Assembly: GCA_028700115.1 (NCBI GenBank)
Contig: JAQVTI010000001.1
Coordinates: forward strand, 107,798-171,797
DNA: 64,000 nucleotides
DNA from: Candidatus Iainarchaeum sp.
GTDB taxonomy: Archaea > Iainarchaeota > Iainarchaeia > Iainarchaeales > CSSED10-239
Direction of reading: 5' to 3'
In this document: positions 1 through 64,000 of the stretch, in pieces
Position numbering within the stretch: the first letter of the stretch is position 1
How the letters are laid out: each line of letters opens with the position of its first letter
Program-made: the position numbers and the translations under genes
Notes under the pieces: generated by a model
The model's input: the letters and a program-made list of their open reading frames with translations, nothing else
Databases searched by the model: none
Told to the model about the DNA's origin: nothing

Positions 1-1776
1 TATAATAGAATAGCAATAATAGATAAAGATAAATGCCAACCAAAAGCATGTAACTATCTATGCCATAGAGTATGCCCACCTGTTAGAATGGGGGAAGATG
101 CAATTGAAATTACAAATAGAGATAACTGGTCACAACCAATAATTAATGAAGAACTTTGTACAGGTTGTGGGATTTGTTCTAATAAATGTCCTTTTGGAGC
201 TATACAAATAATAAATATAGGGGTAGACTTTTCAGAACCAATACATCAATTTTCTATAAATTCATATAGATTATATTCACTTCCAGAAATTGAAAAAGGA
301 TACATTACAGGTATGATTGGAAGAAATGGTTCTGGAAAATCAACTGCATTAAATATATTATCAGGAGAGTTAATTCCTAATTTAGGAAATTATAAAGAAA
401 AAGGAAATATAGATAAAGTAATAGAATATTATAGAGGAAAAAATATACAAAAACATTTTAAAGATATAAAAAATAAAGAAATAAAAGTATCTTACAAGAT
501 ACAAAAAGTTGAAGATATACCTAAGATGTTTAATAAAAAAATAATAGATCTATTAAACATGACTACAAATGATAAAGACAATATTAAAGAAATAATAAAA
601 GAACTTGAACTTGAAAAAATTATTAATAAAAAAACAACAGAAATATCAGGTGGAGAATTACAAAGAATTGCAATTGCTGCAAGTCTTTTAAAAAAATCAA
701 ATATATATTTCTTTGATGAATACACTACTTTTTTAGATATTAGACAAAGATTTAAAATAGCAAAACTTTTAAGGAAAAAAATAAATCCAGAAAAAGCAAT
801 TTTTTTAATAGAACATGATCTTGCAATACTTGATTATCTAAGTGATTTTACACAAATTATGTTTGGACAAAAAAATGCTTATGGAATGTGTTCTAATAAA
901 AAAAGTACTAAAAAAGGAATAAATGAATTTTTAGATGGATTTTTAAAAGAAGAAAATATAAGAATTAGAAAATATTCAATAGATTTTGCATCTTTAAAAA
1001 TAACCCAAGATTTTAAAAAAAATATACTTACCGAATATCCAGATATGAAAAAAAAACTTGGAGATTTTGAATTAGATATAAAATCTGCAGAAATTAGAAA
1101 AGGAGAAATAATAGGGGTAATAGGACCAAATGCAATAGGAAAAAGTACATTTATAAAAATGGTTTCTGGAGAAATGAAACCTGATAATTGTAATATTAAT
1201 AATAACTTAAAAATATCATATAAATCACAATATATAGAATTAGATAAAGAAAAAACTGTAGAAGAATTATTTTTAGAAAAAGATATTGATTATGATATTT
1301 TTAACTCAGAAATAAAAGGACAATTAGATTTAGAAAAGATAATACAACAAAAAATATCAGAATTATCTGGAGGAGAATTACAAAAAGTTGCAATAGCATA
1401 TACAATTTCAAAAAATGCAGACATTTATTTAATTGATGAACCTTCTGCTTTTTTAGATGTTGAACAAAAATTAATTATATCAAACGTAATTAAAAGCGTA
1501 ATAAATAAAAAAGAAAAATCAGCTTTAATTGTAGATCATGATCTTTTATTTATTGACCAAATCTCTGATAGAGTACTTTTATTTGAAGGAACCCCATCTA
1601 TAAAAGGATATGCAAATGAAATTGGAACTATTGAAAACTCATTTAATAAATTTTTAAAAGAACAAAATATGACATTTAGACAAGACCCCCAAACAAAAAG
1701 ACCAAGAGCAAATAAAGAAGGTTCTCAAAAAGATAAAGAACAAAAAAGAGATAATAAATATTATTATTCTCTTTAA
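1..1776 (+). CDS. abce1: ABCE1 / RNase L inhibitor (RLI) ribosome-recycling ATPase, 5' end truncated by window edge
   Basis: Frame of ORF 88..1776 stays open back to nt 1 (YNRIAIIDKDKCQPKACNYLCHRVCPPV = first 4Fe-4S CxxC..CP motif). Second ferredoxin-like CTGCGICSNKCP. Two ABC domains with Walker A GRNGSGKST / GPNAIGKST and signature LSGGELQ x2. Confidence 0.9.
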   Translation, partial: YNRIAIIDKDKCQPKACNYLCHRVCPPVRMGEDAIEITNRDNWSQPIINEELCTGCGICSNKCPFGAIQIINIGVDFSEPIHQFSINSYRLYSLPEIEKGYITGMIGRNGSGKSTALNILSGELIPNLGNYKEKGNIDKVIEYYRGKNIQKHFKDIKNKEIKVSYKIQKVEDIPKMFNKKIIDLLNMTTNDKDNIKEIIKELELEKIINKKTTEISGGELQRIAIAASLLKKSNIYFFDEYTTFLDIRQRFKIAKLLRKKINPEKAIFLIEHDLAILDYLSDFTQIMFGQKNAYGMCSNKKSTKKGINEFLDGFLKEENIRIRKYSIDFASLKITQDFKKNILTEYPDMKKKLGDFELDIKSAEIRKGEIIGVIGPNAIGKSTFIKMVSGEMKPDNCNINNNLKISYKSQYIELDKEKTVEELFLEKDIDYDIFNSEIKGQLDLEKIIQQKISELSGGELQKVAIAYTISKNADIYLIDEPSAFLDVEQKLIISNVIKSVINKKEKSALIVDHDLLFIDQISDRVLLFEGTPSIKGYANEIGTIENSFNKFLKEQNMTFRQDPQTKRPRANKEGSQKDKEQKRDNKYYYSL

Positions 1777-1804
1777 TTTTTTTTATTTTTTTATAATTAA
1801 AAAA

Positions 1805-2314
1805 TTATCTAATTAATTCTAATTGTATAGAATCATTATCAAAATTATCTTTAATAATTTGATTACATAAAGGAGAGATATAATTATTAGATATTTCTTT
1901 ACTAAAATTTAATGTTCTTGATAAAGATAAATCAGAAACTAATTCTCCTGAATAAGAACAAGCTATTTTAATTGAGCCAGTATAGTTAGAACTATTTAAA
2001 TTTGCAGAAAAATCAGAATAATTACAATTAATTGAACTTAAATTATTTATTTCTTGAAAATATAAATTTAAATAATTTTCTACCTTTAAATTATAATCTA
2101 ATTTAGAAGAAATATTACAATCAGAATAAGAAGTATCTGCAAGAGCATCAGCAATAACATTATCTACAGAAATAACTACATCTGTTGAAAACATTTCTAA
2201 ATCTTTTACAATATTAACCTGCCCAACATAATTCACATTTGGTACAAAAAATGCAAGCATAATTAATAAAAATATTGAATTAAATAAACCTTTTTGATTC
2301 ATAATACTCCTCAC
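1805..2314 (-). CDS. type IV pilin-like protein (class III signal peptide), Asn/Ser-rich secreted
   Basis: N-terminus MRSIMNQKG-LFNSIFLLIMLAFF: charged stretch, Gly, then hydrophobic helix resembling archaeal prepilin peptidase sites. Many N-x-S/T sequons. Last of four tandem similar genes. Confidence 0.5.
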   Translation of the reverse strand: MRSIMNQKGLFNSIFLLIMLAFFVPNVNYVGQVNIVKDLEMFSTDVVISVDNVIADALADTSYSDCNISSKLDYNLKVENYLNLYFQEINNLSSINCNYSDFSANLNSSNYTGSIKIACSYSGELVSDLSLSRTLNFSKEISNNYISPLCNQIIKDNFDNDSIQLELIR

Positions 2315-2588
2315 AATAAAATTTATTTAAATTATTATAATTTAATGAATTATCTTCTGTTGAATAAAAAACATATCTTAAACACCAATAATCATTATCA
2401 ATATCCCCAACAGGAATATTTGGAGTTTTACTTAAAAGTTTAGAAGAATAAACCACATCTATATTATTTTGAGAATCTTGTGAAAATGAAAAATATATAG
2501 TAGTAGTTAATACTGCAGCAAATATTATAAAAATAATTACATAATATAAAGTTGTTAAACTAAAAATAAAACCATTTTTATTATTCAT
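2280..2588 (-). CDS. small pilin-like / membrane-anchored protein
   Basis: N-term MNNKNG-FIFSLTTLYYVIIFIIFAAV. Weaker class III signal-like motif. Sits in the tandem pilin-like array and overlaps its neighbours by a few codons. Confidence 0.35.
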   Translation of the reverse strand: MNNKNGFIFSLTTLYYVIIFIIFAAVLTTTIYFSFSQDSQNNIDVVYSSKLLSKTPNIPVGDIDNDYWCLRYVFYSTEDNSLNYNNLNKFYCEEYYESKRFI

Positions 2589-3099
2589 TATACCACACTT
2601 TTAAATGTGCAATAGATATATTTAAATCACAATTTGAACTTCCTTCTATACAAGAAAGATATTTTTCTTTAGAAATATATTTAAAATCACTAATAATCAC
2701 ATTAAAATCAATTTCATAAACATTATCTATATTTGATTGTAATATATCATTACAAGAATTATTTAAAATATTAAATGAATCTATACTAAAATTACATTTA
2801 TAATTATCTAAAAGACCTAAAGAATTTTTATTAATATTTGAATCTGTATAAAAACAATTTCTAAAAACAAAACTATTATCTGAATTACTAATAAAACAAT
2901 TTATTTTAGAATTTTGAGAGATATTATTAAAAGCAATTTGAGATATTGAAGATAATTCTTTTTCTTTAAGAGTAGATTGAGTATTATATATTTTTAAATC
3001 AACAAATCTATTTAAAAGAAAAAACATAATAGTAAGTAAAACTATTGCAATAACAATATCTAAAACCATCATTTGTGCTTTTTCTTTTTTTATAAACAT
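2581..3099 (-). CDS. type IV pilin-like protein (class III signal peptide)
   Basis: MFIKKEKA-QMMVLDIVIAIVLLTIMFF matches the archaeal pilin consensus K-[GA]-Q-x-S/x-hydrophobic. Asn/Ser-rich mature part with N-glycosylation sequons. Confidence 0.55.
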   Translation of the reverse strand: MFIKKEKAQMMVLDIVIAIVLLTIMFFLLNRFVDLKIYNTQSTLKEKELSSISQIAFNNISQNSKINCFISNSDNSFVFRNCFYTDSNINKNSLGLLDNYKCNFSIDSFNILNNSCNDILQSNIDNVYEIDFNVIISDFKYISKEKYLSCIEGSSNCDLNISIAHLKVWYNE

Positions 3100-3136
3100 A
3101 TTTTAATCCATTTTATATTTATATTAAGATATTTAA

Positions 3137-3598
3137 TTAACTACAAATAACCTTATATGTAGATAAATTATAACTGCATTTAAGCTCGTCTCCACAAAAT
3201 GTATTTACATCTGTAGAAAACATATTAAATTTAGTTGGGAGAGTATATTCTATATATTTTTTACCTTTATAATCTGTAAAAATATATATAGAATCATTAG
3301 AAATATTTATATTACAATTTGCTTTAAAACTAAGAGTTCTTATATTTGGTATTTTTAAAATAGAATTATAGTTATTTAAATTAAAATTTGAATCATAATT
3401 ATTTATAGATTCAGTATATGCAAGATATTCATTTATTAAGAGAGCAATTTCTTTTTGATCTGAAATAATTTTGTTAACTTCTAAAGTATAAACATTATCT
3501 TTTGATAGATTATCATATATAAATATAAATAATATAACAAATACAATGATAAATAAAACCTCAATAGAAAATTGAGCTTTTTTATTTTTTAAAAACAT
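3137..3598 (-). CDS. type IV pilin-like protein (class III signal peptide)
   Basis: MFLKNKKA-QFSIEVLFIIVFVILFIFIY. The QFSIE motif closely resembles the processed N-termini of euryarchaeal pilins and archaellins (KGQISMEI-type). Confidence 0.6.
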   Translation of the reverse strand: MFLKNKKAQFSIEVLFIIVFVILFIFIYDNLSKDNVYTLEVNKIISDQKEIALLINEYLAYTESINNYDSNFNLNNYNSILKIPNIRTLSFKANCNINISNDSIYIFTDYKGKKYIEYTLPTKFNMFSTDVNTFCGDELKCSYNLSTYKVICS

Positions 3599-3720
3599 AT
3601 ATTATTTTCCTTTAATATATAATAAATTAATATTATATAATATATATAAAACATTTATAAATAATAGTTTTTAAATAAAAAAAAGAAAATTAAAAAAATA
3701 TAATAAAAAAAATATAAAAT

Positions 3721-3987
3721 TTAAATTAGTGTTGATGCTTCAACCTCAATTTGATTAACTCCATTAATTCCTTCTAATATATTTTCAAGCTTATCTAAAA
3801 GCCCTTCTACTTTTTCAGGATAAATTACATTTACTTTTAATAATTTTAAACCAAAAGCAATAGGTTCTTCTTTAATACCATATATTTTGTATGGTTCTCC
3901 AATTCCTTTTTCTAAAAATTCTTTAATTGAATCAAAATATTCCATATCTTCTGGATAGATTCTATAAACTGTCATTATATCTCCCAT
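3721..3987 (-). CDS. ef1b: translation elongation factor aEF-1 beta
   Basis: 88 aa, the typical aEF-1beta size. Conserved C-terminal GxxKIxxIEVxxxx-like region (VNQIEVEASTLI). A Zn-ribbon partner gene is adjacent. Confidence 0.75.
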   Translation of the reverse strand: MGDIMTVYRIYPEDMEYFDSIKEFLEKGIGEPYKIYGIKEEPIAFGLKLLKVNVIYPEKVEGLLDKLENILEGINGVNQIEVEASTLI

Positions 3988-4039
3988 ATCTATTCTCCTT
4001 ATAAATTATAGAGAATCAATTTATTTAAATAAAAAGATC

Positions 4040-4195
4040 CTATGGTCCTATAAATCCACATGCAGGGCAAACATATTCTTTAGATATAGATTTACATCTA
4101 TTACATCTAACAATTGTTGCTTTACCACAATTTGGACATTTAAATTTTGTAAAATCTTGATCTAATTCAACATTACAACTAGTACATTTTTCCAT
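4040..4195 (-). CDS. small Zn-ribbon protein (COG2888-like) commonly paired with aEF-1beta; not in ORF track
   Basis: Manual translation of minus strand gives MEKCTSCNVELDQDFTKFKCPNCGKATIVRCNRCKSISKEYVCPACGFIGP: four CxxC pairs, 51 aa. Lies immediately upstream of ef1b on the same strand. Confidence 0.6.
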   Translation of the reverse strand: MEKCTSCNVELDQDFTKFKCPNCGKATIVRCNRCKSISKEYVCPACGFIGP

Positions 4196-4371
4196 AATTT
4201 AACACCTCATAAAATATAATTTTTCTAAAATTTTAAAAAACATATAATTTTTAAAAAATAAAGTTTATTACTAAAACTAATAAACTATATAAATATATAG
4301 AAATATATTATATATATAATATAGAAACAATTTATTTATAAATATAAACTATTTATAAAAATTAAAAAAAA

Positions 4372-4443
4372 GGGTCTGTAGCATAGCGGATAGTGCAATT
4401 GGCTTCGGACCAATAGGTCGTGGGTTCGAATCCCACCAGATCC
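4372..4443 (+). tRNA. tRNA-Arg (anticodon TCG)
   Basis: Hand-folded cloverleaf. Acceptor GGGTCTG/CAGATCC with a G3:U70 wobble. D-arm GCAT-AGCGGATAG-GTGC. Anticodon stem ATTGG/CCAAT with loop CTTCGGA. T-arm GTGGG-TTCGAAT-CCCAC. No encoded CCA. Confidence 0.8.
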
Positions 4444-4449
4444 TTATTT

Positions 4450-5112
4450 TTAAATTTCTTTTTCTTCTAAAATATCAAATAAAATCATCTTTGTTTTAAT
4501 ATTTTTAGAAATTAATTCTTTTTTAAACATTTCAGGAGTTTTGTTAAGAAGTGGAAAAGTTCCAAAATGCATAGGAATTACAAAATCTGATTCTAAAAGA
4601 GTACAAGCATATGCAGCTTCTCTAGGACCCATATTATAATATCCATCAATTGGAAGAATACTAATTTTAGGAGAATAAAGATCTTTAATAATTTTCATAT
4701 CATAAAAAACTCCAGTATCTCCTGCAAAATAAATAGATTCATCTCCAAAAGTAATTACAAACCCAATAGCTACACCTTTATTTGAAGAATGATCTGCTTT
4801 TACAAATGTAAAAGAAATATCTTTATAAATAATTGTACCCCCAATGTTTCCTCCTAAAACACAAACAGCATATTTTGATAAAAATTCTGCTAAATCAAAA
4901 ATAGTAATCACACTTGCACCACAAGATTTTGCAATATCTATAGTATCTCCTAAATGGTCTTTATGATCATGGGTAACTAATATAACGTCTGGTTTTATTT
5001 CCAAAGGATTAATAGAAATATTTGGATTATTTGATATAAAAGGATCTGTTAAAATTTTAACTCCATTAATAGTTATTAAAAAACAAGAATGCCCTAAAAA
5101 TTTTAATTTCAT
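4450..5112 (-). CDS. metallo-beta-lactamase fold metal-dependent hydrolase (UPF0173-like)
   Basis: HDHKDHLGD metal-binding motif. MKLKFLGHSCFLI start typical of the MBL superfamily. Confidence 0.65.
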   Translation of the reverse strand: MKLKFLGHSCFLITINGVKILTDPFISNNPNISINPLEIKPDVILVTHDHKDHLGDTIDIAKSCGASVITIFDLAEFLSKYAVCVLGGNIGGTIIYKDISFTFVKADHSSNKGVAIGFVITFGDESIYFAGDTGVFYDMKIIKDLYSPKISILPIDGYYNMGPREAAYACTLLESDFVIPMHFGTFPLLNKTPEMFKKELISKNIKTKMILFDILEEKEI

Positions 5113-5978
5113 AAATTTACCTCTTCGTCAATTTTAACTGTTTTATTTTTTAAATTATTTAATAAATTATAAGGTCCAAAAATATACATTTTTCCAAAAC
5201 TATATTTTAATAAAAATTCATTTAAATAAATTTTAAATCTTACTTGTAAAGCAATATCAAAATTATCTAAAAGTAATTTTTCAAGAGAAAGAATATCTTT
5301 TGTTTGAAGAATATATACATTGTCTGATTTTTTTGTAAACTTTTTAAAAGAATTAAAAAGATTTTCTGTTTCTGGATAATTTTTATAGATTTCTAAGTTT
5401 ATTTCAGAAACATTATTTTTTATACAAAAAGATTTTATATTTTTAAAAGAACCTTTATCAAAATTAATTATCAAAAAATCTTCAAAATCAAGATCTTGTA
5501 AAATACTAATTTGAGATTTTAAAACTTCTAAAATATGATTATAATGAGAAACACTATTTTCAAGTTCTTTTCTTAAAAAATCAAGATCTGAAATATAAAA
5601 AGTAGAACCCGTTTTTCCAATTTTTAAAAGAGAAAAATCAGATTTACTTCTTTCAATAAATATTTGAAGATTTTTAACAATATTATCAACAAATTCTAAA
5701 CTATTTGTATTTCTAGATTTATTTAAAAGATCATTTATACTTATTAAAATTTTATTTTTAAATTTAGATTCAACAGTATTTTTACCTTTATCAGTAAGTA
5801 AATAAAAATCATCCTTTTTAATTAATTGACCAAAAGTAATCAAATTTTTTAAAGATCTTGAAAGAGCTGCTTTTGCAGATGCTACATTTGAATAATTTGG
5901 AATAATTTTAGTTAGTAAATCATTATAGGTTGTTTTTTTTTGATTTACTTGTAAAAGAACAGAATCTGACAAAGACAT
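5109..5978 (-). CDS. hypothetical protein, possible N-terminal winged-helix domain
   Basis: ORF only. Overlaps the MBL hydrolase start by 4 nt, so operonic. No recognisable catalytic motifs. Confidence 0.3.
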   Translation of the reverse strand: MSLSDSVLLQVNQKKTTYNDLLTKIIPNYSNVASAKAALSRSLKNLITFGQLIKKDDFYLLTDKGKNTVESKFKNKILISINDLLNKSRNTNSLEFVDNIVKNLQIFIERSKSDFSLLKIGKTGSTFYISDLDFLRKELENSVSHYNHILEVLKSQISILQDLDFEDFLIINFDKGSFKNIKSFCIKNNVSEINLEIYKNYPETENLFNSFKKFTKKSDNVYILQTKDILSLEKLLLDNFDIALQVRFKIYLNEFLLKYSFGKMYIFGPYNLLNNLKNKTVKIDEEVNL

Positions 5979-6185
5979 ATATAATCTAATTTTATTTTTT
6001 AAATTTTTTTTAAAAATTTTATAACTATAATAATATTAAATAGAAAAATATATAATAGTTAACAAAAACAAATAAATCCAAAAAAATGTTTAAAAAAGAC
6101 AATATTTCGAAAAAAACATTCATTTATAAACATTTTACATAAAAAAGTATATATAAAGCTTAAATTTTAAAAAAGAGGTGTTTTT

Positions 6186-6395
6186 ATGAGCGAATTACCA
6201 ATTGCAGCAGTAGATAGGTTAATTAGAAAAGCAGGAGCAGAAAGAGTTTCTGAAGAAGCAGCAGAAGCATTAGGAAAAATTTTAAGTGATGTTGCAATAG
6301 ATATTTCCAGCCAAGCAATAGAACTTGCAAAACATGCAAAAAGAAAAACAGTTACTGCAGAAGATATACAACTTGCAACAAAAACAATGCAATAA
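6186..6395 (+). CDS. archaeal histone (HMf-like histone fold)
   Basis: 69 aa. AERVSEEAAEALGKILSDVAIDISSQAIELAKHAKRKTVTAEDIQLA is a classic archaeal histone fold signature. The antisense ORF 6167..6760 is spurious. Confidence 0.9.
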   Translation: MSELPIAAVDRLIRKAGAERVSEEAAEALGKILSDVAIDISSQAIELAKHAKRKTVTAEDIQLATKTMQ

Positions 6396-6419
6396 AAATA
6401 ATTTACAACAAAATTAAAA

Positions 6420-7274
6420 ATGATTAAAATGAAAAAAGTTGATTTACATACACACACATATTTTTCAGATGGATTATTAAGCCCAAAACAATTAATTTCA
6501 CTTGCTAATAATAAAAAAATTTCAGCAATATCAATTACAGACCATGATACAATAGATGGACTTTTAGAAGGAAAAAAAGAAGCAATTAAAAAAAACATTG
6601 AATTTATAAATGGAGTTGAATTTTTTTCAATAGAAACAGAGATATTAGGATATTTATTTGATGAAAAAAATTCAGCACTTATTAATTTTCTAGAAAAACA
6701 AATATTACAAAAAGAAAAATACGCTATTAAAAAAATAGAACAATTAAATAATTTAAACATAGATATAGAAATTGAAGAAGTTTATGAGAAAATAAAGCCA
6801 GGAAGAGTAGTTACAACTACACATATAGCACAAATACTCTTAGAAAAAGGATATGTTAAAGAAATACAAGAGGCATTTAAAAAATATATAAATAAAGAAA
6901 AAGTTATACTTAAAGATCCACCAGAAAATGCAAAAAAAATAATAAAACTTATAAAAAATGCAGGAGGAGTTTCTGTTTTACCACATCCATGGTATTTAAA
7001 AGATTTCCAAAAAGAAAATTTAGAATATTTTTTAATAAAATTAGAAAAATATGGATTAAATGGAATAGAAACTACAGGATATATCCCAAATGAAAATATT
7101 TTATTTGAAGGTAAAAATTTAATTAAAAGAATTAAAGAAATATCAAGAGAATTAAAACTTGTAGAAACAGGGGGATCAGATTTTCATTCTGAAAAAATAC
7201 ATCCTCACAATATTTTAGGGAAATATAATATTTCTTATACAAAACTAAATGAACTTAAAAAAAAAATCAAATAA
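6420..7274 (+). CDS. PHP-domain metal-dependent phosphoesterase
   Basis: VDLHTHTYFSDG N-terminal PHP motif. Later His residues (LPHPWY, GGSDFHS). Confidence 0.65.
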   Translation: MIKMKKVDLHTHTYFSDGLLSPKQLISLANNKKISAISITDHDTIDGLLEGKKEAIKKNIEFINGVEFFSIETEILGYLFDEKNSALINFLEKQILQKEKYAIKKIEQLNNLNIDIEIEEVYEKIKPGRVVTTTHIAQILLEKGYVKEIQEAFKKYINKEKVILKDPPENAKKIIKLIKNAGGVSVLPHPWYLKDFQKENLEYFLIKLEKYGLNGIETTGYIPNENILFEGKNLIKRIKEISRELKLVETGGSDFHSEKIHPHNILGKYNISYTKLNELKKKIK

Positions 7275-7836
7275 ATTTTTTAAGTTTATTTTTTGCTTCT
7301 TTAAAAACTTGTTTAATATTTAAATTATCTGTATTTATAATTATATCAAAACCTTTTTTAGAACCAATTTCTATATTGTATAATTTTTTATAATGCTTTT
7401 TATTAAAATTATCTTTTTTATTAAGAAGCTCTTCTGCTTTTTTTAAAGAAATTTTATCTCTTAAAGCAAATCTTTTTATTCTAATTTTTTTAGATGTTTG
7501 AAGATATATTTTAATTATATCAGTTCTATTTTTTATAAGATATGGTAAAGTCCATGAATCAAATATATAATTATTATCAGAATTAATTAAAGATAATAAA
7601 AATTTATCTAAAAGAATATCAATATTTTTATTTTTAAAACGAATATCATCAAGATTAGAAAATTCATACCAACCATCATTTTTAGAAGTAGATTTTATAG
7701 ATGGTTTTTTGTTTTCTGAAATTTGTTTTAAAACATTAGAAGTATAAACAATTTTATAATCTTTAAAAACCTTAGATAAATTTTCTATTAAAAAACTTTT
7801 ACCAGAAGCAGAAAAACCCCAAACTAAAATTTTCAT
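7267..7836 (-). CDS. P-loop nucleotide kinase, archaeal cytidylate/adenylate-kinase-like
   Basis: Walker A GFSASGKS at the N-terminus. Size near 190 aa and C-terminal layout resemble archaeal CMP kinase. Confidence 0.4.
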   Translation of the reverse strand: MKILVWGFSASGKSFLIENLSKVFKDYKIVYTSNVLKQISENKKPSIKSTSKNDGWYEFSNLDDIRFKNKNIDILLDKFLLSLINSDNNYIFDSWTLPYLIKNRTDIIKIYLQTSKKIRIKRFALRDKISLKKAEELLNKKDNFNKKHYKKLYNIEIGSKKGFDIIINTDNLNIKQVFKEAKNKLKKFI

Positions 7837-7878
7837 ATATTTTTCACTTTATTAAAATTTTTTAAATTTATAATCTTT

Positions 7879-8046
7879 TTAAATTTTTTTATCTTTATGA
7901 GCTTTTTTTAAATAATTTATTTTTTCAATTTCACTCATCTTAGACCATTTTTCTAATAATTGTATATCTCCTTTTTCAAATATAAGTTTATTTCTAAGAG
8001 TAATTTGATTATTAATAGTTTTTTTATTTTTTCTAGAAACTGGCAT
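7879..8046 (-). CDS. small basic hypothetical protein (55 aa), not in ORF track
   Basis: Manual translation MPVSRKNKKTINNQITLRNKLIFEKGDIQLLEKWSKMSEIEKINYLKKAHKDKKI. No family recognised. Confidence 0.2.
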   Translation of the reverse strand: MPVSRKNKKTINNQITLRNKLIFEKGDIQLLEKWSKMSEIEKINYLKKAHKDKKI

Positions 8047-8060
8047 AAGATCACAGAAAT

Positions 8061-8166
8061 TATTTTTTTATTTTTTTAAAGTTTTTATTTTTTTAAAGTT
8101 TTTATTTTTTTAAAGTTTTTATTTTTTTAAAGTTTTTATTTTTTTAAAGTTTTTATTTTTTTAAAA
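8061..8166. repeat. 17-bp tandem repeat (aaagtttttattttttt) about 5-6 copies, spanning the 3' end of the CPA2 antiporter gene
   Basis: Perfect period-17 copies start at 8078, 8095, 8112, 8129 and 8146, with partial copies on each side. The period is not a multiple of 3. Confidence 0.9.
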
Positions 8167-9872
8167 GAATTATTTTTAAGCTTATCTTCAACATCTTTTC
8201 TTAAATAACTTAAATATGCAGATTTATAAAAAGACAAATTATCAGGACCTTCTTGAATTAGAACATTTATTCTTTCCAAAAGATAATTTGATTCTAAAAC
8301 TTTAGGAATAATTACTAAATCTGAACCTTCTTCATAAAGTTTTAAAGCATGCTCATTTGTTTTTGCTCTAGTATATATTATTATATTAGGATTTATATTT
8401 TTTGCAATTTTTAAAAATCTCATAGTAATATCAAATCTTGGTAAAGTTAAAATTACTGCCTTGGCATTTTCTAAATCTAAAGATTTTATAATATCCATAT
8501 TATTTATATCCCCACAAATCGCATTTTGTTTATTTTTAATTAATGGAATTATTTTTTCAGGATCTTGATCAACTATAACTAAGGGAATATTTTCATCTCT
8601 TCCTAAAACTTTAATAACTGCTTCACCCACAACATCAGAACCTACAATAATTATATGATCTTTAATTTTTTTTGGGAGATGTTTTAAATATTCAATTTTT
8701 CTAGAAAAATGCTTTAATTTAAAATTTTTAAAAACAGGACTTAAAAAATTATAAATATTATCATTATATTTTGAAAAATATGGAGTTAAAACCATAGTTA
8801 ATGCAGTTATAATTATTATTGCAGAATATTGAGAAGAAGTAATTTGATTTAAAATCCAACCTTGCATAGCTAAAATTAAGGAAAATTCAGACACTTGTGC
8901 TAAAATAACAGTTGTCTTTATAGAAATTCTAGAACCATACCCAGAAAATAATAATATGAAAAAATGAATTAGAGGCTTAATTATAAAAATAAATAAAAGT
9001 AATGCAATTAATAATAAAGGAACCCCCTCCTTAAAACTAAAAGATAATTGCATTCCTAAAGATACAAAAAAAATCATAGAAAGTAAATCTCTAATACTTG
9101 ATATTTTATTTGTAATCTCTAAATTATATGGAAAAACAGATATAGCTAATCCACCTATAAAAGCACCAACTGCAATATCAAAATTTAAAAAATAAGAAAT
9201 AAAAATAAACAAAAAACAACTACCTATTGCAAGTAAAAAAAAACTTTGAGAAGATTTAAATGCAGATTTTACAACTTTTGGATAAAAAAATTTATTTAAT
9301 AAAAATGCAATAAATATTAAAATAGCAGTTTTTCCAAAAACATTTAAAAGTAAATTTATTGAAAATAAATTTAAATCTTTTAAAATTGGAATAGCAATTA
9401 TTGCAATTAAATCTTCAACTAATAAAATTCCAATACTTAATTTACCATGTAAAGAACCCATTTCAAAATTTTCAATTAAAATCTTTGCAACAAGCATTGT
9501 AGAACTAAATGAAAGAATAAAAGAAAAATATAAAGATTGAGTAAAAGTCATTTTCAAAAATGATTGAAAGCATATAAGTATTAAAAAAGTAAAAATAATA
9601 TTAAAAAAAGGAAGTAAAAATACAGATAAATTTAATTTACTAATTTGTTTAAAATCAGTACTTATACCTACACTAAAAAGTAAAAATGCAATCCCAAGCT
9701 CAGATAAAAGTAAAATTTCTGTAGTATTTGAAACCCAATTAAAAACTAAAGGACCAATTAAAATTCCAGTAACTATAAATGCTAAAAGCGGAGGTTGATT
9801 TAGTTTATTAAAAATATAAGTCATGATTGTTGAAACTATTATAATTATACTCAAAGTAATTAAAAAATCCAT
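8136..9872 (-). CDS. CPA2 family K+(Na+)/H+ antiporter with C-terminal RCK/TrkA-N domain (KefB-like)
   Basis: About 12 TM helices, then a Rossmann motif IIIVGSDVVGEAVIKVLGRDENIPLVIVDQD. The last approximately 10 codons (the KKIKTLKK tail) read through the first repeat copies. Confidence 0.7.
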   Translation of the reverse strand: MDFLITLSIIIIVSTIMTYIFNKLNQPPLLAFIVTGILIGPLVFNWVSNTTEILLLSELGIAFLLFSVGISTDFKQISKLNLSVFLLPFFNIIFTFLILICFQSFLKMTFTQSLYFSFILSFSSTMLVAKILIENFEMGSLHGKLSIGILLVEDLIAIIAIPILKDLNLFSINLLLNVFGKTAILIFIAFLLNKFFYPKVVKSAFKSSQSFFLLAIGSCFLFIFISYFLNFDIAVGAFIGGLAISVFPYNLEITNKISSIRDLLSMIFFVSLGMQLSFSFKEGVPLLLIALLLFIFIIKPLIHFFILLFSGYGSRISIKTTVILAQVSEFSLILAMQGWILNQITSSQYSAIIIITALTMVLTPYFSKYNDNIYNFLSPVFKNFKLKHFSRKIEYLKHLPKKIKDHIIIVGSDVVGEAVIKVLGRDENIPLVIVDQDPEKIIPLIKNKQNAICGDINNMDIIKSLDLENAKAVILTLPRFDITMRFLKIAKNINPNIIIYTRAKTNEHALKLYEEGSDLVIIPKVLESNYLLERINVLIQEGPDNLSFYKSAYLSYLRKDVEDKLKNNSFKKIKTLKK

Positions 9873-10017
9873 AAATAATCGTATTAAATTTAATAAATTT
9901 TACAAAATTTTATATCTATAATAAATATAAAAACAATGCTTTATAAATATATTGTATATAAAAATTAAATAGATATTATTTTAAAAAATATAATCTTGGA
10001 CACTATAAGGTGAAAAA

Positions 10018-10440
10018 ATGACAAATTATTTAATAAAAGATTGTTTAAACGATCATACAAAGATATCAAAAATAAATAATTCTTGTAAAGAATTACATAT
10101 TACACAAGCATTTTCATATAAAACTGCTGAAAAAATATATAATAAATCAAAAAAAATTAATTTAATAACAGTATCAAAATCTACAAAAGAAAGAATAAGC
10201 CCAAAAACCAAACAATTTTTAAAATCAAAAAATATTAATTTAGTTATAAAAAAAGAACAAGGAAGACCAATAGATATTCCTATTGAAAAATTAAATCAAA
10301 TAATAAAAATGCACAAAGATTATTCATATAGAGATTTAGCCGAAAAATTAAAAATACCAAAATCTACAATACATTATTTAATTAAAAAATCAAAAAAGAA
10401 AAAATTAAAAAATGGAAATAAAATTATTTATTTAAAATAA
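10018..10440 (+). CDS. small basic protein with C-terminal resolvase-type HTH
   Basis: EQGRPIDIPIEKLNQIIKMHKDYSYRDLAEKLKIPKSTIHYLIKK resembles the HTH_7 tail of serine recombinases. There is no catalytic Ser domain. Confidence 0.3.
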   Translation: MTNYLIKDCLNDHTKISKINNSCKELHITQAFSYKTAEKIYNKSKKINLITVSKSTKERISPKTKQFLKSKNINLVIKKEQGRPIDIPIEKLNQIIKMHKDYSYRDLAEKLKIPKSTIHYLIKKSKKKKLKNGNKIIYLK

Positions 10441-10467
10441 TATTTATAAAAATAAAGAAAAAAAGGT

Positions 10468-10815
10468 TTAAGCAACACCTTCTACATTTTCTTTATTACC
10501 TTCTTGTTTTTTAGAAGAATTTTCTTTTGAAAATTCATTTAATTTTTTTATAATTTCAGATTCTTGTTTTTCTAAATTTTTTAATTTTAATTCAACTGTT
10601 TCTTTAGAATCTTTTGTTTGTTTTAAAACATCTGTTTTATCAGTCATAATAAAGATGTTTCCAACACCTTTAAAGACTCTTTTTTCAGAAGTTTTTTCAA
10701 GTTCTTTAATAGAAGAATCTAAAATATTTATTTGAAATTGCAATTGTTGTTTTTGTTGTGAAACAAACATTAATTGTTGTTTGTAAGTATTTACCATATT
10801 TTTTTCATTACTCAT
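10468..10815 (-). CDS. pfdB: prefoldin beta subunit
   Basis: Coiled-coil, central beta-hairpin (KGVGNIFIM), coiled-coil. Terminal gene of the conserved exosome superoperon. Confidence 0.6.
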   Translation of the reverse strand: MSNEKNMVNTYKQQLMFVSQQKQQLQFQINILDSSIKELEKTSEKRVFKGVGNIFIMTDKTDVLKQTKDSKETVELKLKNLEKQESEIIKKLNEFSKENSSKKQEGNKENVEGVA

Positions 10816-11060
10816 AAATCCACCTCATAAGTTTTAGATATAAGTTCTAATAAACTTATATAATTATTCATTGTTGCTTTAAAAGCAATAATATCTTTTG
10901 CAAAAATCTTAATTACAAGATTTTTAGAATTATCAATATATATTTCTGAATCAGATCTTTTAAAATCTTTTCTTTTAATTTCTAAATCTAATAATTTTTT
11001 TAAATTAATAGATTCTTTTGTAGAAATTATAATTTCAGAAGATAATATATTATCAATCAA
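10812..11060 (-). CDS. Pcc1-like KEOPS subunit (COG2892-type)
   Basis: 82 aa. Sits between Brix and prefoldin beta, where the archaeal superoperon carries the Pcc1 homolog. Sequence alone is weak. Confidence 0.4.
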   Translation of the reverse strand: MIDNILSSEIIISTKESINLKKLLDLEIKRKDFKRSDSEIYIDNSKNLVIKIFAKDIIAFKATMNNYISLLELISKTYEVDL

Positions 11061-11520
11061 ACATAATCACTTTTAAAAGTTTAAATTTTATCCCAAGAAA
11101 AACATCTTGAAATCTAAATTCAAAAAAATCATTTTCATAAAAAAGTTCAAAATCACTTTTTACAGTTTTTTTATTTTTATCTAAAAAATAAAATAAATTT
11201 TTGGAATCTTTTATCTTAATTGGTATAAATGCTTTAAAAGATTTAAAAGATCTTAAATCAATTAAATCTATTAAATATTCTCTTTCTGGATAAAATGAAT
11301 TATCTTTATTTTTATAAATTAAAATACTAATAGATTTTAATCTGTTTTTTTTAATCAAAATAAAATATTTACATCCAAGATAATTTAACTTATTAAAAAT
11401 ATTTTTAAGAGGACCTTTTCCTCTTGGAAAATAATTTAAATTCAGAAGTTTAGAAAGATATTTTGCAAATTTAATAAGAGTTAAATTTGCATTTCTTGAA
11501 CAACTGATATTAATACTCAT
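11053..11520 (-). CDS. Brix-domain (Imp4-like) ribosome biogenesis protein
   Basis: Size and position downstream of rpoP in the superoperon. GKGPLKN motif region. Confidence 0.5.
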   Translation of the reverse strand: MSINISCSRNANLTLIKFAKYLSKLLNLNYFPRGKGPLKNIFNKLNYLGCKYFILIKKNRLKSISILIYKNKDNSFYPEREYLIDLIDLRSFKSFKAFIPIKIKDSKNLFYFLDKNKKTVKSDFELFYENDFFEFRFQDVFLGIKFKLLKVIMFD

Positions 11521-11529
11521 AAATATCTT

Positions 11530-11658
11530 TTAATAAGCTTTAATTTTTTTAATAATAGGAAATCTTTTTTTATAAAAAGTCCTAGAACCACAAACACTAC
11601 ATTTATTATTTTCTGGAATCTCATCAAATTCAGTTTTACATCTTGAACAATAATACAT
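11530..11658 (-). CDS. rpoP: DNA-directed RNA polymerase subunit P (RpoP/Rpc10), not in ORF track
   Basis: Manual translation MYYCSRCKTEFDEIPENNKCSVCGSRTFYKKRFPIIKKIKAY: 42 aa Zn ribbon CxxC..CxxC. Lies between Brix and L37ae, exactly as in the conserved superoperon. Confidence 0.7.
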   Translation of the reverse strand: MYYCSRCKTEFDEIPENNKCSVCGSRTFYKKRFPIIKKIKAY

Positions 11659-11680
11659 TTATATTCACCATTTATTTAAA

Positions 11681-11908
11681 TTATTTAGAACTTAATCTAT
11701 ATGCAGCACCTGCAATTTGGGATTTACATTTATCACATTTATAAATTCCAGAAGCTGTTCTTTTAATTTTTCCTTTATACCCACAATTAGGACAAACATA
11801 TTCAGATTTATTTGTTTTTGTAGCTAAAATATATTTTTGTCTAATACCTCTTCCAGATCTAACACCATATTTTCCAGTTTGTTTAACTTTTTCTGTAGCC
11901 ATAATCAA
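11681..11908 (-). CDS. rpl37ae: ribosomal protein L37ae (eL43)
   Basis: GKYGVRSGRGIRQ..CPNCGY..KCDKCKSQIAGAAY is a classic L37ae Zn ribbon. Confidence 0.9.
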   Translation of the reverse strand: MIMATEKVKQTGKYGVRSGRGIRQKYILATKTNKSEYVCPNCGYKGKIKRTASGIYKCDKCKSQIAGAAYRLSSK

Positions 11909-11966
11909 ATCACTTTTTTAATTTTTATTTTTTTTTAATTTTTATAATATTTTAATTCTATAAAAA

Positions 11967-12764
11967 TTATATTAAACTTTTAATAATCTTAATAATTGAA
12001 TCATATTTTTTTATTGCAAGATCAATCATTATATTAATTTCATCTTCACTAAAACTTCCACCTTTACTTTTTTGACAAGAAACAATTGTATCTTTAATAA
12101 GACCCAAACTAAATCTAGTATTAGATGTAAATTCTTCTTCTTCTGTAGGATCTATTAAAATTTTATTATCTATTTTCTCAAAAGTAATTGATAAAGGAAT
12201 TTTATTTAAATCTATTGGAAGAGAATCAGAAGATAATTCTTTTCCAATATTATTATTTTCATCTAAAATTGGAATTTTAGTATTTAATAAAGCTGCAAGA
12301 GCTGCAAATTCAGTAGCATCTATTAAATTTCCATCTGCATTAATTGCAATACAATCAATAAAAATAACAAATACTTTTTCACCAGAAACAATAGATAATT
12401 TTTTAAAGTCAATAAATTCTGAAGATCTTAAAGCTCTATCAGCAACTCTTCCATATTCAATTGCATCTATTTGTGGGGGTCCAGTAAAAAAATCTGGAGA
12501 AGAAATACCTGTTAATTCTAAATTTAAACTCATAGATCCTTCATCAGGAGAATCTGGATAAGGACTACCTACTGCAAACTTAATTCCTGCAATTATTTCT
12601 GTATTACCTAATTTTACCCATGCAGATCCTGCTGCAGATGGAATCACACCTGTTTTTATTTCAAGATTTCTAAATTCATCTAAATTTCTTCCATCTAATC
12701 TTTTTCCTTCTTTAATTAATTTTAAAACATTATCTGCATTAACAATATTTAATATACTACTCAT
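11967..12764 (-). CDS. rrp42: exosome complex component Rrp42 (RNase PH-like, inactive)
   Basis: RNase PH fold composition, and position after rrp41 in the operon. Confidence 0.75.
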   Translation of the reverse strand: MSSILNIVNADNVLKLIKEGKRLDGRNLDEFRNLEIKTGVIPSAAGSAWVKLGNTEIIAGIKFAVGSPYPDSPDEGSMSLNLELTGISSPDFFTGPPQIDAIEYGRVADRALRSSEFIDFKKLSIVSGEKVFVIFIDCIAINADGNLIDATEFAALAALLNTKIPILDENNNIGKELSSDSLPIDLNKIPLSITFEKIDNKILIDPTEEEEFTSNTRFSLGLIKDTIVSCQKSKGGSFSEDEINIMIDLAIKKYDSIIKIIKSLI

Positions 12765-13486
12765 TGTAAATCACCTTCTAATGGATACTTTTCAAGAATT
12801 GCTTTCTTTTGAAGTTCATAAACTTTTTCAGCACCCTTTACTCCTACAGAAATTATTTTTTTCCAATCTTTTTGATTTACAAAACCATCCATTTGCATTA
12901 AAACAATTTCATTTTGTGGCATTAAAACCCCAATTGCTGTGTCTACAGCATCAAAAGTATCTTCTTCATCTTTTGTTAAATCTAAAACAAATTCTCCATT
13001 TGCTCTTCCTGAAGCAACAGCACTAACAAGACCTTTCATTGGAAGACCTGCATCAGCACACGCTAAAGATGCAGCTGTTAATGCAGCAGCTCTTGTTCCA
13101 GCATCCGCAGAAAGAATTATTGAATTTATATCAATAACAGTATTTGGAAATTGCTCTAAATCAATTGCTTTTTCTAAAGCAAACCCAGAAACTAAAGAAA
13201 TTTCTTTATCTCTTTTTCCAGGAACTGGATTTTTTCTATCAGATACTGAAAAAGGAGCCATTCTATATCTATAATCAATTACAGCCTTTGTAGAATCTGC
13301 TAAATGTTTTGGAAACATTGGTTTTGGTCCATGAACAGTAGCAATAACTATATTTCTACCCCATTCTAAATAACAGGAACCATCTGCACTTTTTACAACA
13401 CCTAATTTTATATTTATAGGTCTTAATTGATCTATTTGTCTATTATCTAATCTTGTCATATTATCACACTCATATATTTTTCTCAA
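12761..13486 (-). CDS. rrp41: exosome complex exonuclease Rrp41 (RNase PH domain)
   Basis: LRPINIKLGVVKSADGSCYLEWGRNIVIATVHGP, plus phosphate-binding GTRAAAL-type AGTRAAAL. Confidence 0.85.
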   Translation of the reverse strand: MRKIYECDNMTRLDNRQIDQLRPINIKLGVVKSADGSCYLEWGRNIVIATVHGPKPMFPKHLADSTKAVIDYRYRMAPFSVSDRKNPVPGKRDKEISLVSGFALEKAIDLEQFPNTVIDINSIILSADAGTRAAALTAASLACADAGLPMKGLVSAVASGRANGEFVLDLTKDEEDTFDAVDTAIGVLMPQNEIVLMQMDGFVNQKDWKKIISVGVKGAEKVYELQKKAILEKYPLEGDLQ

Positions 13487-14081
13487 TATATTCTTTTATT
13501 GAATTTGTAAGGTTTGATTTTTGAGAATTATTTATAATCAAATTAATTGCATTTTCTAAAATTAAATAATTATCACAATTATACCAAATCCAACCATTTT
13601 TACCAATAACAATATTGGCTTTAAGTAAATTTTTAAATAAATTAAGCATAGAATCATTTTTACCAATAAGCCTTGGAACTTTTACAGGAGATGCATTAAA
13701 AAGTCTTCCTTTTGGTAAAATATTTATATGATCTATATCAATAGTATCATTATCATTAACACTAGAAAGCCTTGCAAAAATAATTTGCCCTTTTTTAAGT
13801 TCTTTTTTAATCATTGATTTTGGTAAAAAAGTATCTGTAAAAGAATTATATTCTAAAACATAACCATTTGGAAGATCATCTTTTACAATCAAAATAATCC
13901 CATCATTAACATTTGGCTTATAAATCCCATTTAAAGCAACAACTGAAATATAATCTGTTGATTCAGATAATAACCCAACAACTTGACTATAAACTTTATT
14001 ATTTAAAAGAAAAACATTTGATCCTAATTTTTTTCGTTGATCAGTTAGAAACTCTCCTGGGATTACAATTTTTTTATCCAT
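13470..14081 (-). CDS. rrp4: exosome RNA-binding subunit Rrp4 (S1 + KH)
   Basis: KH GxxG motif IVIGKNGWIW near the C-terminus. S1-like middle domain. Shorter than usual at 203 aa. Confidence 0.65.
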   Translation of the reverse strand: MDKKIVIPGEFLTDQRKKLGSNVFLLNNKVYSQVVGLLSESTDYISVVALNGIYKPNVNDGIILIVKDDLPNGYVLEYNSFTDTFLPKSMIKKELKKGQIIFARLSSVNDNDTIDIDHINILPKGRLFNASPVKVPRLIGKNDSMLNLFKNLLKANIVIGKNGWIWYNCDNYLILENAINLIINNSQKSNLTNSIKEYIEKNI

Positions 14082-14155
14082 TTTTAAATCACACTCACTA
14101 TTAAATTTAAGATATTTATAAAATTTATAATTATTTAAAAAAAATCTTTAAAAAA

Positions 14156-14863
14156 TTAAATATCTTCTTCAACTTTTAAAATAATATTACCATGTGTAAC
14201 ATTATTTAATTCAGAAACTAATTGATTTTTAAGACCAGAAGCAATCTTTATTTTTGCAATAAGACTACCATTTGAAAGCCATTTTTGATCAATAATTTCA
14301 TATTTATAAACAACTGATGAAGCTCTACCAGAATAACTTGCTGGAATTTCAACAGAAACTATAATTTTCTCTAAAGAAATTGGCATAATTCTTTTTAATT
14401 TATCTAAAATTTCTTCAATTTCTTTATCTTTTGTTTTATTTAAATTTATTTTTATTTTTAATTCCTCAAATGCATTTCTTATTCTTTGTTCTGGTATTGG
14501 GGTTTTATTTTTAGGATCATGAGCATTTGTTTTAATAAAAGTAATTATTTCATTTTCTCTTTTTTCAACCATTTGTTGTTTTTGAACAGTAGTTAATTGA
14601 ACATCTCCATGCATTATTATTTCTTTTGCAATTTTAAAAAAATCTGTAGTCCCAAAAATACTACTTAAATCTTCTTTTGAAGCTTCTTCTCCTTTTTTAG
14701 CATCAGTATATACAGCTTCATAAGCAACCATATTGTCTATAGAAATATCTTTACCATGTTTAAAATCCCATGCCATGAAAGGATCAACATAAATTTCAAA
14801 ATTTAATTCATTTTTTTTTAATCTTGCAAGAACTGCATCATCCATTTTAACCATAACAATCAT
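14156..14863 (-). CDS. sdo1: SBDS / Sdo1 ribosome maturation protein
   Basis: KNELNFEIYVDPFMAWDFKHGKD N-terminal FYSH-domain signature. Operon position after psmA. Confidence 0.8.
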   Translation of the reverse strand: MIVMVKMDDAVLARLKKNELNFEIYVDPFMAWDFKHGKDISIDNMVAYEAVYTDAKKGEEASKEDLSSIFGTTDFFKIAKEIIMHGDVQLTTVQKQQMVEKRENEIITFIKTNAHDPKNKTPIPEQRIRNAFEELKIKINLNKTKDKEIEEILDKLKRIMPISLEKIIVSVEIPASYSGRASSVVYKYEIIDQKWLSNGSLIAKIKIASGLKNQLVSELNNVTHGNIILKVEEDI

Positions 14864-15579
14864 ATAAATTTATTTATTTTTTCAACAGATATTCTTTCAC
14901 AAATTTTATCAGAAACAAAATATGCTTCTAAATTACTAGCAATTAATTTTTGTTTAGATTCTAAATTTTGTGAAAGTGTTTTTAATGCTAATTTTAATGC
15001 ATCATCACTTGATAATTTTTCTTTAAAATTTTTTTCTAAAAAAGACATTAGTTTATTTCTATTTTGACCAATTGCAGCAGCTTTATAAGAAGTTGTTGCC
15101 CCACTAGGTTCTGTTTCAAAAATATGATTTCCTAAAGAATCAAAACCAATTGTTAAAGTAGAAACCCCAAAAGGTCTTGCCCCACCATACTGGGTATAAT
15201 ATTGAACTATATTTGCTACTTTTTTAACTAATGTTTCTATCTCTATAGGATCATCATAATATACTTTATTCTCTTGAGCAATTTGTCTTGCAAAATCTAC
15301 AAGTCTTCTACCATCTCCAATTAAACCAGAACATGCGATCCATATATGCTTATCTATTTTAAAAATTTTTTCAATAGAATCTGGGATAATTAAAGAAGAA
15401 TATATTTTTTTATCAGCAACAACAACAACACCTTCCTTATAAGTAATTGCTACTGCTGGAGATCCTTTTTCTATAATTTTTGAAGCATAATCTACTTGAT
15501 ATAGATGACCTTCAGGACTAAAAACTGTAATTGAACGATCATAGGCTTGTGCCATATTAGCACCAGAAACTGGAAACAA
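14860..15579 (-). CDS. psmA: proteasome alpha subunit
   Basis: AYDRSITVFSPEGHLYQVDYA alpha-subunit N-terminal signature. Confidence 0.9.
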   Translation of the reverse strand: MFPVSGANMAQAYDRSITVFSPEGHLYQVDYASKIIEKGSPAVAITYKEGVVVVADKKIYSSLIIPDSIEKIFKIDKHIWIACSGLIGDGRRLVDFARQIAQENKVYYDDPIEIETLVKKVANIVQYYTQYGGARPFGVSTLTIGFDSLGNHIFETEPSGATTSYKAAAIGQNRNKLMSFLEKNFKEKLSSDDALKLALKTLSQNLESKQKLIASNLEAYFVSDKICERISVEKINKFI

Positions 15580-15748
15580 AATTATTCACCTTTTTTATTT
15601 TTTATATAATTTTATTTATATAATCAAACATAATCTAAAATTAGATCTATTTTTTTAAATCTTCTTTTCTATATAATATATATAGTTAACACTTATAAAT
15701 ATATTGGAAAAATGAAAATATTATAAAAACATAAAAAATATAAAAAAT

Positions 15749-16090
15749 TTAAGAAATTAAAGACTTTAAAGTAAAAGATTGCTTTTCTATAAAAAGTAAT
15801 CCTAAATCATTATTTATATAAAAAAGAGAACTTAAAAAATCATTTAAAAATAATTTATTAACTCTTATAATTATAATATTATTTTTAAAATCTAAAACAG
15901 AAATATTTGCCGAAGAAGTTTTAAATAAACCATGTGTTTTTTGAAAATTTTTAATAAATATATATGCTAATTTTTTATTATCATAAGAAGATAAATCATT
16001 AAAACAACTAATTTTTAAATATCTTTTTTTATGTCTTAAAGTAGGTCTAATAACATTAATTTTTTTAAATTTAATCATATTTTTCCACAA
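15749..16090 (-). CDS. rnp2: RNase P protein component Pop5 (Rnp2)
   Basis: IRPTLRHKKRYLKISCF matches the archaeal Pop5 LRxKKRYI start. The real start is probably the internal MIKFKK. Immediately upstream of psmA, as in other archaea. Confidence 0.6.
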   Translation of the reverse strand: MWKNMIKFKKINVIRPTLRHKKRYLKISCFNDLSSYDNKKLAYIFIKNFQKTHGLFKTSSANISVLDFKNNIIIIRVNKLFLNDFLSSLFYINNDLGLLFIEKQSFTLKSLIS

Positions 16091-16691
16091 ATTTATTATA
16101 ATCTAAAATATTATTTAAGATATCTTGGTCTAAATTAAATTCTTTTAAAAAATTAAAAAGAACTTGTTTTGAACAAAGAGAATTTAGATCTTTTGCAAAA
16201 GAACAAAAATACATATTAATTAATTTTTGTTTAAGAAGTAATATAATAAATTGAGCTTGTTTTATATTTTTTTGAAAATTCTTAGATCTAAAAGAATTAT
16301 AATTAAAAACAACTTTAATATTATTTATTTTACACAAATTAGAACATTGCTCATCAAAAATTAGAGAATCAGATAAAGGATTATATAAATATTTAATATT
16401 TTTATTAATTAAAAATTTTGTAAGTTTATTACTTTTAGAAAAATTTGGATTAAATAAAATTATTTTTTTATCTAAATCTTTTAAAATAGAAATATCCTCT
16501 ATAAGATAAATATATTCTAAAGAAATTTTTTTAAAAGAAGAAAAATCAGGATTTAAAATAATATCTTTTTTTGAAACAATAGGAACTATTACAAAAATTT
16601 TATTAAAACCTAATTTTAAAAATATATTTTCTAGTTCTTTTGGATTTGAAGAATCTATTAAATCTTTATAAACTATATCAAAAAATTTCAT
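16071..16691 (-). CDS. rnp3: RNase P protein component Rpp30 (Rnp3)-like
   Basis: Size about 206 aa. MKFFDIVY.. start. Conserved position upstream of pop5 in the superoperon. Confidence 0.45.
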   Translation of the reverse strand: MKFFDIVYKDLIDSSNPKELENIFLKLGFNKIFVIVPIVSKKDIILNPDFSSFKKISLEYIYLIEDISILKDLDKKIILFNPNFSKSNKLTKFLINKNIKYLYNPLSDSLIFDEQCSNLCKINNIKVVFNYNSFRSKNFQKNIKQAQFIILLLKQKLINMYFCSFAKDLNSLCSKQVLFNFLKEFNLDQDILNNILDYNKFVEKYD

Positions 16692-16805
16692 AAAAATACC
16701 TTTATTTGAAATAAATTTTTATATTTTCTAAAAAAAATAAAAAATATAATAAATATATTTATTATAAAGAATTTATAAACATATACATTATTTAAAAATA
16801 AAAAA

Positions 16806-18512
16806 CTACATTTTAGAAGGGATATTTATACCTAAAAGATACAATGCATTTTCTAAAACAATATAAAATGCTTTTGTAAATAAAAGCCTATTTGTAGAAA
16901 TTGATTTATTATTACATAGAACATGACAAGAATTATAAAATTTATTAAAAATATGAGATAATTCAATTACATAATTTGCAATAATATTTGGTTTAAAGTC
17001 TTTAGATGCATATATAACTTTTTCTTTAAATTCATTTAATTTATTAATTAATAATAACTCTTCTTTTTCAAAATCATCTTTTAAAAATAAAAAATCAGTA
17101 TTAAAATTATTAAAATTAGATTTATCTAAAATACTTTTAGCTCTCACACCACTATATTGAACATAAGCAGAAGAATCACCATTAAGATCTGTAGATTTAT
17201 TTATATCAAAAACAATTGTTTTAAAAATAGAATTTTTTAATAATTCAAATTTTATAGTCCCAAAAGAAATATCTTTTATTACTTGACTATCTTTATCTAA
17301 ACCATTTTGATCTAAAACAAAATTTACTTTTTCAAATAAAGCATCTCTAAAATCTTCATATAAAAATAAAGACCCACTTCTAGATTTCATTTTTCCTTCA
17401 GGAGTATTTACAAGACCATGAGATATATGTTTATTATCTAAATTAGGATAAATTATTTTAAATAATTTAAATAATTGCTCAAAATAAAATTCTTGTTCAG
17501 AAGCAACAATATACAAAAAATTATTACAATCTTTAAATTTCTCTTTTTTAAGATTAATTAAACCAATATCTTTAGCACCGTATAAAAGTGCATGATTACT
17601 TTTAATAATAATAAAATTACCAAGATGCTTGTCATTTAAATCTGCAACAATTGCACCTTGATCTTCTTTAAAAATATAGTTATATTTATTAAAAAGGCCT
17701 TCTTTAATTTCATTAAATTTTTTCTCAGATTGACTTTCAAAAAAGTTAAAACATAAATTAATATCTAATTCTTTTGCAACTTCCATATACCCATTAAAAC
17801 TAGAATCTATGAAAAGCTTTAATCTATTTTGTAAATTAATATTTTTAATTAATTGAATTTGATAACTTTCAACTTGAGCTTTATATAAATCTTTATTTTC
17901 TAAAATTTTTTCACCAGCAAGAATGTATATATTACCAAACCATTTACTTTTATCTTTTTCAGGAATTAATTTTTTATTTTCAGCTAAAAAATTATCATAA
18001 TACCAAAGCCATTTTGCAATATGTGTCCCAACATCCCCCATATAAGAAACTGGTCTTGGATCAAAACCTGTAAATTTAAGTAATCTACAAATTGATTCTC
18101 CAACAACTCCATTTCTAATGTGACCTATATGAAGCATCTTTAAAGGATTTGGTTGAAAAGTGTCAATTACAAAAGATTTATTTTTACCAAAATCAGATTT
18201 ACCAAAATCTTTTTTTTTATTTAAAATCTCGGAAATTACATTTTTAACTAAAATTGAAGAATTAATAGTTGCATTTAAATAACCATTTAGTGATTTAAAA
18301 CTAAAAATATCAGAAAAAATATTTTCAGATAAATTATTAGAAATTACTACTGGAGATTTTTTTAAAGATTTAGATAAAAAAAAACAAGGAAAAGAAAAAT
18401 TTCCCAAATCTATTTTTGGAGGTATTTCTATAAGATCATATATTTCTTGAAAATTAAAATCAGAACCTAATTGTTCTAAAATAAGATCTGCAAAACACTT
18501 TTTATAATCCAT
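16806..18512 (-). CDS. argS: arginyl-tRNA synthetase
   Basis: Class I HIGH motif LHIGHIRNGVVGE. C-terminal anticodon-binding domain ending in Met (..INIPSKM), as is typical for ArgRS. Confidence 0.8.
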   Translation of the reverse strand: MDYKKCFADLILEQLGSDFNFQEIYDLIEIPPKIDLGNFSFPCFFLSKSLKKSPVVISNNLSENIFSDIFSFKSLNGYLNATINSSILVKNVISEILNKKKDFGKSDFGKNKSFVIDTFQPNPLKMLHIGHIRNGVVGESICRLLKFTGFDPRPVSYMGDVGTHIAKWLWYYDNFLAENKKLIPEKDKSKWFGNIYILAGEKILENKDLYKAQVESYQIQLIKNINLQNRLKLFIDSSFNGYMEVAKELDINLCFNFFESQSEKKFNEIKEGLFNKYNYIFKEDQGAIVADLNDKHLGNFIIIKSNHALLYGAKDIGLINLKKEKFKDCNNFLYIVASEQEFYFEQLFKLFKIIYPNLDNKHISHGLVNTPEGKMKSRSGSLFLYEDFRDALFEKVNFVLDQNGLDKDSQVIKDISFGTIKFELLKNSIFKTIVFDINKSTDLNGDSSAYVQYSGVRAKSILDKSNFNNFNTDFLFLKDDFEKEELLLINKLNEFKEKVIYASKDFKPNIIANYVIELSHIFNKFYNSCHVLCNNKSISTNRLLFTKAFYIVLENALYLLGINIPSKM

Positions 18513-18537
18513 TTTAAATCAAAATAAAATTTATAAG

Positions 18538-18610
18538 CGAGTCCGGAGGGATTCGAACCCTCGACCCACAGCTTAGAAGGCTGTTGCCCTATCCACTAGG
18601 CCACGGACCC
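18538..18610 (-). tRNA. tRNA-Arg (anticodon TCT)
   Basis: Hand-folded from the reverse complement. Acceptor GGGTCCG/CGGACTC (G2:U71). Anticodon stem ACAGC/GCTGT with loop CTTCTAA. T-arm GAGGG-TTCGAAT-CCCTC. Confidence 0.8.
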
Positions 18611-18683
18611 AATATAATATAGTATAGCAAAATATATAAATAGTAACTTTATTTGAACTAAAAAAAAATATAAAAAAGAAAAC

Positions 18684-20192
18684 CTATTGGTTTTCTAAAA
18701 TAATTTGATATTGTTCATTCAAATATTCTGATTCAGAAGCATATTTATCCATAATTGGTAAAACAATTTTTTCTTGCCCTAAAGAATCTTTTAAACTAAA
18801 TAAAAGTCTATGTGTTTCTAAATAAACTCCTTGTTCTTGAGCACATCTAGAAAATACAGCTGGGAAAATTGCAGAAGTTTCATGAACAACAAAATCTTTA
18901 ATAACAAGATATGCTTTATTTGTGTCCACATATTCCTCTATAAACTTTTCTTGAGTATCTTTTTCAAATAATGTACAATATGGACAATCATAATCTGTAA
19001 AAACATAAACCCCAAAATTAGAATATTTATTTCCAATAACATAATCGTTTGAATTTTCTAAAACAGTAGAATCAATTAACTTATATACAAAATCAAGACC
19101 ACTAGAAGAAACTAAATTAGGCATAACAAATGGATTTAAAAGATAACCTTTTGATTTTGTTTCTATAAATAATTGCTCAAAAAAACTTTGAAAATTTTGA
19201 TCATAAACATCATCTTCAAAAATATTTCCTTCAATATATATAGCTGGGATTGAATCTATTTGAGAACCTTCTATAATTTTTTTAGCATTATCAGATTCAT
19301 AAGAAAGATAAATAGTTTCAAAAGAATCTAAAATATCTGTGAAAAATTCTTTAACATCTAAAGTTAAATTTTCTGAATTTTTTAAAGAATTTATAAATTC
19401 AATTGTATTTTGTTTAGAAACAGCATTATTTTCATTTGTAATAATATATATTTTTGGAACAGAATTTACATCTGAAATAAAAGTATTATTATAATCAAAA
19501 GAAATAATTGGATCATTTAAAGTAAAATCAATTTTTTCTTTAAAAGAATTATAATCAACATATCCTGGTAACAAATAACCATTTAAATATATTCCAGGAG
19601 TACCTGTTATTCCTAAAACATTAGCAAGAGAAATATCTTCAGTAATTTTTTTTATAATATCTGCTTTTTCAAGATTTAAATTTGGATTTGAATAATCATT
19701 TTCTATAATACAAGCATCCATTAATTCTTTATTAATATTTAAATCTTTATAATATGGTTCTAAAACTTCTAATTGTGCAAACTTTATATCTCTAAAAATA
19801 TTTGATTGAAGAGAAGTCACTCTTTCTTCAAATTCTTCTAAACTAAGATTTTCTACAATATTGTTATCTATTTGATTTTCATCTAAAAAAGAATTTTGAT
19901 CAATAGATGAAGAACTGTCAATATTTTTAGGATATAAAATAATTAAAATTACAATTGCAATAATTAATAAACCTAAAACAATAATTGTTGCAATATCTTT
20001 AGATTTATATTTTTTAGTAGACTTTACTTTAGAAATCTTTTTTTTATCATTAGAAGACGCATCTTTCTTTTTAGAAACAATATTATTATCAGAAATAGAA
20101 TTTTTCTTTTTTGAAATATTCTTATTTTCTTTAACTACAACCTTTTTTTGTAGTTTCTTTTTATTACTTTTTTTAGTTGCCAAAATAACCAC
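18684..20192 (-). CDS. membrane-anchored DsbA-like thiol:disulfide oxidoreductase with two thioredoxin-fold regions
   Basis: Lys-rich cytoplasmic N-terminus and a single TM (IATIIVLGLLIIAIVILIILY). First domain carries GITGTPGIYLNG cis-Pro-type DsbA motifs. Second domain carries the CPYC active site (DYDCPYCTLFEKD). Confidence 0.6.
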   Translation of the reverse strand: MVILATKKSNKKKLQKKVVVKENKNISKKKNSISDNNIVSKKKDASSNDKKKISKVKSTKKYKSKDIATIIVLGLLIIAIVILIILYPKNIDSSSSIDQNSFLDENQIDNNIVENLSLEEFEERVTSLQSNIFRDIKFAQLEVLEPYYKDLNINKELMDACIIENDYSNPNLNLEKADIIKKITEDISLANVLGITGTPGIYLNGYLLPGYVDYNSFKEKIDFTLNDPIISFDYNNTFISDVNSVPKIYIITNENNAVSKQNTIEFINSLKNSENLTLDVKEFFTDILDSFETIYLSYESDNAKKIIEGSQIDSIPAIYIEGNIFEDDVYDQNFQSFFEQLFIETKSKGYLLNPFVMPNLVSSSGLDFVYKLIDSTVLENSNDYVIGNKYSNFGVYVFTDYDCPYCTLFEKDTQEKFIEEYVDTNKAYLVIKDFVVHETSAIFPAVFSRCAQEQGVYLETHRLLFSLKDSLGQEKIVLPIMDKYASESEYLNEQYQIILENQ

Positions 20193-20304
20193 CTTAATTT
20201 TTTATTATTTAAAATATTATTTTAAAAAACAATAGATAATATAAAAAAGATAGAAAATGTTTATAAACATACTTTATTTAATGTTTTCTTACAATATAAA
20301 TAAT

Positions 20305-21273
20305 ATGGATAAAGAAAAAATATTTAAAGACTTAAAAAAGAAACAATATGGTATTTTTGGAGATCATAGTGCGGTAGAAATTTGTGAATGGAATAAAAAA
20401 GCATTAAGAGGAGAAGGAGTTTGCTATAAACAAAAATTTTATAATGCAGACTGTCACAGATGTGCACAAATTACCCCTGCTGTTATTTGGTGTCATCAAA
20501 ATTGTATTTTTTGTTGGAGACCTGCAAATTATATGAAAGAACATATTCTTAAAGGAAAAATAAATGAACCAAAAGAAATAATAGATAATCTTTTTGAAGA
20601 AAGAAAAAAATTATTAAACGGATTTGGAGGAAATCCAAAAGTAGATAAAGAATTTTATAAAGAAGCATTAATACCATCTCATGTAGCAATATCTCTTGCA
20701 GGAGAACCAACTATATATCCTAAAATAGGAGAACTTATAAATGAACTTAAAAGCAGAGAAGAAATTAAAACAATTTTTTTAGTAACAAATGGATTAGAAC
20801 CAAAAAGACTAAAAGAATTAAATGATAAAAATAATCTTCCAACACAATTATATTTATCTATAGAAGCATGTAATTATGATATGCATTTAAAAATAAACAG
20901 ACCAAAAATAAAAGACTCTTGGCAAAGACTAAATGAAACAATAAAACTAATGCCAATTTTAAATTGTAGACGGGTAGTAAGATTTACTTTAATAAAAGGA
21001 TTAAATGATTCTTTAGAATATATAGATGATTTTTTAAAAATGTTTGAAGAAACACAAACAGACTTTATAGAAATAAAATCATATATGTTTTTGGGGGAAT
21101 CAAGAGAAAATTTAAAAAAAGAAAATATGCCAACACATACAGAAGTAGAAAACTATGCTAAAGAAATTGAAAAAAGATCTGAAAATTACTCTGTAATAGA
21201 TAGACAAGTTGCTTCCAGAATAGTACTTTTAAAAAATAAGAATAGCAAATATAGAAATTTCATAAAAGATTAA
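20305..21273 (+). CDS. taw1: tRNA 4-demethylwyosine synthase Taw1 (TYW1 radical SAM)
   Basis: Radical SAM CxxxCxxC (CHQNCIFC). Three upstream Cys whose spacing matches the auxiliary cluster ligands of archaeal TYW1 (Cys about 27/40/53 then 63/67/70, counted from Met at 20305). Confidence 0.7.
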   Translation: MDKEKIFKDLKKKQYGIFGDHSAVEICEWNKKALRGEGVCYKQKFYNADCHRCAQITPAVIWCHQNCIFCWRPANYMKEHILKGKINEPKEIIDNLFEERKKLLNGFGGNPKVDKEFYKEALIPSHVAISLAGEPTIYPKIGELINELKSREEIKTIFLVTNGLEPKRLKELNDKNNLPTQLYLSIEACNYDMHLKINRPKIKDSWQRLNETIKLMPILNCRRVVRFTLIKGLNDSLEYIDDFLKMFEETQTDFIEIKSYMFLGESRENLKKENMPTHTEVENYAKEIEKRSENYSVIDRQVASRIVLLKNKNSKYRNFIKD

Positions 21274-21274
21274 T

Positions 21275-22138
21275 ATGGAAGAAAAATACAAACAAAAAAT
21301 AATAAAAGAAATAACAACAAATAAAACAATTTGTTTATTAGCACCTTCTTTTCCAGTAGATTTCAAATATCCAGATATAGTATATAAACTGAGACAAATT
21401 GGATTTGATAAAATATTTGAATTAACATATGCGGCAAAAATAATTAACCAACATTATCATACAATAATAAAAAATGAAAACAAAAAACAATTTATAGCAG
21501 CAAATTGCCCATGTACAATAACATATATAGAAAATCAATTTCCTGAATTTAAAAAAAACATAATAAACATTGCATCACCAATGGTAGTAATGGCAAGATT
21601 TTCAAAAAAAAAATATCCAAAAAAAAAATGTGTTTTTATAGGACCTTGCCTTGCTAAACAACAAGAAGCAAAAAAAAATAAAGAAGTAGATTTTGCAATA
21701 ACATTTAAAAACCTATATGAAATATTTAAATATTTTGAAAAAGAAAAAAAATTTAGAAAAATTAAAAAATCAAAAAAAAATTTGCAATTTGATTCATTAT
21801 ATAATGATTATACAAAAATATATCCATTATCAGGAGCAGTTGCAAAAACAATGCATTATAAAAAAATACTTAAAAAAAATCAAATAATTGTTGCAGATGG
21901 GGTTATAAAAATTAAAGAAGCACTTGAAAAAATGAAAATTAATAAAAATATAAAATTCTTAGATGCACTTTTTTGTAAAGGAGGATGCATTGGAGGACCA
22001 GGAATTATTTCTAAAAATAATTTAAATACAAAAATTAAAAAAATAAAAGAATATAGAAAAAATGCAAAAAAAGAAAAAATAGGAAAACATAAAGGATTAT
22101 TTAAATATTCTAAAAATTTAAATGTAAAAAGAAAATAA
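21275..22138 (+). CDS. [FeFe]-hydrogenase large-subunit C-terminal (H-cluster) domain-like protein, stand-alone
   Basis: Three Cys motifs resemble H-cluster L1/L2/L3: ANCPCTI, IGPCLAKQQEAK (MPCxxKxxE-like) and FCKGGCIGGPG (CxxGCxxGGG-like). Starts 2 nt after the taw1 stop. Lys-rich tail. Confidence 0.4.
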   Translation: MEEKYKQKIIKEITTNKTICLLAPSFPVDFKYPDIVYKLRQIGFDKIFELTYAAKIINQHYHTIIKNENKKQFIAANCPCTITYIENQFPEFKKNIINIASPMVVMARFSKKKYPKKKCVFIGPCLAKQQEAKKNKEVDFAITFKNLYEIFKYFEKEKKFRKIKKSKKNLQFDSLYNDYTKIYPLSGAVAKTMHYKKILKKNQIIVADGVIKIKEALEKMKINKNIKFLDALFCKGGCIGGPGIISKNNLNTKIKKIKEYRKNAKKEKIGKHKGLFKYSKNLNVKRK

Positions 22139-22162
22139 AAAAATTAATTTCTTAAAAAGAAA

Positions 22163-23311
22163 TTAATCAACTAAACCATCACCAGTTACATTATATACAG
22201 CTTCACCATCTGGAAGAGAAGGAGAATCAACTAATTTTGCAATTCTTTTAGAACCAGTTCCTTTTCTTAAATAAACACGTGTTTTAGAAGCATGTTTTAC
22301 AACATTCCCACCAATTGCATCTGTTGGGTCTCCAAACAATATATCTGGTCGTGACATAACTTGATTTGTAACAAAAACAACAACATTATAAAGTTCTGCA
22401 ATCTTTTGTAAAAGTCTCATATGCTTATTGATTTTTTGTTGCCTATCTGATAATTGACCTCTACCAGTAAACTCAGATCTAAATTGACTAGTTAAAGAAT
22501 CAACAATTACAAGTTTAATATTTTTATCTTTAATTAAATCAACACCCTTTTCTGCAAGAAGCATTTGATGATCACTATTATATGCTCTTGCAACAAATAT
22601 ATTTTTCATAACCTTTTCAGGATCAAGTCCTCTATATTGAGCAATTTGAGACACTCTTTCAGGTCTAAAAGAATTTTCTGTATCAATATATAAAACAGCT
22701 CCATCTAAACCACCTTGATCTTTAGGAAGTTGAGCAGTAACACATAATTGAAAACACCATTGACTTTTTCCAGAAGCAAACTTTCCATAAACTTCTGTAA
22801 TTGATTGACTTTCAATTCCACCACCTAATAACTCATCAAGACTTGAAGAACCAGTAGTTATTCTTGAAATTAATTTTCTTCTATCTAAAATTTTTTCAGC
22901 ACTTTCAAAACCCATCTCAAGTGCATCTCTTGCAGCTTTAATTGCTTTTATAGCAGTACCTTCACCTAAAGATGCAACAGCAACAAGCTCCATAGGTGAT
23001 GCAACTGCAATAGATTCATAAGTTTCATAACCTGCGGCTTTTAATTTTTCTGCAGAAGTTGGACCAATACCAGGAAGATCAGTTATTTCTTTTGGTTTTA
23101 TTTTTTCTTTTATAGGATCATCTATAATTTCATCATCTACATCTACTGGAGAATCTAAATTATCATAATCTTCTACACCTTCTTGATAACTATCATCTAA
23201 ATTTTTATCTAAATTTATATTTTTTTTAGACATATTAAACACCTTCTTTTTATTTTTTATAAACTTTTTAAATTGCGTTTTATTTCTTGTGTTTCTCGCC
23301 TCACAAATCAT
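22163..23311 (-). CDS. radA: DNA repair and recombination protein RadA
   Basis: N-terminal HhH (ITDLPGIGPTSAEKLKAAGYETYESIA). RecA core Walker A GKFASGKSQ and Walker B LVIVDS. The likely true start is the internal MSKKN Met near nt 23233. An acidic low-complexity stretch precedes the HhH. Confidence 0.85.
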   Translation of the reverse strand: MICEARNTRNKTQFKKFIKNKKKVFNMSKKNINLDKNLDDSYQEGVEDYDNLDSPVDVDDEIIDDPIKEKIKPKEITDLPGIGPTSAEKLKAAGYETYESIAVASPMELVAVASLGEGTAIKAIKAARDALEMGFESAEKILDRRKLISRITTGSSSLDELLGGGIESQSITEVYGKFASGKSQWCFQLCVTAQLPKDQGGLDGAVLYIDTENSFRPERVSQIAQYRGLDPEKVMKNIFVARAYNSDHQMLLAEKGVDLIKDKNIKLVIVDSLTSQFRSEFTGRGQLSDRQQKINKHMRLLQKIAELYNVVVFVTNQVMSRPDILFGDPTDAIGGNVVKHASKTRVYLRKGTGSKRIAKLVDSPSLPDGEAVYNVTGDGLVD

Positions 23312-23631
23312 AACTTAAGTGAAGATATAACTTAAGAAAATATATATATATATATTATATAATTTAAATATATAATATAATCTATTATACTAAAATTAAT
23401 TTTAATTTAACATAATATATTATTAATCAATATTTGTATACCTCCTATTTATAAACAGTTTTTTAAATTGTTTACAAATTATATAATTAAATAATATATG
23501 ATAATAAATAAGTTAATTTCTAAAGACCTTGTGACCGAGAAAAAAAATATAAAAATAAATTAAATATAAATATATTTCTATTTACTATTAAGATAGAAAT
23601 TAATATAAAAATACTAATAAAATGAAAAAAT

Positions 23632-25761
23632 ATGCTTGACGATAATAATATTAAATGGTTTAAAGATATAAAAGATAGTGAAATTACAGAAATAGGATAT
23701 AAAGCACATAGACTTTCTGAATTACATAAATCACATTTCCCAATACCAAGAGGGTTTGTAATAAACTCAAAATATTATTTTAGTTTTTTTCAACAAAATG
23801 ATCTTAAAGAAAAAATCTTAGAAATTTTAAAAACAATAAATATAGATAATAAAGAGGAAATTTTAAAAAAATCAAAACAAATTAAAGATTTAATATATAA
23901 AACTAAATTTAAAGAAAAATTTATTAATGAAATTGCAAAAATGTATAATAAAATTGGAGAATCACAAATAGGATGGCTAAATAGTAAAGTCGATGAATAT
24001 GTTGCAATTAGAGTATCTATAGTTTCAGAAAAGCACCCCCCTAAAGAACTAGATTTTATTGAAAAATATAGTGGTTTTCTAAATATTAAAGGAATTAACC
24101 AAATTATGGAATGTATTAAAGAAATATGGGCATCTTCTTTTGATCCAGAATTAATTATTGAAAAAAATAAAAAAAATATTTCAGATAATGATTTTGCTAT
24201 CGCAATAATTATTCAAAAAATGATAAATGCACCAATTTCAGGAATTATGAAAACAACAAATGATATTGGAGAAAAAAATACAATTATTGAAGCAATATAT
24301 GGTTTTGGAGGAAGTGGTATAATTTGCCAAATAACTCCAGATAATTATGAAGTAAATAAAAAAAATATAGAAATTATTAGAAAAACACAATCAAAACAAG
24401 AATGGATGTTAAAAAGAATAGTTGGGAAAACAACAAAAGTTATAATTGATGAAAATAAAAAAAATAAACCTAAATTAGAAAATCACGATATTAAAGAGCT
24501 TACATCTATTGGAAAAAAATTAGAACTTTTTTTTGGAAATCCATTATATGTAGATTGGGTAATTGATAAAGCAGATATATATATTCTTAGTGCTGATCCA
24601 ATAGATCCTTCTAAAAAAAAAATTATTAAAAAAAACACAAAAAAAATAGAACATGAAGGATTCCAAGATAAAATGGACTCTTTTAAAAAAGATGTAATTA
24701 TCCAAGGAATTCCTGTATCCCCAGGAATAGCAAACGGAGTTGTAAAAATTATAAAAAATAAATTAGATTTAGAAGAAATTGATTCAGAAACAATTTTAGT
24801 TTCAAAAATGACAAGCCTAGAAATGACTCCATATGTTAAAAAAGCAAAAGCTGTAATTACAGATGCAGGAAGTACTATTTGCCATGCAGCATTAATTTCA
24901 AAAAAATATGATATTCCATGTATAGTTCATACAGAATATGCAACAAGTAAATTAAAAGATGGACAAAATATACAAGTAAATGGAAATAATGGAAAAGTAT
25001 ATAATCTTACAGGAGTAAAAATTATAAAAATAAAAAAAGAAGAAGAAAAAGAAATAAAAATGATTGAAAAAGAAAGCGAGATTCCAAAAACATTTACACA
25101 AATAATTGTAAAAATTGATGAAATTGAAAAATTAAGAGAAATAAATAAAGAAGACATTAATGGAATATATATATGTACACAAAATCTTTTTACAAAAGAA
25201 GAATATATAGAAATAATTAAAGATAAAGAAATATTAATTAAAAAAATTAGATCAAAAATTGATTTAATTAAAAAAATAACAGATAATAAAAAAATATATT
25301 ATGAAATAAATCTCCATCAAAAAGACTTAGTTTATGAAAATATTTCTAATTATGAATTAGAAGCAATTTTTGAAGAAAATAATGAAAATATAAAAATTAT
25401 TTTAGACAATATAAAATCTAAAGAAGAAATTATCCCAATAGAACAGAATACAATAAATAAAATTGGAATAAAAATAGATTCATTAAATACAAATATAATT
25501 TATTCAATATTAGAAAATATAGAAACAATTATAATTAATACAGATAATTTTGATAAATCTAAAAATGTTGAAATTACAAATATTTGTAAAGAAAATAAAA
25601 TTAAAAAAATAATTAATATTAATAAAAATAATAAAAAAAATATAAAAGAATATATTGAATCAAAAATAAATGCAATAATTATAGACTATAATGAAATTAA
25701 TCTAAAAGAAATAGTCTATAAAAAAGAACAAGAGATGTTAAAAGATTTATTATCAATTTAA
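23632..25761 (+). CDS. PEP synthase / pyruvate phosphate dikinase-like protein with ATP-grasp N-domain and phospho-His swivel domain, lacking the PEP/pyruvate-binding TIM-barrel
   Basis: N-terminus HFPIPRGFVIN (PPDK_N-like). Mobile domain with the catalytic His context GSTICHAALISKKYDIPCIV. C-terminal 250 aa are low-complexity K/I/N/E-rich with none of the PEP-utilizers_C motifs. Confidence 0.5.
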   Translation: MLDDNNIKWFKDIKDSEITEIGYKAHRLSELHKSHFPIPRGFVINSKYYFSFFQQNDLKEKILEILKTINIDNKEEILKKSKQIKDLIYKTKFKEKFINEIAKMYNKIGESQIGWLNSKVDEYVAIRVSIVSEKHPPKELDFIEKYSGFLNIKGINQIMECIKEIWASSFDPELIIEKNKKNISDNDFAIAIIIQKMINAPISGIMKTTNDIGEKNTIIEAIYGFGGSGIICQITPDNYEVNKKNIEIIRKTQSKQEWMLKRIVGKTTKVIIDENKKNKPKLENHDIKELTSIGKKLELFFGNPLYVDWVIDKADIYILSADPIDPSKKKIIKKNTKKIEHEGFQDKMDSFKKDVIIQGIPVSPGIANGVVKIIKNKLDLEEIDSETILVSKMTSLEMTPYVKKAKAVITDAGSTICHAALISKKYDIPCIVHTEYATSKLKDGQNIQVNGNNGKVYNLTGVKIIKIKKEEEKEIKMIEKESEIPKTFTQIIVKIDEIEKLREINKEDINGIYICTQNLFTKEEYIEIIKDKEILIKKIRSKIDLIKKITDNKKIYYEINLHQKDLVYENISNYELEAIFEENNENIKIILDNIKSKEEIIPIEQNTINKIGIKIDSLNTNIIYSILENIETIIINTDNFDKSKNVEITNICKENKIKKIININKNNKKNIKEYIESKINAIIIDYNEINLKEIVYKKEQEMLKDLLSI

Positions 25762-25994
25762 ATTTTACCTCTTGAAGCCATAAAAGATAAAACAGAAACA
25801 ACATGCTTATAGGATACATTTGGGTTATTTATAAATATTTTTTTTATTTCTTCTTTTTGAATATCTGATAACCTAGAATAACTTTTTCTAACTTCTTTTA
25901 ATAATAATTGATATTTTTTAGATACAGAAAGCGGATTTAAATTATTCTTTTTTGAAATATTTTCAACTTCTTTTACACCTAAAGTAAATCTCAC
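25758..25994 (-). CDS. small hypothetical protein (78 aa), possible winged-helix
   Basis: ORF only. Overlaps the stop of the preceding gene by 4 nt in a convergent arrangement. Confidence 0.25.
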   Translation of the reverse strand: MRFTLGVKEVENISKKNNLNPLSVSKKYQLLLKEVRKSYSRLSDIQKEEIKKIFINNPNVSYKHVVSVLSFMASRGKI

Positions 25995-26038
25995 TTTATT
26001 TTTTTTAATAATAATATCACCTTAAAATTATATTTAAA

Positions 26039-26109
26039 AGCCAAGGTAGGGAGTCGAACCCCACTCTTCCGCTCTGCAGGCGGAGGCATAACCGATCTGC
26101 CACCTTGGC
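26039..26109 (-). tRNA. tRNA-Cys (anticodon GCA)
   Basis: Hand-folded from the reverse complement. Acceptor GCCAAGG/CCTTGGC with discriminator U (a Cys identity element). Anticodon stem TCCGC/GCGGA with loop CTGCAGA. T-arm TGGGG-TTCGACT-CCCTA. Confidence 0.75.
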
Positions 26110-26192
26110 ATATTTTAATGAAAAGGTTTATATGATATTTTCTATATTAAATATATATAAACAAAAGAATTTATAAACAAAATGGATAAATT

Positions 26193-27401
26193 ATGAAAAT
26201 TGCAATAATTAGTGATTGGCATTTGGGATTAAATTGGAAAACAGAATTAGAAATGGATTCATTTATACAACTAGAAGAAGCATTTAAACAAATAGAAACA
26301 GAAAATGTAGATTTAGTGCTATGTGCTGGGGATTTATTTGATAAACAATTACCTAATCATGAAGTTTATTTTCAAGCAATAAAAGTTTTAAATAAAATAA
26401 ATATTAAAAATAATATAGAACTTAAAAATAAATTTGGGCAATTGTTAAAAATACCAATGATAGGAATTATTGGAAATCATGAATATAGAGGAAAAGACTA
26501 TATTTCTACTGTTGAACTTTTAGAAATTATTGGATTTTTAAAAGTAATCCATGCAGAAAATATAAAAATTGAAAAAGAAAATGAAAAAATAAATATTTTT
26601 GGAATTTCTGGACTTCCAGATTCATTAATTAAAGAAATATTAAATAAATGGAATCCAAAACCTATAGAAAATGAAAAAAATATATTATTACTCCATCAAT
26701 CTATAAAAGAATATCTACCATTTGAAACAGAAGATATGCTTTCTTTATCAAATCTCCCAAAAGGATTTAATTTAATTATAAATGGACATCTTCATTGGAA
26801 TACATTAATAGATTTAGAACAAGGAAAATTTCTTATGCCTGGATCAACTGTTGCAACTCAACTTAAAAAAATAGAATCTAATAATAAAAAAGGATTTTAT
26901 ATCTATGATTCAAAAAAAGAAGAATATAAATATATAGAAATAAAAAATACAAGACAAATAATATATCTTGATTTAAAATATAATAATAAAACAATATCTG
27001 AAATAAAATATAATATAATTGAAAAAATTAATCAAAGCTTAGAAAAAATAAAAAAAGAAAATATAAATAAAAAACCATTTATTAGAATAAAAATAAAAGG
27101 AGAATTAGAAGATGGATTTTTTTCAAAAGATTTAAATATATCATATATTGAAAAAGAATTTCAAGAAAAAGCATATATTTCTATATCAAATAAATTAGAA
27201 GAAAAATCAATAAAAGAAAGTGTTGAAAAATTAAAAGATCTACAAAAAAATAAAGGAAATATTTTTGAAATATCTAAAGAAATCTTTTTTGAACAACTTA
27301 AACAAACAAAATTAAATAATTCTTTTGATACTAAAAGACTTTTTGAAGCATTATACAATAAAGATATAGAAAAGGCAAAAGAAATTATTTTTAAAAACTA
27401 A
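26193..27401 (+). CDS. mre11: Mre11/SbcD-family DNA repair nuclease (calcineurin-like phosphoesterase)
   Basis: Phosphoesterase motifs I-V in order: DWHLG, AGDLFD, GNHE, LLLHQS and GHLH. No rad50 is adjacent. Confidence 0.55.
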   Translation: MKIAIISDWHLGLNWKTELEMDSFIQLEEAFKQIETENVDLVLCAGDLFDKQLPNHEVYFQAIKVLNKINIKNNIELKNKFGQLLKIPMIGIIGNHEYRGKDYISTVELLEIIGFLKVIHAENIKIEKENEKINIFGISGLPDSLIKEILNKWNPKPIENEKNILLLHQSIKEYLPFETEDMLSLSNLPKGFNLIINGHLHWNTLIDLEQGKFLMPGSTVATQLKKIESNNKKGFYIYDSKKEEYKYIEIKNTRQIIYLDLKYNNKTISEIKYNIIEKINQSLEKIKKENINKKPFIRIKIKGELEDGFFSKDLNISYIEKEFQEKAYISISNKLEEKSIKESVEKLKDLQKNKGNIFEISKEIFFEQLKQTKLNNSFDTKRLFEALYNKDIEKAKEIIFKN

Positions 27402-27450
27402 TTTTAAATTAAAACAATACTTATTTAAAATAGTTTATACTAACATATAT

Positions 27451-27756
27451 ATGAATTATAAATCATATCATTTATTTGAAGTAATATCTAATAAAACTAG
27501 ATGGAAAATAATAAGTACACTTTACAAATCAGAAAAATGCGTTAAAGAAATTTGTAAAGATATAAAAGAAGAACAATCAAAAGTTAGTCATAATCTAAAA
27601 ATATTATCTAATTGTAAAATTGTTTTTTATAAAAGAGAAGGGAAATATAAAACTTATTCTTTAAATAAAAAAACAATTATACCAATAATAGAAATTACAG
27701 AAAAACATATAGATAATTTTTGTAAAAAAGAAGGGTGTAAATTTAAAAAAGATTAA
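27451..27756 (+). CDS. ArsR/SmtB-family HTH transcriptional regulator
   Basis: HTH region VKEICKDIKEEQSKVSHNLKILSNCKIV. Precedes the iscS-iscU operon. Confidence 0.55.
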   Translation: MNYKSYHLFEVISNKTRWKIISTLYKSEKCVKEICKDIKEEQSKVSHNLKILSNCKIVFYKREGKYKTYSLNKKTIIPIIEITEKHIDNFCKKEGCKFKKD

Positions 27757-27758
27757 AT

Positions 27759-28904
27759 ATGAAACAAATTTATTTAGATTATGCTGCTACTACACCTGTA
27801 GTTAAAGAAGTATATGATGAAATGAAAGATTATTTTTTAAAAAATTATGGAAATACATCTAGTCTTCATATACTTGGACAAAATGCAGATGAAAAAGTAG
27901 AAAAAGTAAGAGAAAAAATTAAACAAAAATTAAATGCAAAAGATCACAAAGTAATTTTTACTTCAGGAGGAACAGAAAGTAATAACTTAGCTATTAAAGG
28001 ATTAGTTTATGCAAACAAAGAAAAAAAACATATAATTATTTCAAAAATAGAACATGATTGTATTTTAAAAACTGCAAAATTTTTAGAAAAACAAGGATAT
28101 GAAGTCACATATTTAAATGTTGATAAAGAAGGTTTTATTGATTTAAAACAATTAGAAAAATCTATTAAAAAAGAAACTATATTAGTTTCAATAATGCACG
28201 CAAACAATGAAATAGGAACTTTGCAAAATCTTAAAGAAATTGGAAAAATTTGTAAAGAAAAAAAGGTTTTATTTCATACAGATGCTTGTCAAAGTTTTAC
28301 AAAAGAAAAAATAGATTTAGAAGAATTTAATATAGACTTGATTACAATAAATGCACATAAAATTTATGGCCCTAAAGGAATTGGAGCATTAGTTATTAAA
28401 AATGGAATTAAACTAACCCCTTTATTACATGGAGGGGGACACGAATATGGTTTTAGAAGTGGAACTTTAAATGTACCTGCTATTATTGGCTTTGGAAAAG
28501 CAATAGATGTAATTTCTAAAGAAGATATTAAAAAAATGATCGATTTAAGAAATTACATGATTAAAGAAATTTTAAAAAAAATACCAACTTCTAAACTAAA
28601 TGGACCTACAGAAAATAGACTTTGTAATAATTTAAATTTTTTATTTAATTATATAGAAGGAGAATCAATTCTTTTACAATTAGATATGGAAGGAATATGT
28701 ATTTCAACAGGATCTGCATGTTCATCAAATACACTTGAAACAAACCACGTAGCAAATGCTATTGGAATACCAAAAGATAAGGCAAATGGAATTATAAGGA
28801 TATCTTTAGGAATAGAAACAACTAAAGAAGAAACAGATATTTTTATTGAAAAATTAATTAAAATTGTAAAAAGACTTACAGACATGTCTCCTCTTACAAA
28901 ATAA
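27759..28904 (+). CDS. iscS: cysteine desulfurase (IscS/NifS, class V aminotransferase)
   Basis: TSGGTESNN; PLP Lys in INAHKIYGPKG; active-site Cys loop STGSACSS. Confidence 0.85.
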   Translation: MKQIYLDYAATTPVVKEVYDEMKDYFLKNYGNTSSLHILGQNADEKVEKVREKIKQKLNAKDHKVIFTSGGTESNNLAIKGLVYANKEKKHIIISKIEHDCILKTAKFLEKQGYEVTYLNVDKEGFIDLKQLEKSIKKETILVSIMHANNEIGTLQNLKEIGKICKEKKVLFHTDACQSFTKEKIDLEEFNIDLITINAHKIYGPKGIGALVIKNGIKLTPLLHGGGHEYGFRSGTLNVPAIIGFGKAIDVISKEDIKKMIDLRNYMIKEILKKIPTSKLNGPTENRLCNNLNFLFNYIEGESILLQLDMEGICISTGSACSSNTLETNHVANAIGIPKDKANGIIRISLGIETTKEETDIFIEKLIKIVKRLTDMSPLTK

Positions 28905-28923
28905 GCTTTAAAGAAAATTAATT

Positions 28924-29382
28924 ATGCAAAATATAAAATATTCTAAAAAAGTTAAAGAACATTTTCTACATCCACACAATATGGGTAAAATAAAAAATGC
29001 AGATGGTATTGGAAAACTTGGAAACCCAGCTTGTGGGGATGTAATGTATATTTATTTAAAAATTATAAAAAAAAATGAAAAAGAAATAATTAAAGATATT
29101 AAATTTCAAACAATGGGATGTGCAGCTGCAATATCAACATCTTCAATGATTACAGATATAGTAAAAGGAAAAACTTTAGAAGAAGCTTTTAAAATAACTA
29201 ACAAAGATGTTGCAAAAGAATTAGATGGATTACCACCAATAAAAATGCATTGTTCTAATCTTGCTGCAGATGTTTTAAAAGAAGCAATAAAAGACTATTA
29301 TAATAAACAAAAAAATAGAAAAATAAAATATGAAAAAACAGCATGTTATAAATGTTGTGATTCTAAAAAAGAAATGGATTGA
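28924..29382 (+). CDS. iscU: Fe-S cluster assembly scaffold IscU/NifU
   Basis: GNPACGDVMY, FQTMGCAAAIS and MHCSNLAA: three scaffold Cys in canonical contexts. Confidence 0.85.
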   Translation: MQNIKYSKKVKEHFLHPHNMGKIKNADGIGKLGNPACGDVMYIYLKIIKKNEKEIIKDIKFQTMGCAAAISTSSMITDIVKGKTLEEAFKITNKDVAKELDGLPPIKMHCSNLAADVLKEAIKDYYNKQKNRKIKYEKTACYKCCDSKKEMD

Positions 29383-29594
29383 TAAAAATGATTACAAAAA
29401 ATACAACTTTAAAAGAAATTTTAGATCTTAAAAATGCAGAAAAAGTTTTAGAGAAATACAAAGTACCATGTCTTTCATGTCCTTATGCAAAAATGGAAAT
29501 GGATACTTTAGAAATTGGCTTAATTGCAGAAATGTATGATTTAGATTTAGATAACATTATTGAAGAATTAAATAAACTTAAAAAAATAAAATAA
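29379..29594 (+). CDS. DUF1858-like redox-disulfide small protein
   Basis: TLKEILD...VPCLSCPYA...TLEIGL pattern. Overlaps the iscU stop by 4 nt. Confidence 0.45.
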   Translation: MIKMITKNTTLKEILDLKNAEKVLEKYKVPCLSCPYAKMEMDTLEIGLIAEMYDLDLDNIIEELNKLKKIK

Positions 29595-29645
29595 TTATTT
29601 TTATTTAATAATTATTTTTATTTAATTATAAATATAAAAATAAAA

Positions 29646-30995
29646 TTAAATAAATTTTAAAATATCAGATAAATCTTTTGGATCTTTAAAACAAATAACA
29701 TTATTTTTTTCTAAAGTTTCTAAAAAAATATTTGTTTGAAAACCACCAATTGCTAAAACAAATATTGGTTTCTTACTTTTTTTTCTAATATTTATAATTT
29801 CAATTAAAATATCTTGATTAATAGTAGATAATTGAAATAAAAATAATAAAATTAAACAAGAAATATTTTTATCATTTAAACAAATATTTATAGTTTTTAT
29901 AAATCTAAAATTATCACAATCTCCAGTAAGATCTAAAGGATTTTTAATAACAGCATAACTTGGAACAATTTTTTTAATTTTTTCAAAAGACTTTTTTGAA
30001 ATTGAAGGTAAATTAAAACCATTAAAATCTAATTGATCAGAAGTTAAAACTCCAAACCCACCACCATTTGTAATTATTTGGATATTAGAAAGATCTAAAT
30101 AATCATAATTTGAAAAAACTTTTGCAAGAGAAAACATTTCTGAAATAGAATTAACTAGATATGCCCCAGATTGTTTACAAGCAGATTTAAAAACATCAAA
30201 AGACCCAGCAATTGCAGCTGTATGTGACGTTGCTGCAACAATTCCTTTATTTGATATTCCTCCTTTTAAGATAATTATTTTTTTAGACTTTGATACTTTT
30301 TTTAAAGTTTTTAAAAAAAGATTACCATCTTTAATTCCTTCAATATAACATAAAATAATTTTAGTATTTTTCTCATTTTCTAAACTTAATAATAAATCAG
30401 ATTCAGAAATATCTAAAGAATTACCATATGAAAAAAATTTACTAACACCTATATTTTCAAAATTAGCTCTATCTAAAAAAGATAAACCTAAAGCACCAGA
30501 TTGAGATATCAAAGATACATTCCCTTTTTGTGGGAATTTAACTTCAGAAGAAATAAATGAAGCATTTAAATTATTATATAGATCTACATACCCAAGGCAA
30601 TTTGGACCTAAAAGATTAATTTTATTTTTATCTAAGATATTTTTTAAATCTAAAGATAATTGTTTATTTCCAATTTCTAAAAAACCAGATGAAATTAAAA
30701 TAATATTTTTACAAGTTGTTTTAGATATATCTTTAATTACATCTAAAATAAGATTATGAGAAATGGCAATAATTACTATATCTATTTGTTTATTAATATC
30801 TAAAATTGACGAAAAAACTTTTTTATTAAAAATATATTTCCCAGAAAGTCTTGGATTTACATAAAAAACATCTTTTTTAAAAAAAGAAAGATTTTTAGAA
30901 ATAGTATAACCTATACTATTTTCTTTATCAGAAGCACCTATTAAACAAATAGAAGACACATTATAAAAAGTATTTAAATTTTTCATATTTTTCAA
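29646..30995 (-). CDS. acetyl-CoA synthetase (ADP-forming) alpha-type subunit / CoA-binding domain protein
   Basis: N-terminal CoA-binding Rossmann (ICLIGASDKENSIGYTISKNL), then a succinyl-CoA-ligase-like flavodoxin domain. No beta (ATP-grasp) subunit adjacent. Confidence 0.55.
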   Translation of the reverse strand: MKNMKNLNTFYNVSSICLIGASDKENSIGYTISKNLSFFKKDVFYVNPRLSGKYIFNKKVFSSILDINKQIDIVIIAISHNLILDVIKDISKTTCKNIILISSGFLEIGNKQLSLDLKNILDKNKINLLGPNCLGYVDLYNNLNASFISSEVKFPQKGNVSLISQSGALGLSFLDRANFENIGVSKFFSYGNSLDISESDLLLSLENEKNTKIILCYIEGIKDGNLFLKTLKKVSKSKKIIILKGGISNKGIVAATSHTAAIAGSFDVFKSACKQSGAYLVNSISEMFSLAKVFSNYDYLDLSNIQIITNGGGFGVLTSDQLDFNGFNLPSISKKSFEKIKKIVPSYAVIKNPLDLTGDCDNFRFIKTINICLNDKNISCLILLFLFQLSTINQDILIEIINIRKKSKKPIFVLAIGGFQTNIFLETLEKNNVICFKDPKDLSDILKFI

Positions 30996-31138
30996 TATTT
31001 TTTTATAAAATATATATTATTTTTAATTATAAAATTTTTATAAATATTATAATTTTAGAAACATATAAATATACAATAGTTAATTATATAAATATATATA
31101 TTTTAATAAAAATATATTTTACAAAAATAAAGATAATT

Positions 31139-31705
31139 ATGAATCAAAAAAGTGAAATAATATTTTATGGAAGAGGTGGACTTGGAGCAAAAACAGCAGC
31201 ACAAATTCTTGCAGAAGCAGCAAATATAGAAGAAAAAAATATCCAAGCTTTTCCAGAATATGGTCCAGAAAGAAGAGGAGCACCTGTTAGATCTTTTGTT
31301 AGAATATCAGATAAACATATAAGAGTGCATGAACCAATTTTAAATCCAGACTACATAGTTGTAATTGATTCAAACTTATTTGATGTTATTGAAAATTTAA
31401 AAGAATTTAATGGAACTTATATAATTAATACAAATAAACCTAAAGATTATTTTAAAAAAATTCTTAAAAATAAAAAATTTATTTTAATAGATGGAACTAA
31501 GATTGCTTTAGAAAATCTAAAAATAAATAATCCAAATATAGTTTTGATTGGAGCTTTAATTAAACAAAGTAAAATTATTAAATTAAGTTCTGTTGAAAAA
31601 ATAATTGAAGAAGAATTTACAAAAAAAGGAAAAGAATATTTTATTAAGCCTAATTTAAAATGTTTAAATGAAGGTTATAATTATAATTTTAAAAAGAAAA
31701 AATAA
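31139..31705 (+). CDS. porG: pyruvate:ferredoxin oxidoreductase gamma subunit
   Basis: IFYGRGGLGAKTAAQILAEAA start typical of Por gamma. First gene of the porGDAB order. Confidence 0.8.
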   Translation: MNQKSEIIFYGRGGLGAKTAAQILAEAANIEEKNIQAFPEYGPERRGAPVRSFVRISDKHIRVHEPILNPDYIVVIDSNLFDVIENLKEFNGTYIINTNKPKDYFKKILKNKKFILIDGTKIALENLKINNPNIVLIGALIKQSKIIKLSSVEKIIEEEFTKKGKEYFIKPNLKCLNEGYNYNFKKKK

Positions 31706-31727
31706 ATAAATTTAGGATAAAATAAAT

Positions 31728-32042
31728 ATGGAAAATAAAAAAAAATCTAAAGAACTACCAATTGGAAGTATACTTCCAGGAGGAACTTCAACTAAAAACA
31801 AAACAGGTTCTTGGAAAGATAAAGTTCCTGTTTGGGATGAAAAAAAATGTATTCATTGTATGATATGTTATAATAAATGCCCAGAAAACTGTATTCTTGC
31901 ACAAGTTAAAGCAGGAAAAATTAAAAGAACAAAAACAGATTTAGAATACTGCAAAGGTTGTGGAATTTGTGCAAAGGTTTGTCCAGTTGGAGCAATAACT
32001 ATGAAAGATGCAAGTGAAGTTGAAAAAGAAAATAAAAAATGA
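31728..32042 (+). CDS. porD: pyruvate:ferredoxin oxidoreductase delta subunit (2x[4Fe-4S] ferredoxin)
   Basis: CIHCMICYNKCP and CKGCGICAKVCP. Confidence 0.85.
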   Translation: MENKKKSKELPIGSILPGGTSTKNKTGSWKDKVPVWDEKKCIHCMICYNKCPENCILAQVKAGKIKRTKTDLEYCKGCGICAKVCPVGAITMKDASEVEKENKK

Positions 32043-32056
32043 ATTTGTGAAAAATT

Positions 32057-33217
32057 ATGAAAAATAAAAAAATGGCATTAACAGGTGGAGAAGCAATCTC
32101 ATATGCTTTAAAACAAATTAATCCAGATGTTGTGGCGATGTATCCAATAACTCCACAAACTCCTATTATTGAAAGATATTCAAAATATGTTGCAGATGGA
32201 GAAGTAGATACTGAACTAATTAGAGTTGAATCAGAACACTCTGCACTTTCAGCCACAATCGGAGCTGCTGCTTCAGGGTCTCGTGCAGTTACAGCAACAG
32301 CTTCTCAAGGTTTACTTTATATGTTTGAAGTTTTATCTGTTGCTTCAGGACTAAGACTTCCAATTGTTATGCCTGTTGTAAATAGAGCAATATCTTCTCC
32401 AATAAACATACACTGCGATCATTCAGATTCAATGTCTGCAATTGATCAAGGTTGGATGCAAGTATATTGTCAAAATGCACAAGAAAGTTATGAAATGACT
32501 TTATTTGCAACTAAGCTTGCAGAAAAAGTAAACTTACCTATTATGGTTTGTCAAGATGGATTTATAACTTCCCATAATCTAGAAAACATAGAAGTTTTTA
32601 ATGATAATAAAGTTAAAAAATTTATTGAGGACTACAAACCAGCATATAATTTATTAGATGTAGATAAACCTATATCAATTGGACCTTTAGCCTTAACAGA
32701 TTATTATTTTGAAATAAGAGCACAATTATTTGAAGCTTTTTCAAAAATTAAAAAAGAATTTAAAGAAATTTCAAATGAGTTTAAAGAAACTTTTGACATG
32801 AAAATTAATTTTTTAGAAAAATATAAATCAAATGATGCAGAAATTATTTTTATATGCTTAAGCTCAACTGCTGAAAGTATAAAAGATGTAATTGATACTT
32901 ATAGAGATAATGGTTATAAGGTAGGACTTGTAAGACCAGTTTTATTTAGACCATTTTTTTATGAAGAATATGCAAAAGAATTAGAAAATGCAAAAACAGT
33001 AGTTGTTTTAGATAGATCTGAAGGTCCAGGAAGCCATGCACCTTTGTTTAAAGACATAGTTATTTCTTTAACAAACATAGAAAAAAGACCAGAAGTTTTT
33101 TCTTTTGTTTATGGACTTGGTGGAAGAGAGATTTATCAAAAAGATATATGTAAATTATTAGATACTTTAATCTCTGGTAAGCTTCCAAAAAGTAAATATA
33201 TTGGACTTAGAGAATAA
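32057..33217 (+). CDS. porA: pyruvate:ferredoxin oxidoreductase alpha subunit
   Basis: ALTGGEAISYALKQINPDVVAMYPITPQT N-terminal signature of POR/KOR alpha. Confidence 0.85.
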   Translation: MKNKKMALTGGEAISYALKQINPDVVAMYPITPQTPIIERYSKYVADGEVDTELIRVESEHSALSATIGAAASGSRAVTATASQGLLYMFEVLSVASGLRLPIVMPVVNRAISSPINIHCDHSDSMSAIDQGWMQVYCQNAQESYEMTLFATKLAEKVNLPIMVCQDGFITSHNLENIEVFNDNKVKKFIEDYKPAYNLLDVDKPISIGPLALTDYYFEIRAQLFEAFSKIKKEFKEISNEFKETFDMKINFLEKYKSNDAEIIFICLSSTAESIKDVIDTYRDNGYKVGLVRPVLFRPFFYEEYAKELENAKTVVVLDRSEGPGSHAPLFKDIVISLTNIEKRPEVFSFVYGLGGREIYQKDICKLLDTLISGKLPKSKYIGLRE

Positions 33218-33236
33218 TTTTAAATTTGTGAAAAAT

Positions 33237-35672
33237 ATGAATAATTCAGAACTTGCAATAAAGATTAATGAAAATAAAAAATTAGTTCCAGGACATAGAA
33301 CATGTGCAGGATGCCCTATTGCTGTGATATTAAGAACAGCACTTGCTTCAACTGATAAAAAAATAGTTGTAGCTTCAGCTACTTCTTGTGCAGAAGTAAC
33401 TACTACAATATATCCTTATACATCTTGGAATGTTCCTTGGATGCATTCTGTTTTTGCAAATGCAGCTGCAACTATTTCAGGAATTGAAAGTTCTTATAAA
33501 GCTTTAAAGAAAAAAGGCAAAATAAAAAAAGATATTAGATTTTTAGCTTTTGGTGGAGATGGTGGATGTTACATTCCAAAAACAAAAATATTAACTACAG
33601 AAGGTTTTAAAAATGTAGAAAAAATAACTACAAAAGATTTAATTTGGTCAATAAATCCAAAAAATAAAACTTTAGAAAAATCAAAAATAAAAAAAATGCA
33701 TAAATATAATTATAATGAAAAAATAATTTCTGTAAATCACAATTTTGTACATTTTGATGTATCTTTACAACACAACATTCCAATTTATAATAAATTAAAT
33801 AACAAAATAGAAGCTATTAAAGCACATGAATTATTAAATTATGGTAGAAGTGATAAAATAAATATAATAACAGGTGATTTAAACTGGAAAGGTAAAAATA
33901 AAAAATATTTTGAATTACCAAAAATTAAATACAACAAAAATTCAAATAATAAAAAGGACATACCTAAAATAAATATGAAAATTTGGTTAGAATTTTTTGG
34001 ATATTGGATATCTGAAGGACACCTTTCAAAACATAATAGTAAAAGAAATATATACAACACTTTTATATCTCAAACAAAAAAAGCAACTATTAAAAAAATA
34101 GATAAATGCTTAAAACAAACTAAAATAAATTATTGGTATAATAAAGATAGATTTTGTATAAGTAATCAAAAATTATGGGTATATTTAGAACAATTTGGAA
34201 AAGCAAAAGACAAATATATTCCTCAAGAATTTAAAGAATTATCAAAAGACTATTTACAAATATTATTAAATTCATTAATGGAAGGAGACGGCACAATAAT
34301 TAAAAGACTTAAAAGCACAGCTTATTCTTATAGTACAATTTCAAAAAAATTAAAAGACGATGTAATTGAAATTGCACTTAAATTAGGATATAGAGTGCAT
34401 TTAGATGAAAGAACTAGAAAAAACAGAAAAGAATACAGTATATCTTTTTCAAATTACAAACCAACAAGATTAGCAAACCTAAGAAAAAAACACATCACAA
34501 ATTATAATTATAAAGGAAAAATATATTGTCCAGAATTAGAAAAAAACCACATCATGGTTATTGAAAAAGATGGGCGAATAAGTTTAAATATGAATAGTTT
34601 CGACATTGGACTTCAAAGTCTATCAGGAGCATTAGAAAGAGGACATGATTTTACATATATATGTTATACAAACGAAGGATATATGAATTGTTTATCTACA
34701 GATTCACTAATTATGACTGAATCAGGATTAAAACAAATTACAGAAATTAAAAAAGGAGAAAAAGTTTGGGCTTTTGATCAAAAAACATATCAACCTGTTT
34801 TAAAAAAATGCACAGGTGTATTTGATAATGGTAGAAAAAAAGTATATGAAATTGAAACTATACATCAAAATATAAAAGCAACATCTAATCATCCGTTCTT
34901 AGTATTAAAAAGAAATAAAAATAAAGAAAATGAATTTGTTTGGAAAACAGTTACAGAACTTAAAAAAGATGACGAAATTGTAACTCTTAAAAAGAAATTT
35001 TATAAAAACTTAGATATAAATAAAAATCTAAAAAATGATTATAAAATACAAAATAATCATTATTTTATAATAAGAAAAATAAAAAATATAATTCCTAGAA
35101 AAATAGAACAAACATTAGATTTAAGAGTTGAAGGAGAACACAATTTTATTGCAAATGGAATTGTTGTTCATAACACAGGAAATCAGAGATCTTCAGCAAC
35201 ACCTTATGGAGCATCAACAACTACAACTCCTTCTGGAAAAGTTTCTTTTGGTAAAGAAAAATTCCAAAAAGATCTTGCACAAATTATAATTGCACACAAC
35301 ATACCTTATGTGGCAACTGCAAATCCAGAATTCCAAATTGATATGTATGAAAAAATGAAAAAAGCTTTTGAAACAAAAGGACCTTCATTTATTTTAATTT
35401 TTGCAGCATGCCCTACAAACATGAAAGCAGATCCATCAGAGACATTTACAATTAGTAAAATGGCTACTGAGACAAATTACTTCCCACTTTATGAATATGA
35501 GAATAGAAAATATAAAATTAATTATAAACCTTTTAAAAAAGTTCCAATTGAAGAATTTTTAAAACTACAAACAAAATTTAGAGAAGTTTTAAAAGATAAA
35601 AAAGAAATTAAAATCATACAAGAACACGTAGATGAAAAATGGAATAGTATTCTAAAAAAGGAAGAAAAATAA
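33237..35672 (+). CDS. porB: pyruvate:ferredoxin oxidoreductase beta subunit (TPP-binding) interrupted by two inteins
   Basis: Extein pieces CAGCP, AFGGDGG / SFDIGLQSLSGALERGHDFTYICYTNEGYMN / TGNQRSSATPYGAS match the PorB TPP motif. Excising 343 aa and 162 aa leaves about 306 aa, the normal PorB size. Start taken at the Met after the porA stop. Confidence 0.8.
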   Translation: MNNSELAIKINENKKLVPGHRTCAGCPIAVILRTALASTDKKIVVASATSCAEVTTTIYPYTSWNVPWMHSVFANAAATISGIESSYKALKKKGKIKKDIRFLAFGGDGGCYIPKTKILTTEGFKNVEKITTKDLIWSINPKNKTLEKSKIKKMHKYNYNEKIISVNHNFVHFDVSLQHNIPIYNKLNNKIEAIKAHELLNYGRSDKINIITGDLNWKGKNKKYFELPKIKYNKNSNNKKDIPKINMKIWLEFFGYWISEGHLSKHNSKRNIYNTFISQTKKATIKKIDKCLKQTKINYWYNKDRFCISNQKLWVYLEQFGKAKDKYIPQEFKELSKDYLQILLNSLMEGDGTIIKRLKSTAYSYSTISKKLKDDVIEIALKLGYRVHLDERTRKNRKEYSISFSNYKPTRLANLRKKHITNYNYKGKIYCPELEKNHIMVIEKDGRISLNMNSFDIGLQSLSGALERGHDFTYICYTNEGYMNCLSTDSLIMTESGLKQITEIKKGEKVWAFDQKTYQPVLKKCTGVFDNGRKKVYEIETIHQNIKATSNHPFLVLKRNKNKENEFVWKTVTELKKDDEIVTLKKKFYKNLDINKNLKNDYKIQNNHYFIIRKIKNIIPRKIEQTLDLRVEGEHNFIANGIVVHNTGNQRSSATPYGASTTTTPSGKVSFGKEKFQKDLAQIIIAHNIPYVATANPEFQIDMYEKMKKAFETKGPSFILIFAACPTNMKADPSETFTISKMATETNYFPLYEYENRKYKINYKPFKKVPIEEFLKLQTKFREVLKDKKEIKIIQEHVDEKWNSILKKEEK
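33567..34595 (+). mobile_element. intein 1 in PorB (343 aa) with LAGLIDADG homing endonuclease domain
   Basis: Inserted right after the GGDGG of the TPP motif. Starts CYIPKTKILTTEGF (block A) and ends ..ISLNMN, followed by Ser (+1). Carries two LAGLIDADG motifs (FFGYWISEGH and LLNSLMEGDGTI). The penultimate residue is Met rather than His. Confidence 0.65.
34689..35174 (+). mobile_element. intein 2 in PorB (162 aa mini-intein, no endonuclease)
   Basis: Inserted after YMN of YICYxNEGYMN. Starts CLSTDSLIMTESG and ends GIVVHN, followed by Thr (+1): textbook Hint-domain termini. Confidence 0.8.
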
Positions 35673-35686
35673 AAAAGGTTTTAATT

Positions 35687-36394
35687 GTGCCAAACATCTC
35701 AACACATGCAAAAATAATTAAAGAAGTTTATTCTAAAAATAAAAAATTTAATTTAGATTATTTAGTATCTGGAAGTATATTTCCAGATTATTACTATTTT
35801 TTAAAATATCAAAAATATAATGACCCCACTAATTTACTACATTCTAAACTTGCAAAAAGATACTCAGAAAAACTAATTAAATCTGCAAAAAACAAAAAAG
35901 AACTTTCTTTTGCAATAGGTGTTTATTCACACATTATAGTTGACCAAAAAGTTCATGCATATTTAAGAAAAAACAAACTTGAAAAAAACATAAATCACCT
36001 AGTAATTGAACATTTTTTAGAGATAAAACAACATACACCTGTTAACAAAATATTAATTTGTAAAAATTTAATTAAAAGAACTATTCCTAAAAAATATTAT
36101 ATACATTTAAAAAAAATAAATTTATTTAATTCAATTAAATTTATTTTATTTAATAAAACTATATTTTTTTTAATAAAACAAAAATACATAAATAAAAAAA
36201 GATCTAAGAAAAAAAGTATATGGAATTTAATTTTAAGAATAGGTTATAAAAGACCACTTAAAAGAGTAGAGTTTACAGATATAGAAAAAATAGTAAATCC
36301 TAATTTTAAATTAAAAAAACATATAAAAAATATAGAAAAAGAAATAAATTTATCTAAAAAAGAAATAATTAAAAAAATCAAAGAATTAATTTAA
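35687..36394 (+). CDS. hypothetical protein, weak resemblance to Zn-dependent phospholipase C-like (H-rich N-terminus)
   Basis: ISTHAKIIKEV ... SGSIFPDYYY. Basic C-terminus. Low confidence. Confidence 0.25.
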   Translation: MPNISTHAKIIKEVYSKNKKFNLDYLVSGSIFPDYYYFLKYQKYNDPTNLLHSKLAKRYSEKLIKSAKNKKELSFAIGVYSHIIVDQKVHAYLRKNKLEKNINHLVIEHFLEIKQHTPVNKILICKNLIKRTIPKKYYIHLKKINLFNSIKFILFNKTIFFLIKQKYINKKRSKKKSIWNLILRIGYKRPLKRVEFTDIEKIVNPNFKLKKHIKNIEKEINLSKKEIIKKIKELI

Positions 36395-37573
36395 TAATTC
36401 TTTAACATCTCTAATCATTTGTAATTCTTCATTTGTTGGAATAACTAAAACTTTAATTAAACTATCTTCTGATGAAATTATTAATTCATTTGAATTATTT
36501 TTACTTTCATCTAACTTAAGTCCTAAAAAACTAAAATGATCTAAAACAAGTTTTCTTAAAAAAGGAGAATGCTCTCCAACTCCTCCTGTAAAAACAATTA
36601 CATTTATTCCTTTCATCTCAGAAATGTATGCACCAATTATTTTAATTATTCTATTTACTAAAATATCATTTGCAAGAGTACAATCTTTACAACCTTTAAT
36701 TGCATTTTCTTCAATATACCTATGATCACTTGATTGCTTAGATATTCCTAAAAGCCCAGATTGTTTATTTATTAATTTTTTAATATCTTCTTTAGAATAA
36801 CCATTTTCTAATAAAAATAAAATTATTTCAGGATCAAAACTTCCAGATCTAGTTCCCATTGGAAGACCATCTAAAGGAGTAAAACCCATAGAAGTATCAA
36901 AACTTTTACCATTTTTAATAGCACATATACTTTGACCATTCCCTAAATGACATGTAATTATATTTATTGAATCATAATCTTTTTCTAAAATCTCACATGC
37001 TTTTCTTGAAACAAACTTATGAGAGGATCCATGAAAACCATAACTTCTAATTTTAAATTTTTCATAAAGCTCTATTGGAAGAGCATATAAATAATTTTCT
37101 AAAGGTATAGTTGAATGGAATGCTGTATCAAAAACCCCAAAATGCTTTGTAGATTCTGGCAAATGACCTTTTAAAATTTCAACACATTTTAAATTTACAG
37201 GATTATGAAGCGGTGCTAAAAAATTATATTTTTTTAAATCTTCTAAAACCTCAGAAGTAAGCTCTGTTGTTTTATTATATTTTTCAGCTCCATGAACAAT
37301 TCTATGAACAACATAATTAATTTCAAAAAAAGAAGTAATAATATTATTTTCTATTAAAAAATCTAAAAGATTAGAAACAGCTAAATCATGTTCTAAAATA
37401 TCAAACTCATCTTTTAATTTTTTATCATTAAATTTAATTTTTCTAAGACAAGTTCTACCAGAAACTCCAATTCCATCAAATTGTCCAACAATTAATGTTT
37501 TTTCATTTTCAAAATCGGCTAATTCAAATTTTAAAGAACTACTACCTGCATTAATTACTAAAATATTACTCAT
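36386..37573 (-). CDS. ackA: acetate (or short-chain acyl) kinase
   Basis: MSNILVINAGSSSLKFEL N-terminal signature. ASKHA fold motifs (VHRIVHGAEK, GFHGSSH). Confidence 0.8.
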   Translation of the reverse strand: MSNILVINAGSSSLKFELADFENEKTLIVGQFDGIGVSGRTCLRKIKFNDKKLKDEFDILEHDLAVSNLLDFLIENNIITSFFEINYVVHRIVHGAEKYNKTTELTSEVLEDLKKYNFLAPLHNPVNLKCVEILKGHLPESTKHFGVFDTAFHSTIPLENYLYALPIELYEKFKIRSYGFHGSSHKFVSRKACEILEKDYDSINIITCHLGNGQSICAIKNGKSFDTSMGFTPLDGLPMGTRSGSFDPEIILFLLENGYSKEDIKKLINKQSGLLGISKQSSDHRYIEENAIKGCKDCTLANDILVNRIIKIIGAYISEMKGINVIVFTGGVGEHSPFLRKLVLDHFSFLGLKLDESKNNSNELIISSEDSLIKVLVIPTNEELQMIRDVKELLN

Positions 37574-37651
37574 AATTTATTCCTCACATATTTTTAAAAA
37601 TAAAAAAAGAAAATGTATTTTTATAAAAATACATTATAAAAAATTATAAAA

Positions 37652-38803
37652 TTATTTAACAAAAATTTTATTTTTAATTTTTTCTGGGAGATATTTTTTT
37701 GCAACAAAATCTAAAGATTTATTTGCAAGAGCTTGTTGCTCTATCCTGATTTTTTTATCAAGTGCAATCTTTAATTCTTTTTGCCAACCAGGAGTATTAA
37801 ACCAATCATATTTCATTAATTCTTTTGCTCTTTTAATATCCCCATCTTTCATCTTCTCAGTTACATTTTGTAAACCATATGTTTCTACATCTGTTAAAGT
37901 CATACCAACATATTCAGCATCTGGAACTGCAAGATATTTTGAATGAGCTGCAAGAGCCATAGACCCACTTTTAATTACAGAAAAAATATACCATCCATAA
38001 GGATCCCCATCTGTAAAAACAATCACAGGTAAATTAAATTCATATCTTAATCTATGAATTAATCTTCTTGTACCTCTTGCAGCTTGCCCACCTGTTCCTA
38101 TTAAAATAGCTCTATTTTCTTTTGTAAATCTTTCTTCAATTAATCTCCCATACATTGCAGAGGTTTCAATAACTAAAACATAATCTGCATTAACTTCTTT
38201 AATTTCAATCTCTTCAGGTTCAAGTCTAGACATAATAGACCATCCCCCTCTTCCAAGAGTAGAACAATTAAATTCATCATTATCATGCTTTTTATCAATT
38301 AAAGTAATATCCCCATATAAAGATCCTTTAGGATCTGCATGAAGACCTAATTTTTCTCTAATAGTATTTACTGAATGTTCAATATCCACAATTACATCAT
38401 TTGATTCTTCTTGGGCATCAAAAGTGTTTTCTTTAGTACCTTCTACAGTTCTTTTAAGTTCATAATAAATTTCTCTGATAGATGCAGTTTTATCATGAAT
38501 TAAATAATCATAACATTTATCATTTACTAAAACAGTTTGCATGAATTTTCTTGCAGCTCCAAGATTTAAAAAAGGTCTTGTTACTTTTTTATCTCCTAAT
38601 TGTATAAAATTATTTTTTTCATCAAAATAAACATTTGAATATCCTCTAACTCTAGTTGTAAAAGTAGGAGAATGATTATTTTCAATCTGATGTGCAATAT
38701 TTTTTGATATTTCAAAAACTCTTTTTGCAATATCTTTCTTCCCTTCAATTTCATGCTCTTCTAATTTATTTTTTTCTTGTTTTTTAACATTCATAAAAAT
38801 CAC
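37652..38803 (-). CDS. top6A: DNA topoisomerase VI subunit A (Spo11-like)
   Basis: Size, Toprim region (VIVFTDGDPYGW) and adjacency to top6B. Confidence 0.8.
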   Translation of the reverse strand: MIFMNVKKQEKNKLEEHEIEGKKDIAKRVFEISKNIAHQIENNHSPTFTTRVRGYSNVYFDEKNNFIQLGDKKVTRPFLNLGAARKFMQTVLVNDKCYDYLIHDKTASIREIYYELKRTVEGTKENTFDAQEESNDVIVDIEHSVNTIREKLGLHADPKGSLYGDITLIDKKHDNDEFNCSTLGRGGWSIMSRLEPEEIEIKEVNADYVLVIETSAMYGRLIEERFTKENRAILIGTGGQAARGTRRLIHRLRYEFNLPVIVFTDGDPYGWYIFSVIKSGSMALAAHSKYLAVPDAEYVGMTLTDVETYGLQNVTEKMKDGDIKRAKELMKYDWFNTPGWQKELKIALDKKIRIEQQALANKSLDFVAKKYLPEKIKNKIFVK

Positions 38804-38809
38804 AAATTT

Positions 38810-40582
38810 TTATTCTTCCATTTCATCATTTTCTTCAGAAAAATCATCATCTATATTTTCAGGTTTACTAGATAAATGTTTTTCATTTTCATCATCCATT
38901 TTTAATTTTTCTAAAACCATTTTATCTAAATTTTTTTGTAAAATTTTAGGATCTCCCCCAACTGTATGAACTATAGCTTCTACTACATATGGAGAATATC
39001 TAGAAAATACTTTTCTTTTTTCTTTTTTCTCAGCATCTCTTTTTTTATCTATTAAAAACTTACCAAGTCTTCTTGCAACATCTTGTAATGCAAGCTTTAA
39101 ATCAGTTACAATTTCTTCTTCATCTGCAATTGCAGATTTACCTGCAGAAGTATAAGGTATATGAACAGAGATTAAATTTACAAAAATAGAAATTGGTGCA
39201 GAATCTATATTTGATATTCCATATCTTTTCCAATCAATTGAAGAAACTGTTTTAGTAATAACACATCCTCCGGCATCAAAAAGTAAAGGTGCTTTATTTG
39301 AATATCTAATTATTTCAGAAACTCTTACTTCTCTTATAGTTTCTCCATTTTCACTTGCTTCTTCTGCTTCTTCTTTTTTCTTTTTAGAAACTTTTGCAGA
39401 ATTTAAACTAACAAGTCTTCCAGCTTGCCCACCATATGCCAACCCAACTTCAACTTGAAAAGCATATCCACCTTTATAAACAGAAGGTTTTCTAGTATTT
39501 ACAAAACAAAATTCTGGATCAATTACAGATTTTAAAGACTTTTCAATAAAAGGTTCTCCAATAGGCACTAAATTTTCTGTATTTGGTGCAATAAATTTTG
39601 TTTGTTTTATAGCTTTAACAATTTCTTCTGCTTCATCCCAAGTTAATTTTTTTGGATCTTTATTAAGATCAAAATGAACTAATTTTGCAACATTATCAAC
39701 AGCAGTTTGACCAAATCTATCATATGTTATTAAAAGATATGAAGATACTTTTCTTGCAGGGCTATATCTTGCAAGAGATAACATTTCATCAACTGTAACT
39801 CCTCTTGGATGTGGTTTTACTTGTTTTGGAATTTTTGGAAGTTTTTTTACACTTCTAGGATATAAAGTTATTTCTCCAGAAGGATCTTCAAATTTAATAG
39901 TTGCATGAGGATTAGAAATTGCTGTTCGTCTTAAATATTCATCTACTGAATTTTGTCCTTTTTTATATTGTATTTCTTTAAATTTAGACTTTATTGCAAG
40001 ACCTCTAAATTTTTTATCTAAATAAATTTTTTCAGTAATTTTTGGGGAATTTGTTTTTGAATCTATAGATATTTCTAAAGAAACAGTTTTTCCAGTTGTA
40101 GTCCCAGAAATAACTTTAGTTGGTTTACCAGTTGTAATTTGAGAAAATAAAATAATTCCAGAAACTCCAATTCCTTGTTGACCTCTTGTTTGAACTAGTC
40201 TATGAAATTTAGTTCCAGCTAAAAGTTTTCCTAAAGCACTTCCAATTTTATTTTCTGGAATCCCAGGACCATTATCAATAACAGAAATTTCAAAATATTC
40301 TTCACTGATTTCAGAAAGTTTAACTTCTATTTCAGGTAAAATTCCAGCTTCTTCACAAGCATCTAAAGAATTAGTTACAATTTCATGAATAATTGTTGTA
40401 AGTGTTCTTTGTTTTCCATAAAGACCTAACATTTGTCTATTTTTTTTAAAAAAATCAGCTACAGAATTTTCTTTAAATTCAGAAAATAAAACATTTGCAT
40501 CTATTCCATCTGGATTTTTATTATCTTGAGAATTATCAATATCAATTTCTTTTTTATTTTTTATATTTTTATTATCTGGCAT
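38810..40582 (-). CDS. top6B: DNA topoisomerase VI subunit B (GHKL ATPase)
   Basis: Bergerat ATP-binding fold motifs (EIVTNSLDA, IDNGPGI, GQQGIGVSG). Acidic C-terminal tail. Confidence 0.8.
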   Translation of the reverse strand: MPDNKNIKNKKEIDIDNSQDNKNPDGIDANVLFSEFKENSVADFFKKNRQMLGLYGKQRTLTTIIHEIVTNSLDACEEAGILPEIEVKLSEISEEYFEISVIDNGPGIPENKIGSALGKLLAGTKFHRLVQTRGQQGIGVSGIILFSQITTGKPTKVISGTTTGKTVSLEISIDSKTNSPKITEKIYLDKKFRGLAIKSKFKEIQYKKGQNSVDEYLRRTAISNPHATIKFEDPSGEITLYPRSVKKLPKIPKQVKPHPRGVTVDEMLSLARYSPARKVSSYLLITYDRFGQTAVDNVAKLVHFDLNKDPKKLTWDEAEEIVKAIKQTKFIAPNTENLVPIGEPFIEKSLKSVIDPEFCFVNTRKPSVYKGGYAFQVEVGLAYGGQAGRLVSLNSAKVSKKKKEEAEEASENGETIREVRVSEIIRYSNKAPLLFDAGGCVITKTVSSIDWKRYGISNIDSAPISIFVNLISVHIPYTSAGKSAIADEEEIVTDLKLALQDVARRLGKFLIDKKRDAEKKEKRKVFSRYSPYVVEAIVHTVGGDPKILQKNLDKMVLEKLKMDDENEKHLSSKPENIDDDFSEENDEMEE

Positions 40583-40590
40583 CTACAATC

Positions 40591-40766
40591 ACATTTATTT
40601 TAATTTAGGTTAATTTATTTTAATTTATTTTAATTTAGTTTAAAAATATAATTTAATTATTATAAAATTATTATAAAATTATTATAAAATTATTATAAAA
40701 TTATTATAAAATTATTATAAAATTATTATAAAATTATTATAAAATTATTATAAAATTATTATAAAT
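40591..40766. repeat. two adjoining 11-bp tandem repeat arrays (taatttatttt-like about 4 copies, then ttattataaaa x10) in the top6B / asnB-fusion divergent intergenic region
   Basis: Counted copies of ttattataaaa at 40657, 40668 and so on through 40756. The period of 11 is close to one helical turn. Confidence 0.9.
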
Positions 40767-40899
40767 ATTACAAATTATAAATATTATATATATAATATAT
40801 TAAAATATATTTATAAATATATTTATGATAAAGAAAGTAAAATAAATATAATAAAGATAAAACAAATAATTTAAATATATATTGTAAAATAAGATATTT

Positions 40900-43044
40900 A
40901 TGTGTTCGATTGCAGGTAGCTTTAATTTAACTCAAAGCATCAAAAATTGTTATGAAATGAATGTTTTAATGCAAAAAAGAGGTCCTAACCACACATCTTT
41001 TGCACACATCAAAGATAATAAAGTATATATTTATGAATATACAGATAGATTTGAACAAAACAATACAATAAGCCATAATTTACTTGCAATTGTAGGAAAC
41101 ATATCTCAACCTATAAAATATAAAAACACATTAATTACATCTAATTGTGAGATATATAATTGGAAAGAAATTTGTAAAAAAGAAAAAATAAATGCAAGAA
41201 ATGACTCAGAGATGTTAATTAAACTTTTTGAGAAAGAAAAAGTAAATAAGAAAACTTTAGAAAAACTAGATGGAGCATATGCATTTTGTTTCTGGAAAGA
41301 AAACAAAATTTATCTTGCAAGAGATATTTTAGGAGTAAAACCTTTATGGTTTTCATATGAGAACAAAAGTTTTTGTTTTGCATCAGAAAAAAAAGCCTTA
41401 GAAAAAATTGGACGAGAAAAAATAGAATTTTTAGATCCAAGAAAGATTTTAATTTATGATATTAATAAAAATCTAATTAACTATAAAAAAAGAGAATTTA
41501 TAAAAATTAAAGAAAATAAAAATGGTTTAGAAAAAAATAAAAAAATAATTCAAGAAAAATTAGAACAAGCAATTATTAAAAGAATTCCAGAAAAAAAACT
41601 AGCACTTCTTTTTAGTGGAGGAATAGATTCTACAATAATTGCAATGATTCTTAAAAAACACAAAATAGATTTTACAGCATACTTTGCACATCTTAAAGGA
41701 TATAATGAAAATAAAGATTTAGAATATGTTAGAGAGATTGCAAAAAAATATAAAATTAAATTAAAAATTAAAAGTTTAGATTATAAAGACTTAGAAAAAA
41801 ATATTAAACAAGTTGTAAAAACTATTGAATCAACTAACCCTATTAAAATAGGAGTTGGCTTACCTATTTATCTTGCAAGTAAACTTGCTTCAAAAGATAA
41901 AAATAAAGTTATTTTTTCAGGACTTGGTTCTGATGAGATTTTTGCAGGATATAATAGATTTAAAGAATCTAAACATATTCAAAAAGACACACTTAATCTA
42001 CTTTATCAAATACATGAAAATGATTTAAATAGAGACGACTCTCTTACAATGGAAAACAGTATTGAGTTAAGACTTCCTTTTTTAGATTTACCTTTAATTA
42101 AAGAAGTAATTGGAATTGAAGATAAACAAAAAATTAACTCTGAAGAAAATAAAATTATCTTAAGAGAGATTTCAAAAGAATATAGTCTAGATGAAAAATA
42201 TTTTAAAAGAAAAAAAGTTGCTGCACAATATGGTTCTGGGTTTGATAAAGGAATAATTAAACTTTCAAAAGAAAATAAATTTAAATCAAAATCAGAATAT
42301 CTAAAAACTTTTTTAGAAAAGCAGAATCTTAATTTAGGATGTTTATATTCTTCTGGAAAAGACTCTAATCTTTCTTTAAATATTCTAAAAAAACAAAATT
42401 ATAAAATAAAATGTTTAATTTCTATTATTCCAGAAAACAAAGACTCATACATGTATCAAACTCCTGATTTAAAAATTTTAAAAGCACAATCAGAATGTAT
42501 AGAAATACCTTTAGTTTTAGGAAAAACAAAAGGTGAAAAAGAAAAAGAATTAATTGATCTTAAAAAAGTAATTAAAAAAGCAAAAGATAAATACAATCTG
42601 CAAGGAATTGTCTCAGGTGCATTATTTAGTAACTACCAAAGAGAAAGAATTCAAAACATATGTAATGATTTAGGTTTAAGATTGTTTTCACCTCTATGGA
42701 ATATAAACCAAGAAAAAGAAGTTTTGAAATTAATAAAAGAAAAATTTGATTTTAGAATTGTTAAAATTGCTGGATATGGACTAAATAAAGATTGGTTTTT
42801 AAGAAAAATAGATTTAAAAGCTTTAGAAGAACTTAAAAAACTAAATAAGAAATATGGTTTCAATGTAGCAGGAGAAGGTGGAGAATTTGAAACTATTGTT
42901 TTAGACTCACCTGATTTTAAAAAAAAAATAAAAGTTATAGACTACAAGATAAATTTAGAAAATGAATTTACTGGTGAAATTGAAATTAAAAAAATAAAAA
43001 TAGAAGAAAAAAGAAAAACTAATTCTAACAAGTACAACCAATAG
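40900..43044 (+). CDS. asparagine synthetase-like glutamine amidotransferase (Ntn Cys2 + PP-loop) fused to a C-terminal Dph6/MJ0570-type (DUF71, ATP_bind_4) PP-loop domain
   Basis: MCSIAG N-terminal nucleophile; SGGIDST PP-loop at about residue 235. The C-terminal approximately 230 aa carry a second PP-loop SSGKDS and the EGGEFET motif characteristic of diphthine-ammonia ligase-type enzymes. Confidence 0.6.
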   Translation: MCSIAGSFNLTQSIKNCYEMNVLMQKRGPNHTSFAHIKDNKVYIYEYTDRFEQNNTISHNLLAIVGNISQPIKYKNTLITSNCEIYNWKEICKKEKINARNDSEMLIKLFEKEKVNKKTLEKLDGAYAFCFWKENKIYLARDILGVKPLWFSYENKSFCFASEKKALEKIGREKIEFLDPRKILIYDINKNLINYKKREFIKIKENKNGLEKNKKIIQEKLEQAIIKRIPEKKLALLFSGGIDSTIIAMILKKHKIDFTAYFAHLKGYNENKDLEYVREIAKKYKIKLKIKSLDYKDLEKNIKQVVKTIESTNPIKIGVGLPIYLASKLASKDKNKVIFSGLGSDEIFAGYNRFKESKHIQKDTLNLLYQIHENDLNRDDSLTMENSIELRLPFLDLPLIKEVIGIEDKQKINSEENKIILREISKEYSLDEKYFKRKKVAAQYGSGFDKGIIKLSKENKFKSKSEYLKTFLEKQNLNLGCLYSSGKDSNLSLNILKKQNYKIKCLISIIPENKDSYMYQTPDLKILKAQSECIEIPLVLGKTKGEKEKELIDLKKVIKKAKDKYNLQGIVSGALFSNYQRERIQNICNDLGLRLFSPLWNINQEKEVLKLIKEKFDFRIVKIAGYGLNKDWFLRKIDLKALEELKKLNKKYGFNVAGEGGEFETIVLDSPDFKKKIKVIDYKINLENEFTGEIEIKKIKIEEKRKTNSNKYNQ

Positions 43045-44299
43045 CTGCACAACTTTTACCCCAAGCAGTTGCCATTGCTTGACAAAGTGCGACATTACCG
43101 TCTGTAGATGACCTATAAAACATATCACTTGTATCAGTTGTAATCGAAACATTCCATGAAGATAAATTTCTATTCATTTTAGTTCTACCAAACATATAAT
43201 ACATAGTAGATACATTTGAAACATCCCAATTAGATAAATCTTGGTTAAAATTACTTGCATATGCGAACATATTACGCATATTATTAATATTTGAAACATC
43301 CCAATTATTCATATTAGAAACATAAGATACATTTGAACAATTTCTAAAAAAACCTTCTAAACTAGTAACCCCATTTAAATCTAAAATATCAGTTGCAGTT
43401 ATACTAGTTAAATTACTACAACCATAAAATGCATTTGTACTAAATTTTGGGTTAAACCCCCCCCAATGAGATATATTTGTAATTTTAGGATAATCTCCAG
43501 AAGCATTAAAAGACCAACCTTGAATAGTTCCAAACATATTTACATCATAAATTCCTGATGAAGAATAAGTATGTAATTTATCAGAATCATCATAAGAAGT
43601 TATTTCTGAAGTAGTCCCATCTCCCCAATCTACTGTAAAATCATAATTACCTTCAGAAACTAAAGGTAAAGATATTTGATTAGCTTCACTAGATCCAGTA
43701 GAAGTTTTTGTAGTATCCCAAGTTGAAGAAAAATAAGGAATTATACAATCTTGACCACATGAAGAAATTGTTTCATCTCCATTACAAGTTCCATCTCCAC
43801 AATAAGGTGCATTATCACATGAAACAAGACTTGCTCCTAAATAACTTACAGGAATAGAAATATATTTACCATCATTAGTTTTTAATTCTAAAATAAATTC
43901 TTTTGAAGGAATACATATTATATCTAATTGATTACTTCTATTTGGATTAATAACTAAAGGAGTTTCTAAAGTATATTCTGTGTTTATAAAATTTGTATTT
44001 TCTGCGGTTGTAGAAATTAATTTATATGCAACAACATTTAAATCTTTATTAAAATTGTTATTTTCTAAAACAACTTTAGAATAATCCCCAGACATACTTT
44101 CATAAACAGATCTGTATTTTATAAACCCATCTAAATCTGATTTATCATAAGTAACTACAGAAGATTCATCTAGATTAGATGTAGTAAAATCTTTTGAAAA
44201 AGAAACAATTCCTGCAATTAAAACAACTGAAACTAAAACAATTAAAACAGTTGCAATTAATGGAGAAATTGCTTTTTTATAAAAATCATTGCCAAACAT
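43025..44299 (-). CDS. surface protein with archaeal class III (pilin-type) signal peptide, Cys-rich module and C-terminal DUF285/BspA-like repeats
   Basis: Start taken at MFGNDFYKKA-ISPLIATVLIVLVSVVLIAG (archaeal pilin N-domain-like). The longer track ORF begins at 44383. CGDGTCNGDETISSCGQDC module. Repeats NFNQDLSNWDVSNVSTMYYMF / NLSSWNVS..DMF typical of DUF285. Confidence 0.55.
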   Translation of the reverse strand: MFGNDFYKKAISPLIATVLIVLVSVVLIAGIVSFSKDFTTSNLDESSVVTYDKSDLDGFIKYRSVYESMSGDYSKVVLENNNFNKDLNVVAYKLISTTAENTNFINTEYTLETPLVINPNRSNQLDIICIPSKEFILELKTNDGKYISIPVSYLGASLVSCDNAPYCGDGTCNGDETISSCGQDCIIPYFSSTWDTTKTSTGSSEANQISLPLVSEGNYDFTVDWGDGTTSEITSYDDSDKLHTYSSSGIYDVNMFGTIQGWSFNASGDYPKITNISHWGGFNPKFSTNAFYGCSNLTSITATDILDLNGVTSLEGFFRNCSNVSYVSNMNNWDVSNINNMRNMFAYASNFNQDLSNWDVSNVSTMYYMFGRTKMNRNLSSWNVSITTDTSDMFYRSSTDGNVALCQAMATAWGKSCAAIGCTC

Positions 44300-44360
44300 A
44301 TATAAACAATTATAAAAAATATTTAAAAACATATTTATTATTAAATAAAAATTAAAAAAA

Positions 44361-44942
44361 TTAATCAAAAGAAATATCATCAATTTTAACTTCTTGGGTC
44401 TTAACTTTTTTATAACCTTCTGCTTTTAAAGATAAAGATTTTAACATTTTAAAAACAGTTGTATGTTTTACACCTTGTAATATTTTTTCAATAACATCTC
44501 TTACTTCAGAAATATTATCTTGATAACCAATAATAGAAACTGTCTTTCCATAAACAGAAATAAAACAATGAAGCTTATCTTCAATCATTTTTTTAATATG
44601 ACCATCTTTTCCAATAACTCTTCCTCTTATTTGTTCATGTCTATTTCTTGTATTTTTTACAAAATCATCTAAATCAATTATTTCTAAAAGAAAATTATCT
44701 TCTAAAAGATTAAAAGAAACTTCTGGAGAAAACCCTCTTGAAATTGCAGTAAGTATATTTTTTGCGATATGTATTTCATAAAATGATTTTTTAGTTGAAA
44801 TAATTATTTCCCCAGTATGACTATTAATATTTAAATTAGTAGAAGTTTTTTTTTGAATATCTTTTTTAGTTTGACCATTTTCTCCAATAATTACAGCAAG
44901 TCTTTTTTTAGTAACTTTTATTTCATCTTCCATAAAGCTCAA
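44361..44942 (-). CDS. KH-domain RNA-binding protein (Dim2/Pno1-like)
   Basis: KH GxxG motif VIGKDGHIKKMIE. Downstream of the Rio kinase, as in many archaea. Confidence 0.6.
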   Translation of the reverse strand: MSFMEDEIKVTKKRLAVIIGENGQTKKDIQKKTSTNLNINSHTGEIIISTKKSFYEIHIAKNILTAISRGFSPEVSFNLLEDNFLLEIIDLDDFVKNTRNRHEQIRGRVIGKDGHIKKMIEDKLHCFISVYGKTVSIIGYQDNISEVRDVIEKILQGVKHTTVFKMLKSLSLKAEGYKKVKTQEVKIDDISFD

Positions 44943-45660
44943 CTTTTTTCTTTTTTAAATCTTCTAAAAACATGTCATATGTAATTTCTATTTTTGGAAA
45001 TTTTTTAGACAAAAAATCCACAATATTAATAATATCTCTTTTTAAAAAAAACTTAGATTTAGGATGGCTATAAGTTACAGATTGACCCATATCAATAATA
45101 CTTATTATTTGAGAAATAGGGTTAATTAAAATATTAAATGCAGAAAAATCTGCATGAACTATTTTAGCTCCATAAAGCAATTTTGCATAATTATCTATAA
45201 GTTGAGGATAAATTTTATCTAAATCAAAATCAATTTCATTAAGTCTTGGGAAAGATTTATCATTTATACCTAAAAAAGACATAATAATTATATTTTTTTC
45301 TCTAGCTATTACAACAGGACAACTAACATTATATTTTAAAGCAAGAGTTAAATTTTTAAATTCTTTAGAAGCCCAAACCATAAACATATCTCTTTTGTCA
45401 GTAGACATATTTCTAAATCTAAAATCTCCTTTAATATATTGATCCATATTTTTAAATTTAGAAGTTTCTATCTTATAAATTTTTGCAACTAAGGGAGTTT
45501 TTTCTAAATGTCCTAAAAAAGTAATTGCTTCTTTTCCACTAGATATAGGAGAATCAATTGAAGTAATAATATTATTAGAAGAAAGTTTAAATAAAGCTTT
45601 ATGTGTAGATTCATCAAAAACATAATTCTCTATCTTAGTATTAATTTTCATAAATATCAA
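44923..45660 (-). CDS. rio1: RIO-type serine protein kinase (Rio1-like)
   Basis: ATP loop SGKEA, catalytic loop VHADFSAFNILI, metal-binding IIDMGQS. Confidence 0.7.
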   Translation of the reverse strand: MIFMKINTKIENYVFDESTHKALFKLSSNNIITSIDSPISSGKEAITFLGHLEKTPLVAKIYKIETSKFKNMDQYIKGDFRFRNMSTDKRDMFMVWASKEFKNLTLALKYNVSCPVVIAREKNIIIMSFLGINDKSFPRLNEIDFDLDKIYPQLIDNYAKLLYGAKIVHADFSAFNILINPISQIISIIDMGQSVTYSHPKSKFFLKRDIINIVDFLSKKFPKIEITYDMFLEDLKKKKVELYGR

Positions 45661-45682
45661 AATTTATTTATATTAAAAATAA

Positions 45683-46042
45683 TTATTCTTTTTCATTTTT
45701 AGAATAATTATTTGAAGAAACAACATCATGAGTAAATTTATATAAATTATTTAAAACACCTTTTCTTTCAAGTTGACCAACTTGAAAACCTAAAAATCTC
45801 CAAATCACATCTCCTTTTATAGGTTGAAAATCCCAAAGTTTTACTATAACAACATCTCCTGGTTTTATCCAAATATGTTTAAACATTTTTCCAGGTATTC
45901 TACAAACTCTTTCTATTCCATCTTCACAAAGAATAGAAATATTATTTACACCCATAAGTTGTACTACTTTTCCAAATAACTCTAAGTCTTCTTTTCTTGG
46001 CAACCTAAGTCTTTTAAAATTTGGGGTTTGATCTAAGCTCAA
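45683..46042 (-). CDS. eif1a: translation initiation factor aIF-1A
   Basis: OB fold with VCRIPGKMFKHIWIKPGDVVIV signature. Confidence 0.85.
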   Translation of the reverse strand: MSLDQTPNFKRLRLPRKEDLELFGKVVQLMGVNNISILCEDGIERVCRIPGKMFKHIWIKPGDVVIVKLWDFQPIKGDVIWRFLGFQVGQLERKGVLNNLYKFTHDVVSSNNYSKNEKE

Positions 46043-46060
46043 AAATTAATCACTCCTTTA

Positions 46061-46366
46061 TTAAATTTTATATATTTGCACATGTGGCACTTTATTTAAA
46101 AAAATTACTTGATCTTTATTAATTAAATTATTATTTATAAAAAAACCACAAGATTTTTTCCCAAAACAATTTACAGAATCACAATCTTTAAAAAAATCTA
46201 AAACTTCTTTTTCAGAAATAATTTTTTCTCCAAAAAAAGAAGAAGATATCATAATTTCAAAATTTTTTAAAATAATTTTTGTATTAACTAAATTTGAATC
46301 ACAAACAGCTAAGATTTTATTTTTTGAAAAATTATGTAATTTACCAATCATAATATTTGTTTCCAT
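46061..46366 (-). CDS. small conserved hypothetical protein (about 100 aa) between aIF2-beta and aIF-1A
   Basis: ORF only. Position fits a gene neighbourhood seen in archaea, but no motif is recognised. Confidence 0.3.
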   Translation of the reverse strand: METNIMIGKLHNFSKNKILAVCDSNLVNTKIILKNFEIMISSSFFGEKIISEKEVLDFFKDCDSVNCFGKKSCGFFINNNLINKDQVIFLNKVPHVQIYKI

Positions 46367-46399
46367 TTTAAATTTTAAATAATAAACTTTTTAAAAAAA

Positions 46400-46825
46400 T
46401 TATAATTTTGGTAAAGGATTAATTGCACCACAAACACTACATTTTAAAACCTTTACACCATTTTGAGTTACAATATCTGTATCTGGTTTTTTACAAGCAA
46501 GACATATCACAAAATTTTTTAAATATTTCTCAAAGATTTGATTTAATTTATAATTATTAAAAACACCATTTAAAATTAAAGTACCATTTTGAATACTTGA
46601 AGATGTAGAAATCTCTTTCATAATAAATTTATATATTTGAGATTCATCTCTTTTAATAGTTTTTGCAACTTTTGAAAAATTTTTCCAAATAGTTTGTTTA
46701 CCCATAACCATTGATTCAACTGTTGGAAGTATAAATCTAGAATCATCTAATGCTTTATTAGGAAGAGACATATAAATCCTATCTAATAAATCTTTATAAT
46801 TTAATTCATTTTTAGTATCGTTCAT
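46400..46825 (-). CDS. eif2b: translation initiation factor aIF-2 beta
   Basis: C-terminal Zn ribbon CLACKKPDT...CSVCGA. Size 141 aa. Confidence 0.8.
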   Translation of the reverse strand: MNDTKNELNYKDLLDRIYMSLPNKALDDSRFILPTVESMVMGKQTIWKNFSKVAKTIKRDESQIYKFIMKEISTSSSIQNGTLILNGVFNNYKLNQIFEKYLKNFVICLACKKPDTDIVTQNGVKVLKCSVCGAINPLPKL

Positions 46826-46927
46826 AAATATAATATATGATAAGAAGTATTTATAAAACTAAAGTAAAAAGAAAAAAAAGAAAATAAATCAAGAAAAATT
46901 AAAAAAATAAAAATAAACAAAATAAAA

Positions 46928-47779
46928 CTATAAAAGAAATATTAAAATATAAATAATTACAAAAAGCATAAATAAAGTTTGAAGGGGAAGAGCAGGAAGT
47001 GCTTTTATTTTTTTAGACTTAGAAAGAATTACAAAAGTTAAAACCAATCCTAAAATAGAAGCAAGCCAAATAAACATAATAGGAAATATTGTTTGAATAA
47101 AGGTATATTTACCAATTAATATATAAAAAAAAGATACAGAAGTTAATAATGGAATAACAATATCTCCCCCTCCAAGTTGATATACTTTTCTTTTAGTAGG
47201 AATAGAAAATGTAAAAGCTAATTTTTTTTTAATAACCATATTTGCTAAAACCACCATATGCTTTGTATAAAAAACAGCAATAATATCATAAATAGATAAT
47301 AAAATTATAAAAACGATTACAGGAATAACACCTAAAGATAAACCAATAATAGACCCTGCTCCTGCAATAGATATAGCTAATAAAAAATTATTATACCACA
47401 TTAAAAGTTTTATATTTTTTTTAAATTTTAAAAAATTTCTAAAAACTAATAAAAACAAACTAATTAACAAAGCAAAATAATAAGATAAAAAAACATCAAA
47501 AACAACTACACAACCAACAAATAAAGCCATAATTTCAAAAAAATTAAGATAATTTTGTTTTTTAAAAAATCTTTTTAAAAAAATCATAAGAAAAGTAAAT
47601 ATTAAAATTTCAATTAAAATACCAAAAGCATTAATTACATTATTAGGATCTTCTGTAAATACACCTCTAACAGCATCTTGATTTAAATAATAATTTGCAG
47701 AAATTAACCCAATTATTTGTATAAATACAAAAATTAAAATAAAAATTATAAAAAAATTAAAATCTAATTTTTTAGTCAT
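46928..47779 (-). CDS. presenilin / signal-peptide-peptidase family intramembrane aspartyl protease (A22) homolog
   Basis: Multi-TM protein with the three family motifs in order: YD (LSIYDIIAVF), GxGD (QLGGGDIVIP) and PAL (KALPALP). Confidence 0.65.
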   Translation of the reverse strand: MTKKLDFNFFIIFILIFVFIQIIGLISANYYLNQDAVRGVFTEDPNNVINAFGILIEILIFTFLMIFLKRFFKKQNYLNFFEIMALFVGCVVVFDVFLSYYFALLISLFLLVFRNFLKFKKNIKLLMWYNNFLLAISIAGAGSIIGLSLGVIPVIVFIILLSIYDIIAVFYTKHMVVLANMVIKKKLAFTFSIPTKRKVYQLGGGDIVIPLLTSVSFFYILIGKYTFIQTIFPIMFIWLASILGLVLTFVILSKSKKIKALPALPLQTLFMLFVIIYILIFLL

Positions 47780-47856
47780 AAATAATCTTTTTTTAAAATT
47801 TTATTTTAAAAATATATATTTTATAATGTTATTAAAAATAATAAATATCTTTAAAA

Positions 47857-48234
47857 TTATTTAGAAAATTCTTTTTTAAAAGGTTTTTTATATGAAAAAT
47901 CTTTAAAAATATTATAATCATTAGAAATCTTTTTAAACAAAAGACTATAAAGACCTTTTTGTTTATAATAACTTGAAATTACAACTTCTTTTTTAAAAAA
48001 CTTATTAGAAGAAACTTTACCAATTATAAAACCTATTGCATTTGTATTTTGTTTTGCAATATAAATCACATAATTTTTATTTAAAACTAAATCTTCTAAA
48101 TCTTTTTTAACTTTTGGAATACTTTTTGTAATATCTATTCCTGGAAATTTAATTTTTAAAAAATCAGAAATATATGAATCTTTTAAAAAAATAATATTTT
48201 TAGAATAAATTTTAGAATAAATTATATTGTTCAT
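47857..48234 (-). CDS. GNAT-family acetyltransferase-like protein (short)
   Basis: AIGFIIG ... QKGLYSLLF resembles GNAT motif A (Q/RxxGxG/A). 125 aa, possibly truncated. Confidence 0.35.
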   Translation of the reverse strand: MNNIIYSKIYSKNIIFLKDSYISDFLKIKFPGIDITKSIPKVKKDLEDLVLNKNYVIYIAKQNTNAIGFIIGKVSSNKFFKKEVVISSYYKQKGLYSLLFKKISNDYNIFKDFSYKKPFKKEFSK

Positions 48235-48257
48235 ATTAATATATACTTTACAAAATA

Positions 48258-50402
48258 TTAAAAACTATCCTGTTCAATAGGTTTTAATAAACCTATTTTT
48301 GGTTCATAAACATCTCCAATTTTTTTAAGTTTAGAAATTGCTTCTAAAACCTTATCTCTATTATGTCCTTCTTTTTCAGCAAAATCTAAAACTTCCTTTG
48401 TAGGAATTGGATTTCCATTTTCACAAAGATCTTTTATATATCTTAAAACAGTTTTTACAAGATTTCTTTCAGATTGAGATTGACCTGTTGCTAAAATATC
48501 AATATCTATTTTTCCAGTTTCAACATCTAAAGCAGTTTGTTCTAAAGAAGTTTTAAAAATTCTAATTGCTCTTTGAGCATCATCTGGGTCAATTATTTTT
48601 TTTAATTTTATTTTTGCACTAGCTTCAGATAATCTAATTAATCCTTCTAACTGTCTTGGAGTTGCTGCAAAACTTTTTTGTTTTCGCCCAAGATCTCTTA
48701 AACTAATATAATAATCTAAAATAATTTTTGAAGCTTCAGCAGAAAGAATAGGTTTTATGTTCTGTCTTGAATAAGCAACATATTTTTTATAAAGTAAAGG
48801 ATCTATTTCTGGAAGAATATTTCTATTTGCTTCATCATATTCTTCTTTATCTATAGAATTATCATTTGTTGAAAGTTTTTGTGCAAAAGTTTGTGTATTT
48901 AAAATATGCTTTGCAATACTTATATCTTGATCTCTTTTTAAATTATCAGGAATAACAAAATATAAATCAAATCTTGAAATTAAAGAAAAAGGAAGATCTA
49001 TTTGTTCAATTGGATTTTTAAAAGGATCAAATCTATTATATTTAGGATTTGCAGCAGCAAGAATAGAACAATCTGCTTTAAATTTACTATATAATCCAGC
49101 TTTTGAAACAGAAACAGTAGATTGAGCCATTGCTTCATGAAGAGAACTTTTATCTTCAGGACTTATTTTATCAAATTCATCAATTAATGCAATCCCACCA
49201 CTTGCTAAAATAACAGCACCAGCCTTTAAAGTCCAACCACCTTCTCCAAATTCATCTTTTACTGCTGAAACTGTAAGCCCTGCTCCTGAAACTGTTTTTC
49301 CTGCAACATAAACAGATTTTGGTGCTAAAATATTTGTATATTCTAAAAGTTTAGATTTTCCTGTAGATGGATCACCAACTAAAAGAATATGAATATTCCC
49401 TCTTAATTTTTGTTTAGCTGCTTCTTTTTTAACACCACCAAACATTTGAAGAGTAATTGCTTCTTTTACAACTTCATGACCCCAAATATTAGGGGCAATA
49501 GATCTTGCTAAAACATCATAAATATCATTTTTTTTAGAAAGTTCTAAAATTTGTGTTTCTTCTTCAGGATCAATGGTTAATTCATCATATTCTTGATCTA
49601 TTTTTTCAATATGATTTGCAACAATATATTTCCCATAAATATTCATATCTCCTTTTGGAGGTCTTAATTTTAAAACACCAGTAACTAAAATTTTATCTCC
49701 TGCAGAACATTTATTAACAAGATCTTGAGAAAGATAAACATCTATATTACTTGCTTGATCAGAACCTTTTAAACTTTCTAAAGGCTCTTGCATTTGAATT
49801 TTTTGATAATCTATAAAAGCAGATTGCTCTAAATCAATATCAAATTCTCTAGACTTACACTCCCTACATAAAACAGGTTTTGAAAGCTGTTGGGATTTTT
49901 GTTCGATATCAATTGCAGTACCACATTTTCTACAAACAAAATGAGCTGTAGTTAATTTTTCTAATCTTTCAGTAATTAATCTAATTGTTCCTTCTGCAGA
50001 AATTAATTTTGTTAAATGATCAGAACCAATATCTCTTATTGAAACCCTATATTCTTTTGGAAGATTATAAAATCTAATAATAGGTTCAAACTTTTCTTCA
50101 ATTTCAGAATCTAAAATTCCAATATCTATTTTTTTAATTGCAGCATTTGCTGCTTCAATTATAATTTGAGGATTATCTATTAATCTTTCAGAAATATTTA
50201 AATCAAATTCTTCTAATTTTTTATAATCTATATCAAGACTTATTTTTTTAGGATAATTAGAAGCAAGAAACTCAATTTCTCTTTTATATATATCATCAAA
50301 AAATTCTTGCAAAATATCTATATAACTATCAATTGCTAAATCTTTTGGCTTTCCAGTATTTGTATCTTCAAGAGAATCAAATTCTTTATCTAAATCAATC
50401 AT
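48258..50402 (-). CDS. mcm: MCM replicative helicase
   Basis: Zn finger CRKCG...CRECKS. Walker A GDPSTGKS, Walker B IDEFDK, arginine finger SRFDL. No intein. Confidence 0.9.
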   Translation of the reverse strand: MIDLDKEFDSLEDTNTGKPKDLAIDSYIDILQEFFDDIYKREIEFLASNYPKKISLDIDYKKLEEFDLNISERLIDNPQIIIEAANAAIKKIDIGILDSEIEEKFEPIIRFYNLPKEYRVSIRDIGSDHLTKLISAEGTIRLITERLEKLTTAHFVCRKCGTAIDIEQKSQQLSKPVLCRECKSREFDIDLEQSAFIDYQKIQMQEPLESLKGSDQASNIDVYLSQDLVNKCSAGDKILVTGVLKLRPPKGDMNIYGKYIVANHIEKIDQEYDELTIDPEEETQILELSKKNDIYDVLARSIAPNIWGHEVVKEAITLQMFGGVKKEAAKQKLRGNIHILLVGDPSTGKSKLLEYTNILAPKSVYVAGKTVSGAGLTVSAVKDEFGEGGWTLKAGAVILASGGIALIDEFDKISPEDKSSLHEAMAQSTVSVSKAGLYSKFKADCSILAAANPKYNRFDPFKNPIEQIDLPFSLISRFDLYFVIPDNLKRDQDISIAKHILNTQTFAQKLSTNDNSIDKEEYDEANRNILPEIDPLLYKKYVAYSRQNIKPILSAEASKIILDYYISLRDLGRKQKSFAATPRQLEGLIRLSEASAKIKLKKIIDPDDAQRAIRIFKTSLEQTALDVETGKIDIDILATGQSQSERNLVKTVLRYIKDLCENGNPIPTKEVLDFAEKEGHNRDKVLEAISKLKKIGDVYEPKIGLLKPIEQDSF

Positions 50403-50727
50403 TTATAAAAACCTCAAAAATATTATATATAAAATATTTATAAACATAAATAAAGGGTATGTGACCAAAACCTAAATTTACAAAAAATATAAATATATAA
50501 ATTTTATTAAAATTTTCTATATATTACAAATTTTAAAAAAATCCTTAAAAAAACCTATTTTTAAAAATAGGTTTTTATTAAAGAAAGTTTTATAGTTGTA
50601 TAAAAATAAATATTACAAATCTTATATATTATTATTTAGTTTGGAAAAAATAAAAAAAAACATATAAAATAAGGAAATAATACAAGAAGTATAGAGGTAA
50701 AATAAAAAAAAATAAAAAAAATACAAA

Positions 50728-51069
50728 TTAATTTACATAATAATTATATAAATAATTTGCAGCACCTTGACAACTTGCTTGACAAGCTTGCATATTATAA
50801 TTACAACTAGATACTGATGATCCACTATCTATACATATTTCAAAATTATCCTTACAACCATTAATACACCAATTATAAAAAGCACTATTATATGGAGATT
50901 CTTCATCTAAAGAAAATGGATTTGCAATAGATATAGGTTGTGAAATAATATTGTTTGCAGAACCAGATATTGTTAAATCATTTATTAAAAAACCAACAAT
51001 TATTCCAATAACTAAAGCAATAATTACTAAAAGACTTAACTTTAAATTATTTTTCATAAAACTAAACAC
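50728..51069 (-). CDS. small secreted/membrane-anchored Cys-rich protein (10 Cys in 60 aa)
   Basis: N-terminal hydrophobic segment LSLLVIIALVIGIIVGFLI, then NWCINGCKDNFEICIDSGSSVSSCNYNMQACQASCQG. Confidence 0.4.
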   Translation of the reverse strand: MFSFMKNNLKLSLLVIIALVIGIIVGFLINDLTISGSANNIISQPISIANPFSLDEESPYNSAFYNWCINGCKDNFEICIDSGSSVSSCNYNMQACQASCQGAANYLYNYYVN

Positions 51070-51148
51070 CTCATAAACAAATATTTTAAAATATTTAATA
51101 ATATATATTATAAAAGATAATGTTTATAAAACAAATTAATATATAAAA

Positions 51149-52480
51149 CTAAACAAAATCAATAGAATTTGCAAGTAATTCTATTTCTGAAGAAAAACCA
51201 TTAAGTTTAGCTCTTCCTTTAATTTTTATTCTTTTACCTAAAAGATCATCTTCAAGCTTAGAAAAAATATTTTCTTTTTCTTCTTCAGAAAATTCTTTTA
51301 TAAAATCTTCTTTTTTAATATTAAATATTTTTTCAACAACTTCTTTAAAGAAAACAACCTTTAAAATACCAGTACCATCATCTACATCAATAGATGCAAA
51401 AAGATTAACTTCAGGATTATCAACTTCTTTATTACATTTTTCACAAATAAATGATTCATTTATTAATTGTATTTTTTCTTTACAATCAGGACATTTAAAA
51501 TATCTTAATTTATTTCTATTTACAGAAACAATAGTAGCTTCAATTTCATAATTTTTAGAATCTTCTAAAGAAGAAATTGTTGAATTTTCATAACTTTGAG
51601 AAAAAGCATCTATTAATTGCTCTAAAGAAGGAATATTTAAATTATTTTTTGGATTTTTAAAAATTGTAGAATTCCAATTAATATTTATTTCAAAATCATA
51701 TAAACCTTCTCTTACATTTACATCTGTTAATTTTACAATATCTCCTCTTTTATAATCTTTTTCAAAAGTATGTGCTAATTGATCCCAAGCAGTACACTTT
51801 ATAGACTTTATTCCATCAGAAATTTCAAAATTTAAAACAAATCTTTTTTTTTGATTTTTATCTTCAAATTCTCTAATAGGATAAATAGCTATAATTCTTC
51901 CAATAGTTTCAATTAATTTATCAGTTAAATCAATTTCAGAAACTTTTATAAAAATATTTTCAATAGGTTTAATATCAGGAGCATTTTCTGGAAGAATAAT
52001 GCTTCCTCCATATCTTAAAGCAAGTTCTTTATTATCATTATAAGTTGTAACATATGCATCTTTTATTAAAACTAAAGAATTTTTTTCTAAATTTAAAGAA
52101 TCTATTAAATCTACTTTTTCATTAAAAAGATTTAATTTAATTTCACCAGTATCATCTTGTAAAAAAACATTTTGAATTTTCCCAAGAGAACCATCCTTTG
52201 CATTATATGTTTTAAAAGGTGGGATAGATTTTACTCTAGCATATAAACTAACCCCATCTTGAGAAGAAGAAATTTCTGAAATTTTATATATAGAAGAAGT
52301 AGATTTTATATCTAAATCTACATTATATTGCTTTGCAAGCATTATATTTGCACCAACATCAGAAAGTAGACCTTGATATTTATCTTTTATTTTATTTATT
52401 TCTTCTAAAAGCTCTTCATCAGTTTTCTTAGTTTCAACTTTTATTTTTTTAAAAATATCTTCAGCATTATTTAATTGCAT
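51149..52480 (-). CDS. rpa: replication protein A (RPA)-like ssDNA-binding protein with OB folds and C4 Zn ribbon
   Basis: OB-fold-like N-terminal region (ARVKSIPPFKTYNAKDGSLGKIQNVFLQDDTGEIKLNLF). Zn ribbon CPDCKEKI...CEKCNKEV. Confidence 0.6.
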   Translation of the reverse strand: MQLNNAEDIFKKIKVETKKTDEELLEEINKIKDKYQGLLSDVGANIMLAKQYNVDLDIKSTSSIYKISEISSSQDGVSLYARVKSIPPFKTYNAKDGSLGKIQNVFLQDDTGEIKLNLFNEKVDLIDSLNLEKNSLVLIKDAYVTTYNDNKELALRYGGSIILPENAPDIKPIENIFIKVSEIDLTDKLIETIGRIIAIYPIREFEDKNQKKRFVLNFEISDGIKSIKCTAWDQLAHTFEKDYKRGDIVKLTDVNVREGLYDFEININWNSTIFKNPKNNLNIPSLEQLIDAFSQSYENSTISSLEDSKNYEIEATIVSVNRNKLRYFKCPDCKEKIQLINESFICEKCNKEVDNPEVNLFASIDVDDGTGILKVVFFKEVVEKIFNIKKEDFIKEFSEEEKENIFSKLEDDLLGKRIKIKGRAKLNGFSSEIELLANSIDFV

Positions 52481-52710
52481 AATTTAAAACCATTTTTATT
52501 TTTTTAATTTTTTATAAAAATTTTAAAAAAATTATAATATAAATATATATTAATAAAGAAAATATTAATAAAAGGGTAAGAATATAAAATAATACAAAAA
52601 ATAAAACCAATTTAAAAATATTAAAATAAATATAATTATAAATATATTAGACTAAATATATTAAATAAAATATATTTTAGAAAATAAAAATTTATAAAAA
52701 GTGTAAAAAA

Positions 52711-55020
52711 ATGAAGATAGGAAAATATACTGTTGGAAACTACATAGTTACTCAAGAAGGAAATAAAAAAAAATTAGTTTTTGACTGTAGAAACTGTCCA
52801 TATAATACATCAATTGCAGAAGATGCAAGATGTAGATACCATGTTTTAAAAACATTAGAAACAATAGATGCAGATGAAATAATATTAGCAGAAGTATATG
52901 AAAGAAGCTATGATAAAATACAAACAAAATTTTTAAAAGAAATGGTAAATCTTGGGATGGATTTTGAAAATAAAGCTGTTTGGGTTTCAGAACATTTAAA
53001 TATTAATGATATTGATTGCGATCAATGTTACCCACAAAGACATAATAATATTTTAAAATTTGCAAGAGAACTAATCTCATATGACCCAATAGCATCATAT
53101 ATAACTTTATTAAAAGAAATAGAAAACAATAAAACAAGAGAAGAAGACTCAAAAGGAAAAGAATGCGAAAAATGCTTTACTGCAAATATAAATCATTTAT
53201 TAAATTTAAAAAAACAATATGAAAAAACTGAGTTTATTAGAAGAATCAAACCAATTTTAGTAAAAAGCAAAGATCTTTCTGACTTAACAGATATTTATAG
53301 AACCATTTTTGAAGTAGAAATAAAACCATCTTTTATTGGATCTAAAATATCTTTTGAAAATATGGATAAATTAGAACTAATAGACGAATACCAAGTATTA
53401 AACACAAATGTACAAATATTTAAACATCCAGAAAAAATAGAATATATGTATATGATTAACCCCCCAGAGTACACACTTTCTCCAGACCATTATTTTGTAC
53501 TTACAAAAACAAAAGAAACTGTTGCAAACTATGCTCCTGGAACAGTTACTCTTACAACAGGGGATTCAACTAGAAAATACTTTCAAAGAATATATCAAAG
53601 CACAATAACAGATATTGCACGAAAATTTGCAATAAACATAAATGCAGAAGACATTTTTGCACTTTCTGAAATAGTTACAAGATATACAATTGGATATGGA
53701 ATTTTAGAATTACTACTTTCAGACAGACAAGTAACAGATGTTTATCTAGACTCACCACTTGGTTCAAAACCAATCTATTTAGTTCACTCTAAATATGGAC
53801 AATGCCAAACAAACATACAATACCCAGAAAGCGATGCTGAAAGCTTTATTGGAAAAATTAGAGCAATGTCTGGAAGACCATTTGATGATGCACATCCAAT
53901 TTTAGACTTTGATTTACCAGATCTTAACACAAGAATTGCAATTATTGGAAGACCTCTTGCAACTGATGGGATTGCATTTGCATTCAGACTTCATAAAGAC
54001 ACTCCTTGGACTCTACCACAGTTAATAAATGTAAAATCACTTAACTCACTTGCAGCAGGTATGCTTTCATTTTTTATAGATAATAATTCAACTATGCTAA
54101 TTGCAGGATCACGTGGTGCAGGAAAAACTTCTTTAATGACTTCTTTAATGCTTGAGATTCTACAAAACAGTAGAATCATAGTTCAAGAAGACACATTAGA
54201 ACTTCCTGTAATGTACATGAAAGATATTGGGTTTAATGCCCAAAGACTAAAAACAAGATCTGCAATTGGTGGAACAGGAGATCTAGCAACATCTGAAGTT
54301 AAACCAGAAGATGCTCTAAGAACAGCTTTAAGACTTGGTGACTCTGCTTTAATTGTTGGGGAAGTTAGAAGTGTTGAGGCTAAAGTTTTATATGAAGCCA
54401 TGAGAATTGGTGCAGCTGGAAATGTTGTTATGGGAACAATACATGCTGATTCAGCTTATGCAGTTTGGGATAGAGTTGTAAATGATCTAGAAGTTCCAAC
54501 AACTTCTTTTAAGGCAACTGATATTGTAGTTGTTGCAAAGCCTATAAGATTTAAAGGATCTTTAAAAAACCATAGAAGAGTAGTTCAAATCACAGAAGTT
54601 AGAAAGCATTGGAATAATGATCCAGATGCAGAAGGCGGACTTTTAAACTTAATGGAATATGATGCTTCAAAAGATACACTTGTTTTAAATGAAGATGCTC
54701 TAAAAGACTCTGAGATGTTTACAAAGATAAGTAAACTTTCTGGTATGAAGATAGAAGAGATTTGGGAGAACATTAACTTAAGGTCAAAAGAGAAACAGTT
54801 CCAAGTAGATTTTGCAAAAGAAAAAGATGTGATTGAAATTTTAGAGGCAGAACACACTGTTTTTGCACACAACAAGCTTCTTATCATGAAAGAAGAATAT
54901 TTGGAGTATTATAATGATAAGCTAGATTATAATGATTTATACGAAAAATGGAAAAAATGGTATACAGAAAGCTTTGCTCCAAGAGTAATTAAAAGAATAA
55001 AAGATAATAGAATTGAATAA
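52711..55020 (+). CDS. FlaI/VirB11/TadA-family secretion ATPase (type IV pilus/archaellum assembly) with about 250 aa Cys-rich N-terminal extension
   Basis: Walker A GSRGAGKTS. Asp/Glu box IIVQEDTLEL. His box region TIHADSAY. N-terminal CRNCPYN...CRYH, CDQCYPQRH and CEKCF suggest a Zn-binding module. Confidence 0.65.
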   Translation: MKIGKYTVGNYIVTQEGNKKKLVFDCRNCPYNTSIAEDARCRYHVLKTLETIDADEIILAEVYERSYDKIQTKFLKEMVNLGMDFENKAVWVSEHLNINDIDCDQCYPQRHNNILKFARELISYDPIASYITLLKEIENNKTREEDSKGKECEKCFTANINHLLNLKKQYEKTEFIRRIKPILVKSKDLSDLTDIYRTIFEVEIKPSFIGSKISFENMDKLELIDEYQVLNTNVQIFKHPEKIEYMYMINPPEYTLSPDHYFVLTKTKETVANYAPGTVTLTTGDSTRKYFQRIYQSTITDIARKFAININAEDIFALSEIVTRYTIGYGILELLLSDRQVTDVYLDSPLGSKPIYLVHSKYGQCQTNIQYPESDAESFIGKIRAMSGRPFDDAHPILDFDLPDLNTRIAIIGRPLATDGIAFAFRLHKDTPWTLPQLINVKSLNSLAAGMLSFFIDNNSTMLIAGSRGAGKTSLMTSLMLEILQNSRIIVQEDTLELPVMYMKDIGFNAQRLKTRSAIGGTGDLATSEVKPEDALRTALRLGDSALIVGEVRSVEAKVLYEAMRIGAAGNVVMGTIHADSAYAVWDRVVNDLEVPTTSFKATDIVVVAKPIRFKGSLKNHRRVVQITEVRKHWNNDPDAEGGLLNLMEYDASKDTLVLNEDALKDSEMFTKISKLSGMKIEEIWENINLRSKEKQFQVDFAKEKDVIEILEAEHTVFAHNKLLIMKEEYLEYYNDKLDYNDLYEKWKKWYTESFAPRVIKRIKDNRIE

Positions 55021-55021
55021 A

Positions 55022-55222
55022 TTATTCTATTATCTTCCATTGTCCTTTTTTTGTAGAACCAATTCTCTTTAATTTACCTTTTTCTTTTAATTTAGATATA
55101 TTCCACTCAACACCCCTAACAGATAATCCAACTTTTAAAGATAATTCTTTTACAGTAATATTAGGATTTTTCTTAATTAATAAAATTATTTTATCCACAG
55201 TTTCTTCCACAGTCTCTTCCAC
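55022..55222 (-). CDS. small winged-helix DNA-binding protein
   Basis: ITVKELSLKVGLSVRGVEWNISKLKEKGKLKRI HTH/wing. N-terminus encoded by a 12-bp tandem repeat (EETVEETV). Confidence 0.45.
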   Translation of the reverse strand: MEETVEETVDKIILLIKKNPNITVKELSLKVGLSVRGVEWNISKLKEKGKLKRIGSTKKGQWKIIE

Positions 55223-55377
55223 AGTCTCTTCAAAAATTATTTAAAAACAAATAAAATATATATAATTTTCTAAAAGTCAACTAATTAATTAGCAAACTAA
55301 TTAAATAATATAGAATAATTTATAAATATAATAAACAATATTAATATATTATTTAAAAAAACAAAACAAGAGAAAAC

Positions 55378-56004
55378 ATGAAATTATTTAATAGAGTTAG
55401 AAAACCTAAAAGAGAGACACCTCATAAGATAATAGAAAAAACATATAAAATAAATGAACTTGAAGCAGCTTTTACAAAAGAGAAAGGCAAAAACTCAAAA
55501 TTAAAAGAAATAAATGCAGTTAGAAGAAAAGATTCAGGTAAATTTGTTTTAGGAGATATTAAAGATAAATTTTACCACACACATATTCTAGATAGTCTAA
55601 AAGAAAGAAATAAATTAATACCTAGTCCAGAAGACATAGTTACATCTAGTTTACTTAAAAGATATAAGAATGTAAAAAACAATGGTGTTTTTCTAATACA
55701 CAAAGGTAAAGAAATTGGAAAAATACATTTTAGATTAAGTGATAAATTTATTAAAGATATTAGAGAAGGAACAGAGAGAGCAAGTAAGACTAATAAAGAT
55801 ATTAATAAGGTTGATTTTTTTAATGCATTTCTAAAACTAAGAATAAGTAATATTTATTCTTTTAATATTTTAAAAGATAAAATGACTTTAGAAAAACAAG
55901 TTAAGATAATTAATGAACTTAAAAAAGAAGGTATACAAATAAAATATAAAGCAATGCCTGGATATAAGTTTAATGAAAAAACTATGCTTTTTGAAAAAGC
56001 ATAA
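55378..56004 (+). CDS. hypothetical basic protein
   Basis: ORF only. Its last 7 codons lie inside the left copy of a 53-bp direct repeat. Confidence 0.3.
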   Translation: MKLFNRVRKPKRETPHKIIEKTYKINELEAAFTKEKGKNSKLKEINAVRRKDSGKFVLGDIKDKFYHTHILDSLKERNKLIPSPEDIVTSSLLKRYKNVKNNGVFLIHKGKEIGKIHFRLSDKFIKDIREGTERASKTNKDINKVDFFNAFLKLRISNIYSFNILKDKMTLEKQVKIINELKKEGIQIKYKAMPGYKFNEKTMLFEKA

Positions 56005-56028
56005 AACTAATTTTATTTTTATAAAAAA
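55976..56028. repeat. left copy of 53-bp perfect direct repeat (aaaaaactatgctttttgaaaaagcataaaactaattttatttttataaaaaa)
   Basis: Identical to 57485..57537. The pair brackets the AAA-ATPase gene. Confidence 0.9.
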
Positions 56029-57362
56029 CTTTTTGGTTTTTCTAACATAGCTAAAAACATACATACAGGTATAACTAAATTATTATTTAGATTAATATCT
56101 GCAGGTGCAACTAAATTTTTTGAAAGCATAATATATTCATCAACATCTTCTATAAAATTAGGTTTTTTAAATTTATTTCTATATTTAACTTCAATTGCTT
56201 TATTTTTAAAAACAAAATCAATTTCTTTTTGATCTACATTATAATATTTTAATTCTAAATTATAAATATTTTGTAAATGACTACCAACTGTATTTTCTAC
56301 AAGCTTACCTAAAAAAGTATCATTAAATAAAAGAGATCTACTTTCTTCAAAAGAATCTAAATTATTTGAATAGTTTAATAAAGAATGAATAATAAAAGGA
56401 TCTTTAATATAAAATTTCTTTAAAAGATCTCTTGCAGATTCTTTTATTTCAAAAATAATTAATAATTCTTTTAATTCATTTAAATATTTTTTAATAGTAT
56501 CTATAGAATAACCTGTTTTTTCACTAATAGTTGTATATTTTAAAGAACCAGTTAAAGATTCAATTAAAACTTTTAATATTTCAATAGATTTTGTTTTATC
56601 CATTTTTTCAAATATTTTTTGAATAATATCTTCATAATATTTTTCAGAAATTGAATTATTTTTAAAATAAGAGTTTATAGTTTCTGGAAAACCACCTGTT
56701 AATAAATAAATATTAAAATATTTATTAATTTCATCAAAATAAGATTCTATATTTAAAAATTTACTAAGTATATCTTCATTAGATAAATTTAAATTAATTT
56801 CAGACTTAACTAAAAGGTTATATAAACTTAAATTATCAGTTTTAGTTATATTTAAAAGAAATTGCCTAAAAGTTAAAGAAGACATAACTTTTATTTCTTC
56901 AGATCTTCCAATTAATGCTTGTTTACATTCTTCAATTTTTCTAGGATCAGAACCAGTAACTACTAAACAAATATCTTTTAATAAATTAGAATCTTTTAAA
57001 GCTTTTAAAAAGGCACAACTATTTTGTAAAGATTGAATCTCATCAAATAAAATAATTTTAATAGGATATAAATTAATTATTTTTTCCATTTGCCTAAATA
57101 GTTCTTTTTCTTTTAAATTTAATAAAATATCAAAATTAAAATAAATTACTTCCTTTGAATTAGTAGAATAAGCAATTTGTTTTAAATAAATTGTTTTTCC
57201 TACTCTTCTAGGTCCTTTAATTAAATTTATAGTCCCAGGAGTAAGATTTATAGAATCTCTAGTTATAATATATTTATTTTTAGATAAATTATCTATATCT
57301 GGATCTTTTTTTCCTGAAAACCAGGGATTTTGACTTAAAACAACATTCCAATCTAAAGGCAT
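56019..57362 (-). CDS. AAA+ ATPase of the archaeal COG1373 / DUF4143 type
   Basis: Walker A GPRRVGKT, Walker B ILFDEIQ. C-terminal DUF4143-like region. Confidence 0.6.
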   Translation of the reverse strand: MPLDWNVVLSQNPWFSGKKDPDIDNLSKNKYIITRDSINLTPGTINLIKGPRRVGKTIYLKQIAYSTNSKEVIYFNFDILLNLKEKELFRQMEKIINLYPIKIILFDEIQSLQNSCAFLKALKDSNLLKDICLVVTGSDPRKIEECKQALIGRSEEIKVMSSLTFRQFLLNITKTDNLSLYNLLVKSEINLNLSNEDILSKFLNIESYFDEINKYFNIYLLTGGFPETINSYFKNNSISEKYYEDIIQKIFEKMDKTKSIEILKVLIESLTGSLKYTTISEKTGYSIDTIKKYLNELKELLIIFEIKESARDLLKKFYIKDPFIIHSLLNYSNNLDSFEESRSLLFNDTFLGKLVENTVGSHLQNIYNLELKYYNVDQKEIDFVFKNKAIEVKYRNKFKKPNFIEDVDEYIMLSKNLVAPADINLNNNLVIPVCMFLAMLEKPKSFL

Positions 57363-57484
57363 ATATTAATTATACACCTATAAGTTTATAAATTTATCTA
57401 AAAGTCAACTAGTTAACTAGTTGAAATTATCTAAAAGTCAACTAATTAACTAATTAACTAATTAACTAATTAATTAAATAATAA

Positions 57485-57537
57485 AAAAAACTATGCTTTT
57501 TGAAAAAGCATAAAACTAATTTTATTTTTATAAAAAA
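57485..57537. repeat. right copy of 53-bp perfect direct repeat
   Basis: See left copy. Preceded by operator-like motifs at 57397..57475. Confidence 0.9.
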
Positions 57538-57538
57538 A

Positions 57539-58114
57539 TCATACATTAATATAGTCTTTATGAATATACTCTTTTACAAATAATAAAACATCTTTATTTG
57601 TAAATTGATTTATACTCTTTTTATGATCTTCAAAAAACAGTTCATAACAATATCTAAGATATGAAGGATTAAGAGTTTTTACTTGGTTAAAAAATTTAAC
57701 TTTTAACTCTTTAGAAATATCTAATTCTTTTATTTTTTTATCTAATTTATATTTTAAGATATTTCCTTGTCTATCAGATCTATTAACATAGATTTCTGCT
57801 TCACGTTTTTCTATTTGTGCATATTTTAAAAAATGTTCAACAATTTTTATATATTCTTTTTGAGTTAGTTTTTTCATTAACTCTTTTGTAGTCATGTTTT
57901 TTTTATCTCTTAAAAGAATATTATGCATATGAAAAACAATATCAGAATCTGATAAAAATTTATCTTTTTGTTTAATTAGTTCTCTTAGTTTAGGGTCTAC
58001 TACTTTTTGATTTAGTTTCTTTGTAGACCTATTTCTAGTTATTTTAAAACTTTGTCTTTTTTCCTTAAATGTATAAGGTTTATTTGTTTTTGGATTTATT
58101 TTTCTAAAAGGCAT
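57539..58114 (-). CDS. hypothetical basic protein
   Basis: ORF only. Starts 2 nt after the right direct-repeat copy. Confidence 0.3.
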   Translation of the reverse strand: MPFRKINPKTNKPYTFKEKRQSFKITRNRSTKKLNQKVVDPKLRELIKQKDKFLSDSDIVFHMHNILLRDKKNMTTKELMKKLTQKEYIKIVEHFLKYAQIEKREAEIYVNRSDRQGNILKYKLDKKIKELDISKELKVKFFNQVKTLNPSYLRYCYELFFEDHKKSINQFTNKDVLLFVKEYIHKDYINV

Positions 58115-58216
58115 AAATAATTAACTCTTTTATATTATAACAAATATATAAAAGATAAATAAATTTATAAATAGTAATTTTTATTAAAAAAATAAATTTT
58201 TTTAAAGAAAATTCAT

Positions 58217-58960
58217 TTAATTAATTTTATTTAAAATAAACTTACAAATAAGTTTAAAATCTAATCTATATTTTTTTAAAATATAATGATTTGTTGAATT
58301 ATTATACAATTTTATTTTATAATCATCATTTATTATATTATTTAATTTATTAATAACTATAGATTTATCTTTTATTGGAAAATTATTATCTTTTAGTATA
58401 ACATAGATATCATAAATATCTTTACCTTCATCTCTATTTATAAAAGCTTTAATTTTTTGATAAAATAATTCTTCTAAACTATAAACATTAAAATAAGATA
58501 TATCAAAATCAACAAATCCAGGATAAATTATTTTTTTATTAATATCAGGCATATCTTTATTATTTAATCTAAATTCAAGCATAATTTTATCTTTTTGATT
58601 AATCTCATTAATATACTGAATATCAAATCTAATTGTTTTATTCATGATTCTTGGTTTATTTACAATATAAGATTTCAAATATTTTTTTAAAATTAAATAA
58701 ATATCTTCTTTTAAAATATTTATTTCTTTTTTAGAAAAAATATCAAAATCAATATCTTCAGAAAATCTTTTAAATTTATTAAAATAAACTCTATTTAAAG
58801 AAGTTCCTCCTTTTAATATTATATTATCAAATTTATTCTCTAATAATTTAAATATTTTTGAAATTTCTTTATCTTTTATAATATAATTTGTAGATAATCC
58901 AGTATCTAAACAAATTTTTCTAATAAGTTTTATATCCATTAATTTAATACCACCAATCAA
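58217..58960 (-). CDS. abiEii: AbiEii/AbiGii-family nucleotidyltransferase toxin (type IV TA, DUF1814)
   Basis: IILKGGTSLNRVYFNKFKRFSEDIDFDIF matches the LKGGTAL...RFSEDIDF signature. Confidence 0.65.
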   Translation of the reverse strand: MIGGIKLMDIKLIRKICLDTGLSTNYIIKDKEISKIFKLLENKFDNIILKGGTSLNRVYFNKFKRFSEDIDFDIFSKKEINILKEDIYLILKKYLKSYIVNKPRIMNKTIRFDIQYINEINQKDKIMLEFRLNNKDMPDINKKIIYPGFVDFDISYFNVYSLEELFYQKIKAFINRDEGKDIYDIYVILKDNNFPIKDKSIVINKLNNIINDDYKIKLYNNSTNHYILKKYRLDFKLICKFILNKIN

Positions 58961-59732
58961 TTATATTTTTTTCACCTAAATTATCTTTTAGTTTCCATTT
59001 ATCTATATATTTTGATTTTTTATTATTTATATTTAATAAATAAGTATTAGATTTGTCTTGAGATAATAAATATTTTAAAAAATAATTAGGTATTTTTAAA
59101 TTTGTATTTTTAAGTAAAATATCTAAAATATAGCCAGTAATTTGATTTTGTCTTTTACTAGAGTATTTTTTATAAATTAATAATAATTTATTCCAATTTA
59201 TTTTATTTGAACCTAAATATATAGCTTTAGATAAAATAGAATAACTACCTATATATTTAAATTTATTAAAACAATCAAATATAGTTTTTTCTAAAGAAGA
59301 AATATAAATATTATCTATTCTTATAAAATCATTATAAAAATTAGTATTTATATATTTTAGATTATATTCATATAATTTAATATTTTTAGATTTTTTATTA
59401 GTAGAAATATATATGTTGAAAGGATGGTAATCTATTAAACCATAATAAAATAAAGCAGATGAAAAAGAAATATATCCAGGATATAAATTAGTTGCTATTT
59501 CAAAAAGATCATTTATTGAAAAAATATCTTTTTTAATATAATTATTTTTTTTAAGATTTAATAAATACCCTTTATCTTTTAATTGTTTTAATAAAAAATT
59601 AATCTTATAATTAGAATAATCTTTAAAAGCAGATTTTAAATCATTGTTTTTTAATATATTATTCTTTTTTTTAGAATCTATATAGTTATACAAATAATTT
59701 TCATTATTTGTTAATTGGTTATTTTTTTGCAT
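58944..59732 (-). CDS. abiEi: AbiEi-family antitoxin / transcriptional regulator
   Basis: YPGYISFSSALFYYGLIDYHP matches the AbiEi_4 motif YxSxxSALxxHGL. Overlaps the downstream toxin gene by 17 nt. Confidence 0.6.
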   Translation of the reverse strand: MQKNNQLTNNENYLYNYIDSKKKNNILKNNDLKSAFKDYSNYKINFLLKQLKDKGYLLNLKKNNYIKKDIFSINDLFEIATNLYPGYISFSSALFYYGLIDYHPFNIYISTNKKSKNIKLYEYNLKYINTNFYNDFIRIDNIYISSLEKTIFDCFNKFKYIGSYSILSKAIYLGSNKINWNKLLLIYKKYSSKRQNQITGYILDILLKNTNLKIPNYFLKYLLSQDKSNTYLLNINNKKSKYIDKWKLKDNLGEKNIIDWWY

Positions 59733-59937
59733 ATAACATAATTATATTACATAACCTTTAAAAAATTAACCAAAAAATATTTATTTAAAATATATTAAAA
59801 ATAAATAAAATTTTAAGAAAAAGAATAAGTTTTAGATTTTTAAAATTTTTTTAAAAATAAAAAAAAGAAAAGAAAGAAAAGGAAATAAATCCTTTATCTT
59901 TAACGGTTTAGATTTAATCTATTTTATTTTCAAACAT

Positions 59938-62493
59938 TTACATGTTTTCAATAACGTTGATTAATTCTTTAGCAGCCATTGCAGTGTCTTCAGCTGTCAT
60001 TCCAGCAACAACAATATTACCTTCAGCGTTTTGTCCTAATACATAGTCTCCAGAAGCTGTTAACATAGTATCTAATCCTATATTTTGAGCTAATGTGTTA
60101 ACTAAGTGACCACCAACAATGATTTTGTTTCCTGCTGGGTTTTCGTTATCAAGGTATACTAATTTGTTTGTTGCAACATTCCATGTCATTGGAACAATAG
60201 CATCAGTTGCAGCTCCACCAGATAAAGCAACAGCATCTAATGATACAGATACTCCGTCTTCTGTTTGTTGTTCTCCTTCAGCTGTTAAAGTGAATGTTGA
60301 ACCGTTAATTGATGTTGAAGTACTAGCTCCTCCACCAACGAAGATTTGTCCATATAATTTAGTATCAGGAACAATTGCAGTAAACATACCTCCGTCTACT
60401 TCAGCATATGTACCAAATTCTGTATATCCCCAAGTTAAATCATCAGAATCTTCTTGATTTAGTGTGTAAGTTACAGCATCACCAGTTGTGAAAGCTGAAT
60501 TTCCATTTACAACAAGAACTTGATCAACAACAGCTAAATAAGATGAATCATCTGTATCTACTAAATTTCCAGTTCCAGCATCAATATGAGCTACTACTGA
60601 ATCTTGACCATCATCAACAACAAATTCAAACATAGATTTCATATCAGTACCGTCTGTTAAAACACCTGTAGCAGTTTTACCAACATATGTACCATCACTA
60701 GTTGCAGCAACATCTATTTGTGTATATATATTTTTAATAGTCCAATCTTGAGTAGGACTATCAATAGTACCTTCAATAGATCCTGCAGCACCTTCTTTAA
60801 GACCTAATGCAAATTGAGTAATATCATTTGTTCCAGTTGCACCATCTTCGTTAATATATAAACCATAAGCTAATTTTTCAGATTCATTATTATATAATGG
60901 GATTGTTAAATCTGTAAATGCAGCATCTGTGTAAACAAATTTAGAATTATCTGTATTTGTTGTTTCCCAAGTCCAAACATTAGAAGTTTTTGTTAAGTAA
61001 TCTCCATCATCATCTTCTAATTGAACTGTGAAATAACCAATATCTAAAGCATCATTTGCAGCATTAGGAATTCCACCAACATTGGAATCTTCATTACCAT
61101 ATATAAAACTATCATAAGAACCTACATCTGTAGTAGTATTAAAATCCTCATCAGCTGTATGGAATTCAATGTATAATTTCTTATCATCTAATGTTTGCAT
61201 AGTTGTATAGTTTTCACCATCTCCGTAAGTTCCATCTTCTTCTTCATAAAAGAATACTTTGTGATCGTCGTCAGTAGCATCTATATAAGAAATATATCCA
61301 TCTTCAACAATTACTTCTTTTGATGATTCATTAGTTAAACCTAAAAAGTCAATAGAACCTAAATCAAATGGTAAAACAATAGAGTCATCTACTTTTAAAG
61401 CATCTTCATCTTCCCATTGAACATCTTGATCTTCATTAGTAAATACTATTTTTGTAATAGGATCAGAACCTGTAAAACTAACTTTCCATAATTTATCATC
61501 TATATTTGGGAAATCTTCAATAATTTGTCCACTTTCAAGCTCTATACTTGTACTTGTACCTGAAACAACAGTTACTTTTTTATCATAAACTGTATCTATT
61601 TCTACATTTGATTCTAAATATTCGTTGAATACTGTTTCATAATCTGTAAAAACTTCAGAAGCTAAAATTGCACCATTTTGAGAAATACTTAATTCAACAG
61701 AATAATTATTACTAGATTCTAAAATATCTTCAACAGTGATTGTATATCCGTCAACTTCAAAAGAAGCACCTTCTTCATAAGGAGCTGTATTTTTATTTTG
61801 AACTAAAGTTACAATTCCATTAGAATAGTCTTCAAGAGTATATTCATTACCCATTAAATTAAATTTGAAATCAGGACTACCTTCATCATTAGCACCATTA
61901 TTAATTCCAGGATTAAATTCAAGAGTATATGAAATATCCCCTCTATCAAATGATGCTGTTAAATCAGCTACATCTTTATCTGAATCAAAAGCAACTGTAG
62001 GAGTAATAGTAATACTTTCTTGTACATTTATTTCATCAGTATCAAAAATACTATCATCAACATCTACGTCATAATCTCCTAAAACAGAATAATCTCTGTC
62101 ATCAAGAGTTTCTGTAACACTAGTAGATCCTAATTCCCAATCATCTGTTAACAAACCGTCTCCAGAAATTGTAGATGTTGATTCAGCACCAGCTGTAACA
62201 GTTACACTTTCTAATGCAGCTCCAGCGATTGCGTCACCTGATGTGTAAGCTTTCTTTCCAATAGCAGCAGCTATGTTTCCAGCCCATACAACATCAACTG
62301 GTTGAGCCATAGATCCAACGATTACATTGTAAGCTGGTCCTGTAGCACCAAATAATTGATCTTTTGTTAAGTTGTCTATTCCAGTGTATGTGTCATCTGC
62401 CATGTTAGCAGCAGCAACAGCACCTGCAAATAAAGCAGAAACTGCAAAAACACCTGCACCAGCAACTATTTTCTTCATATTTATATTCTTCAT
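59938..62493 (-). CDS. putative S-layer / major cell-surface protein
   Basis: Sec signal MKKIVAGAGVFAVSALFAGAVAAA. 851 aa, Thr/Asp/Gly/Val-rich with almost no Lys, unlike the K/N/I-rich rest of the window. Local GC clearly higher. Long AT-rich promoter region. Confidence 0.5.
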   Translation of the reverse strand: MKNINMKKIVAGAGVFAVSALFAGAVAAANMADDTYTGIDNLTKDQLFGATGPAYNVIVGSMAQPVDVVWAGNIAAAIGKKAYTSGDAIAGAALESVTVTAGAESTSTISGDGLLTDDWELGSTSVTETLDDRDYSVLGDYDVDVDDSIFDTDEINVQESITITPTVAFDSDKDVADLTASFDRGDISYTLEFNPGINNGANDEGSPDFKFNLMGNEYTLEDYSNGIVTLVQNKNTAPYEEGASFEVDGYTITVEDILESSNNYSVELSISQNGAILASEVFTDYETVFNEYLESNVEIDTVYDKKVTVVSGTSTSIELESGQIIEDFPNIDDKLWKVSFTGSDPITKIVFTNEDQDVQWEDEDALKVDDSIVLPFDLGSIDFLGLTNESSKEVIVEDGYISYIDATDDDHKVFFYEEEDGTYGDGENYTTMQTLDDKKLYIEFHTADEDFNTTTDVGSYDSFIYGNEDSNVGGIPNAANDALDIGYFTVQLEDDDGDYLTKTSNVWTWETTNTDNSKFVYTDAAFTDLTIPLYNNESEKLAYGLYINEDGATGTNDITQFALGLKEGAAGSIEGTIDSPTQDWTIKNIYTQIDVAATSDGTYVGKTATGVLTDGTDMKSMFEFVVDDGQDSVVAHIDAGTGNLVDTDDSSYLAVVDQVLVVNGNSAFTTGDAVTYTLNQEDSDDLTWGYTEFGTYAEVDGGMFTAIVPDTKLYGQIFVGGGASTSTSINGSTFTLTAEGEQQTEDGVSVSLDAVALSGGAATDAIVPMTWNVATNKLVYLDNENPAGNKIIVGGHLVNTLAQNIGLDTMLTASGDYVLGQNAEGNIVVAGMTAEDTAMAAKELINVIENM

Positions 62494-62865
62494 ATATTCA
62501 CCTTTTTTTTTATATAAAGACTGAACCTGTGTAAATTAATTTTAAGTTAACAAAAAAACAAAGTTAGCTTATAAAACAGATTCGCCAAAGTAACGTTCAT
62601 AGTTTACACTCATGTTACTGTAAGATATTAAAGAAAGAATATATTTAAAAAGGTAAGTTTTTTGGAAAGAAAACAAAAGGTTTATAAAGAAATATGCCTC
62701 ATAAAAATTGTTTTCCAAACCATAAAAAAACCTTATTTTAGACATATAATAATAAATTATATTTGTTTATATATAATATATATTAAATATATAATATTTT
62801 AAAATATAATCTATTGAATAAAAAAAGAACAAAAAAGAACTAAAAAGAAAATATCTAAAAAAAAA

Positions 62866-63401
62866 TTATTTATCTAGATAAATATCTAGATACATAGGCA
62901 AGGCACCTTTATCTCTTTCTTTTAATATTTTAAATTTAAATTTTTTATAAAAATGAATAGAATCTTTACTTTTGTCCTTATTTCTTTTTACATCTAAAAT
63001 TAAAAATCTACAACCACAAATACTAGATAACTTTTTAGCTACACTATAAGAAATTTCAAGTAACATTGTTCCAAAGCCCATTCTTGAAAAATCATCATCA
63101 ACTGCAAGTCTACCTATCTTTAATGCAGGAATTGCTTTATATTTAACATTTTTTTAAGAAAAAAAGTCTTTAAAGGTTTAGTTAAATTTAAAGAATCAGT
63201 TAATAAAGTAACATAACATACTAAATTATCTTTATAAAATAATAAATAAGTAGTAGATATTTTTTGTTTTTAATTACTTAAAGCATCATCTACTAAAAAA
63301 TCTTTCAAATCTTTCTCATAGGTTTTAAAATTAGTAATAATATCTTTGTCAGTTTTTAAAATAGGTCTAATTTTAATATATTTTAAATTTATTTTTTCCA
63401 T
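62866..63401 (-). pseudogene. GNAT-family acetyltransferase (toxin-like size, about 178 codons) disrupted by two frameshifts in A/T homopolymer runs
   Basis: Three consecutive minus-strand frames: MEKINLKYIKIRPILKTDKD..DDALSN* / KQKISTTYLLFYKDNLVCYVTLLTD..KKMLNIKQFLH* / KNVKYKAIPALKIGRLAVDDDFSRMGFGTMLLE..CRFLILDV..FYKKFKFKIL. Motif A is intact. The frame changes sit near nt 63285 and 63160. Confidence 0.55.
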
Positions 63402-63556
63402 AATTGACTTTCATAAAAAGATCTGTTCTTTTCTGCATTTTTAATAAATGCAACTCTTTCTTTAGAAGGATGCTTTAACTCTTTAGCCCATCCTTTAATA
63501 AACTTATCAGCATCATCCCCTCTTAATACAGGAGTTGCTCTAATTAGTTTAGCCAT
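63389..63556 (-). CDS. small protein (55 aa) upstream of and overlapping the GNAT gene start; possible antitoxin-like partner
   Basis: Manual translation MAKLIRATPVLRGDDADKFIKGWAKELKHPSKERVAFIKNAEKNRSFYESQLWKK. Its stop overlaps the GNAT ATG by 11 nt. Confidence 0.3.
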   Translation of the reverse strand: MAKLIRATPVLRGDDADKFIKGWAKELKHPSKERVAFIKNAEKNRSFYESQLWKK

Positions 63557-63709
63557 ATTTATCACATTTATATAATATATATGTATTTATTAAAACAATT
63601 TATAAGTATTTGTATTACAAATAAAAAAAGAACAAAAAAGAAAGAGAAATAGAATATAAATTTTTAAAAAAAAGAAAATAAAAAAACAGTTTTTAATATT
63701 TTAAAAAAA

Positions 63710-64000
63710 CTATCTCCTTCCACCACTAACTGCATCTTCTATTGTCCAATTAAAATTATTTATAATATAGTCTTTTGCAGTAAGTCCATCTCCAGAAGGA
63801 GTACTATTTCCTGCATCAAAAGATACATTTGATTGTAAAGGCAATTTACTCCAACTAATTAATAAAGAATTATAATTTGAAGAAGATAAAGAAGTAATTG
63901 AAAACATATTTCCCATATCTGTTACATTAGAAACATTCCAAGAAGCTAAATTTTGATCGAAAACCTCATTATTACAAAACATATAATACATATTATTTAC
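63710..64000 (-). CDS. DUF285/BspA-like surface protein, C-terminal part (continues past window end)
   Basis: MYYMFCNNEVFDQNLASWNVSNVTDMGNMF repeats, same family as 43025..44299. Reading frame is open to nt 64000. Confidence 0.5.
   Translation of the reverse strand, partial: VNNMYYMFCNNEVFDQNLASWNVSNVTDMGNMFSITSLSSSNYNSLLISWSKLPLQSNVSFDAGNSTPSGDGLTAKDYIINNFNWTIEDAVSGGRR

Follow-up and report, generated by a model that had tools for sequence, protein, structure and literature searches.

The window analysed here, 64,000 nucleotides of DNA from Candidatus Iainarchaeum sp., carries a complete gene (positions 40900..43044, forward strand) that joins in one polypeptide a class II (Ntn) glutamine amidotransferase domain (GAT-II), a PP-loop domain resembling that of asparagine synthetase B (AsnB), and the diphthine--ammonia ligase Dph6. 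The fusion is no artefact; it is rigid, and it is old. The protein may be a glutamine-dependent diphthamide synthetase, whose AsnB-derived module makes and channels ammonia, a tentative reading but the one that best explains the evidence. The earlier note on this DNA had supposed the architecture to be undescribed, which is not so, as it was published in 2012 by de Crécy-Lagard et al. (PMC3541065). Both the architecture and the hypothesis of ammonia supply are thus already known and are 14 years old, and the present work is a refinement rather than a discovery. What is new is the indication, drawn from comparison of residues, that the AsnB-like part lacks those that a true asparagine synthetase needs.

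The gene consists of 714 codons plus a stop, as defined by the list of open reading frames and by Pfam and NCBIfam matches, and it runs uninterrupted from ATG to stop. Since the window DNA is AT-rich (about 22 % GC) and therefore rich in stop codons, an open reading frame of 714 amino acids is far beyond what might arise by chance. Pfam matches fall to GATase_6/7 in the N-terminal part (GATase_7 at residues 69-168), to Asn_synthase from residue 218 and to Diphthami_syn_2 at residues 481-700. Of the families that the earlier note had named, PF00733 and PF01902 both match, and the motifs it had quoted are all four located in the frame: MCSIAG at residue 1, SGGIDS at residues 239-244 (quoted as the PP-loop SGGIDST), SSGKDS at residues 484-489 and EGGEFE at residues 659-664 (quoted as EGGEFET). 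Its central claim, a covalent link between an Ntn glutamine amidotransferase and a domain of the Dph6/MJ0570 type, is borne out by these domains lying in one open reading frame. A protein at NCBI (P0001), "diphthine--ammonia ligase [Candidatus ainarchaeum sp.]", is identical to the window protein, and an AF2 model of the whole fusion has a pLDDT of 91.8 and a pTM of 0.87 across the three domains.

A database search for like fusions found more than 120 full-length proteins (670-735 aa, 45-62 % identity) from independent assemblies, and hundreds of protein clusters with the fusion are present in DPANN archaea and cultured Methanosarcinaceae. When a fusion from Methanosarcinaceae is used as query, it finds proteins of Methanolobus, Methanomethylovorans and Methanosalsum, then DPANN fusions that are also hits of the window protein (P0098, P0094, P0085 and P0029, with others), which match it at 48-52 % identity over 99-100 % of its length. 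I found no informative extra domains in the unusually long relatives. Of the 80 best loci, taken from genomes that represent species, 75 have the two halves in one reading frame, and the junction is poor in gaps and conserved (N476 in 119 of 120 sequences). The relatives in independent genomes, which include complete genomes of cultured Methanolobus, already refute the supposition that an error of assembly, a frameshift or gene calling has joined two adjoining genes. With the window frame single and clean and the junction residues conserved, the chance of such an artefact is vanishingly small, even granting one locus (L046) with dph6 just downstream in another frame, two relatives (P0121 and P0122) that resemble truncated fusions, and a chimera of an SMC head and an AsnB-like part (P0155), which is without Cys1 and is probably itself an artefact.

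The Dph6 domain (PF01902/DUF71; residues 476-704, positions 42325..43011, forward strand) keeps all catalytic and EF-2-interface residues and is, to judge from them, a complete and apparently competent diphthine--ammonia ligase. It matches PF01902 with an E-value of 5e-61 and 206.4 bits (profile positions 5-218 of 219), and it exceeds the cut-off of the archaeal Dph6 equivalog TIGR03679 (Dph6_archaeal; 246.7 bits against 197.3). Phmmer relates it to PH1257 (2d13; 5e-57) and PF0828 (3rjz; 6e-51), and Foldseek comparison with 3rk1 and 2d13 gives TM scores of 0.95-0.97 at an rmsd of 1.0-1.6 Å. The tail that follows (residues 705-714) is predicted to be disordered.

The PP-loop of this domain, SSGKDS (residues 484-489, positions 42349..42366, forward strand), has its first S in 119, G in 120, K in 120, D in 120 and last S in 116 of 120 fusions. 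In the numbering of PF0828, G14, K15 and D16 are found in 120/120 and S12 in 119/120, while position 13 is S or G (Ser in 74/120). EGGEFE (residues 659-664, positions 42874..42891, forward strand) is an instance of the signature EGG(E/D)xE188 that marks the Dph6 subfamily, the DUF71-B12 subfamily having ENGE(F/Y)H instead (PMC3541065); E183, G184, G185, E186 and E188 are each present in all 120. The same holds for the predicted EF-2-interface residues S44, E78, Y103 and Q104, and Y45 is Y in 100 and F in 20. Catalytic and interface residues are kept in 74/74 proteins of Methanosarcinaceae. The position of H48 in PF0828 is occupied by Gln in the window protein.

The glutaminase domain (residues 1 to about 200, positions 40900..41499, forward strand) and the ammonia tunnel appear, from their pattern of conservation, to be under selection. 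The protein starts MC, so its nucleophile is Cys2 (Cys1 in E. coli numbering; codon 40903-40905, forward strand). In the fusion alignment, numbered according to E. coli AsnB, Cys1 is found in 118/120, N74 and D98 in 120/120, E76 in 119/120 and R30 in 119-120/120. The tunnel-gate position is K or R in all 120 fusions, the gate partners D389 and E398 vary hardly or not at all, and the positions that line the tunnel remain hydrophobic. The use of glutamine is nonetheless not assured, because Arg49, a direct contact to glutamine, is absent almost everywhere. The equivalent residue in the human enzyme, Arg-48, contacts the glutamine substrate (PMC6748925); the fusion alignments place Leu61 of the window protein (positions 41080..41082, forward strand) at this position, and Leu is found there in 120/120 fusions, 83/83 loci and 70/74 Methanosarcinaceae proteins (together no fewer than 273 of the roughly 277 sequences in the alignments). 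In one sub-lineage of ANME-3 the glutaminase site carries N74D and E76R although the fusion is retained, which counts against a reading based on ammonia from glutamine.

Between these two domains lies the AsnB-type, synthetase-like PP-loop domain (Asn_synthase PF00733; residues about 205-475, positions 41512..42324, forward strand). The AsnB-like half aligns with residues 40-449 of E. coli AsnB (1CT9), and Foldseek gives a TM score of 0.79 to 1ct9 and 6gq3. The domain is closed by a conserved helix (residues about 448-475) that forms the junction, and free-standing homologues end exactly there. Within its PP-loop, SGGIDS (residues 239-244, positions 41614..41631, forward strand), the residues S, G, D and S do not vary among the 120 fusions, and S234 and D238 are retained in 86/86 loci. 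The ATP-site residues S234, D238, R387, K429 and K449 show little or no variation in any of the sets, as do D/E351, E352 and Y357 of the adenylation site, and R353, E373, Y377, D379 and D380, pocket residues specific to the family, are similarly constant in both fused and free forms.

Position 348 behaves differently from the ATP site. Family alignments place Leu342 of the window protein (positions 41923..41925, forward strand) at the position of Glu348 of E. coli AsnB, the Glu-364 of human ASNS. Glu-364 lies in the ammonia tunnel at its synthetase end and is needed to make asparagine, the human mutants E364A and E364Q having no activity even if given NH4Cl (PMC6748925). Leu occupies the position in 118/120 fusions. 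In 86 loci the residues are L 76, S 5, I 2, T 1 and M 1, never Glu, and in 74 Methanosarcinaceae proteins S 70, T 2 and A 2, again never Glu. Altogether Glu is found in 0 of about 280 family members, the residues met there being L, S, V, I, T, N, M, G, F and A. A position that varies without ever being Glu, combined with an invariant ATP site, is the pattern expected of a domain that binds ATP but has ceased to activate aspartate, and the acceptor site thus appears to lack the residue needed for asparagine synthesis. The acceptor pocket also has changes fixed with respect to AsnB (M382E, A386Y, A388D and N389D), and the combination L348 with D384 characterizes the DPANN branch, S348 with N384 the Methanosarcinaceae branch.

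The profiles of asparagine synthetases give a divided result. The score against TIGR01536 (asn_synth_AEB) is 274.3, with a cut-off of 267.1, but against the AsnB equivalog NF006949/PRK09431 it is 222.2, with a cut-off of 499. The match to the AsnB profile spans positions 1-485 of 554, the C-terminal 70 or so residues of AsnB have no counterpart, and Dph6 begins at residue 476. The description in the earlier note of residues 1 to about 480 as a canonical asparagine synthetase B does not hold. Besides the low PRK09431 score and the missing C-terminal part, Leu stands almost everywhere in the place of Arg49 and Glu348 is never present, so that the AsnB-like half is not a canonical asparagine synthetase. 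The loss of Glu348 is by itself no proof that the module is without a metabolic role, since in Methanococcus aeolicus a free homologue of basal position (R49/Q348) lies among genes of the aspartate family, lysA and dapF. The literature searched offered no support for a connection of the Methanococcus homologue with amidation of the archaellin glycan.

The module with L49 and L348 also occurs free-standing, in about 25 representative clusters. No dph6 lies beside the free-standing module where flanks are readable (L002, L003, L004/L005, L056 and L078), the only exception being the aforementioned L046, where it follows immediately, in a different frame and at a contig end. Since the free module does not adjoin dph6, it can evidently function without a covalently bound Dph6, a point against the reading as a diphthamide synthetase. 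In a rough neighbor-joining tree, fused and free forms interleave within the L49/L348 clade, which suggests repeated fusion or fission, a link of the Rosetta-stone type.

Tblastn with both halves found no second dph6 or asnB in the 64-kb window, and dph2, dph5 and EF-2 are absent from the window ORFs scanned against Pfam and, with all ORFs clustered, from the neighbors in 86 loci. This lack of linked dph2, dph5 or EF-2 counts against the diphthamide synthetase. Only four kinds of neighbor recur in the 86 loci: a small gene resembling a cytidylyltransferase (17 loci), one for an MscS-like channel (13), one resembling prefoldin (9) and UPF0147 (8).

As a glutamine-dependent diphthamide synthetase, the protein would work as follows. 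The Cys1 glutaminase would free ammonia from an amide donor, most likely glutamine, and the ammonia would pass into the conserved tunnel of the AsnB type. The AsnB-derived PP-loop domain, presumably no longer making asparagine, would serve as an ATP-binding conduit or coupling module and pass the ammonia on to the tightly fused Dph6 site, where the diphthine carboxylate on aEF-2 would be adenylated and then amidated. The outcome would be diphthamide formation independent of free ammonium in small, largely auxotrophic archaea. This is a reasonable reading of the fusion. I prefer it, while placing it a little short of probable, because the fusion is widespread, the Dph6 half intact, the glutaminase and tunnel conserved, and position 348 never Glu; because yeast Dph6, which needs its RidA domains, provides an independent precedent and the same supply of ammonia was proposed in 2012; because fused and free forms interleave on the tree; and because "AsnB" is among the few genes of amino acid biosynthesis listed for otherwise auxotrophic nanohaloarchaea, while Woesearchaeota express an asparagine synthase in situ. 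It is possible, but a good deal more doubtful, that the L49/L348 clade as a whole, fused or free, is a dedicated glutamine-amidotransferase partner of Dph6 and no asparagine synthetase, making diphthamide formation glutamine-dependent in DPANN archaea and some Methanosarcinaceae. In such a partnership the remodelled pocket (L342, R353, E373, Y377, D379 and D380) could even form, together with Dph6, a composite site around the diphthine side chain with its trimethylammonium group.

The residues of the adenylation site and the invariant residues R353, E373, Y377, D379 and D380 of the pocket accord no less well with a second, working site of amidation than with a passive conduit, and one may imagine two independent amidation activities in one chain, a possibility raised in 2012 by the reviewer Aravind (PMC3541065). 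The AsnB-like module, fused or free, would then be a glutamine-dependent amidotransferase acting on a carboxylate other than that of aspartate, and Dph6 would act separately with free ammonia, the two having been fused for the sake of co-regulation, a shared client (aEF-2 or some other translation component) or shared ammonia. The near invariance of S234, D238, D/E351, E352, Y357, R387, K429 and K449, a pocket that is remodelled yet conserved in both forms, and free-standing members that do not adjoin dph6 all speak for this arrangement, as does the identity of the next-best structural matches, which are enzymes of the AsnB fold whose acceptors have changed (β-lactam synthetase, carbapenam synthetase and TsnB9). 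However, the gene neighborhoods yield no candidate acceptor; the variation of position 348 by lineage and the change of D384 to N in Methanosarcinaceae would be odd if there were one conserved acceptor; and the persistence of the fusion and the interleaving of fused and free forms are left without a reason. I consider two separate activities unlikely, though well worth keeping in mind.

I give considerably less credence to a true bifunctional enzyme, as it was worded in 2012, both asparagine synthetase and diphthamide synthetase, with the glutaminase perhaps serving both sites. Asparagine synthetase is sometimes retained by parasites with reduced genomes, papers on DPANN archaea label the gene AsnB, and the R49/Q348 homologue of Methanococcus aeolicus sits among lysA and dapF. 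The TIGR01536 score is just over its cut-off, and D/E351, D384, R387 and K449, which bind aspartyl-AMP in models of ASNS, are retained. Set against these are the replacement of Arg49 by Leu almost everywhere, the PRK09431 score of 222 against 499 together with the missing C-terminal residues, the fixed changes M382E, A386Y, A388D and N389D, and the constant absence of a Glu348 whose human counterpart tolerates neither Ala nor Gln even when NH4Cl is supplied (PMC6748925).

The nitrogen source of the last step of diphthamide synthesis is not established in archaea and is only inferred in eukaryotes. The fused enzyme, as one polypeptide with clear mutational predictions that is carried by cultured Methanolobus, offers a direct test. 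It also bears on annotation. A published genome paper on cultured nanohaloarchaea lists "AsnB" among the few genes of amino acid biosynthesis in otherwise auxotrophic genomes, and it lists Dph5 and never mentions Dph6; Woesearchaeota have been reported to express asparagine synthase in situ. By the residue analysis, the annotated "asparagine synthase AsnB" of nanohaloarchaea, and possibly the asnB of Woesearchaeota, is no evidence for asparagine synthesis, and an annotated "AsnB" that is fused conceals a Dph6. If the clade is indeed a dedicated partner of Dph6, the lone "AsnB" routinely reported from auxotrophic DPANN genomes is a mis-annotation.

The closest known systems are the AsnB–DUF71 fusions shown for Methanohalophilus (M. 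mahii), Methanosalsum (M. zhilinae) and "Ca. Nanosalinarum", with the idea of ammonia supply, by de Crécy-Lagard et al. (2012, Biol Direct 7:32, PMC3541065). They have the identical order of GAT-II, Asn_synthase PP-loop and DUF71/Dph6, and the role proposed for them, a supply of ammonia derived from glutamine, is the same. Unlike those examples, the window protein belongs to a DPANN genome of the Iainarchaeota type that is very rich in AT, and the active-site residues of the fusion, which that paper did not analyse, are analysed here. The fusions of Methanolobus, Methanomethylovorans and Methanosalsum natronophilum are about 50 % identical to DPANN members of the window family. The NCBI pipeline already names such fusions diphthine--ammonia ligase, and the literature searched contains no later characterization (after 2012) of the fusion or of the nitrogen source of archaeal Dph6.

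Taken singly, the parts have well-studied relatives. The stand-alone PF0828 (3RJZ/3RK0/3RK1) and PH1257 (2D13) are about 40 % identical to the window Dph6 over the whole domain and have in common with it EGGExE188, the PP-loop and the residues predicted to contact EF-2, but they are single domains of about 220 aa and presumed users of free ammonia, whereas the window Dph6 is the C-terminal third of 714 aa. With E. coli AsnB (1CT9) and human ASNS (6GQ3) the N-terminal part shares the two-domain fold, Cys1, N74, E76, D98, the SGGxDS PP-loop, K429, K449, R387, and the tunnel and gate network. It differs in having Leu for Arg49, Leu (other non-acidic residues in relatives) for Glu348, and an end near AsnB residue 485 of 554. 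The free-standing archaeal AsnB-like proteins, 36-44 % identical to the N-terminal 475 residues of the window protein, stop at the helix where the fusions have their junction and have neither a Dph6 domain nor a dph6 neighbor; those of the Woesearchaeota L49/L348 clade (MBI2147721.1) and of the Q348 clade (Methanococcus aeolicus WP_011972929.1) show the same motifs HxLH, SG-L-GS and AAQYGS, the Methanococcus branch retaining Arg49 and having Gln348.

β-Lactam synthetase, carbapenam synthetase and TsnB9 combine the AsnB fold and PP-loop with acceptors other than aspartate. The first two have presumably lost the glutaminase nucleophile and have Tyr at the position of Glu348, while the window family retains Cys1 and the tunnel. 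Yeast Dph6 (YLR143W), in which DUF71 is joined to two RidA/YjgF domains, is likewise a Dph6 tied to a module proposed to generate ammonia, and its PP-loop domain is non-functional without the fused RidA domains (PMC3585130). The yeast module is unrelated, however, having the imine deaminase fold, a C-terminal rather than N-terminal position, and neither a second PP-loop nor a tunnel.

The fusion gene lies at 40900..43044 (+) as one ATG-to-stop frame of 714 codons in the ORF list, and reading the window DNA revealed no frame break within it. GC content is only about 15-32 % across the window (14.7 % at 58001-60000, 17-32 % elsewhere), and an ORF of that length is therefore not due to chance; archaeal housekeeping proteins can still be recognised in the AT-rich frames. 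Pfam places GATase_7 and GATase_6 at residues 53-168, Asn_synthase from residue 218 onward, and a full-length match to Diphthami_syn_2 (PF01902, E 5e-61) at residues 481-700. Among NCBIfam models, TIGR03679 (Dph6_archaeal) scores 246.7 bits, over its cut-off of 197.3, and TIGR01536 (asn_synth_AEB) narrowly exceeds its own (274.3 vs 267.1). These results confirm the fusion of a glutaminase/AsnB-type and a Dph6-type domain proposed in the earlier note, whose quoted motifs (MCSIAG, SGGIDS, SSGKDS and EGGEFE) are all there, and uphold its assignment of the C-terminal part. A search of solved structures matched residues 38-438 to E. coli AsnB (1ct9) and residues 479-702 to PH1257 (2d13, E 5e-57) and PF0828 (3rjz). 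An AlphaFold2 model built from 68 sequences has a mean pLDDT of 91.8 and a pTM of 0.87, values that argue for three domains held in a fixed arrangement. Foldseek superposed the N-terminal two-thirds of the model on AsnB/ASNS (TM 0.79), matched its C-terminal third to PF0828/PH1257 (TM 0.95-0.97), and returned no solved chain spanning both halves.

The same fusion is widespread. NCBI contains an identical protein, named 'diphthine--ammonia ligase [Candidatus ainarchaeum sp.]', and the best 120 homologues, from Woesearchaeota, Nanoarchaeota and Diapherotrites/Iainarchaeota assemblies, are without exception full-length fusions (670-735 aa, 45-62 % identity). Species-representative genomes contain relatives at no fewer than 365 loci, and in 75 of the best 80 of these both halves share one frame; two of the remaining five are cut by contig ends, one has dph6 downstream in another frame, and two are free-standing. 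With a Methanosarcinaceae protein as query, the architecture turned up in cultured Methanolobus species (complete genomes), in Methanomethylovorans and in Methanosalsum natronophilum, and the search then reached DPANN proteins at about 50 % identity. The junction is nearly free of gaps in the fusion alignment; AAQYGS is invariant or almost so, and 119/120 sequences have N476. The chance that a frameshift or misassembly joined two genes, a check the earlier note had named, is negligible, given the clean ORF, the identical NCBI protein, the in-frame fusions across independent genomes and the conserved junction; I rejected it. Two irregular cases were seen. At locus L046 (1464-3056) an AsnB-like ORF runs to 2934 and a dph6-like segment begins near 2959 in a different frame and continues to the contig end, which points to a frameshift in a fusion or to two genes that are truly separate. 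Protein P0155 (1005 aa), with an SMC_N/AAA_23 head upstream of an AsnB-like/Dph6 protein that has no N-terminal Cys, probably arose as a chimera in gene calling or assembly.

By its residues, the Dph6 half is intact. When 120 fusions were aligned with PF0828 and PH1257, the PP-loop read S-(S/G)-G-K-D-S without variation at G, K or D, and the EGGExE188 motif, which tells Dph6 from the B12-salvage subfamily (PMC3541065), was present in all 120. So too were the modelled EF-2-interface residues S44, E78, Y103, Q104, E183 and E186 (PF0828 numbering), while Y45 is Y or F; 74 Methanosarcinaceae proteins have the same pattern. The domain is almost certainly the diphthine-adenylating site.

The AsnB-like half is a different matter. 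Cys1 is kept in 118/120 fusions and R30, N74, E76 and D98 (E. coli AsnB numbering) in 119-120/120. The alignment also retains the PP-loop SGGxDS, D/E351, E352, Y357, D384, R387, K429 and K449, and its tunnel-lining positions preserve their hydrophobic character. All 120 fusions have K or R at the gate position (R142 in human ASNS, Ile in E. coli AS-B), and its partners are conserved, Asp at the position of human D405 in 120/120 and Glu at that of human E414 in 119/120. Arg49, however, has given way to Leu in all 120 fusions, in 83 of 83 loci and in 70 of 74 Methanosarcinaceae proteins; the human equivalent, Arg-48, is the sole site of ASNS disease mutation in the N-terminal domain placed for direct interaction with glutamine (PMC6748925). 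Glu348 (human Glu-364) stands at the synthetase end of the tunnel, and human E364A and E364Q are inactive even with NH4Cl (PMC6748925). Position 348 is never Glu in the aligned fusions, the loci or the Methanosarcinaceae proteins: DPANN proteins have Leu there and Methanosarcinaceae proteins Ser, with V, I, T, N, M, G, F or A turning up occasionally. Adjacent pocket positions are altered and fixed (M382E, A386Y, A388D, N389D), and the module ends at about AsnB residue 485 of 554. This pattern of retained and changed residues indicates strong selection on a module that in all likelihood binds ATP and hydrolyses an amide donor. The label of canonical asparagine synthetase, which the earlier note gave to residues 1 to about 480, should be dropped; the AsnB equivalog PRK09431 gives a score of only 222, its cut-off being 499. 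In one group from ANME-3 'Ca. Methanovorans' (L079 5001-7226; P0294 and close relatives), VANCEIYN has become VADCRIYN (N74D and E76R) and a conserved Q-P motif is altered too, with Cys1 kept; among the other Methanosarcinaceae fusions, most have the canonical glutaminase residues.

Residues 1-475, used as query in a full HMMER scan, retrieved 565 representative clusters at E ≤ 1e-30, the best 150 of which include, besides fusions, about 25 free-standing proteins of roughly 440-510 aa (P0126, P0137, P0145, P0146, P0152, P0177, P0194 and others; loci L001-L005, L056 and L078), a few seemingly 'free' sequences being truncated fusions. They bear the same signature, and their C-terminal end is the helix that forms the junction in fusions. 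No dph6 lies beside the free genes where flanks are readable; the neighbours are unrelated archaeal housekeeping genes. In a rough NJ tree of the module, free clades with Gln348 are basal, among them Methanococcus aeolicus WP_011972929, which retains Arg49, and within the clade having Leu at both 49 and 348 fused and free forms interleave. Free members of the latter are annotated 'asparagine synthetase B'. The M. aeolicus gene (CP000743, L086/L087 8001-9593) sits between a CofE-like F420 ligase, a lysA-like decarboxylase and dapF. Within 8 kb are UPF0147 and MscS genes, families that recur beside the DPANN genes, which hints at an ancient synteny and suggests that the module gene is old and vertically inherited in archaea.

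Among the window ORFs scanned, the fusion gene has housekeeping neighbours: topoisomerase VI A and B upstream and divergent, and elsewhere a KH protein, RIO kinase, aIF-1A, MCM, RPA, acetate kinase and PFOR subunits. A 452-aa DUF285 ('Mycoplasma') repeat protein with an N-terminal hydrophobic segment (43025-44383, -) is convergent, overlapping the fusion's 3' end by 20 nt. Those ORFs include no dph2, dph5 or EF-2, and the 64-kb window no second dph6. The 317-nt intergenic region shared with topo VI-B consists almost throughout of tandem repeats (40655-40817, also 40593-40658), an 11-nt unit AATTATTATAA in about 15 copies (85 % match) and a 5/10-nt ATTTA(GTTTA), which may be AT-rich slippage or a promoter/regulatory array. 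An 823-aa TPP_enzyme_C ORF (33201-35672, +) holds an intein (Intein_splicing 504-658, LAGLIDADG_3 355-412) and, since it directly follows a POR_N/PFOR_II subunit gene (32057-33217, +), looks like a pyruvate:ferredoxin oxidoreductase β-type subunit. A 709-aa ORF (23632-25761, +) matches PPDK_N and PEP-utilizers mobile domains in Pfam and, at the threshold used, no C-terminal TIM-barrel, so its product may be an atypical PEP synthase or PPDK-like protein. Across loci, the most recurrent neighbour (17/86, e.g., L029 7112-7528) encodes about 138 aa, carries an FDxxHxGH cytidylyltransferase-like motif and by eye resembles RibL/FAD-synthetase or TagD, with no evident link to diphthamide.

The architecture is already known, and NCBI already annotates the proteins as diphthine--ammonia ligase. 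In 2012, de Crécy-Lagard et al. (Biol Direct 7:32, PMC3541065) reported an AsnB domain N-terminal to DUF71 in Methanohalophilus mahii, Methanosalsum zhilinae and 'Ca. Nanosalinarum', and divided it into GAT-II and an Asn_Synthase PP-loop subdomain. The supposition that the fusion was new thus falls, and the idea that glutamine supplies its NH3 is the one published then; the earlier reading as a whole is partly supported. L. Aravind, reviewing that paper, raised the question of which PP-loop takes the NH3 and what role the AsnB-like one plays. The fusion goes unmentioned in a 2018 survey of archaeal dph genes, and the literature searched yielded no later experimental work on it. Added here are the residue-level argument that the module is non-canonical and its recognition as an archaeal family of its own, with fused and free members.

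In the published idea, the AsnB-like module would feed NH3 to Dph6. I favour it tentatively, at somewhat under even odds, because the fusion is persistent and rigid, because glutaminase, tunnel and gate are preserved, and because the aspartate-activating Glu is lost while the ATP site is kept. That loss bears on a true bifunctional AsnB/Dph6, which I consider improbable even with TIGR01536 just over its cut-off; the published idea is probably to be amended in that the domain does not also make asparagine. Nanohaloarchaeal gene lists fit NH3 feeding: a paper on cultured strains names 'AsnB' as one of just a few genes for amino-acid biosynthesis and lists Dph5 and no Dph6, and all nanohaloarchaeal loci retrieved here are fused. 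Against it count the missing Arg49, the degraded glutaminase site of one ANME-3 sub-lineage, the free-standing form, by which the module can work without covalent Dph6, and the conserved, remodelled pocket, where a distinct acceptor could bind. An independent second amidation activity would accommodate such a pocket and a free form; set beside the persistent, rigid fusion, it seems to me rather unlikely, if less so than asparagine synthesis.

Feeding of NH3 to Dph6 also has a parallel in a known system. Relative to E. coli AsnB and human ASNS, the fusion differs at Arg49, Glu348, the pocket residues and the C-terminal stretch, and it resembles yeast Dph6 in joining Dph6 to a module proposed as an NH3 maker, there the fused RidA domains, which are essential (PMC3585130).

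Follow-up and report, generated by a model that had tools for sequence, protein, structure and literature searches.

A DUF285 protein with a pilin-like N-terminal module in a DPANN archaeon, a probable modular type IV pilin-like adhesin

DPANN archaea must attach to host cells, and the mechanism by which they recognize and attach to these hosts is largely unknown. The locus described here, on a 64,000-nucleotide stretch of DNA (the window) from a tiny DPANN archaeon that is probably a symbiont, encodes a DUF285/BspA-like surface protein and raises the question of whether such a protein can be a substrate of a type IV filament system. The first-pass annotation had proposed a class III signal of the archaeal pilin type on this adhesin-like DUF285 protein, a proposal that was borne out in every available test. 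On balance, we consider it probable that the protein is a modular type IV pilin-like adhesin. The features on which this reading is built are collected in Table 1.

The gene, its start codon and its leader peptide

The open reading frame lies on the minus strand at the coordinates first assigned to it, from an ATG at 44299 to a stop codon at 43025-43027, and its product has 424 residues. Five full-length orthologs share 44-59% identity with this protein, whose AlphaFold model has a mean pLDDT of 88.5. A contig break divides the gene in NCBI's public assembly, so that its full architecture is missing from the protein collection that was queried, NCBI included.

The evidence supports the ATG at 44299 as the start codon. 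The five orthologs and the NCBI partial annotation of the gene (P0121, beginning MFGNDFYKK) start 8-13 residues ahead of a conserved K-K-[AS], and a TATA-box-like motif, TTTAAATA, stands upstream as a putative archaeal promoter element; its position at about -28 fits a leaderless or short-leader transcript. Just 1.3% of positions on the same strand have a TATA-like motif starting 24-34 nt upstream, and none of the in-frame upstream starts (44383, 44380 and 44332) has one at this distance. The scenario named at the outset as refuting the proposal, in which translation begins at an upstream codon (TTG 44383 or ATG 44380) and the hydrophobic stretch becomes an internal transmembrane segment, fails and is highly improbable: the frame is indeed open upstream to 44383, but nothing like the resulting extension, MMIFLLINFFNFYLIINMFLNIFYNCLY, is seen in the five orthologs or among 141 family N-termini, and it overlaps the 3' end of the preceding KH-domain gene, and the TATA-like box is at the right distance for ATG 44299 alone.

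Archaeal class III leaders are short, basic at -2 and small at -1, where G/A and occasionally S are found (PMC3387779), the basic residue at -2 being a stated hallmark of SPase III sites in archaea (PMC3387779). The target matches this pattern with K9 at -2 and A10 at -1, within a segment, KKA-ISPLIATVLIVLVSVVLIAG, that spans residues 8-30, and a prepilin peptidase is predicted from the motif to cut between A10 and I11. Directly after this predicted site comes a hydrophobic stretch of ~20 residues that forms the N-terminal half of a long helix (residues 13-48 and 12-46 in two AlphaFold models). The first ~23 residues of this alpha-1 helix, ISPLIATVLIVLVSVVLIAGIVS, lie within the sole hydrophobic segment of the protein (residues ~10-35 by hydropathy scan). 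Nor is the motif at the N-terminus a coincidence: a six-frame translation of the whole window contains a single occurrence of the strict class III-like pattern and two of a looser FlaFind-like one.

Searched as a single sequence, the target matches two pilin models over residues 8-48, each below threshold: Pfam Pilin_N (PF07790) at 15.7 bits, where 25.2 is required, and TIGR02537 at 16.4 bits, where 20 is required. Pilin identity therefore needs a family profile and structure. Pfam gives no match to the N_methyl family at E<=1; the bacterial prepilin N-methylation motif (IPR012902 / N_methyl), which defines the published set of modular pilins, is absent from the target.

Table 1. Features of the locus and of its surroundings in the window (LRR, leucine-rich-repeat-type region as named in the text).
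Feature	Position	Strand	Basis
Complete CDS, modular pilin-like DUF285 protein	43025..44299	-	ORF listing and sequence
TATA-box-like motif TTTAAATA	44320..44327	-	Starts 28 nt upstream of ATG 44299
Predicted leader peptide, residues 1-10, MFGNDFYKKA	44270..44299	-	K at -2 and -3, A at -1
Pilin-like alpha-1 helix, residues 11-48	44156..44269	-	AlphaFold, hydropathy scan
Pilin-like beta-sandwich, residues 49-160	43820..44155	-	7 predicted strands, pLDDT ~85-97
Cys-rich linker, residues 161-188, CDNAPYCGDGTCNGDETISSCGQDC	43736..43819	-	Cysteine positions
PKD/FnIII-like beta-sandwich, residues 189-264 (STWDTT...DWGDG...HTY)	43508..43735	-	Weak PKD_4 match
DUF285 / BspA-like (PARCEL) LRR region, residues 265-400	43100..43507	-	PF03382
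C-terminal helix and Cys-rich tail, residues 401-424, CQAMATAWGKSCAAIGCTC	43028..43099	-	Shared with ortholog
Second DUF285 gene, C-terminal 96 codons	63710..64000	-	PF03382, E 5.9e-10
FlaI/GspE2/CpaF-like type IV filament assembly ATPase	52711..55020	+	Pfam T2SSE
Four consecutive small ORFs (153, 172, 102 and 169 aa)	1805..3598	-	Class III-like N-termini

A pilin-like module and its passengers

A profile of residues 1-164, searched among 1.84 billion proteins, matches 279 cluster representatives (122 at E<=1e-10), nearly all of them at the extreme N-terminus (positions ~2-165). Across 141 sequences of this family the median leader is 8 aa long, position -2 is K/R in 130 (K106/R24) and position -1 is S/A/G in 137 (S82/A46/G9), most often Ser rather than Gly or the Ala of the target; an I/L/V at +1 opens the consensus [ILV]SPLIAT, which is followed by ~20 hydrophobic residues. 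Pilin_N is reached at E<=1e-3 by only 7 of 102 members. The family profile matches the solved archaeal subunits 8rey_M (3.8e-5), 8fk7_A (2e-4) and 8fj5_A (2e-3), the last labelled "Pilin_N domain-containing protein", and the chain of the filament subunit 8rey_M, which begins VSPIIATILL..., has its residue 1 aligned with the +1 position predicted for the target. Backed by these matches to solved pilins, the sub-cut-off Pilin_N scores point to a divergent relative.

The AlphaFold model of this region has a 36-residue helix followed by a beta-sandwich, the last strands of which are bracketed by the conserved Cys129 and Cys161. For the full protein and for the isolated module alike, the top PDB match in Foldseek is a type IV pilin of Pyrobaculum calidifontis, 8fk7_A (E 1.7e-6 and 4e-6, respectively; 144-147 aligned columns), which covers both helix and sandwich. 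Sulfolobus AAP, other Sulfolobus pilins and archaellins are found among the further matches listed, as are 8q30, 6w8x, 6nav and 9eq7. The helix and sandwich head thus resemble those of solved archaeal pilins, with a likeness that is moderate (TM 0.42-0.50, RMSD 8-9 Å), and generic Ig-like folds rank close behind. Family motif, profile and Foldseek agree with the earlier suggestion that the N-terminus is close to archaeal type IV pilin N-domains. Judged from sequence and model, the first 165 residues make up a pilin-like module; the hydrophobic stretch, as a conserved part of it, is not a generic transmembrane anchor.

The protein as a whole follows a modular-pilin architecture, with the pilin-like module at residues 1-160, the linker at 161-188, and the PKD-like and DUF285 domains at 189-400. 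The Cys-rich module noticed at first reading is real, with cysteines at 161, 167, 172, 181 and 185; its occurrence in three of the five orthologs indicates an insertable module, modelled at low confidence (pLDDT 55-67), that may act as a disulfide-stabilised spacer. The PKD/FnIII-like sandwich that comes next (pLDDT >93, with weak RbmA structural matches) commonly caps DUF285 surface proteins at the N-terminal side, and it precedes DUF285 in Asgard and bacterial homologs too. The DUF285 repeats described for the body of the protein are confirmed by the PF03382 search then called for (82.9 bits, E 1.9e-23, cut-off 25, residues 289-398), and NCBIfam PARCEL-repeat matches are present. Membership in the DUF285/PARCEL/BspA group rests on this above-cut-off match and on tandem repeats of ~25 residues, three of which show the canonical W[DN]VS in a repeat scan, at 333, 358 and 382; the repeat model TIGR02167 falls narrowly short (28, cut-off 30). 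NFNQDLSNWDVSNVSTM, at residues 350-366, belongs to this confidently modelled region (pLDDT >94). The C-terminal tail, which has a helix at 402-413 in the AlphaFold model, is common to the ortholog P0021 (...CQAIATAWGQSCATLGCTC).

The CPR Pam pilus protein PamR (NF058578), which is RbmA-like, was considered and rejected. Its match is far below threshold (27.2 bits, cut-off 300), is confined to residues 198-256 and is explained by the shared beta-sandwich only; moreover, the target has no C-terminal transmembrane helix, and Pam pili have no relationship to the type IV system.

A homolog search returned 1949 proteins, including some from Asgard archaea and Flavobacterium, and the view of DUF285 as chiefly a Mollicutes and Firmicutes domain no longer holds. 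Nor is there support for the inter-domain transfer from Mollicutes that had been suggested, as the closest relatives of the DUF285 module come from Asgard archaea and from metagenomes. A class III N-terminus is present in only 4 of the 120 best DUF285 matches. The second DUF285 gene announced for the window is real as well. It runs on the minus strand with its C-terminal end inside the window and its N-terminus outside; because it ends in the common ...NYNSLLISW... cap, which is absent from the target, it is not a close paralog.

The N-terminal module unites the family, which is large and found mostly in DPANN archaea. The passengers are Laminin_G_3 (24 of 102 members), GLUG (12), RCC1 (7) and DUF285 (6, counting the target), and Kelch also occurs; pilin-sized members (<=230 aa; 25 of 149) stand beside the long ones, and Candidatus Forterrea has three tandem paralogs whose C-termini differ. 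This variation of the C-terminal passenger argues for a family of modular pilins or of class III-signal adhesins.

Final location of the protein and its possible partners

The window offers some candidates for a filament system. The best NCBIfam match of the ATPase is the archaellum ATPase FlaI (E 2.6e-45, below the equivalog cut-off), and its PDB matches are 2oap, 4ii7 and CpaF; the gene is not adjacent to that of the target, of which it may be a functional partner. The four small ORFs begin with KKAQ/FSIEVLF, KAQ/MMVLD, KNG/FIFSL and QKG/LFNSI (slash, putative cleavage site). A FlaFind-like scan picked up one of them and no Pfam or NCBIfam family was found in any; by motif, they are candidate pilins of the same organism. 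Neither a prepilin peptidase (Peptidase_A24) nor a FlaJ/TadC platform gene (T2SSF) was found among the scanned ORFs of the window. The target and its orthologs are stand-alone genes in unrelated housekeeping neighbourhoods, with no synteny and no pilus operon.

Based on these data, we propose the following mechanism. The precursor would insert into the membrane via its single N-terminal hydrophobic segment, and a PibD/FlaK-type prepilin peptidase would then cut between Ala10 and Ile11 and so release the basic 10-residue leader. The helix at the new N-terminus and the small beta-sandwich would constitute a carrier pilin module, which type IV filament machinery could pull from the membrane, most likely, by analogy, to act as a minor pilin at the pilus tip. 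The Cys-rich spacer would link this carrier to the displayed PKD-like domain and DUF285/BspA-type LRR solenoid, and the solenoid may bind a ligand on another cell or on a surface. Cleavage, incorporation into a pilus and ligand binding are thus all predicted steps. The FlaI-like ATPase and the four class III-like ORFs count in favour of this proposal. Several observations count against it: the window without peptidase and platform genes, the sub-threshold Pilin_N and TIGR02537 scores with only moderate TM values, the stand-alone gene without synteny, the family preference for Ser at -1, and a passenger (~390 residues) too large to pack in a filament body.

The large passenger, the position of the gene outside any pilus operon and the platform gene not seen in the window would all suit a surface protein that is cut by the prepilin peptidase and never enters a long pilus, being either membrane-anchored or part of a short pseudopilus or bindosome-like assembly that holds DUF285 just outside the S-layer. 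There is a precedent in the sugar-binding proteins of Sulfolobus, which have class III signals, are substrates of this peptidase and are believed to assemble into a bindosome and not a pilus (PMC3387779). This alternative, which differs from the pilin-adhesin proposal solely in the final location of the protein, appears rather unlikely to us: the beta-sandwich after the helix is like that of filament-forming pilins and unlike substrate-binding proteins, pilin-sized family members are known, and the window has a filament ATPase and small pilin-like genes. A further departure from the proposal would be to dispense with cleavage altogether and regard the protein as an ordinary type II signal-anchor protein, its pilin likeness reflecting a shared Ig-like fold and a helix. 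The Pilin_N and TIGR02537 scores, the Foldseek TM of ~0.4-0.5 with many generic beta-sandwich matches, and the peptidase not found in the window are in line with this. However, a generic anchor would not be expected to keep K/R at -2 together with a small -1 residue and S-P-L-I-A-T, at a fixed distance from a short leader, in 141 sequences; in 8rey_M, a solved filament subunit from archaea, the mature chain begins with this very motif, Pilin_N is reached by some family members, and an archaeal type IV pilin is twice the top structural match with helix and sandwich covered, all of which makes an uncleaved anchor quite improbable.

Relation to known modular pilins and DUF285 proteins

In bacteria, modular pilins are tip-exposed adhesins and have been catalogued by Raynaud et al. 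2021 (PMC8179133); the catalogue holds 229 pilin-PF13385 (Laminin_G_3) proteins and also lists pilin-IPR005046/DUF285 (PMC8179133), and archaea, with 0 mentions, were not analysed in it (PMC8179133). Like the PilB/PilC-type modular pilins of Streptococcus sanguinis, the target combines an N-terminal pilin module, a short linker and a bulky adhesion module. The overlap in repertoire is striking, with Laminin_G_3 the commonest passenger both in bacteria and in the family of the target (24/102), and the predicted function, that of a tip-exposed adhesin, is alike. In contrast to the bacterial proteins, the carrier of the target is of the archaeal Pilin_N type, basic at -2 and with S/A at -1, does not have the Gly-Phe/Glu5 N-methylation motif, and would be a substrate of an archaeal enzyme of the PibD/FlaK type. 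With its archaeal K-K-A/I-S-P motif, the target is a modular pilin in architecture that lies outside the published bacterial definition. The expectation that such a protein would be notable was overstated: modular pilins bearing DUF285 or LamG are catalogued from bacteria (PMC8179133), and class III signals on non-pilin proteins of archaea are established. With the principle of a pilin with a grafted adhesion module, DUF285 included, already published for bacteria, the single-gene result is incremental, a sound finding of an archaeal example of bacterial "modular pilins" that introduces no new principle.

Archaeal Pilin_N pilins (Pyrobaculum 8fk7 and 8fj5, Sulfolobus AAP and others) have the same class III leader, SP[LIV]I[AG] helix and small beta-sandwich head as the target; they are major subunits of ~130-150 aa, whereas the target has ~260 extra residues in its Cys-rich spacer, PKD-like domain and DUF285 LRR. 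Bindosome proteins are likewise large archaeal non-pilin extracellular binding proteins that have a class III signal and depend on the prepilin peptidase (PMC3387779), but they are ABC-transporter substrate-binding proteins without a pilin globular module, and the target has a complete pilin-like head before its LRR domain. Identity as a bindosome-type substrate-binding protein was discarded, as no such family is present in the Pfam and NCBIfam results for the target. The DUF285/PARCEL/BspA proteins of Mollicutes, Listeria, Flavobacterium and Asgard archaea share the PKD-like cap and ~25-residue W-D-V-S-x-V-T-x-M-x-x-M-F repeats, with 37-51% identity over residues ~190-400. Unlike the target, the relatives listed have Sec or lipoprotein signal peptides; the target, for its part, has three canonical repeats only, and its Cys-rich C-terminal tail replaces the usual cap. 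A 2010 survey of PARCEL proteins found none in Archaea (PMC2996958).

Publications on DPANN genomes frequently describe pilus machinery together with "no annotated pilins" (e.g. PMC9563170). The pilin-like module described here fronts hundreds of large, mostly DPANN proteins with lectin, propeller and LRR domains, and thereby provides concrete candidate adhesins. Tentatively, DPANN archaea might hold a fast-evolving repertoire of modular pilins, in which one conserved carrier with swappable lectin, propeller or LRR cassettes forms adhesins at the tip and these decide which host or surface is bound, with the DUF285 version of the target as one specificity determinant; we regard this combined reading as possible and no better than doubtful. 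Under such a repertoire, the LamG and DUF285 cassettes, which CPR and other bacteria also use, might have been exchanged across domains between ultrasmall symbionts living side by side. The family offers a testable parallel with bacterial modular pilins, and its candidate adhesins can be found by the signature K-[KR]-[SAG]/[ILV]-S-P-L-I-A-T.

The pilin-like N-terminus and its start codon

Both strings on which the first-pass annotation based its proposal of a DUF285 adhesin with an archaeal pilin-type class III signal peptide lie in the 424-residue target protein, at residues 8-30 and 350-366. Its DUF285 identity is confirmed by Pfam (PF03382, 82.9 bits, E 1.9e-23), and NCBIfam PARCEL models match it as well. 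The annotation had allowed that the true start could be an upstream Met, and the reading frame is open upstream as far as TTG 44383. We reject this start, which is very improbable, because four lines favour ATG 44299: the extension runs into the 3' end of the KH-domain gene; five full-length orthologs (P0001, P0002, P0003, P0021 and P0146) show no equivalent of it, all of them starting 8-13 residues ahead of a conserved K-K-[AS]; the NCBI partial annotation (MFGNDFYKKAIS...) likewise lacks it; and a TTTAAATA motif begins 28 nt upstream of ATG 44299, a placement seen at only 1.3% of positions on the minus strand and at none of the upstream starts. The organism being archaeal, this promoter check was a TATA-box count.

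Features of the window (nucleotide positions) and of the target protein (residues, AlphaFold2 model unless stated)
Feature	Position	Strand	Length	Remarks
Four consecutive small ORFs	1805..3598	-	153, 172, 102, 169 aa	class III-like N-termini
Thioredoxin_4 + DSBA-like domains	18684..20192	-	502 aa
Pyruvate:ferredoxin oxidoreductase beta-type subunit (TPP_enzyme_C)	33201..35672	+		split by LAGLIDADG homing-endonuclease intein
Asn-synthase/diphthamide-synthase fusion gene	40900..43044	+	714 aa	glutamine-amidotransferase/asparagine-synthase-like + Diphthami_syn_2
Target gene	43025..44299	-	424 aa	ATG 44299, stop 43025-43027
FlaI/GspE2/CpaF-like type IV filament ATPase	52711..55020	+	769 aa	stand-alone
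AbiEii toxin / AbiEi antitoxin pair	58217..59732	-
S-layer-like protein (S_layer_C)	59938..62493	-	851 aa	acidic, Sec-type signal peptide
GNAT-type toxin gene	62866..63565	-		apparently broken, with small upstream antitoxin-like ORF
Second DUF285 gene	63710..64000	-	96 codons	C-terminal part
Long N-terminal alpha-helix	13-48
Seven-stranded beta-sandwich	60-152			pilin-like head
Cys-rich linker	160-188			low confidence
CGDGxCxxxExxxxCxxDC-type motif	161-188			from sequence
Second beta-sandwich	189-262			PKD/FnIII-like
Solenoid	273-400			DUF285 region, very high confidence
C-terminal helix, then Cys-rich tail	402-413

The NCBI partial entry (P0121, PHR26_01695, labelled "Candidatus ainarchaeum sp.") is 100% identical to the target; the label presumably denotes Iainarchaeota, a DPANN lineage. 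The entry derives from assembly GCA_028691725.1, whose contig JAQUYT010000028.1 breaks off within the gene, at window position 44009, leaving a 106-residue N-terminal partial and a 170-residue C-terminal call. Because the contig stops there, an exact-sequence look-up of the 424-residue protein gave no match and no full-length copy in the protein collection queried, from which the full-length pilin-DUF285 architecture is absent.

On the target alone, both Pilin_N (15.7 bits against a cut-off of 25.2) and TIGR02537 (16.4 against 20) are subthreshold. We therefore combined the five closest sequences into a profile covering residues 1-164 and ran it exhaustively against 1.84 billion cluster representatives, which yielded 279 proteins at E<=1e-3 (122 at E<=1e-10) of about 80 to 1271 residues, nearly all matched at protein positions ~2-165. 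This exhaustive search was needed to reveal the family, as P0121 was all that a word-indexed homolog search recovered from residues 1-189; Pilin_N itself reaches E<=1e-3 in 7 of 102 members. The consensus over 141 N-termini has K/R at -3, K (106) or R (24) at -2, S (82), A (46) or G (9) at -1, and I/L/V at +1, followed by S-P-L-I-A-T-I-L-L-I-V-V and some 10 further hydrophobic residues, behind a leader with a median length of 8 residues. Archaeal signal peptidase III substrates carry a basic residue at -2, and positions -2, -1 and +1 matter (PMC3387779). A second profile, of 23 sequences, matched three solved archaeal filament subunits by sequence, 8rey_M (E 3.8e-5), 8fk7_A (2e-4) and 8fj5_A (2e-3), the last deposited as "Pilin_N domain-containing protein"; residue 1 of the 8rey_M chain (VSPIIATILLIAITVVLAA...) aligned exactly to Ile11 of the target, the predicted +1. 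Together with the predicted fold, the motif and these three matches bear out the pilin-type N-terminus proposed for this DUF285 protein; the N-terminus is a pilin-like module rather than a generic anchor.

Predicted structure and passengers of the family

The AlphaFold2 model of the full target, obtained with a 66-row alignment, has a mean pLDDT of 88.5. Searched against the PDB with Foldseek, it first retrieves 8fk7_A, the archaeal type IV pilus subunit of Pyrobaculum calidifontis (E 1.7e-6), aligned over 144 columns to a chain of 136 residues; the top dozen matches also include the S. acidocaldarius AAP pilin, S. solfataricus and S. islandicus pilins and Halobacterium archaellins. For the isolated module (residues 1-165, pLDDT 87.5), 8fk7_A is again best (E 4e-6, TM 0.42/0.49), with generic Ig-like folds next. 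By itself, this modelled likeness to pilins is moderate; taken together with the sequence motif and profile matches it is convincing. An archaellin reading was discarded, as archaellin structures are weaker, helix-driven Foldseek matches only and the N-terminus carries a Pilin_N-type motif. We also rejected a PamR/CPR-pilus lead because the match is subthreshold and does not extend beyond an FnIII-like sandwich, and because Pam pili belong to the chaperone/donor-strand systems.

The cysteine motif at residues 161-188, covered by no Pfam family, is an optional insert between modules in three of the five orthologs and recurs at the C-termini of P0001 and P0002.

Behind the pilin module, the C-terminal passenger varies widely. 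A Pfam scan of 102 members, complemented by a scan of selected members, found Laminin_G_3 in 24 of the 102, GLUG in 12, RCC1 propellers and Lcl_C in 7 each, DUF5122 in 6, PKD in 5, CHB_HEX_C in 3 and Kelch in 2; DUF285 is limited to six members of the family, the target included. Pilin-sized representatives (<=230 residues) account for 25 of 149. The pilin module of the relative P0122 is ~59-65% identical to that of the target, yet its unannotated C-terminus of 630 residues is different, which indicates a recent cassette exchange. Conversely, among the best 120 DUF285 homologs a class III N-terminus is present in only 4. The homologs inspected have Sec or lipoprotein-like N-termini; their named sources are Asgard archaea and Flavobacterium, and most are from metagenomes. 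A transfer from Mollicutes or Firmicutes is unsupported.

Among GTDB representative genomes, a separate scan located seven loci with the pilin module, from Candidatus Forterrea, Woesearchaeota, Nanoarchaeia and two bins labelled Methanosarcinales. The complete genome of Candidatus Forterrea multitransposorum (CP045477.1, 5021..9794 of the extracted locus L005) carries three tandem paralogs of 494, 449 and 617 residues directly upstream of ribosomal protein genes. They have a common class III/pilin-like N-terminal module and differing C-termini, and are a local expansion of the modular family.

Candidate role at the cell surface

The domain architecture, family, motif and AlphaFold2 fold demonstrated here are best explained, in our judgement probably correctly, by a modular type IV pilin-like adhesin that is cleaved, probably tip-loaded on a filament, and ligand-binding. 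A PibD/FlaK-type peptidase would remove the leader (residues 1-10), the helix-plus-sandwich would then act as a carrier pilin loaded onto a type IV filament, probably at its tip, and the PKD-like and DUF285 LRR part would bind the ligand.

The main rival, a protein processed in the same way and displayed outside a long filament, either membrane-anchored or bindosome-like, is a possibility we take seriously though hold doubtful. Class III signals on large non-pilin archaeal proteins are already known from the Sulfolobus bindosome (PMC3387779). The target lies beside a KH/Rio/aIF1A cluster and the convergent fusion gene, whose 3' end overlaps its stop region by 20 nt, and the P0021 and P0002 loci are unrelated housekeeping neighbourhoods; there is thus neither a pilus operon nor any synteny. 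In archaea, pilin genes frequently stand alone (PMC4858521), and the head of the model resembles a pilus subunit. An uncleaved signal anchor would account for the hydrophobic stretch; the residues conserved at -2 and -1 and the S-P-L-I-A-T motif make it unlikely.

The adhesin reading makes the target an archaeal, DPANN instance of the modular-pilin concept already known in bacteria, as in S. sanguinis PilB and PilC. The bacterial catalogue, in which pilin-PF13385 (Laminin_G_3) is the commonest architecture (229 proteins), includes pilin-IPR005046 fusions (PMC8179133), IPR005046 being DUF285 (PMC2996958); that set is defined by the bacterial N-methylation signature and leaves archaea out (PMC8179133). 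In the searchable literature we found neither this DPANN family described nor a pilin-DUF285 fusion from an archaeon. Archaeal DUF285, absent from the 2010 PARCEL survey (PMC2996958), is now present in many database entries, filling that gap. The value of the finding lies more in the family signature than in the single gene, as the signature points to candidate host-attachment proteins for DPANN archaea.

Candidate partners and other features of the window

The window (~22% G+C) carries archaeal housekeeping genes for exosome subunits, proteasome alpha, SBDS, prefoldin, RadA, MCM, RPA, topoisomerase VI, aIF1A, aIF2-beta and Rio kinase. The filament ATPase has an N-terminal extension of ~300 residues with Cys motifs; no platform gene (FlaJ/TadC) adjoins it, a small winged-helix ORF lying downstream on the opposite strand. 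The four small ORFs at 1805..3598 begin MFLKNKKAQ/FSIEVLF..., MFIKKEKAQ/MMVLDIV..., MNNKNG/FIFSLTT... and ...MNQKG/LFNSIFLL... and match no Pfam or NCBIfam family; judging from these N-termini, they look like a minor- or major-pilin operon. The window ORFs scanned yielded neither a prepilin peptidase nor a platform protein.

The Thioredoxin_4/DSBA-like protein may form disulfides outside the cytoplasm; this would be relevant both to the target, with its 12 cysteines, and to the conserved Cys pair in the pilin module. The 96-residue fragment of the second DUF285 gene drew only an unrelated 86-residue match and no close protein match. The exact S-layer-like protein is absent from the public protein collection, and its gene lies within the most G+C-rich 2-kb stretch of the window (31.6%).

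Follow-up and report, generated by a model that had tools for sequence, protein, structure and literature searches.

A group of six open reading frames at positions 55022-59732 of the window (the whole 64-kb stretch of DNA that was analysed) raises the question of whether this Iainarchaeum-type archaeon keeps there one defence system built from several genes or a set of separate genes that share a site. The first-pass annotation had described the region as an island, placed between a secretion ATPase and an S-layer gene and holding a wHTH protein, two orphan basic proteins (here ORF2 and ORF4), a COG1373 ATPase and an AbiE pair, and both this composition and these flanks were confirmed (Table 1). 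We consider it likely that a variable accessory/defence hotspot occupies this region, its local content being independent, self-contained modules and not one multi-gene system. In Iainarchaeum-type DPANN archaea this hotspot would lie between two conserved cell-envelope genes, coding for a T2SSE-family ATPase and an S-layer protein, and recombination would add, remove and exchange its modules. The GC content is 14% in the AbiE genes, 19% in the ATPase gene, 21% in ORF4, 30-33% in the flanking genes and 22.7% in the window; values below 19% are also reached by other 1-kb stretches of the window, so that GC by itself is weak evidence.

Table 1. Features of the interval between the T2SSE and S-layer genes and of its two anchors (positions in the window).
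Feature	Position	Strand	Description
T2SSE-family (pilus/secretion) ATPase	52711..55020	+	769 aa; left anchor; Pfam T2SSE 9.7e-15
wHTH protein	55022-55222	-	66 aa; small, stand-alone; HTH_24 1.8e-10
Motif A1	55246..55309		promoter/operator-like; TCTAAAAGTCAACTA at 55269-55283, then AT-rich TATA-like sequence
ORF2	55378-56004	+	208 aa; basic ORFan; pI 10.0; K+R 25%
Repeat B1	55976..56028		53 nt; 100% identical to 57485-57537
COG1373/PDC-S01-type AAA+ ATPase	56019..57362	-	447 aa; wHTH and C-terminal PD-(D/E)xK nuclease domain
Motifs A2, A3	57382..57475		upstream of ATPase; TCTAAAAGTCAACTA at 57397 and 57430
Repeat B2	57485..57537		53 nt; immediately 3' of ORF4 stop; non-coding copy of ORF2 3' end
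ORF4	57539-58114	-	191 aa; basic ORFan; pI 9.9; K+R 24%
AbiE indel	58183..59775		~1.6 kb; relative to L001
AbiEii	58217..58960	-	247 aa; DUF1814 nucleotidyltransferase toxin; PF08843 4.4e-22, 79.6 bits (cutoff 22.5)
AbiEi	58944..59732	-	262 aa; antitoxin and autoregulator; PADLOC AbiEi PDLC02267 6.9e-38
S-layer protein	59938..62493	-	851 aa; right anchor; S_layer_C 1.4e-12

The region was compared with about 15 related Iainarchaeota-like contigs, all of them from metagenome assemblies. T2SSE homologues sharing 73-93% amino acid identity are linked to the hotspot in L001, L004, L006, L007, L017-L021, L025, L026 and L028-L031, the interval ends at an S-layer homologue in L001, L003/L004, L006, L007, L017, L018, L020, L025 and L026, and the cargo carried by the interval differs among the window, L001, L003/4, L006, L007, L017, L018, L020/26 and L025. 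L009/10 and L013 have T2SSE on one side, followed by cassette arrays. Across these relatives the cargo includes AbiE pairs, arrays of AAA_14/DUF4143 ATPases, RhuM, Bro-N/ORF6N, ORFans and ATPases of the ATPase_2+DUF234 type, together with weak, sub-threshold PIN-like and RHH/UPF0175 matches; from the listing of its genes, not from an enrichment statistic, this cargo is judged to be rich in recognised defence genes. The nearest relative, L001 (about 85-88% nucleotide identity), has ORF2, the ATPase and ORF4 in common with the window and lacks the AbiE pair (~1.6 kb) and the wHTH module (~0.33 kb), both of which behave as clean indels, which is the presence/absence polymorphism that had been proposed as a check. 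PADLOC recognises AbiE and PDC-S01 in the defence-profile scan that had been proposed, and this recognition, together with cargo that differs in every related lineage examined, supports the description of the region as an accessory/defence island. The opposite outcome, synteny of the island genes across relatives and housekeeping families for the hypothetical proteins, was found only in part: synteny holds for the ATPase but not for the other island genes, and no housekeeping family matches the hypothetical proteins.

In bacteria, defence islands and hotspots are bounded by conserved core genes. The present interval resembles them in having two conserved anchors, cargo that varies between close relatives and defence genes mixed with ORFans and pseudogenes, but differs in that its anchors are cell-surface genes (S-layer and pilus-type ATPase) of a DPANN archaeon, in that integrase and tRNA genes are absent from it, and in that most of its cargo consists of single genes separated by copies of the 3' ends of the anchor genes. 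Archaeal defence islands have been surveyed, and this 2026 survey describes DPANN as enriched in AbiE, SoFic and PDCs, including PDC-S01 (PMC12988326).

The AbiEi/AbiEii genes, judged from profile matches and motifs, are an intact type IV toxin-antitoxin (abortive infection) pair; within the hotspot reading, the pair was recently gained. AbiEii also matches the PADLOC AbiEii profile (3e-23), and its translation contains LKGG-TSLNRVYFNKFKRFSE-DID (KGG-x16-DID), KIKAFINR and then acidic residues (DEGKDIYD), which fit the AbiE nucleotidyltransferase motifs as defined by Dy et al. 2014 (PMC3985639), i.e., I/II (hG[G/S]...DhD), III (KhxAaxxR) and IV (acidic). The match of AbiEi to its PADLOC profile is full-length (it spans residues 7-261 and positions 2-251 of the 252-position profile), and through it the protein is recognised as a COG5340-type two-domain antitoxin (N-terminal wHTH and C-terminal domain); no Pfam family matched, and NCBIfam TAA_AbiEi gives 1e-5 and 25 bits, below its cutoff of 150. 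The antitoxin gene is first in the operon and overlaps the toxin gene by 17 nt. In L001, the region upstream of ORF4 joins directly to the region downstream of the S-layer gene, with no AbiE in between, and AbiE pairs with 45-54% amino acid identity are found elsewhere in the same hotspot of L007, L013 and L017, the copy of L017 being pseudogenised. By analogy with the characterised bacterial system, whose mechanism has been described (PMC3985639), AbiEii would be a GTP-binding nucleotidyltransferase that arrests growth, and AbiEi would neutralise it and repress the operon through its wHTH. The pair resembles AbiE as presented there in its antitoxin-first overlapping bicistron and in a DUF1814/PF08843 toxin with motifs I-IV (PMC3985639), and also in the full-length antitoxin match, its compactness (1.6 kb) and the mobile-indel behaviour expected of a TA module. 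It differs in being archaeal (DPANN), with 14% GC and only 45-54% identity to the hotspot pairs of its relatives, and in an AbiEi that has no Pfam AbiEi match and stays below the NCBIfam cutoff. We know of no activity data for an archaeal AbiE.

The commonest occupant of the hotspot is the COG1373 ATPase. It matches Pfam AAA_14 (7.2e-20) in its N-terminal P-loop region, DUF4143 (1.1e-17) in its C-terminal region and seven PADLOC PDC-S01 profiles (best, 8.4e-24). DUF4143/COG1373 is classed as PD-(D/E)XK in PMC3424549, and the archaeal survey describes PDC-S01 as an ATPase and PD-(D/E)xK protein, a single-gene candidate by definition, that is common in Archaea and has not been validated experimentally (PMC12988326). 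The Walker A residues G50, G55 and K56, the Walker B residues D107/E108 and the nuclease residues E356, D382 and E391-V392-K393 do not vary among 16 homologues, whose identities go as low as 30%. The protein may be an NTP-driven, DNA-binding nuclease acting on invading nucleic acid. Orthologues occupy the same hotspot in eight lineages (with 51-58% amino acid identity in the seven that lack ORF2 and ORF4); the gene is missing from L017, L018 and L025, survives as no more than a 64-aa remnant in L020, L026 and L031, and has expanded into arrays of divergent paralogues in L011 and L013. The orthologue keeps its position even where T2SSE is only 73-81% identical, which counts against the hotspot reading; a resident, non-defence role also fits this positional conservation. 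The window ATPase agrees with PDC-S01 in domain order, Walker A/B and D...ExK residues and PADLOC match, in its reported abundance in Archaea (PMC12988326) and in being a single gene that carries promoter-like and terminator-like flanks of its own. It departs from it in its conserved position in one specific hotspot, in being boxed by long direct repeats and in the arrays that it forms in relatives, which reach five or six paralogues, and no mention of these three features was found in the available parts of the cited literature.

ORF2 and ORF4 are, on their sequences, lineage-specific basic ORFans. Neither matched any family in Pfam, PADLOC, PHROGs or NCBIfam, and they have no IMG/VR relatives and no meaningful PHROG match. 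The single homologue of ORF2 among 5.8e9 protein clusters is P0002 (81% amino acid identity), located at the same position in L001, and ORF2 has no structural match; with a dN/dS of 0.26 and a dS of 0.34 against L001, ORF2 is a real coding gene under purifying selection. Since the ORF2 of L001 starts 30 nt past the T2SSE stop, it is probably co-transcribed with T2SSE. For ORF4, the search of 5.8e9 clusters and a profile search of 1.84e9 representatives gave one distinct relative, P0004 of L001 (50% amino acid identity), the other match (P0003) being a truncated copy from a sister strain. This gene evolves fast (dN/dS 0.55, dS 0.62 against L001) and is dispensable in the 99.7%-identical sister strain L002, where a 159-nt deletion removes its start. 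Its product is predicted to be all-helical (model pLDDT 67), and the model has no fold match. A weak profile link (hhalign E 1.8e-4) connects it with ORF4-like proteins of L018, L006 and L033, probable distant relatives that in L018 lie in an interval without the ATPase gene and in L033, a short contig, directly beside T2SSE.

The proposal that the two basic proteins work with the ATPase would make ORF2, the ATPase and ORF4 one three-gene defence system, in which the basic proteins would serve the ATPase as sensors or effectors, and this we find distinctly unlikely. The ORFans occur in only two lineages, and in both the three genes are contiguous; in addition, a 257-aa ORF2-like gene is convergent to, and abuts, the 64-aa ATPase remnant of L020, L026 and L031, and a 207-aa ORF4-like gene adjoins the ATPase orthologue of L006. 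Because of this co-occurrence and of these neighbours, a loose functional link may exist. However, ATPase orthologues occur without either ORFan in seven lineages and ORF4-like genes without the ATPase (L018) or beside T2SSE (L033), ORF2 is encoded on the opposite strand, convergent to the ATPase and probably read together with T2SSE, the genes have their own promoter-like and terminator-like flanks, with a terminator-like repeat separating each of them, and ORF4 has lost its 5' end in a nearly identical strain. Their rates are also very different (dS of 0.34, 0.17 and 0.62 for ORF2, ATPase and ORF4), and PDC-S01 is defined as a single-gene candidate in PMC12988326. It is likewise unlikely that the ATPase gene belongs to the envelope cluster as a resident with a non-defence role (e.g., a wHTH regulator or a DNA-maintenance factor for the S-layer or pilus), which would leave AbiE as the only defence cargo. 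Its recurrence in the same neighbourhood in seven further lineages, its strong purifying selection (dN/dS 0.15), its wHTH and the lack of experimental validation of PDC-S01 defence activity (PMC12988326) agree with such a role, but its absence from L017, L018 and L025 and its decay in L020, L026 and L031, its divergent paralogue arrays, typical of arms-race genes, its conserved nuclease catalytic residues and its co-localisation with AbiE, RhuM, Bro-N and weak PIN-like matches argue against it.

Single genes boxed by copied gene ends are a new and unusual feature of this hotspot, the known genes being ordinary for such organisms. Direct repeats had been noticed in the first-pass annotation, and they are real. 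Low-complexity sequence aside, the perfect 53-nt pair B1/B2 is the sole exact direct repeat of 25 nt or more in the whole window (0 matches expected from shuffles). B1 covers the last nine codons and stop of ORF2, a hairpin (TATGCTTTTTgAAAAAGCATA), T-runs and the last three codons and stop of the ATPase, and it looks like a bidirectional terminator. In L001 the equivalent pair is a 58-nt perfect repeat with a lineage-specific 6-nt insertion in both copies, and the two copies evolve in concert within a genome. In other lineages, orthologous or paralogous cassettes are bracketed by 40-430-nt copies of the 3' end of a neighbouring gene: perfect repeats (369+48 nt) box the ATPase cassette of L019, in L009 both the ATPase and RhuM lie between repeats of 40-41 nt, and each of the five cassettes of L011 is preceded by a ~210-240-nt copy of the end of the S-layer gene, these repeats being ~74-98% identical at the nucleotide level and the ATPases only 26-42% identical in amino acids. 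The source of the repeat differs by genome (ORF2 in the window and L001, T2SSE in L004/L019, S-layer in L011), and the genes of the island have each their own TATA-like upstream region and T-rich terminator. This bracketing by copies of neighbouring 3' ends suggests that cassettes are gained and lost by recombination. Identity to L001 forms a plateau of ~95% across 55950-57350, and the dS of the ATPase (0.17) is roughly one third of the value for the flanking core genes (0.52-0.69 for T2SSE, RPA and MCM), core genes having dN/dS values of 0.07-0.16. The low dS could partly reflect composition (19% GC), yet ORF4, at 21% GC, has a dS of 0.62.

A bolder reading, possible but doubtful, is that the T2SSE-S-layer interval works as an integron-like, integrase-free platform for single defence genes, chiefly COG1373 ATPase-nucleases. 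Its cassettes would lie between long direct repeats that reproduce the adjacent anchor gene's 3' end and terminator. Recombination of one repeat with the other would release the cassettes as circles, which would enter the same genome again, or a related one, by Campbell-type insertion; alternatively, the ATPase-nuclease itself might promote insertion. The repeat boxing in the window, L001, L019, L011 and L009, the concerted repeat copies and the ~3-fold lower dS of the cassette fit this reading. In chromosomal integrons, such as the Vibrio superintegrons, cassettes are also organised in arrays, and the likeness extends to single-gene cassettes, unrelated or very divergent, with highly similar repeats of 50-240 nt between them, and to TA modules interspersed among them. 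The repeats, however, are not attC-like: compared between genomes they lack a shared core with imperfect inverted repeats, and they differ from genome to genome as literal copies of a neighbouring 3' end and terminator. Moreover, TATA-like promoters of their own precede the window cassettes, whose orientation is mixed, and no IntI-type or Phage_integrase protein was found among the called genes of L001-L016 (+/-4-10 kb) or in the island, which together made up the scope of that scan. An origin of the island from an integrated virus, plasmid or integrative element, of which it would be the remnant, is extremely improbable. Low GC (14% in the AbiE genes), the indels with respect to L001 and the flanking direct repeats would be expected of such an element, but genes for an integrase, for replication or for a capsid are missing from the island, the closest tRNA gene, at 26109, is 29 kb away, Phage_integrase is absent from the precomputed Pfam matches of the L001-L016 neighbourhoods, ORF2 and ORF4 lack viral relatives in IMG/VR and PHROGs, and relatives differ gene by gene and not as one block.

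The wHTH gene is part of the ~0.33-kb indel (about 55021-55353), and identical copies of it are present in the sister-strain contigs L014 and L015. Motif A1 lies upstream of this gene on the minus strand, and its 15-mer, TCTAAAAGTCAACTA, has three copies, at this locus only. Since ~0.6 matches are expected by chance and three copies are reached in 2 of 100 shuffles, the triplet is weaker evidence than the 53-nt pair. Because the motif upstream of the wHTH gene is also duplicated upstream of the ATPase, the 66-aa regulator may co-regulate its own gene and the ATPase. The A2/A3 region also holds a 20-nt perfect palindrome (TCAACTAGTTAACTAGTTGA, 57405-57424), a run of (TAACTAAT)n and, 23-30 nt ahead of the ATPase ATG, TTTATAAA (57385-57392), and it is ~70% identical to that of L001, the ATPase coding sequence being ~95% identical.

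The stretch between the gene for a T2SSE-family ATPase and the S-layer gene, in very AT-rich DNA (window GC 22.7%), holds six ORFs, all present where the first-pass annotation had placed them (a wHTH gene, ORF2, a COG1373-type ATPase, ORF4 and an AbiE pair). MCM, an RPA-like protein and the T2SSE-family ATPase are encoded upstream and the S-layer protein downstream. On the minus strand, the elements run in the order S-layer, AbiEi, AbiEii, ORF4, B2, A3, A2, ATPase, B1, ORF2 (antisense), A1 and wHTH, where A1-A3 are sites of a 15-nt motif and B1 and B2 are copies of a 53-nt direct repeat. Identical proteins are encoded in the NCBI MAG 'Candidatus ainarchaeum sp.' (locus tags PHR26_, GCA_028691725.1), and the closest genomes at species level bear the labels Candidatus Iainarchaeum or Diapherotrites, which assigns the organism to Iainarchaeota, within DPANN. 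An Rfam scan of the island (E <= 1) returned no structured RNA.

Features of the hotspot and of related contigs (window coordinates unless a contig handle is given)
Feature	Location	Strand	Remarks
17-nt-unit tandem repeat	8065-8165		low complexity
Paralogous DUF285 pieces	43186-44286
T2SSE-family ATPase	52711-55020	+	769 aa
wHTH gene			HTH_24 1.8e-10
wHTH gene and A1	55021-55353		absent from L001
ORF2	55378-56004	+	208 aa, basic
Identity plateau against L001	roughly 55950-57350		~95%
B1	55976-56028
COG1373 ATPase	56019-57362	-	AAA_14 7e-20 and DUF4143 1e-17; PADLOC PDC-S01 8e-24
Palindrome, 20 nt	57405-57424		perfect
B2	57485-57537
ORF4	57539-58114	-	191 aa, basic
Deletion in L002	about 58104-58268		159 nt
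AbiE pair	about 58183-59775		absent from L001
AbiEii	58217-58960	-	PF08843 4e-22
AbiEi	58944-59732	-	PADLOC 7e-38, full length
TTATGTWAT copies	59733-59775	-	5' of AbiEi
S-layer gene	59938-62493	-	851 aa
Unrelated DNA in S-layer gene	60359-62143; L002 5982-7709		central and N-terminal regions
Accessory-looking genes	62866-63565; 63710-63991		past S-layer gene
Second AbiEii and MJ0538-family genes	L002 1-1427
Direct repeat, L004/L019	L019 11999-12424 and 14323-14748; L004 about 4425-4724 and 6749-7048		369+48 nt exact
ATPase array	L011 560-9077		five cassettes
Fragmented AbiEii	L017 13222-13930		pseudogene
Contig end	L014 1-93		past window 57470
Direct repeats, L024	L024 5639-5829 and 7361-7554		likewise in L032

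The contig of the nearest relative (L001) is collinear with the window across the eIF genes, MCM, RPA, T2SSE and the S-layer gene (nucleotide identity about 85-88%) and lacks the wHTH gene (with 30 nt from the T2SSE stop to the ORF2 start) and the AbiE pair. A second strain of the window's species (L002, JAQUYT010000012.1, 99.7% identical) has the AbiE pair and a deletion between short T-rich microhomologies that takes out the last 17 AbiEii codons and the ORF4 start codon, and NCBI therefore annotates a 118-aa fragment. The ATPase orthologues (51-61% amino acid identity) all adjoin the T2SSE and/or S-layer gene on the longer contigs, and their company differs in each lineage examined: a pilin-like gene beside a lone orthologue (L003/L004); three further AAA_14-type ATPases with an ORF4-like gene, DUF5652 and a pilin-like gene (L006); an NB-ARC-like AAA_14 protein, an AbiE pair and Bro-N (L007); a second DUF4143 ATPase, RhuM, ORF6N and TrmB-wHTH with DUF6036 (L009/L010); five or more tandem ATPases (L011/L012); or four further ATPases, an AbiE pair and DUF5652 (L013). 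Additional lineages, obtained by scanning the T2SSE protein against species-representative genomes and JGI metagenomes, carry a pseudogenised AbiE pair and a weak RHH match (L017), weak, sub-threshold PIN-like and RHH matches with an ORF4-like gene and no ATPase gene (L018), an ORF2-like 257-aa gene and a 64-aa ATPase remnant (L020/L026/L031) or an ATPase_2+DUF234 protein (L025). Since its cargo varies by lineage, the interval is a genuine hotspot, and the COG1373 ATPase is its commonest occupant, not an obligatory one. The stretch was correctly described as a defence or accessory hotspot of a DPANN archaeon, with AbiE, PDC-S01 and two lineage-specific ORFans as its contents.

DPANN archaea have tiny genomes with few CRISPR or restriction-modification systems and, to our knowledge, lack genetic tools, so that knowing where their defence genes lie and how they turn over is useful. 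A hotspot between pilus-type ATPase and S-layer genes is a concrete, easily recognised place that can be mined for new compact archaeal defence genes, and where AbiE and the candidate PDC-S01 family can be compared between genomes that naturally have or lack them. The known cargo (AbiE, PDC-S01) is ordinary and typical for the lineage, because enrichment of AbiE, SoFic and PDCs, together with depletion of CRISPR and restriction-modification, was reported for DPANN in a 2026 survey that covered 7747 archaeal genomes (PMC12988326). The survey presents PDC-S01, an ATPase fused to a PD-(D/E)xK domain, as an experimentally unvalidated candidate (PMC12988326), and the PD-(D/E)XK superfamily includes DUF4143/COG1373 (PMC3424549). 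The island ATPase retains Walker A and Walker B and the PD-(D/E)xK residues E356, D382 and E391-x-K393, all invariant in 16 homologues with identities down to 30%.

AbiEii shows motifs I-IV of the NTases, following their definition in the S. agalactiae protein (KGG-x16-DID with a conserved Arg at -4, KIKAFINR, and acidic residues after it) and its gene overlaps that of AbiEi by 17 nt; as far as sequence can tell, the pair agrees with AbiE in every defining feature. Near the AbiEi start codon, two direct TTATGTWAT copies about 13 nt apart constitute a candidate AbiEi operator, by analogy, because bacterial AbiEi autoregulates. In an Iainarchaeum MAG (L017), AbiEii is broken into three fragments and AbiEi is apparently intact, which is decay of an AbiE module within the same hotspot.

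The direct repeats claimed for the island proved to be real and specific. With low-complexity sequence excluded, the 64-kb window has no exact repeat of 25 nt or more apart from the perfect 53-nt pair, and the 15-nt motif A occurs three times, always in the island (about 0.6 expected by chance; 2 of 100 shuffles reach three matches). Repeat B looks like a bidirectional terminator, given its 10-bp hairpin (TATGCTTTTTgAAAAAGCATA), the T-runs on either strand and its place directly 3' of ORF4, the ATPase gene and ORF2. Motif A (TCTAAAAGTCAACTA...) lies just 5' of a TATA-like sequence, and TTTATAAA stands 23-30 nt ahead of the ATPase ATG; two copies and the palindrome are found upstream of the ATPase gene and one copy upstream of the wHTH gene, suggesting a shared promoter/operator and possible co-regulation. 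B1 takes in the final nine codons of ORF2 and B2 is a non-coding copy of them, so ORF2 was the source and the copy went to the opposite side of the ATPase gene. When empty-site or circle junctions were sought, an exact 28-nt core of B had no match in the JGI metagenomes, a collection in which this population is apparently not represented. Elsewhere, the window contains a low-complexity tandem repeat, (TTTTTATTTTTTTAAAG)n.

The counterpart of B in L001 is a perfect 58-nt repeat, both copies of which contain a 6-nt insertion (TAATAT) missing from both window copies; the two copies in each genome therefore evolve in concert. Boxing by repeats recurs in other lineages. In L004 and L019 the orthologue is bracketed by a direct repeat, continuing at lower identity, that copies the T2SSE 3' end and downstream region, and this accounts for a 93-aa ORF in the upstream copy (a T2SSE C-terminal fragment, 62% identical to the window protein over 101 residues) and a 36-aa ORF in the copy of the region covering the 3' end of the pilin-like gene. 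Each of the five AAA_14/DUF4143 cassettes of L011 is preceded by a ~210-240-nt copy of the last ~115 nt of the S-layer gene, frameshifted, and its hairpin/T-rich terminator (with palindromic hairpin TTGTAAGTTAATTACTTACAA and T/C-rich tract). Identity is ~74-98% among the copies, and the ATPases between them share 26-42% of their amino acids (65% in one pair); the repeat has two sequence subtypes, interspersed with one another in the array. L007, L009 and L013 also have comparable repeats of 40-130 nt between their cassettes; that ATPases are not the only genes boxed in this way is clear from L009, where RhuM lies within a 41-nt pair.

Comparison of the window with L001 gives a dS of 0.17 for the ATPase gene and 0.52-0.69 for T2SSE, RPA and MCM, and the identity plateau over the ATPase gene adjoins a promoter region that is only ~70% identical. 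Together with the boxing repeats, these values suggest that recombination, acting at repeats that stem from the anchor genes, could add, remove and exchange cassettes, a speculative proposal that we consider rather unlikely as it stands. Such exchange might proceed through circles that integrate and excise at the repeats in a Campbell-type manner, or through unequal crossing-over followed by gene conversion. Pfam hits in the island and the fetched neighbourhoods (L001-L016, +/-4-10 kb) included no recombinase gene. An integron would likewise present gene cassettes separated by repeats, but attC sites have a shared core, whereas the inter-cassette repeats here show none, and with no integrase in those neighbourhoods either this reading was rejected; if active exchange does lie behind the boxed cassettes, it would be a recombinase-independent counterpart, in archaea, to the shuffling of integron cassettes. 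Integration targeted to a tRNA was also rejected, as no tRNA lies nearby. That the boxed ATPase gene is an assembly artefact was rejected as well: the order recurs independently in L001 with a different, 58-nt pair, the long repeat is present in two separate assemblies (L003 and L004), and contigs of the sister strain are 100% identical to the window as far as the repeats. Besides the hotspot's location, the repeat-boxed single-gene cassettes are the aspect that deserves follow-up.

Two observations concern contig structure. At the end of sister-strain contig JAQUYT010000014.1 (L014), 93 nt of much higher GC follow a (TAACTAAT)n tract and encode MSDQRYNLRGVSASKEDVHNAI, resembling the PurM N-terminus; this is probably a chimeric contig end at a low-complexity repeat, and the window's own join is supported by collinearity with L001. 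L024 and L032 have exact direct repeats of 104, 36 and 31 nt (~1.72 kb spacing) in GC-richer sequence upstream of a distant (56%) T2SSE homologue, which may be a duplicated gene segment.

ORF2 and ORF4 (pI about 10, K+R 24-25%) had no family match in Pfam, PADLOC, PHROGs or NCBIfam beyond sub-threshold noise. Among 5.8e9 protein clusters each has one other homologue, both on ENA contig L001, the sole further match being ORF4's own truncated copy in the sister strain; a HMMER profile search with the ORF4 alignment against 1.84e9 representatives added nothing new. Against L001, dN/dS is 0.26 for ORF2 and 0.55 for ORF4, the C-terminal 46 residues of ORF4 being nearly invariant and the remainder strongly diverged, and by this substitution pattern both are real genes. 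They are not paralogues of each other (BLASTP E 2.0; hhalign probability 0.2%), and two IMG/VR scans for a viral origin were negative. ORF4-like proteins of 189-207 aa in the hotspot of L018, L006 and L033 have in common with ORF4 an N-terminal MPxxK...TFKEKR motif, and the C-terminal blocks align with hhalign E 1.8e-4 (probability 48%, 71 columns), pointing to a probable fast-evolving family with members that are independent of the ATPase. The suggestion that the ORFans work with the ATPase found no support. ORF2 has only an N-terminal KKPRKET motif (E 0.038) in common with the 257-aa protein at the same position in L020. AlphaFold2 models were poor (pLDDT 46 for ORF2 and 67 for ORF4), and Foldseek found no PDB match to them at E < 0.2. 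From their basic, helical nature, both proteins might bind nucleic acid, a reading of low confidence.

The S-layer gene is itself variable: its middle part is unrelated DNA in the window and L002, the flanks and the gene's 3' part are 98-99.8% identical in the same two strains, and overall identity of the proteins is only ~50%. Allele replacement seems to have occurred here, at a hypervariable surface protein adjoining the hotspot. The position of the hotspot beside such a gene brings surface variation together with intracellular defence within a single arms-race region. Since accessory-looking genes lie past the S-layer gene, the variable region may extend there. In the window they comprise a short ORF with an L002 counterpart that weakly matches GNAT, a 58-aa ORF (neither of these two small ORFs matched Pfam) and a DUF285 gene with paralogous pieces elsewhere in the window; L002 has there a second AbiEii gene and an MJ0538-family gene.
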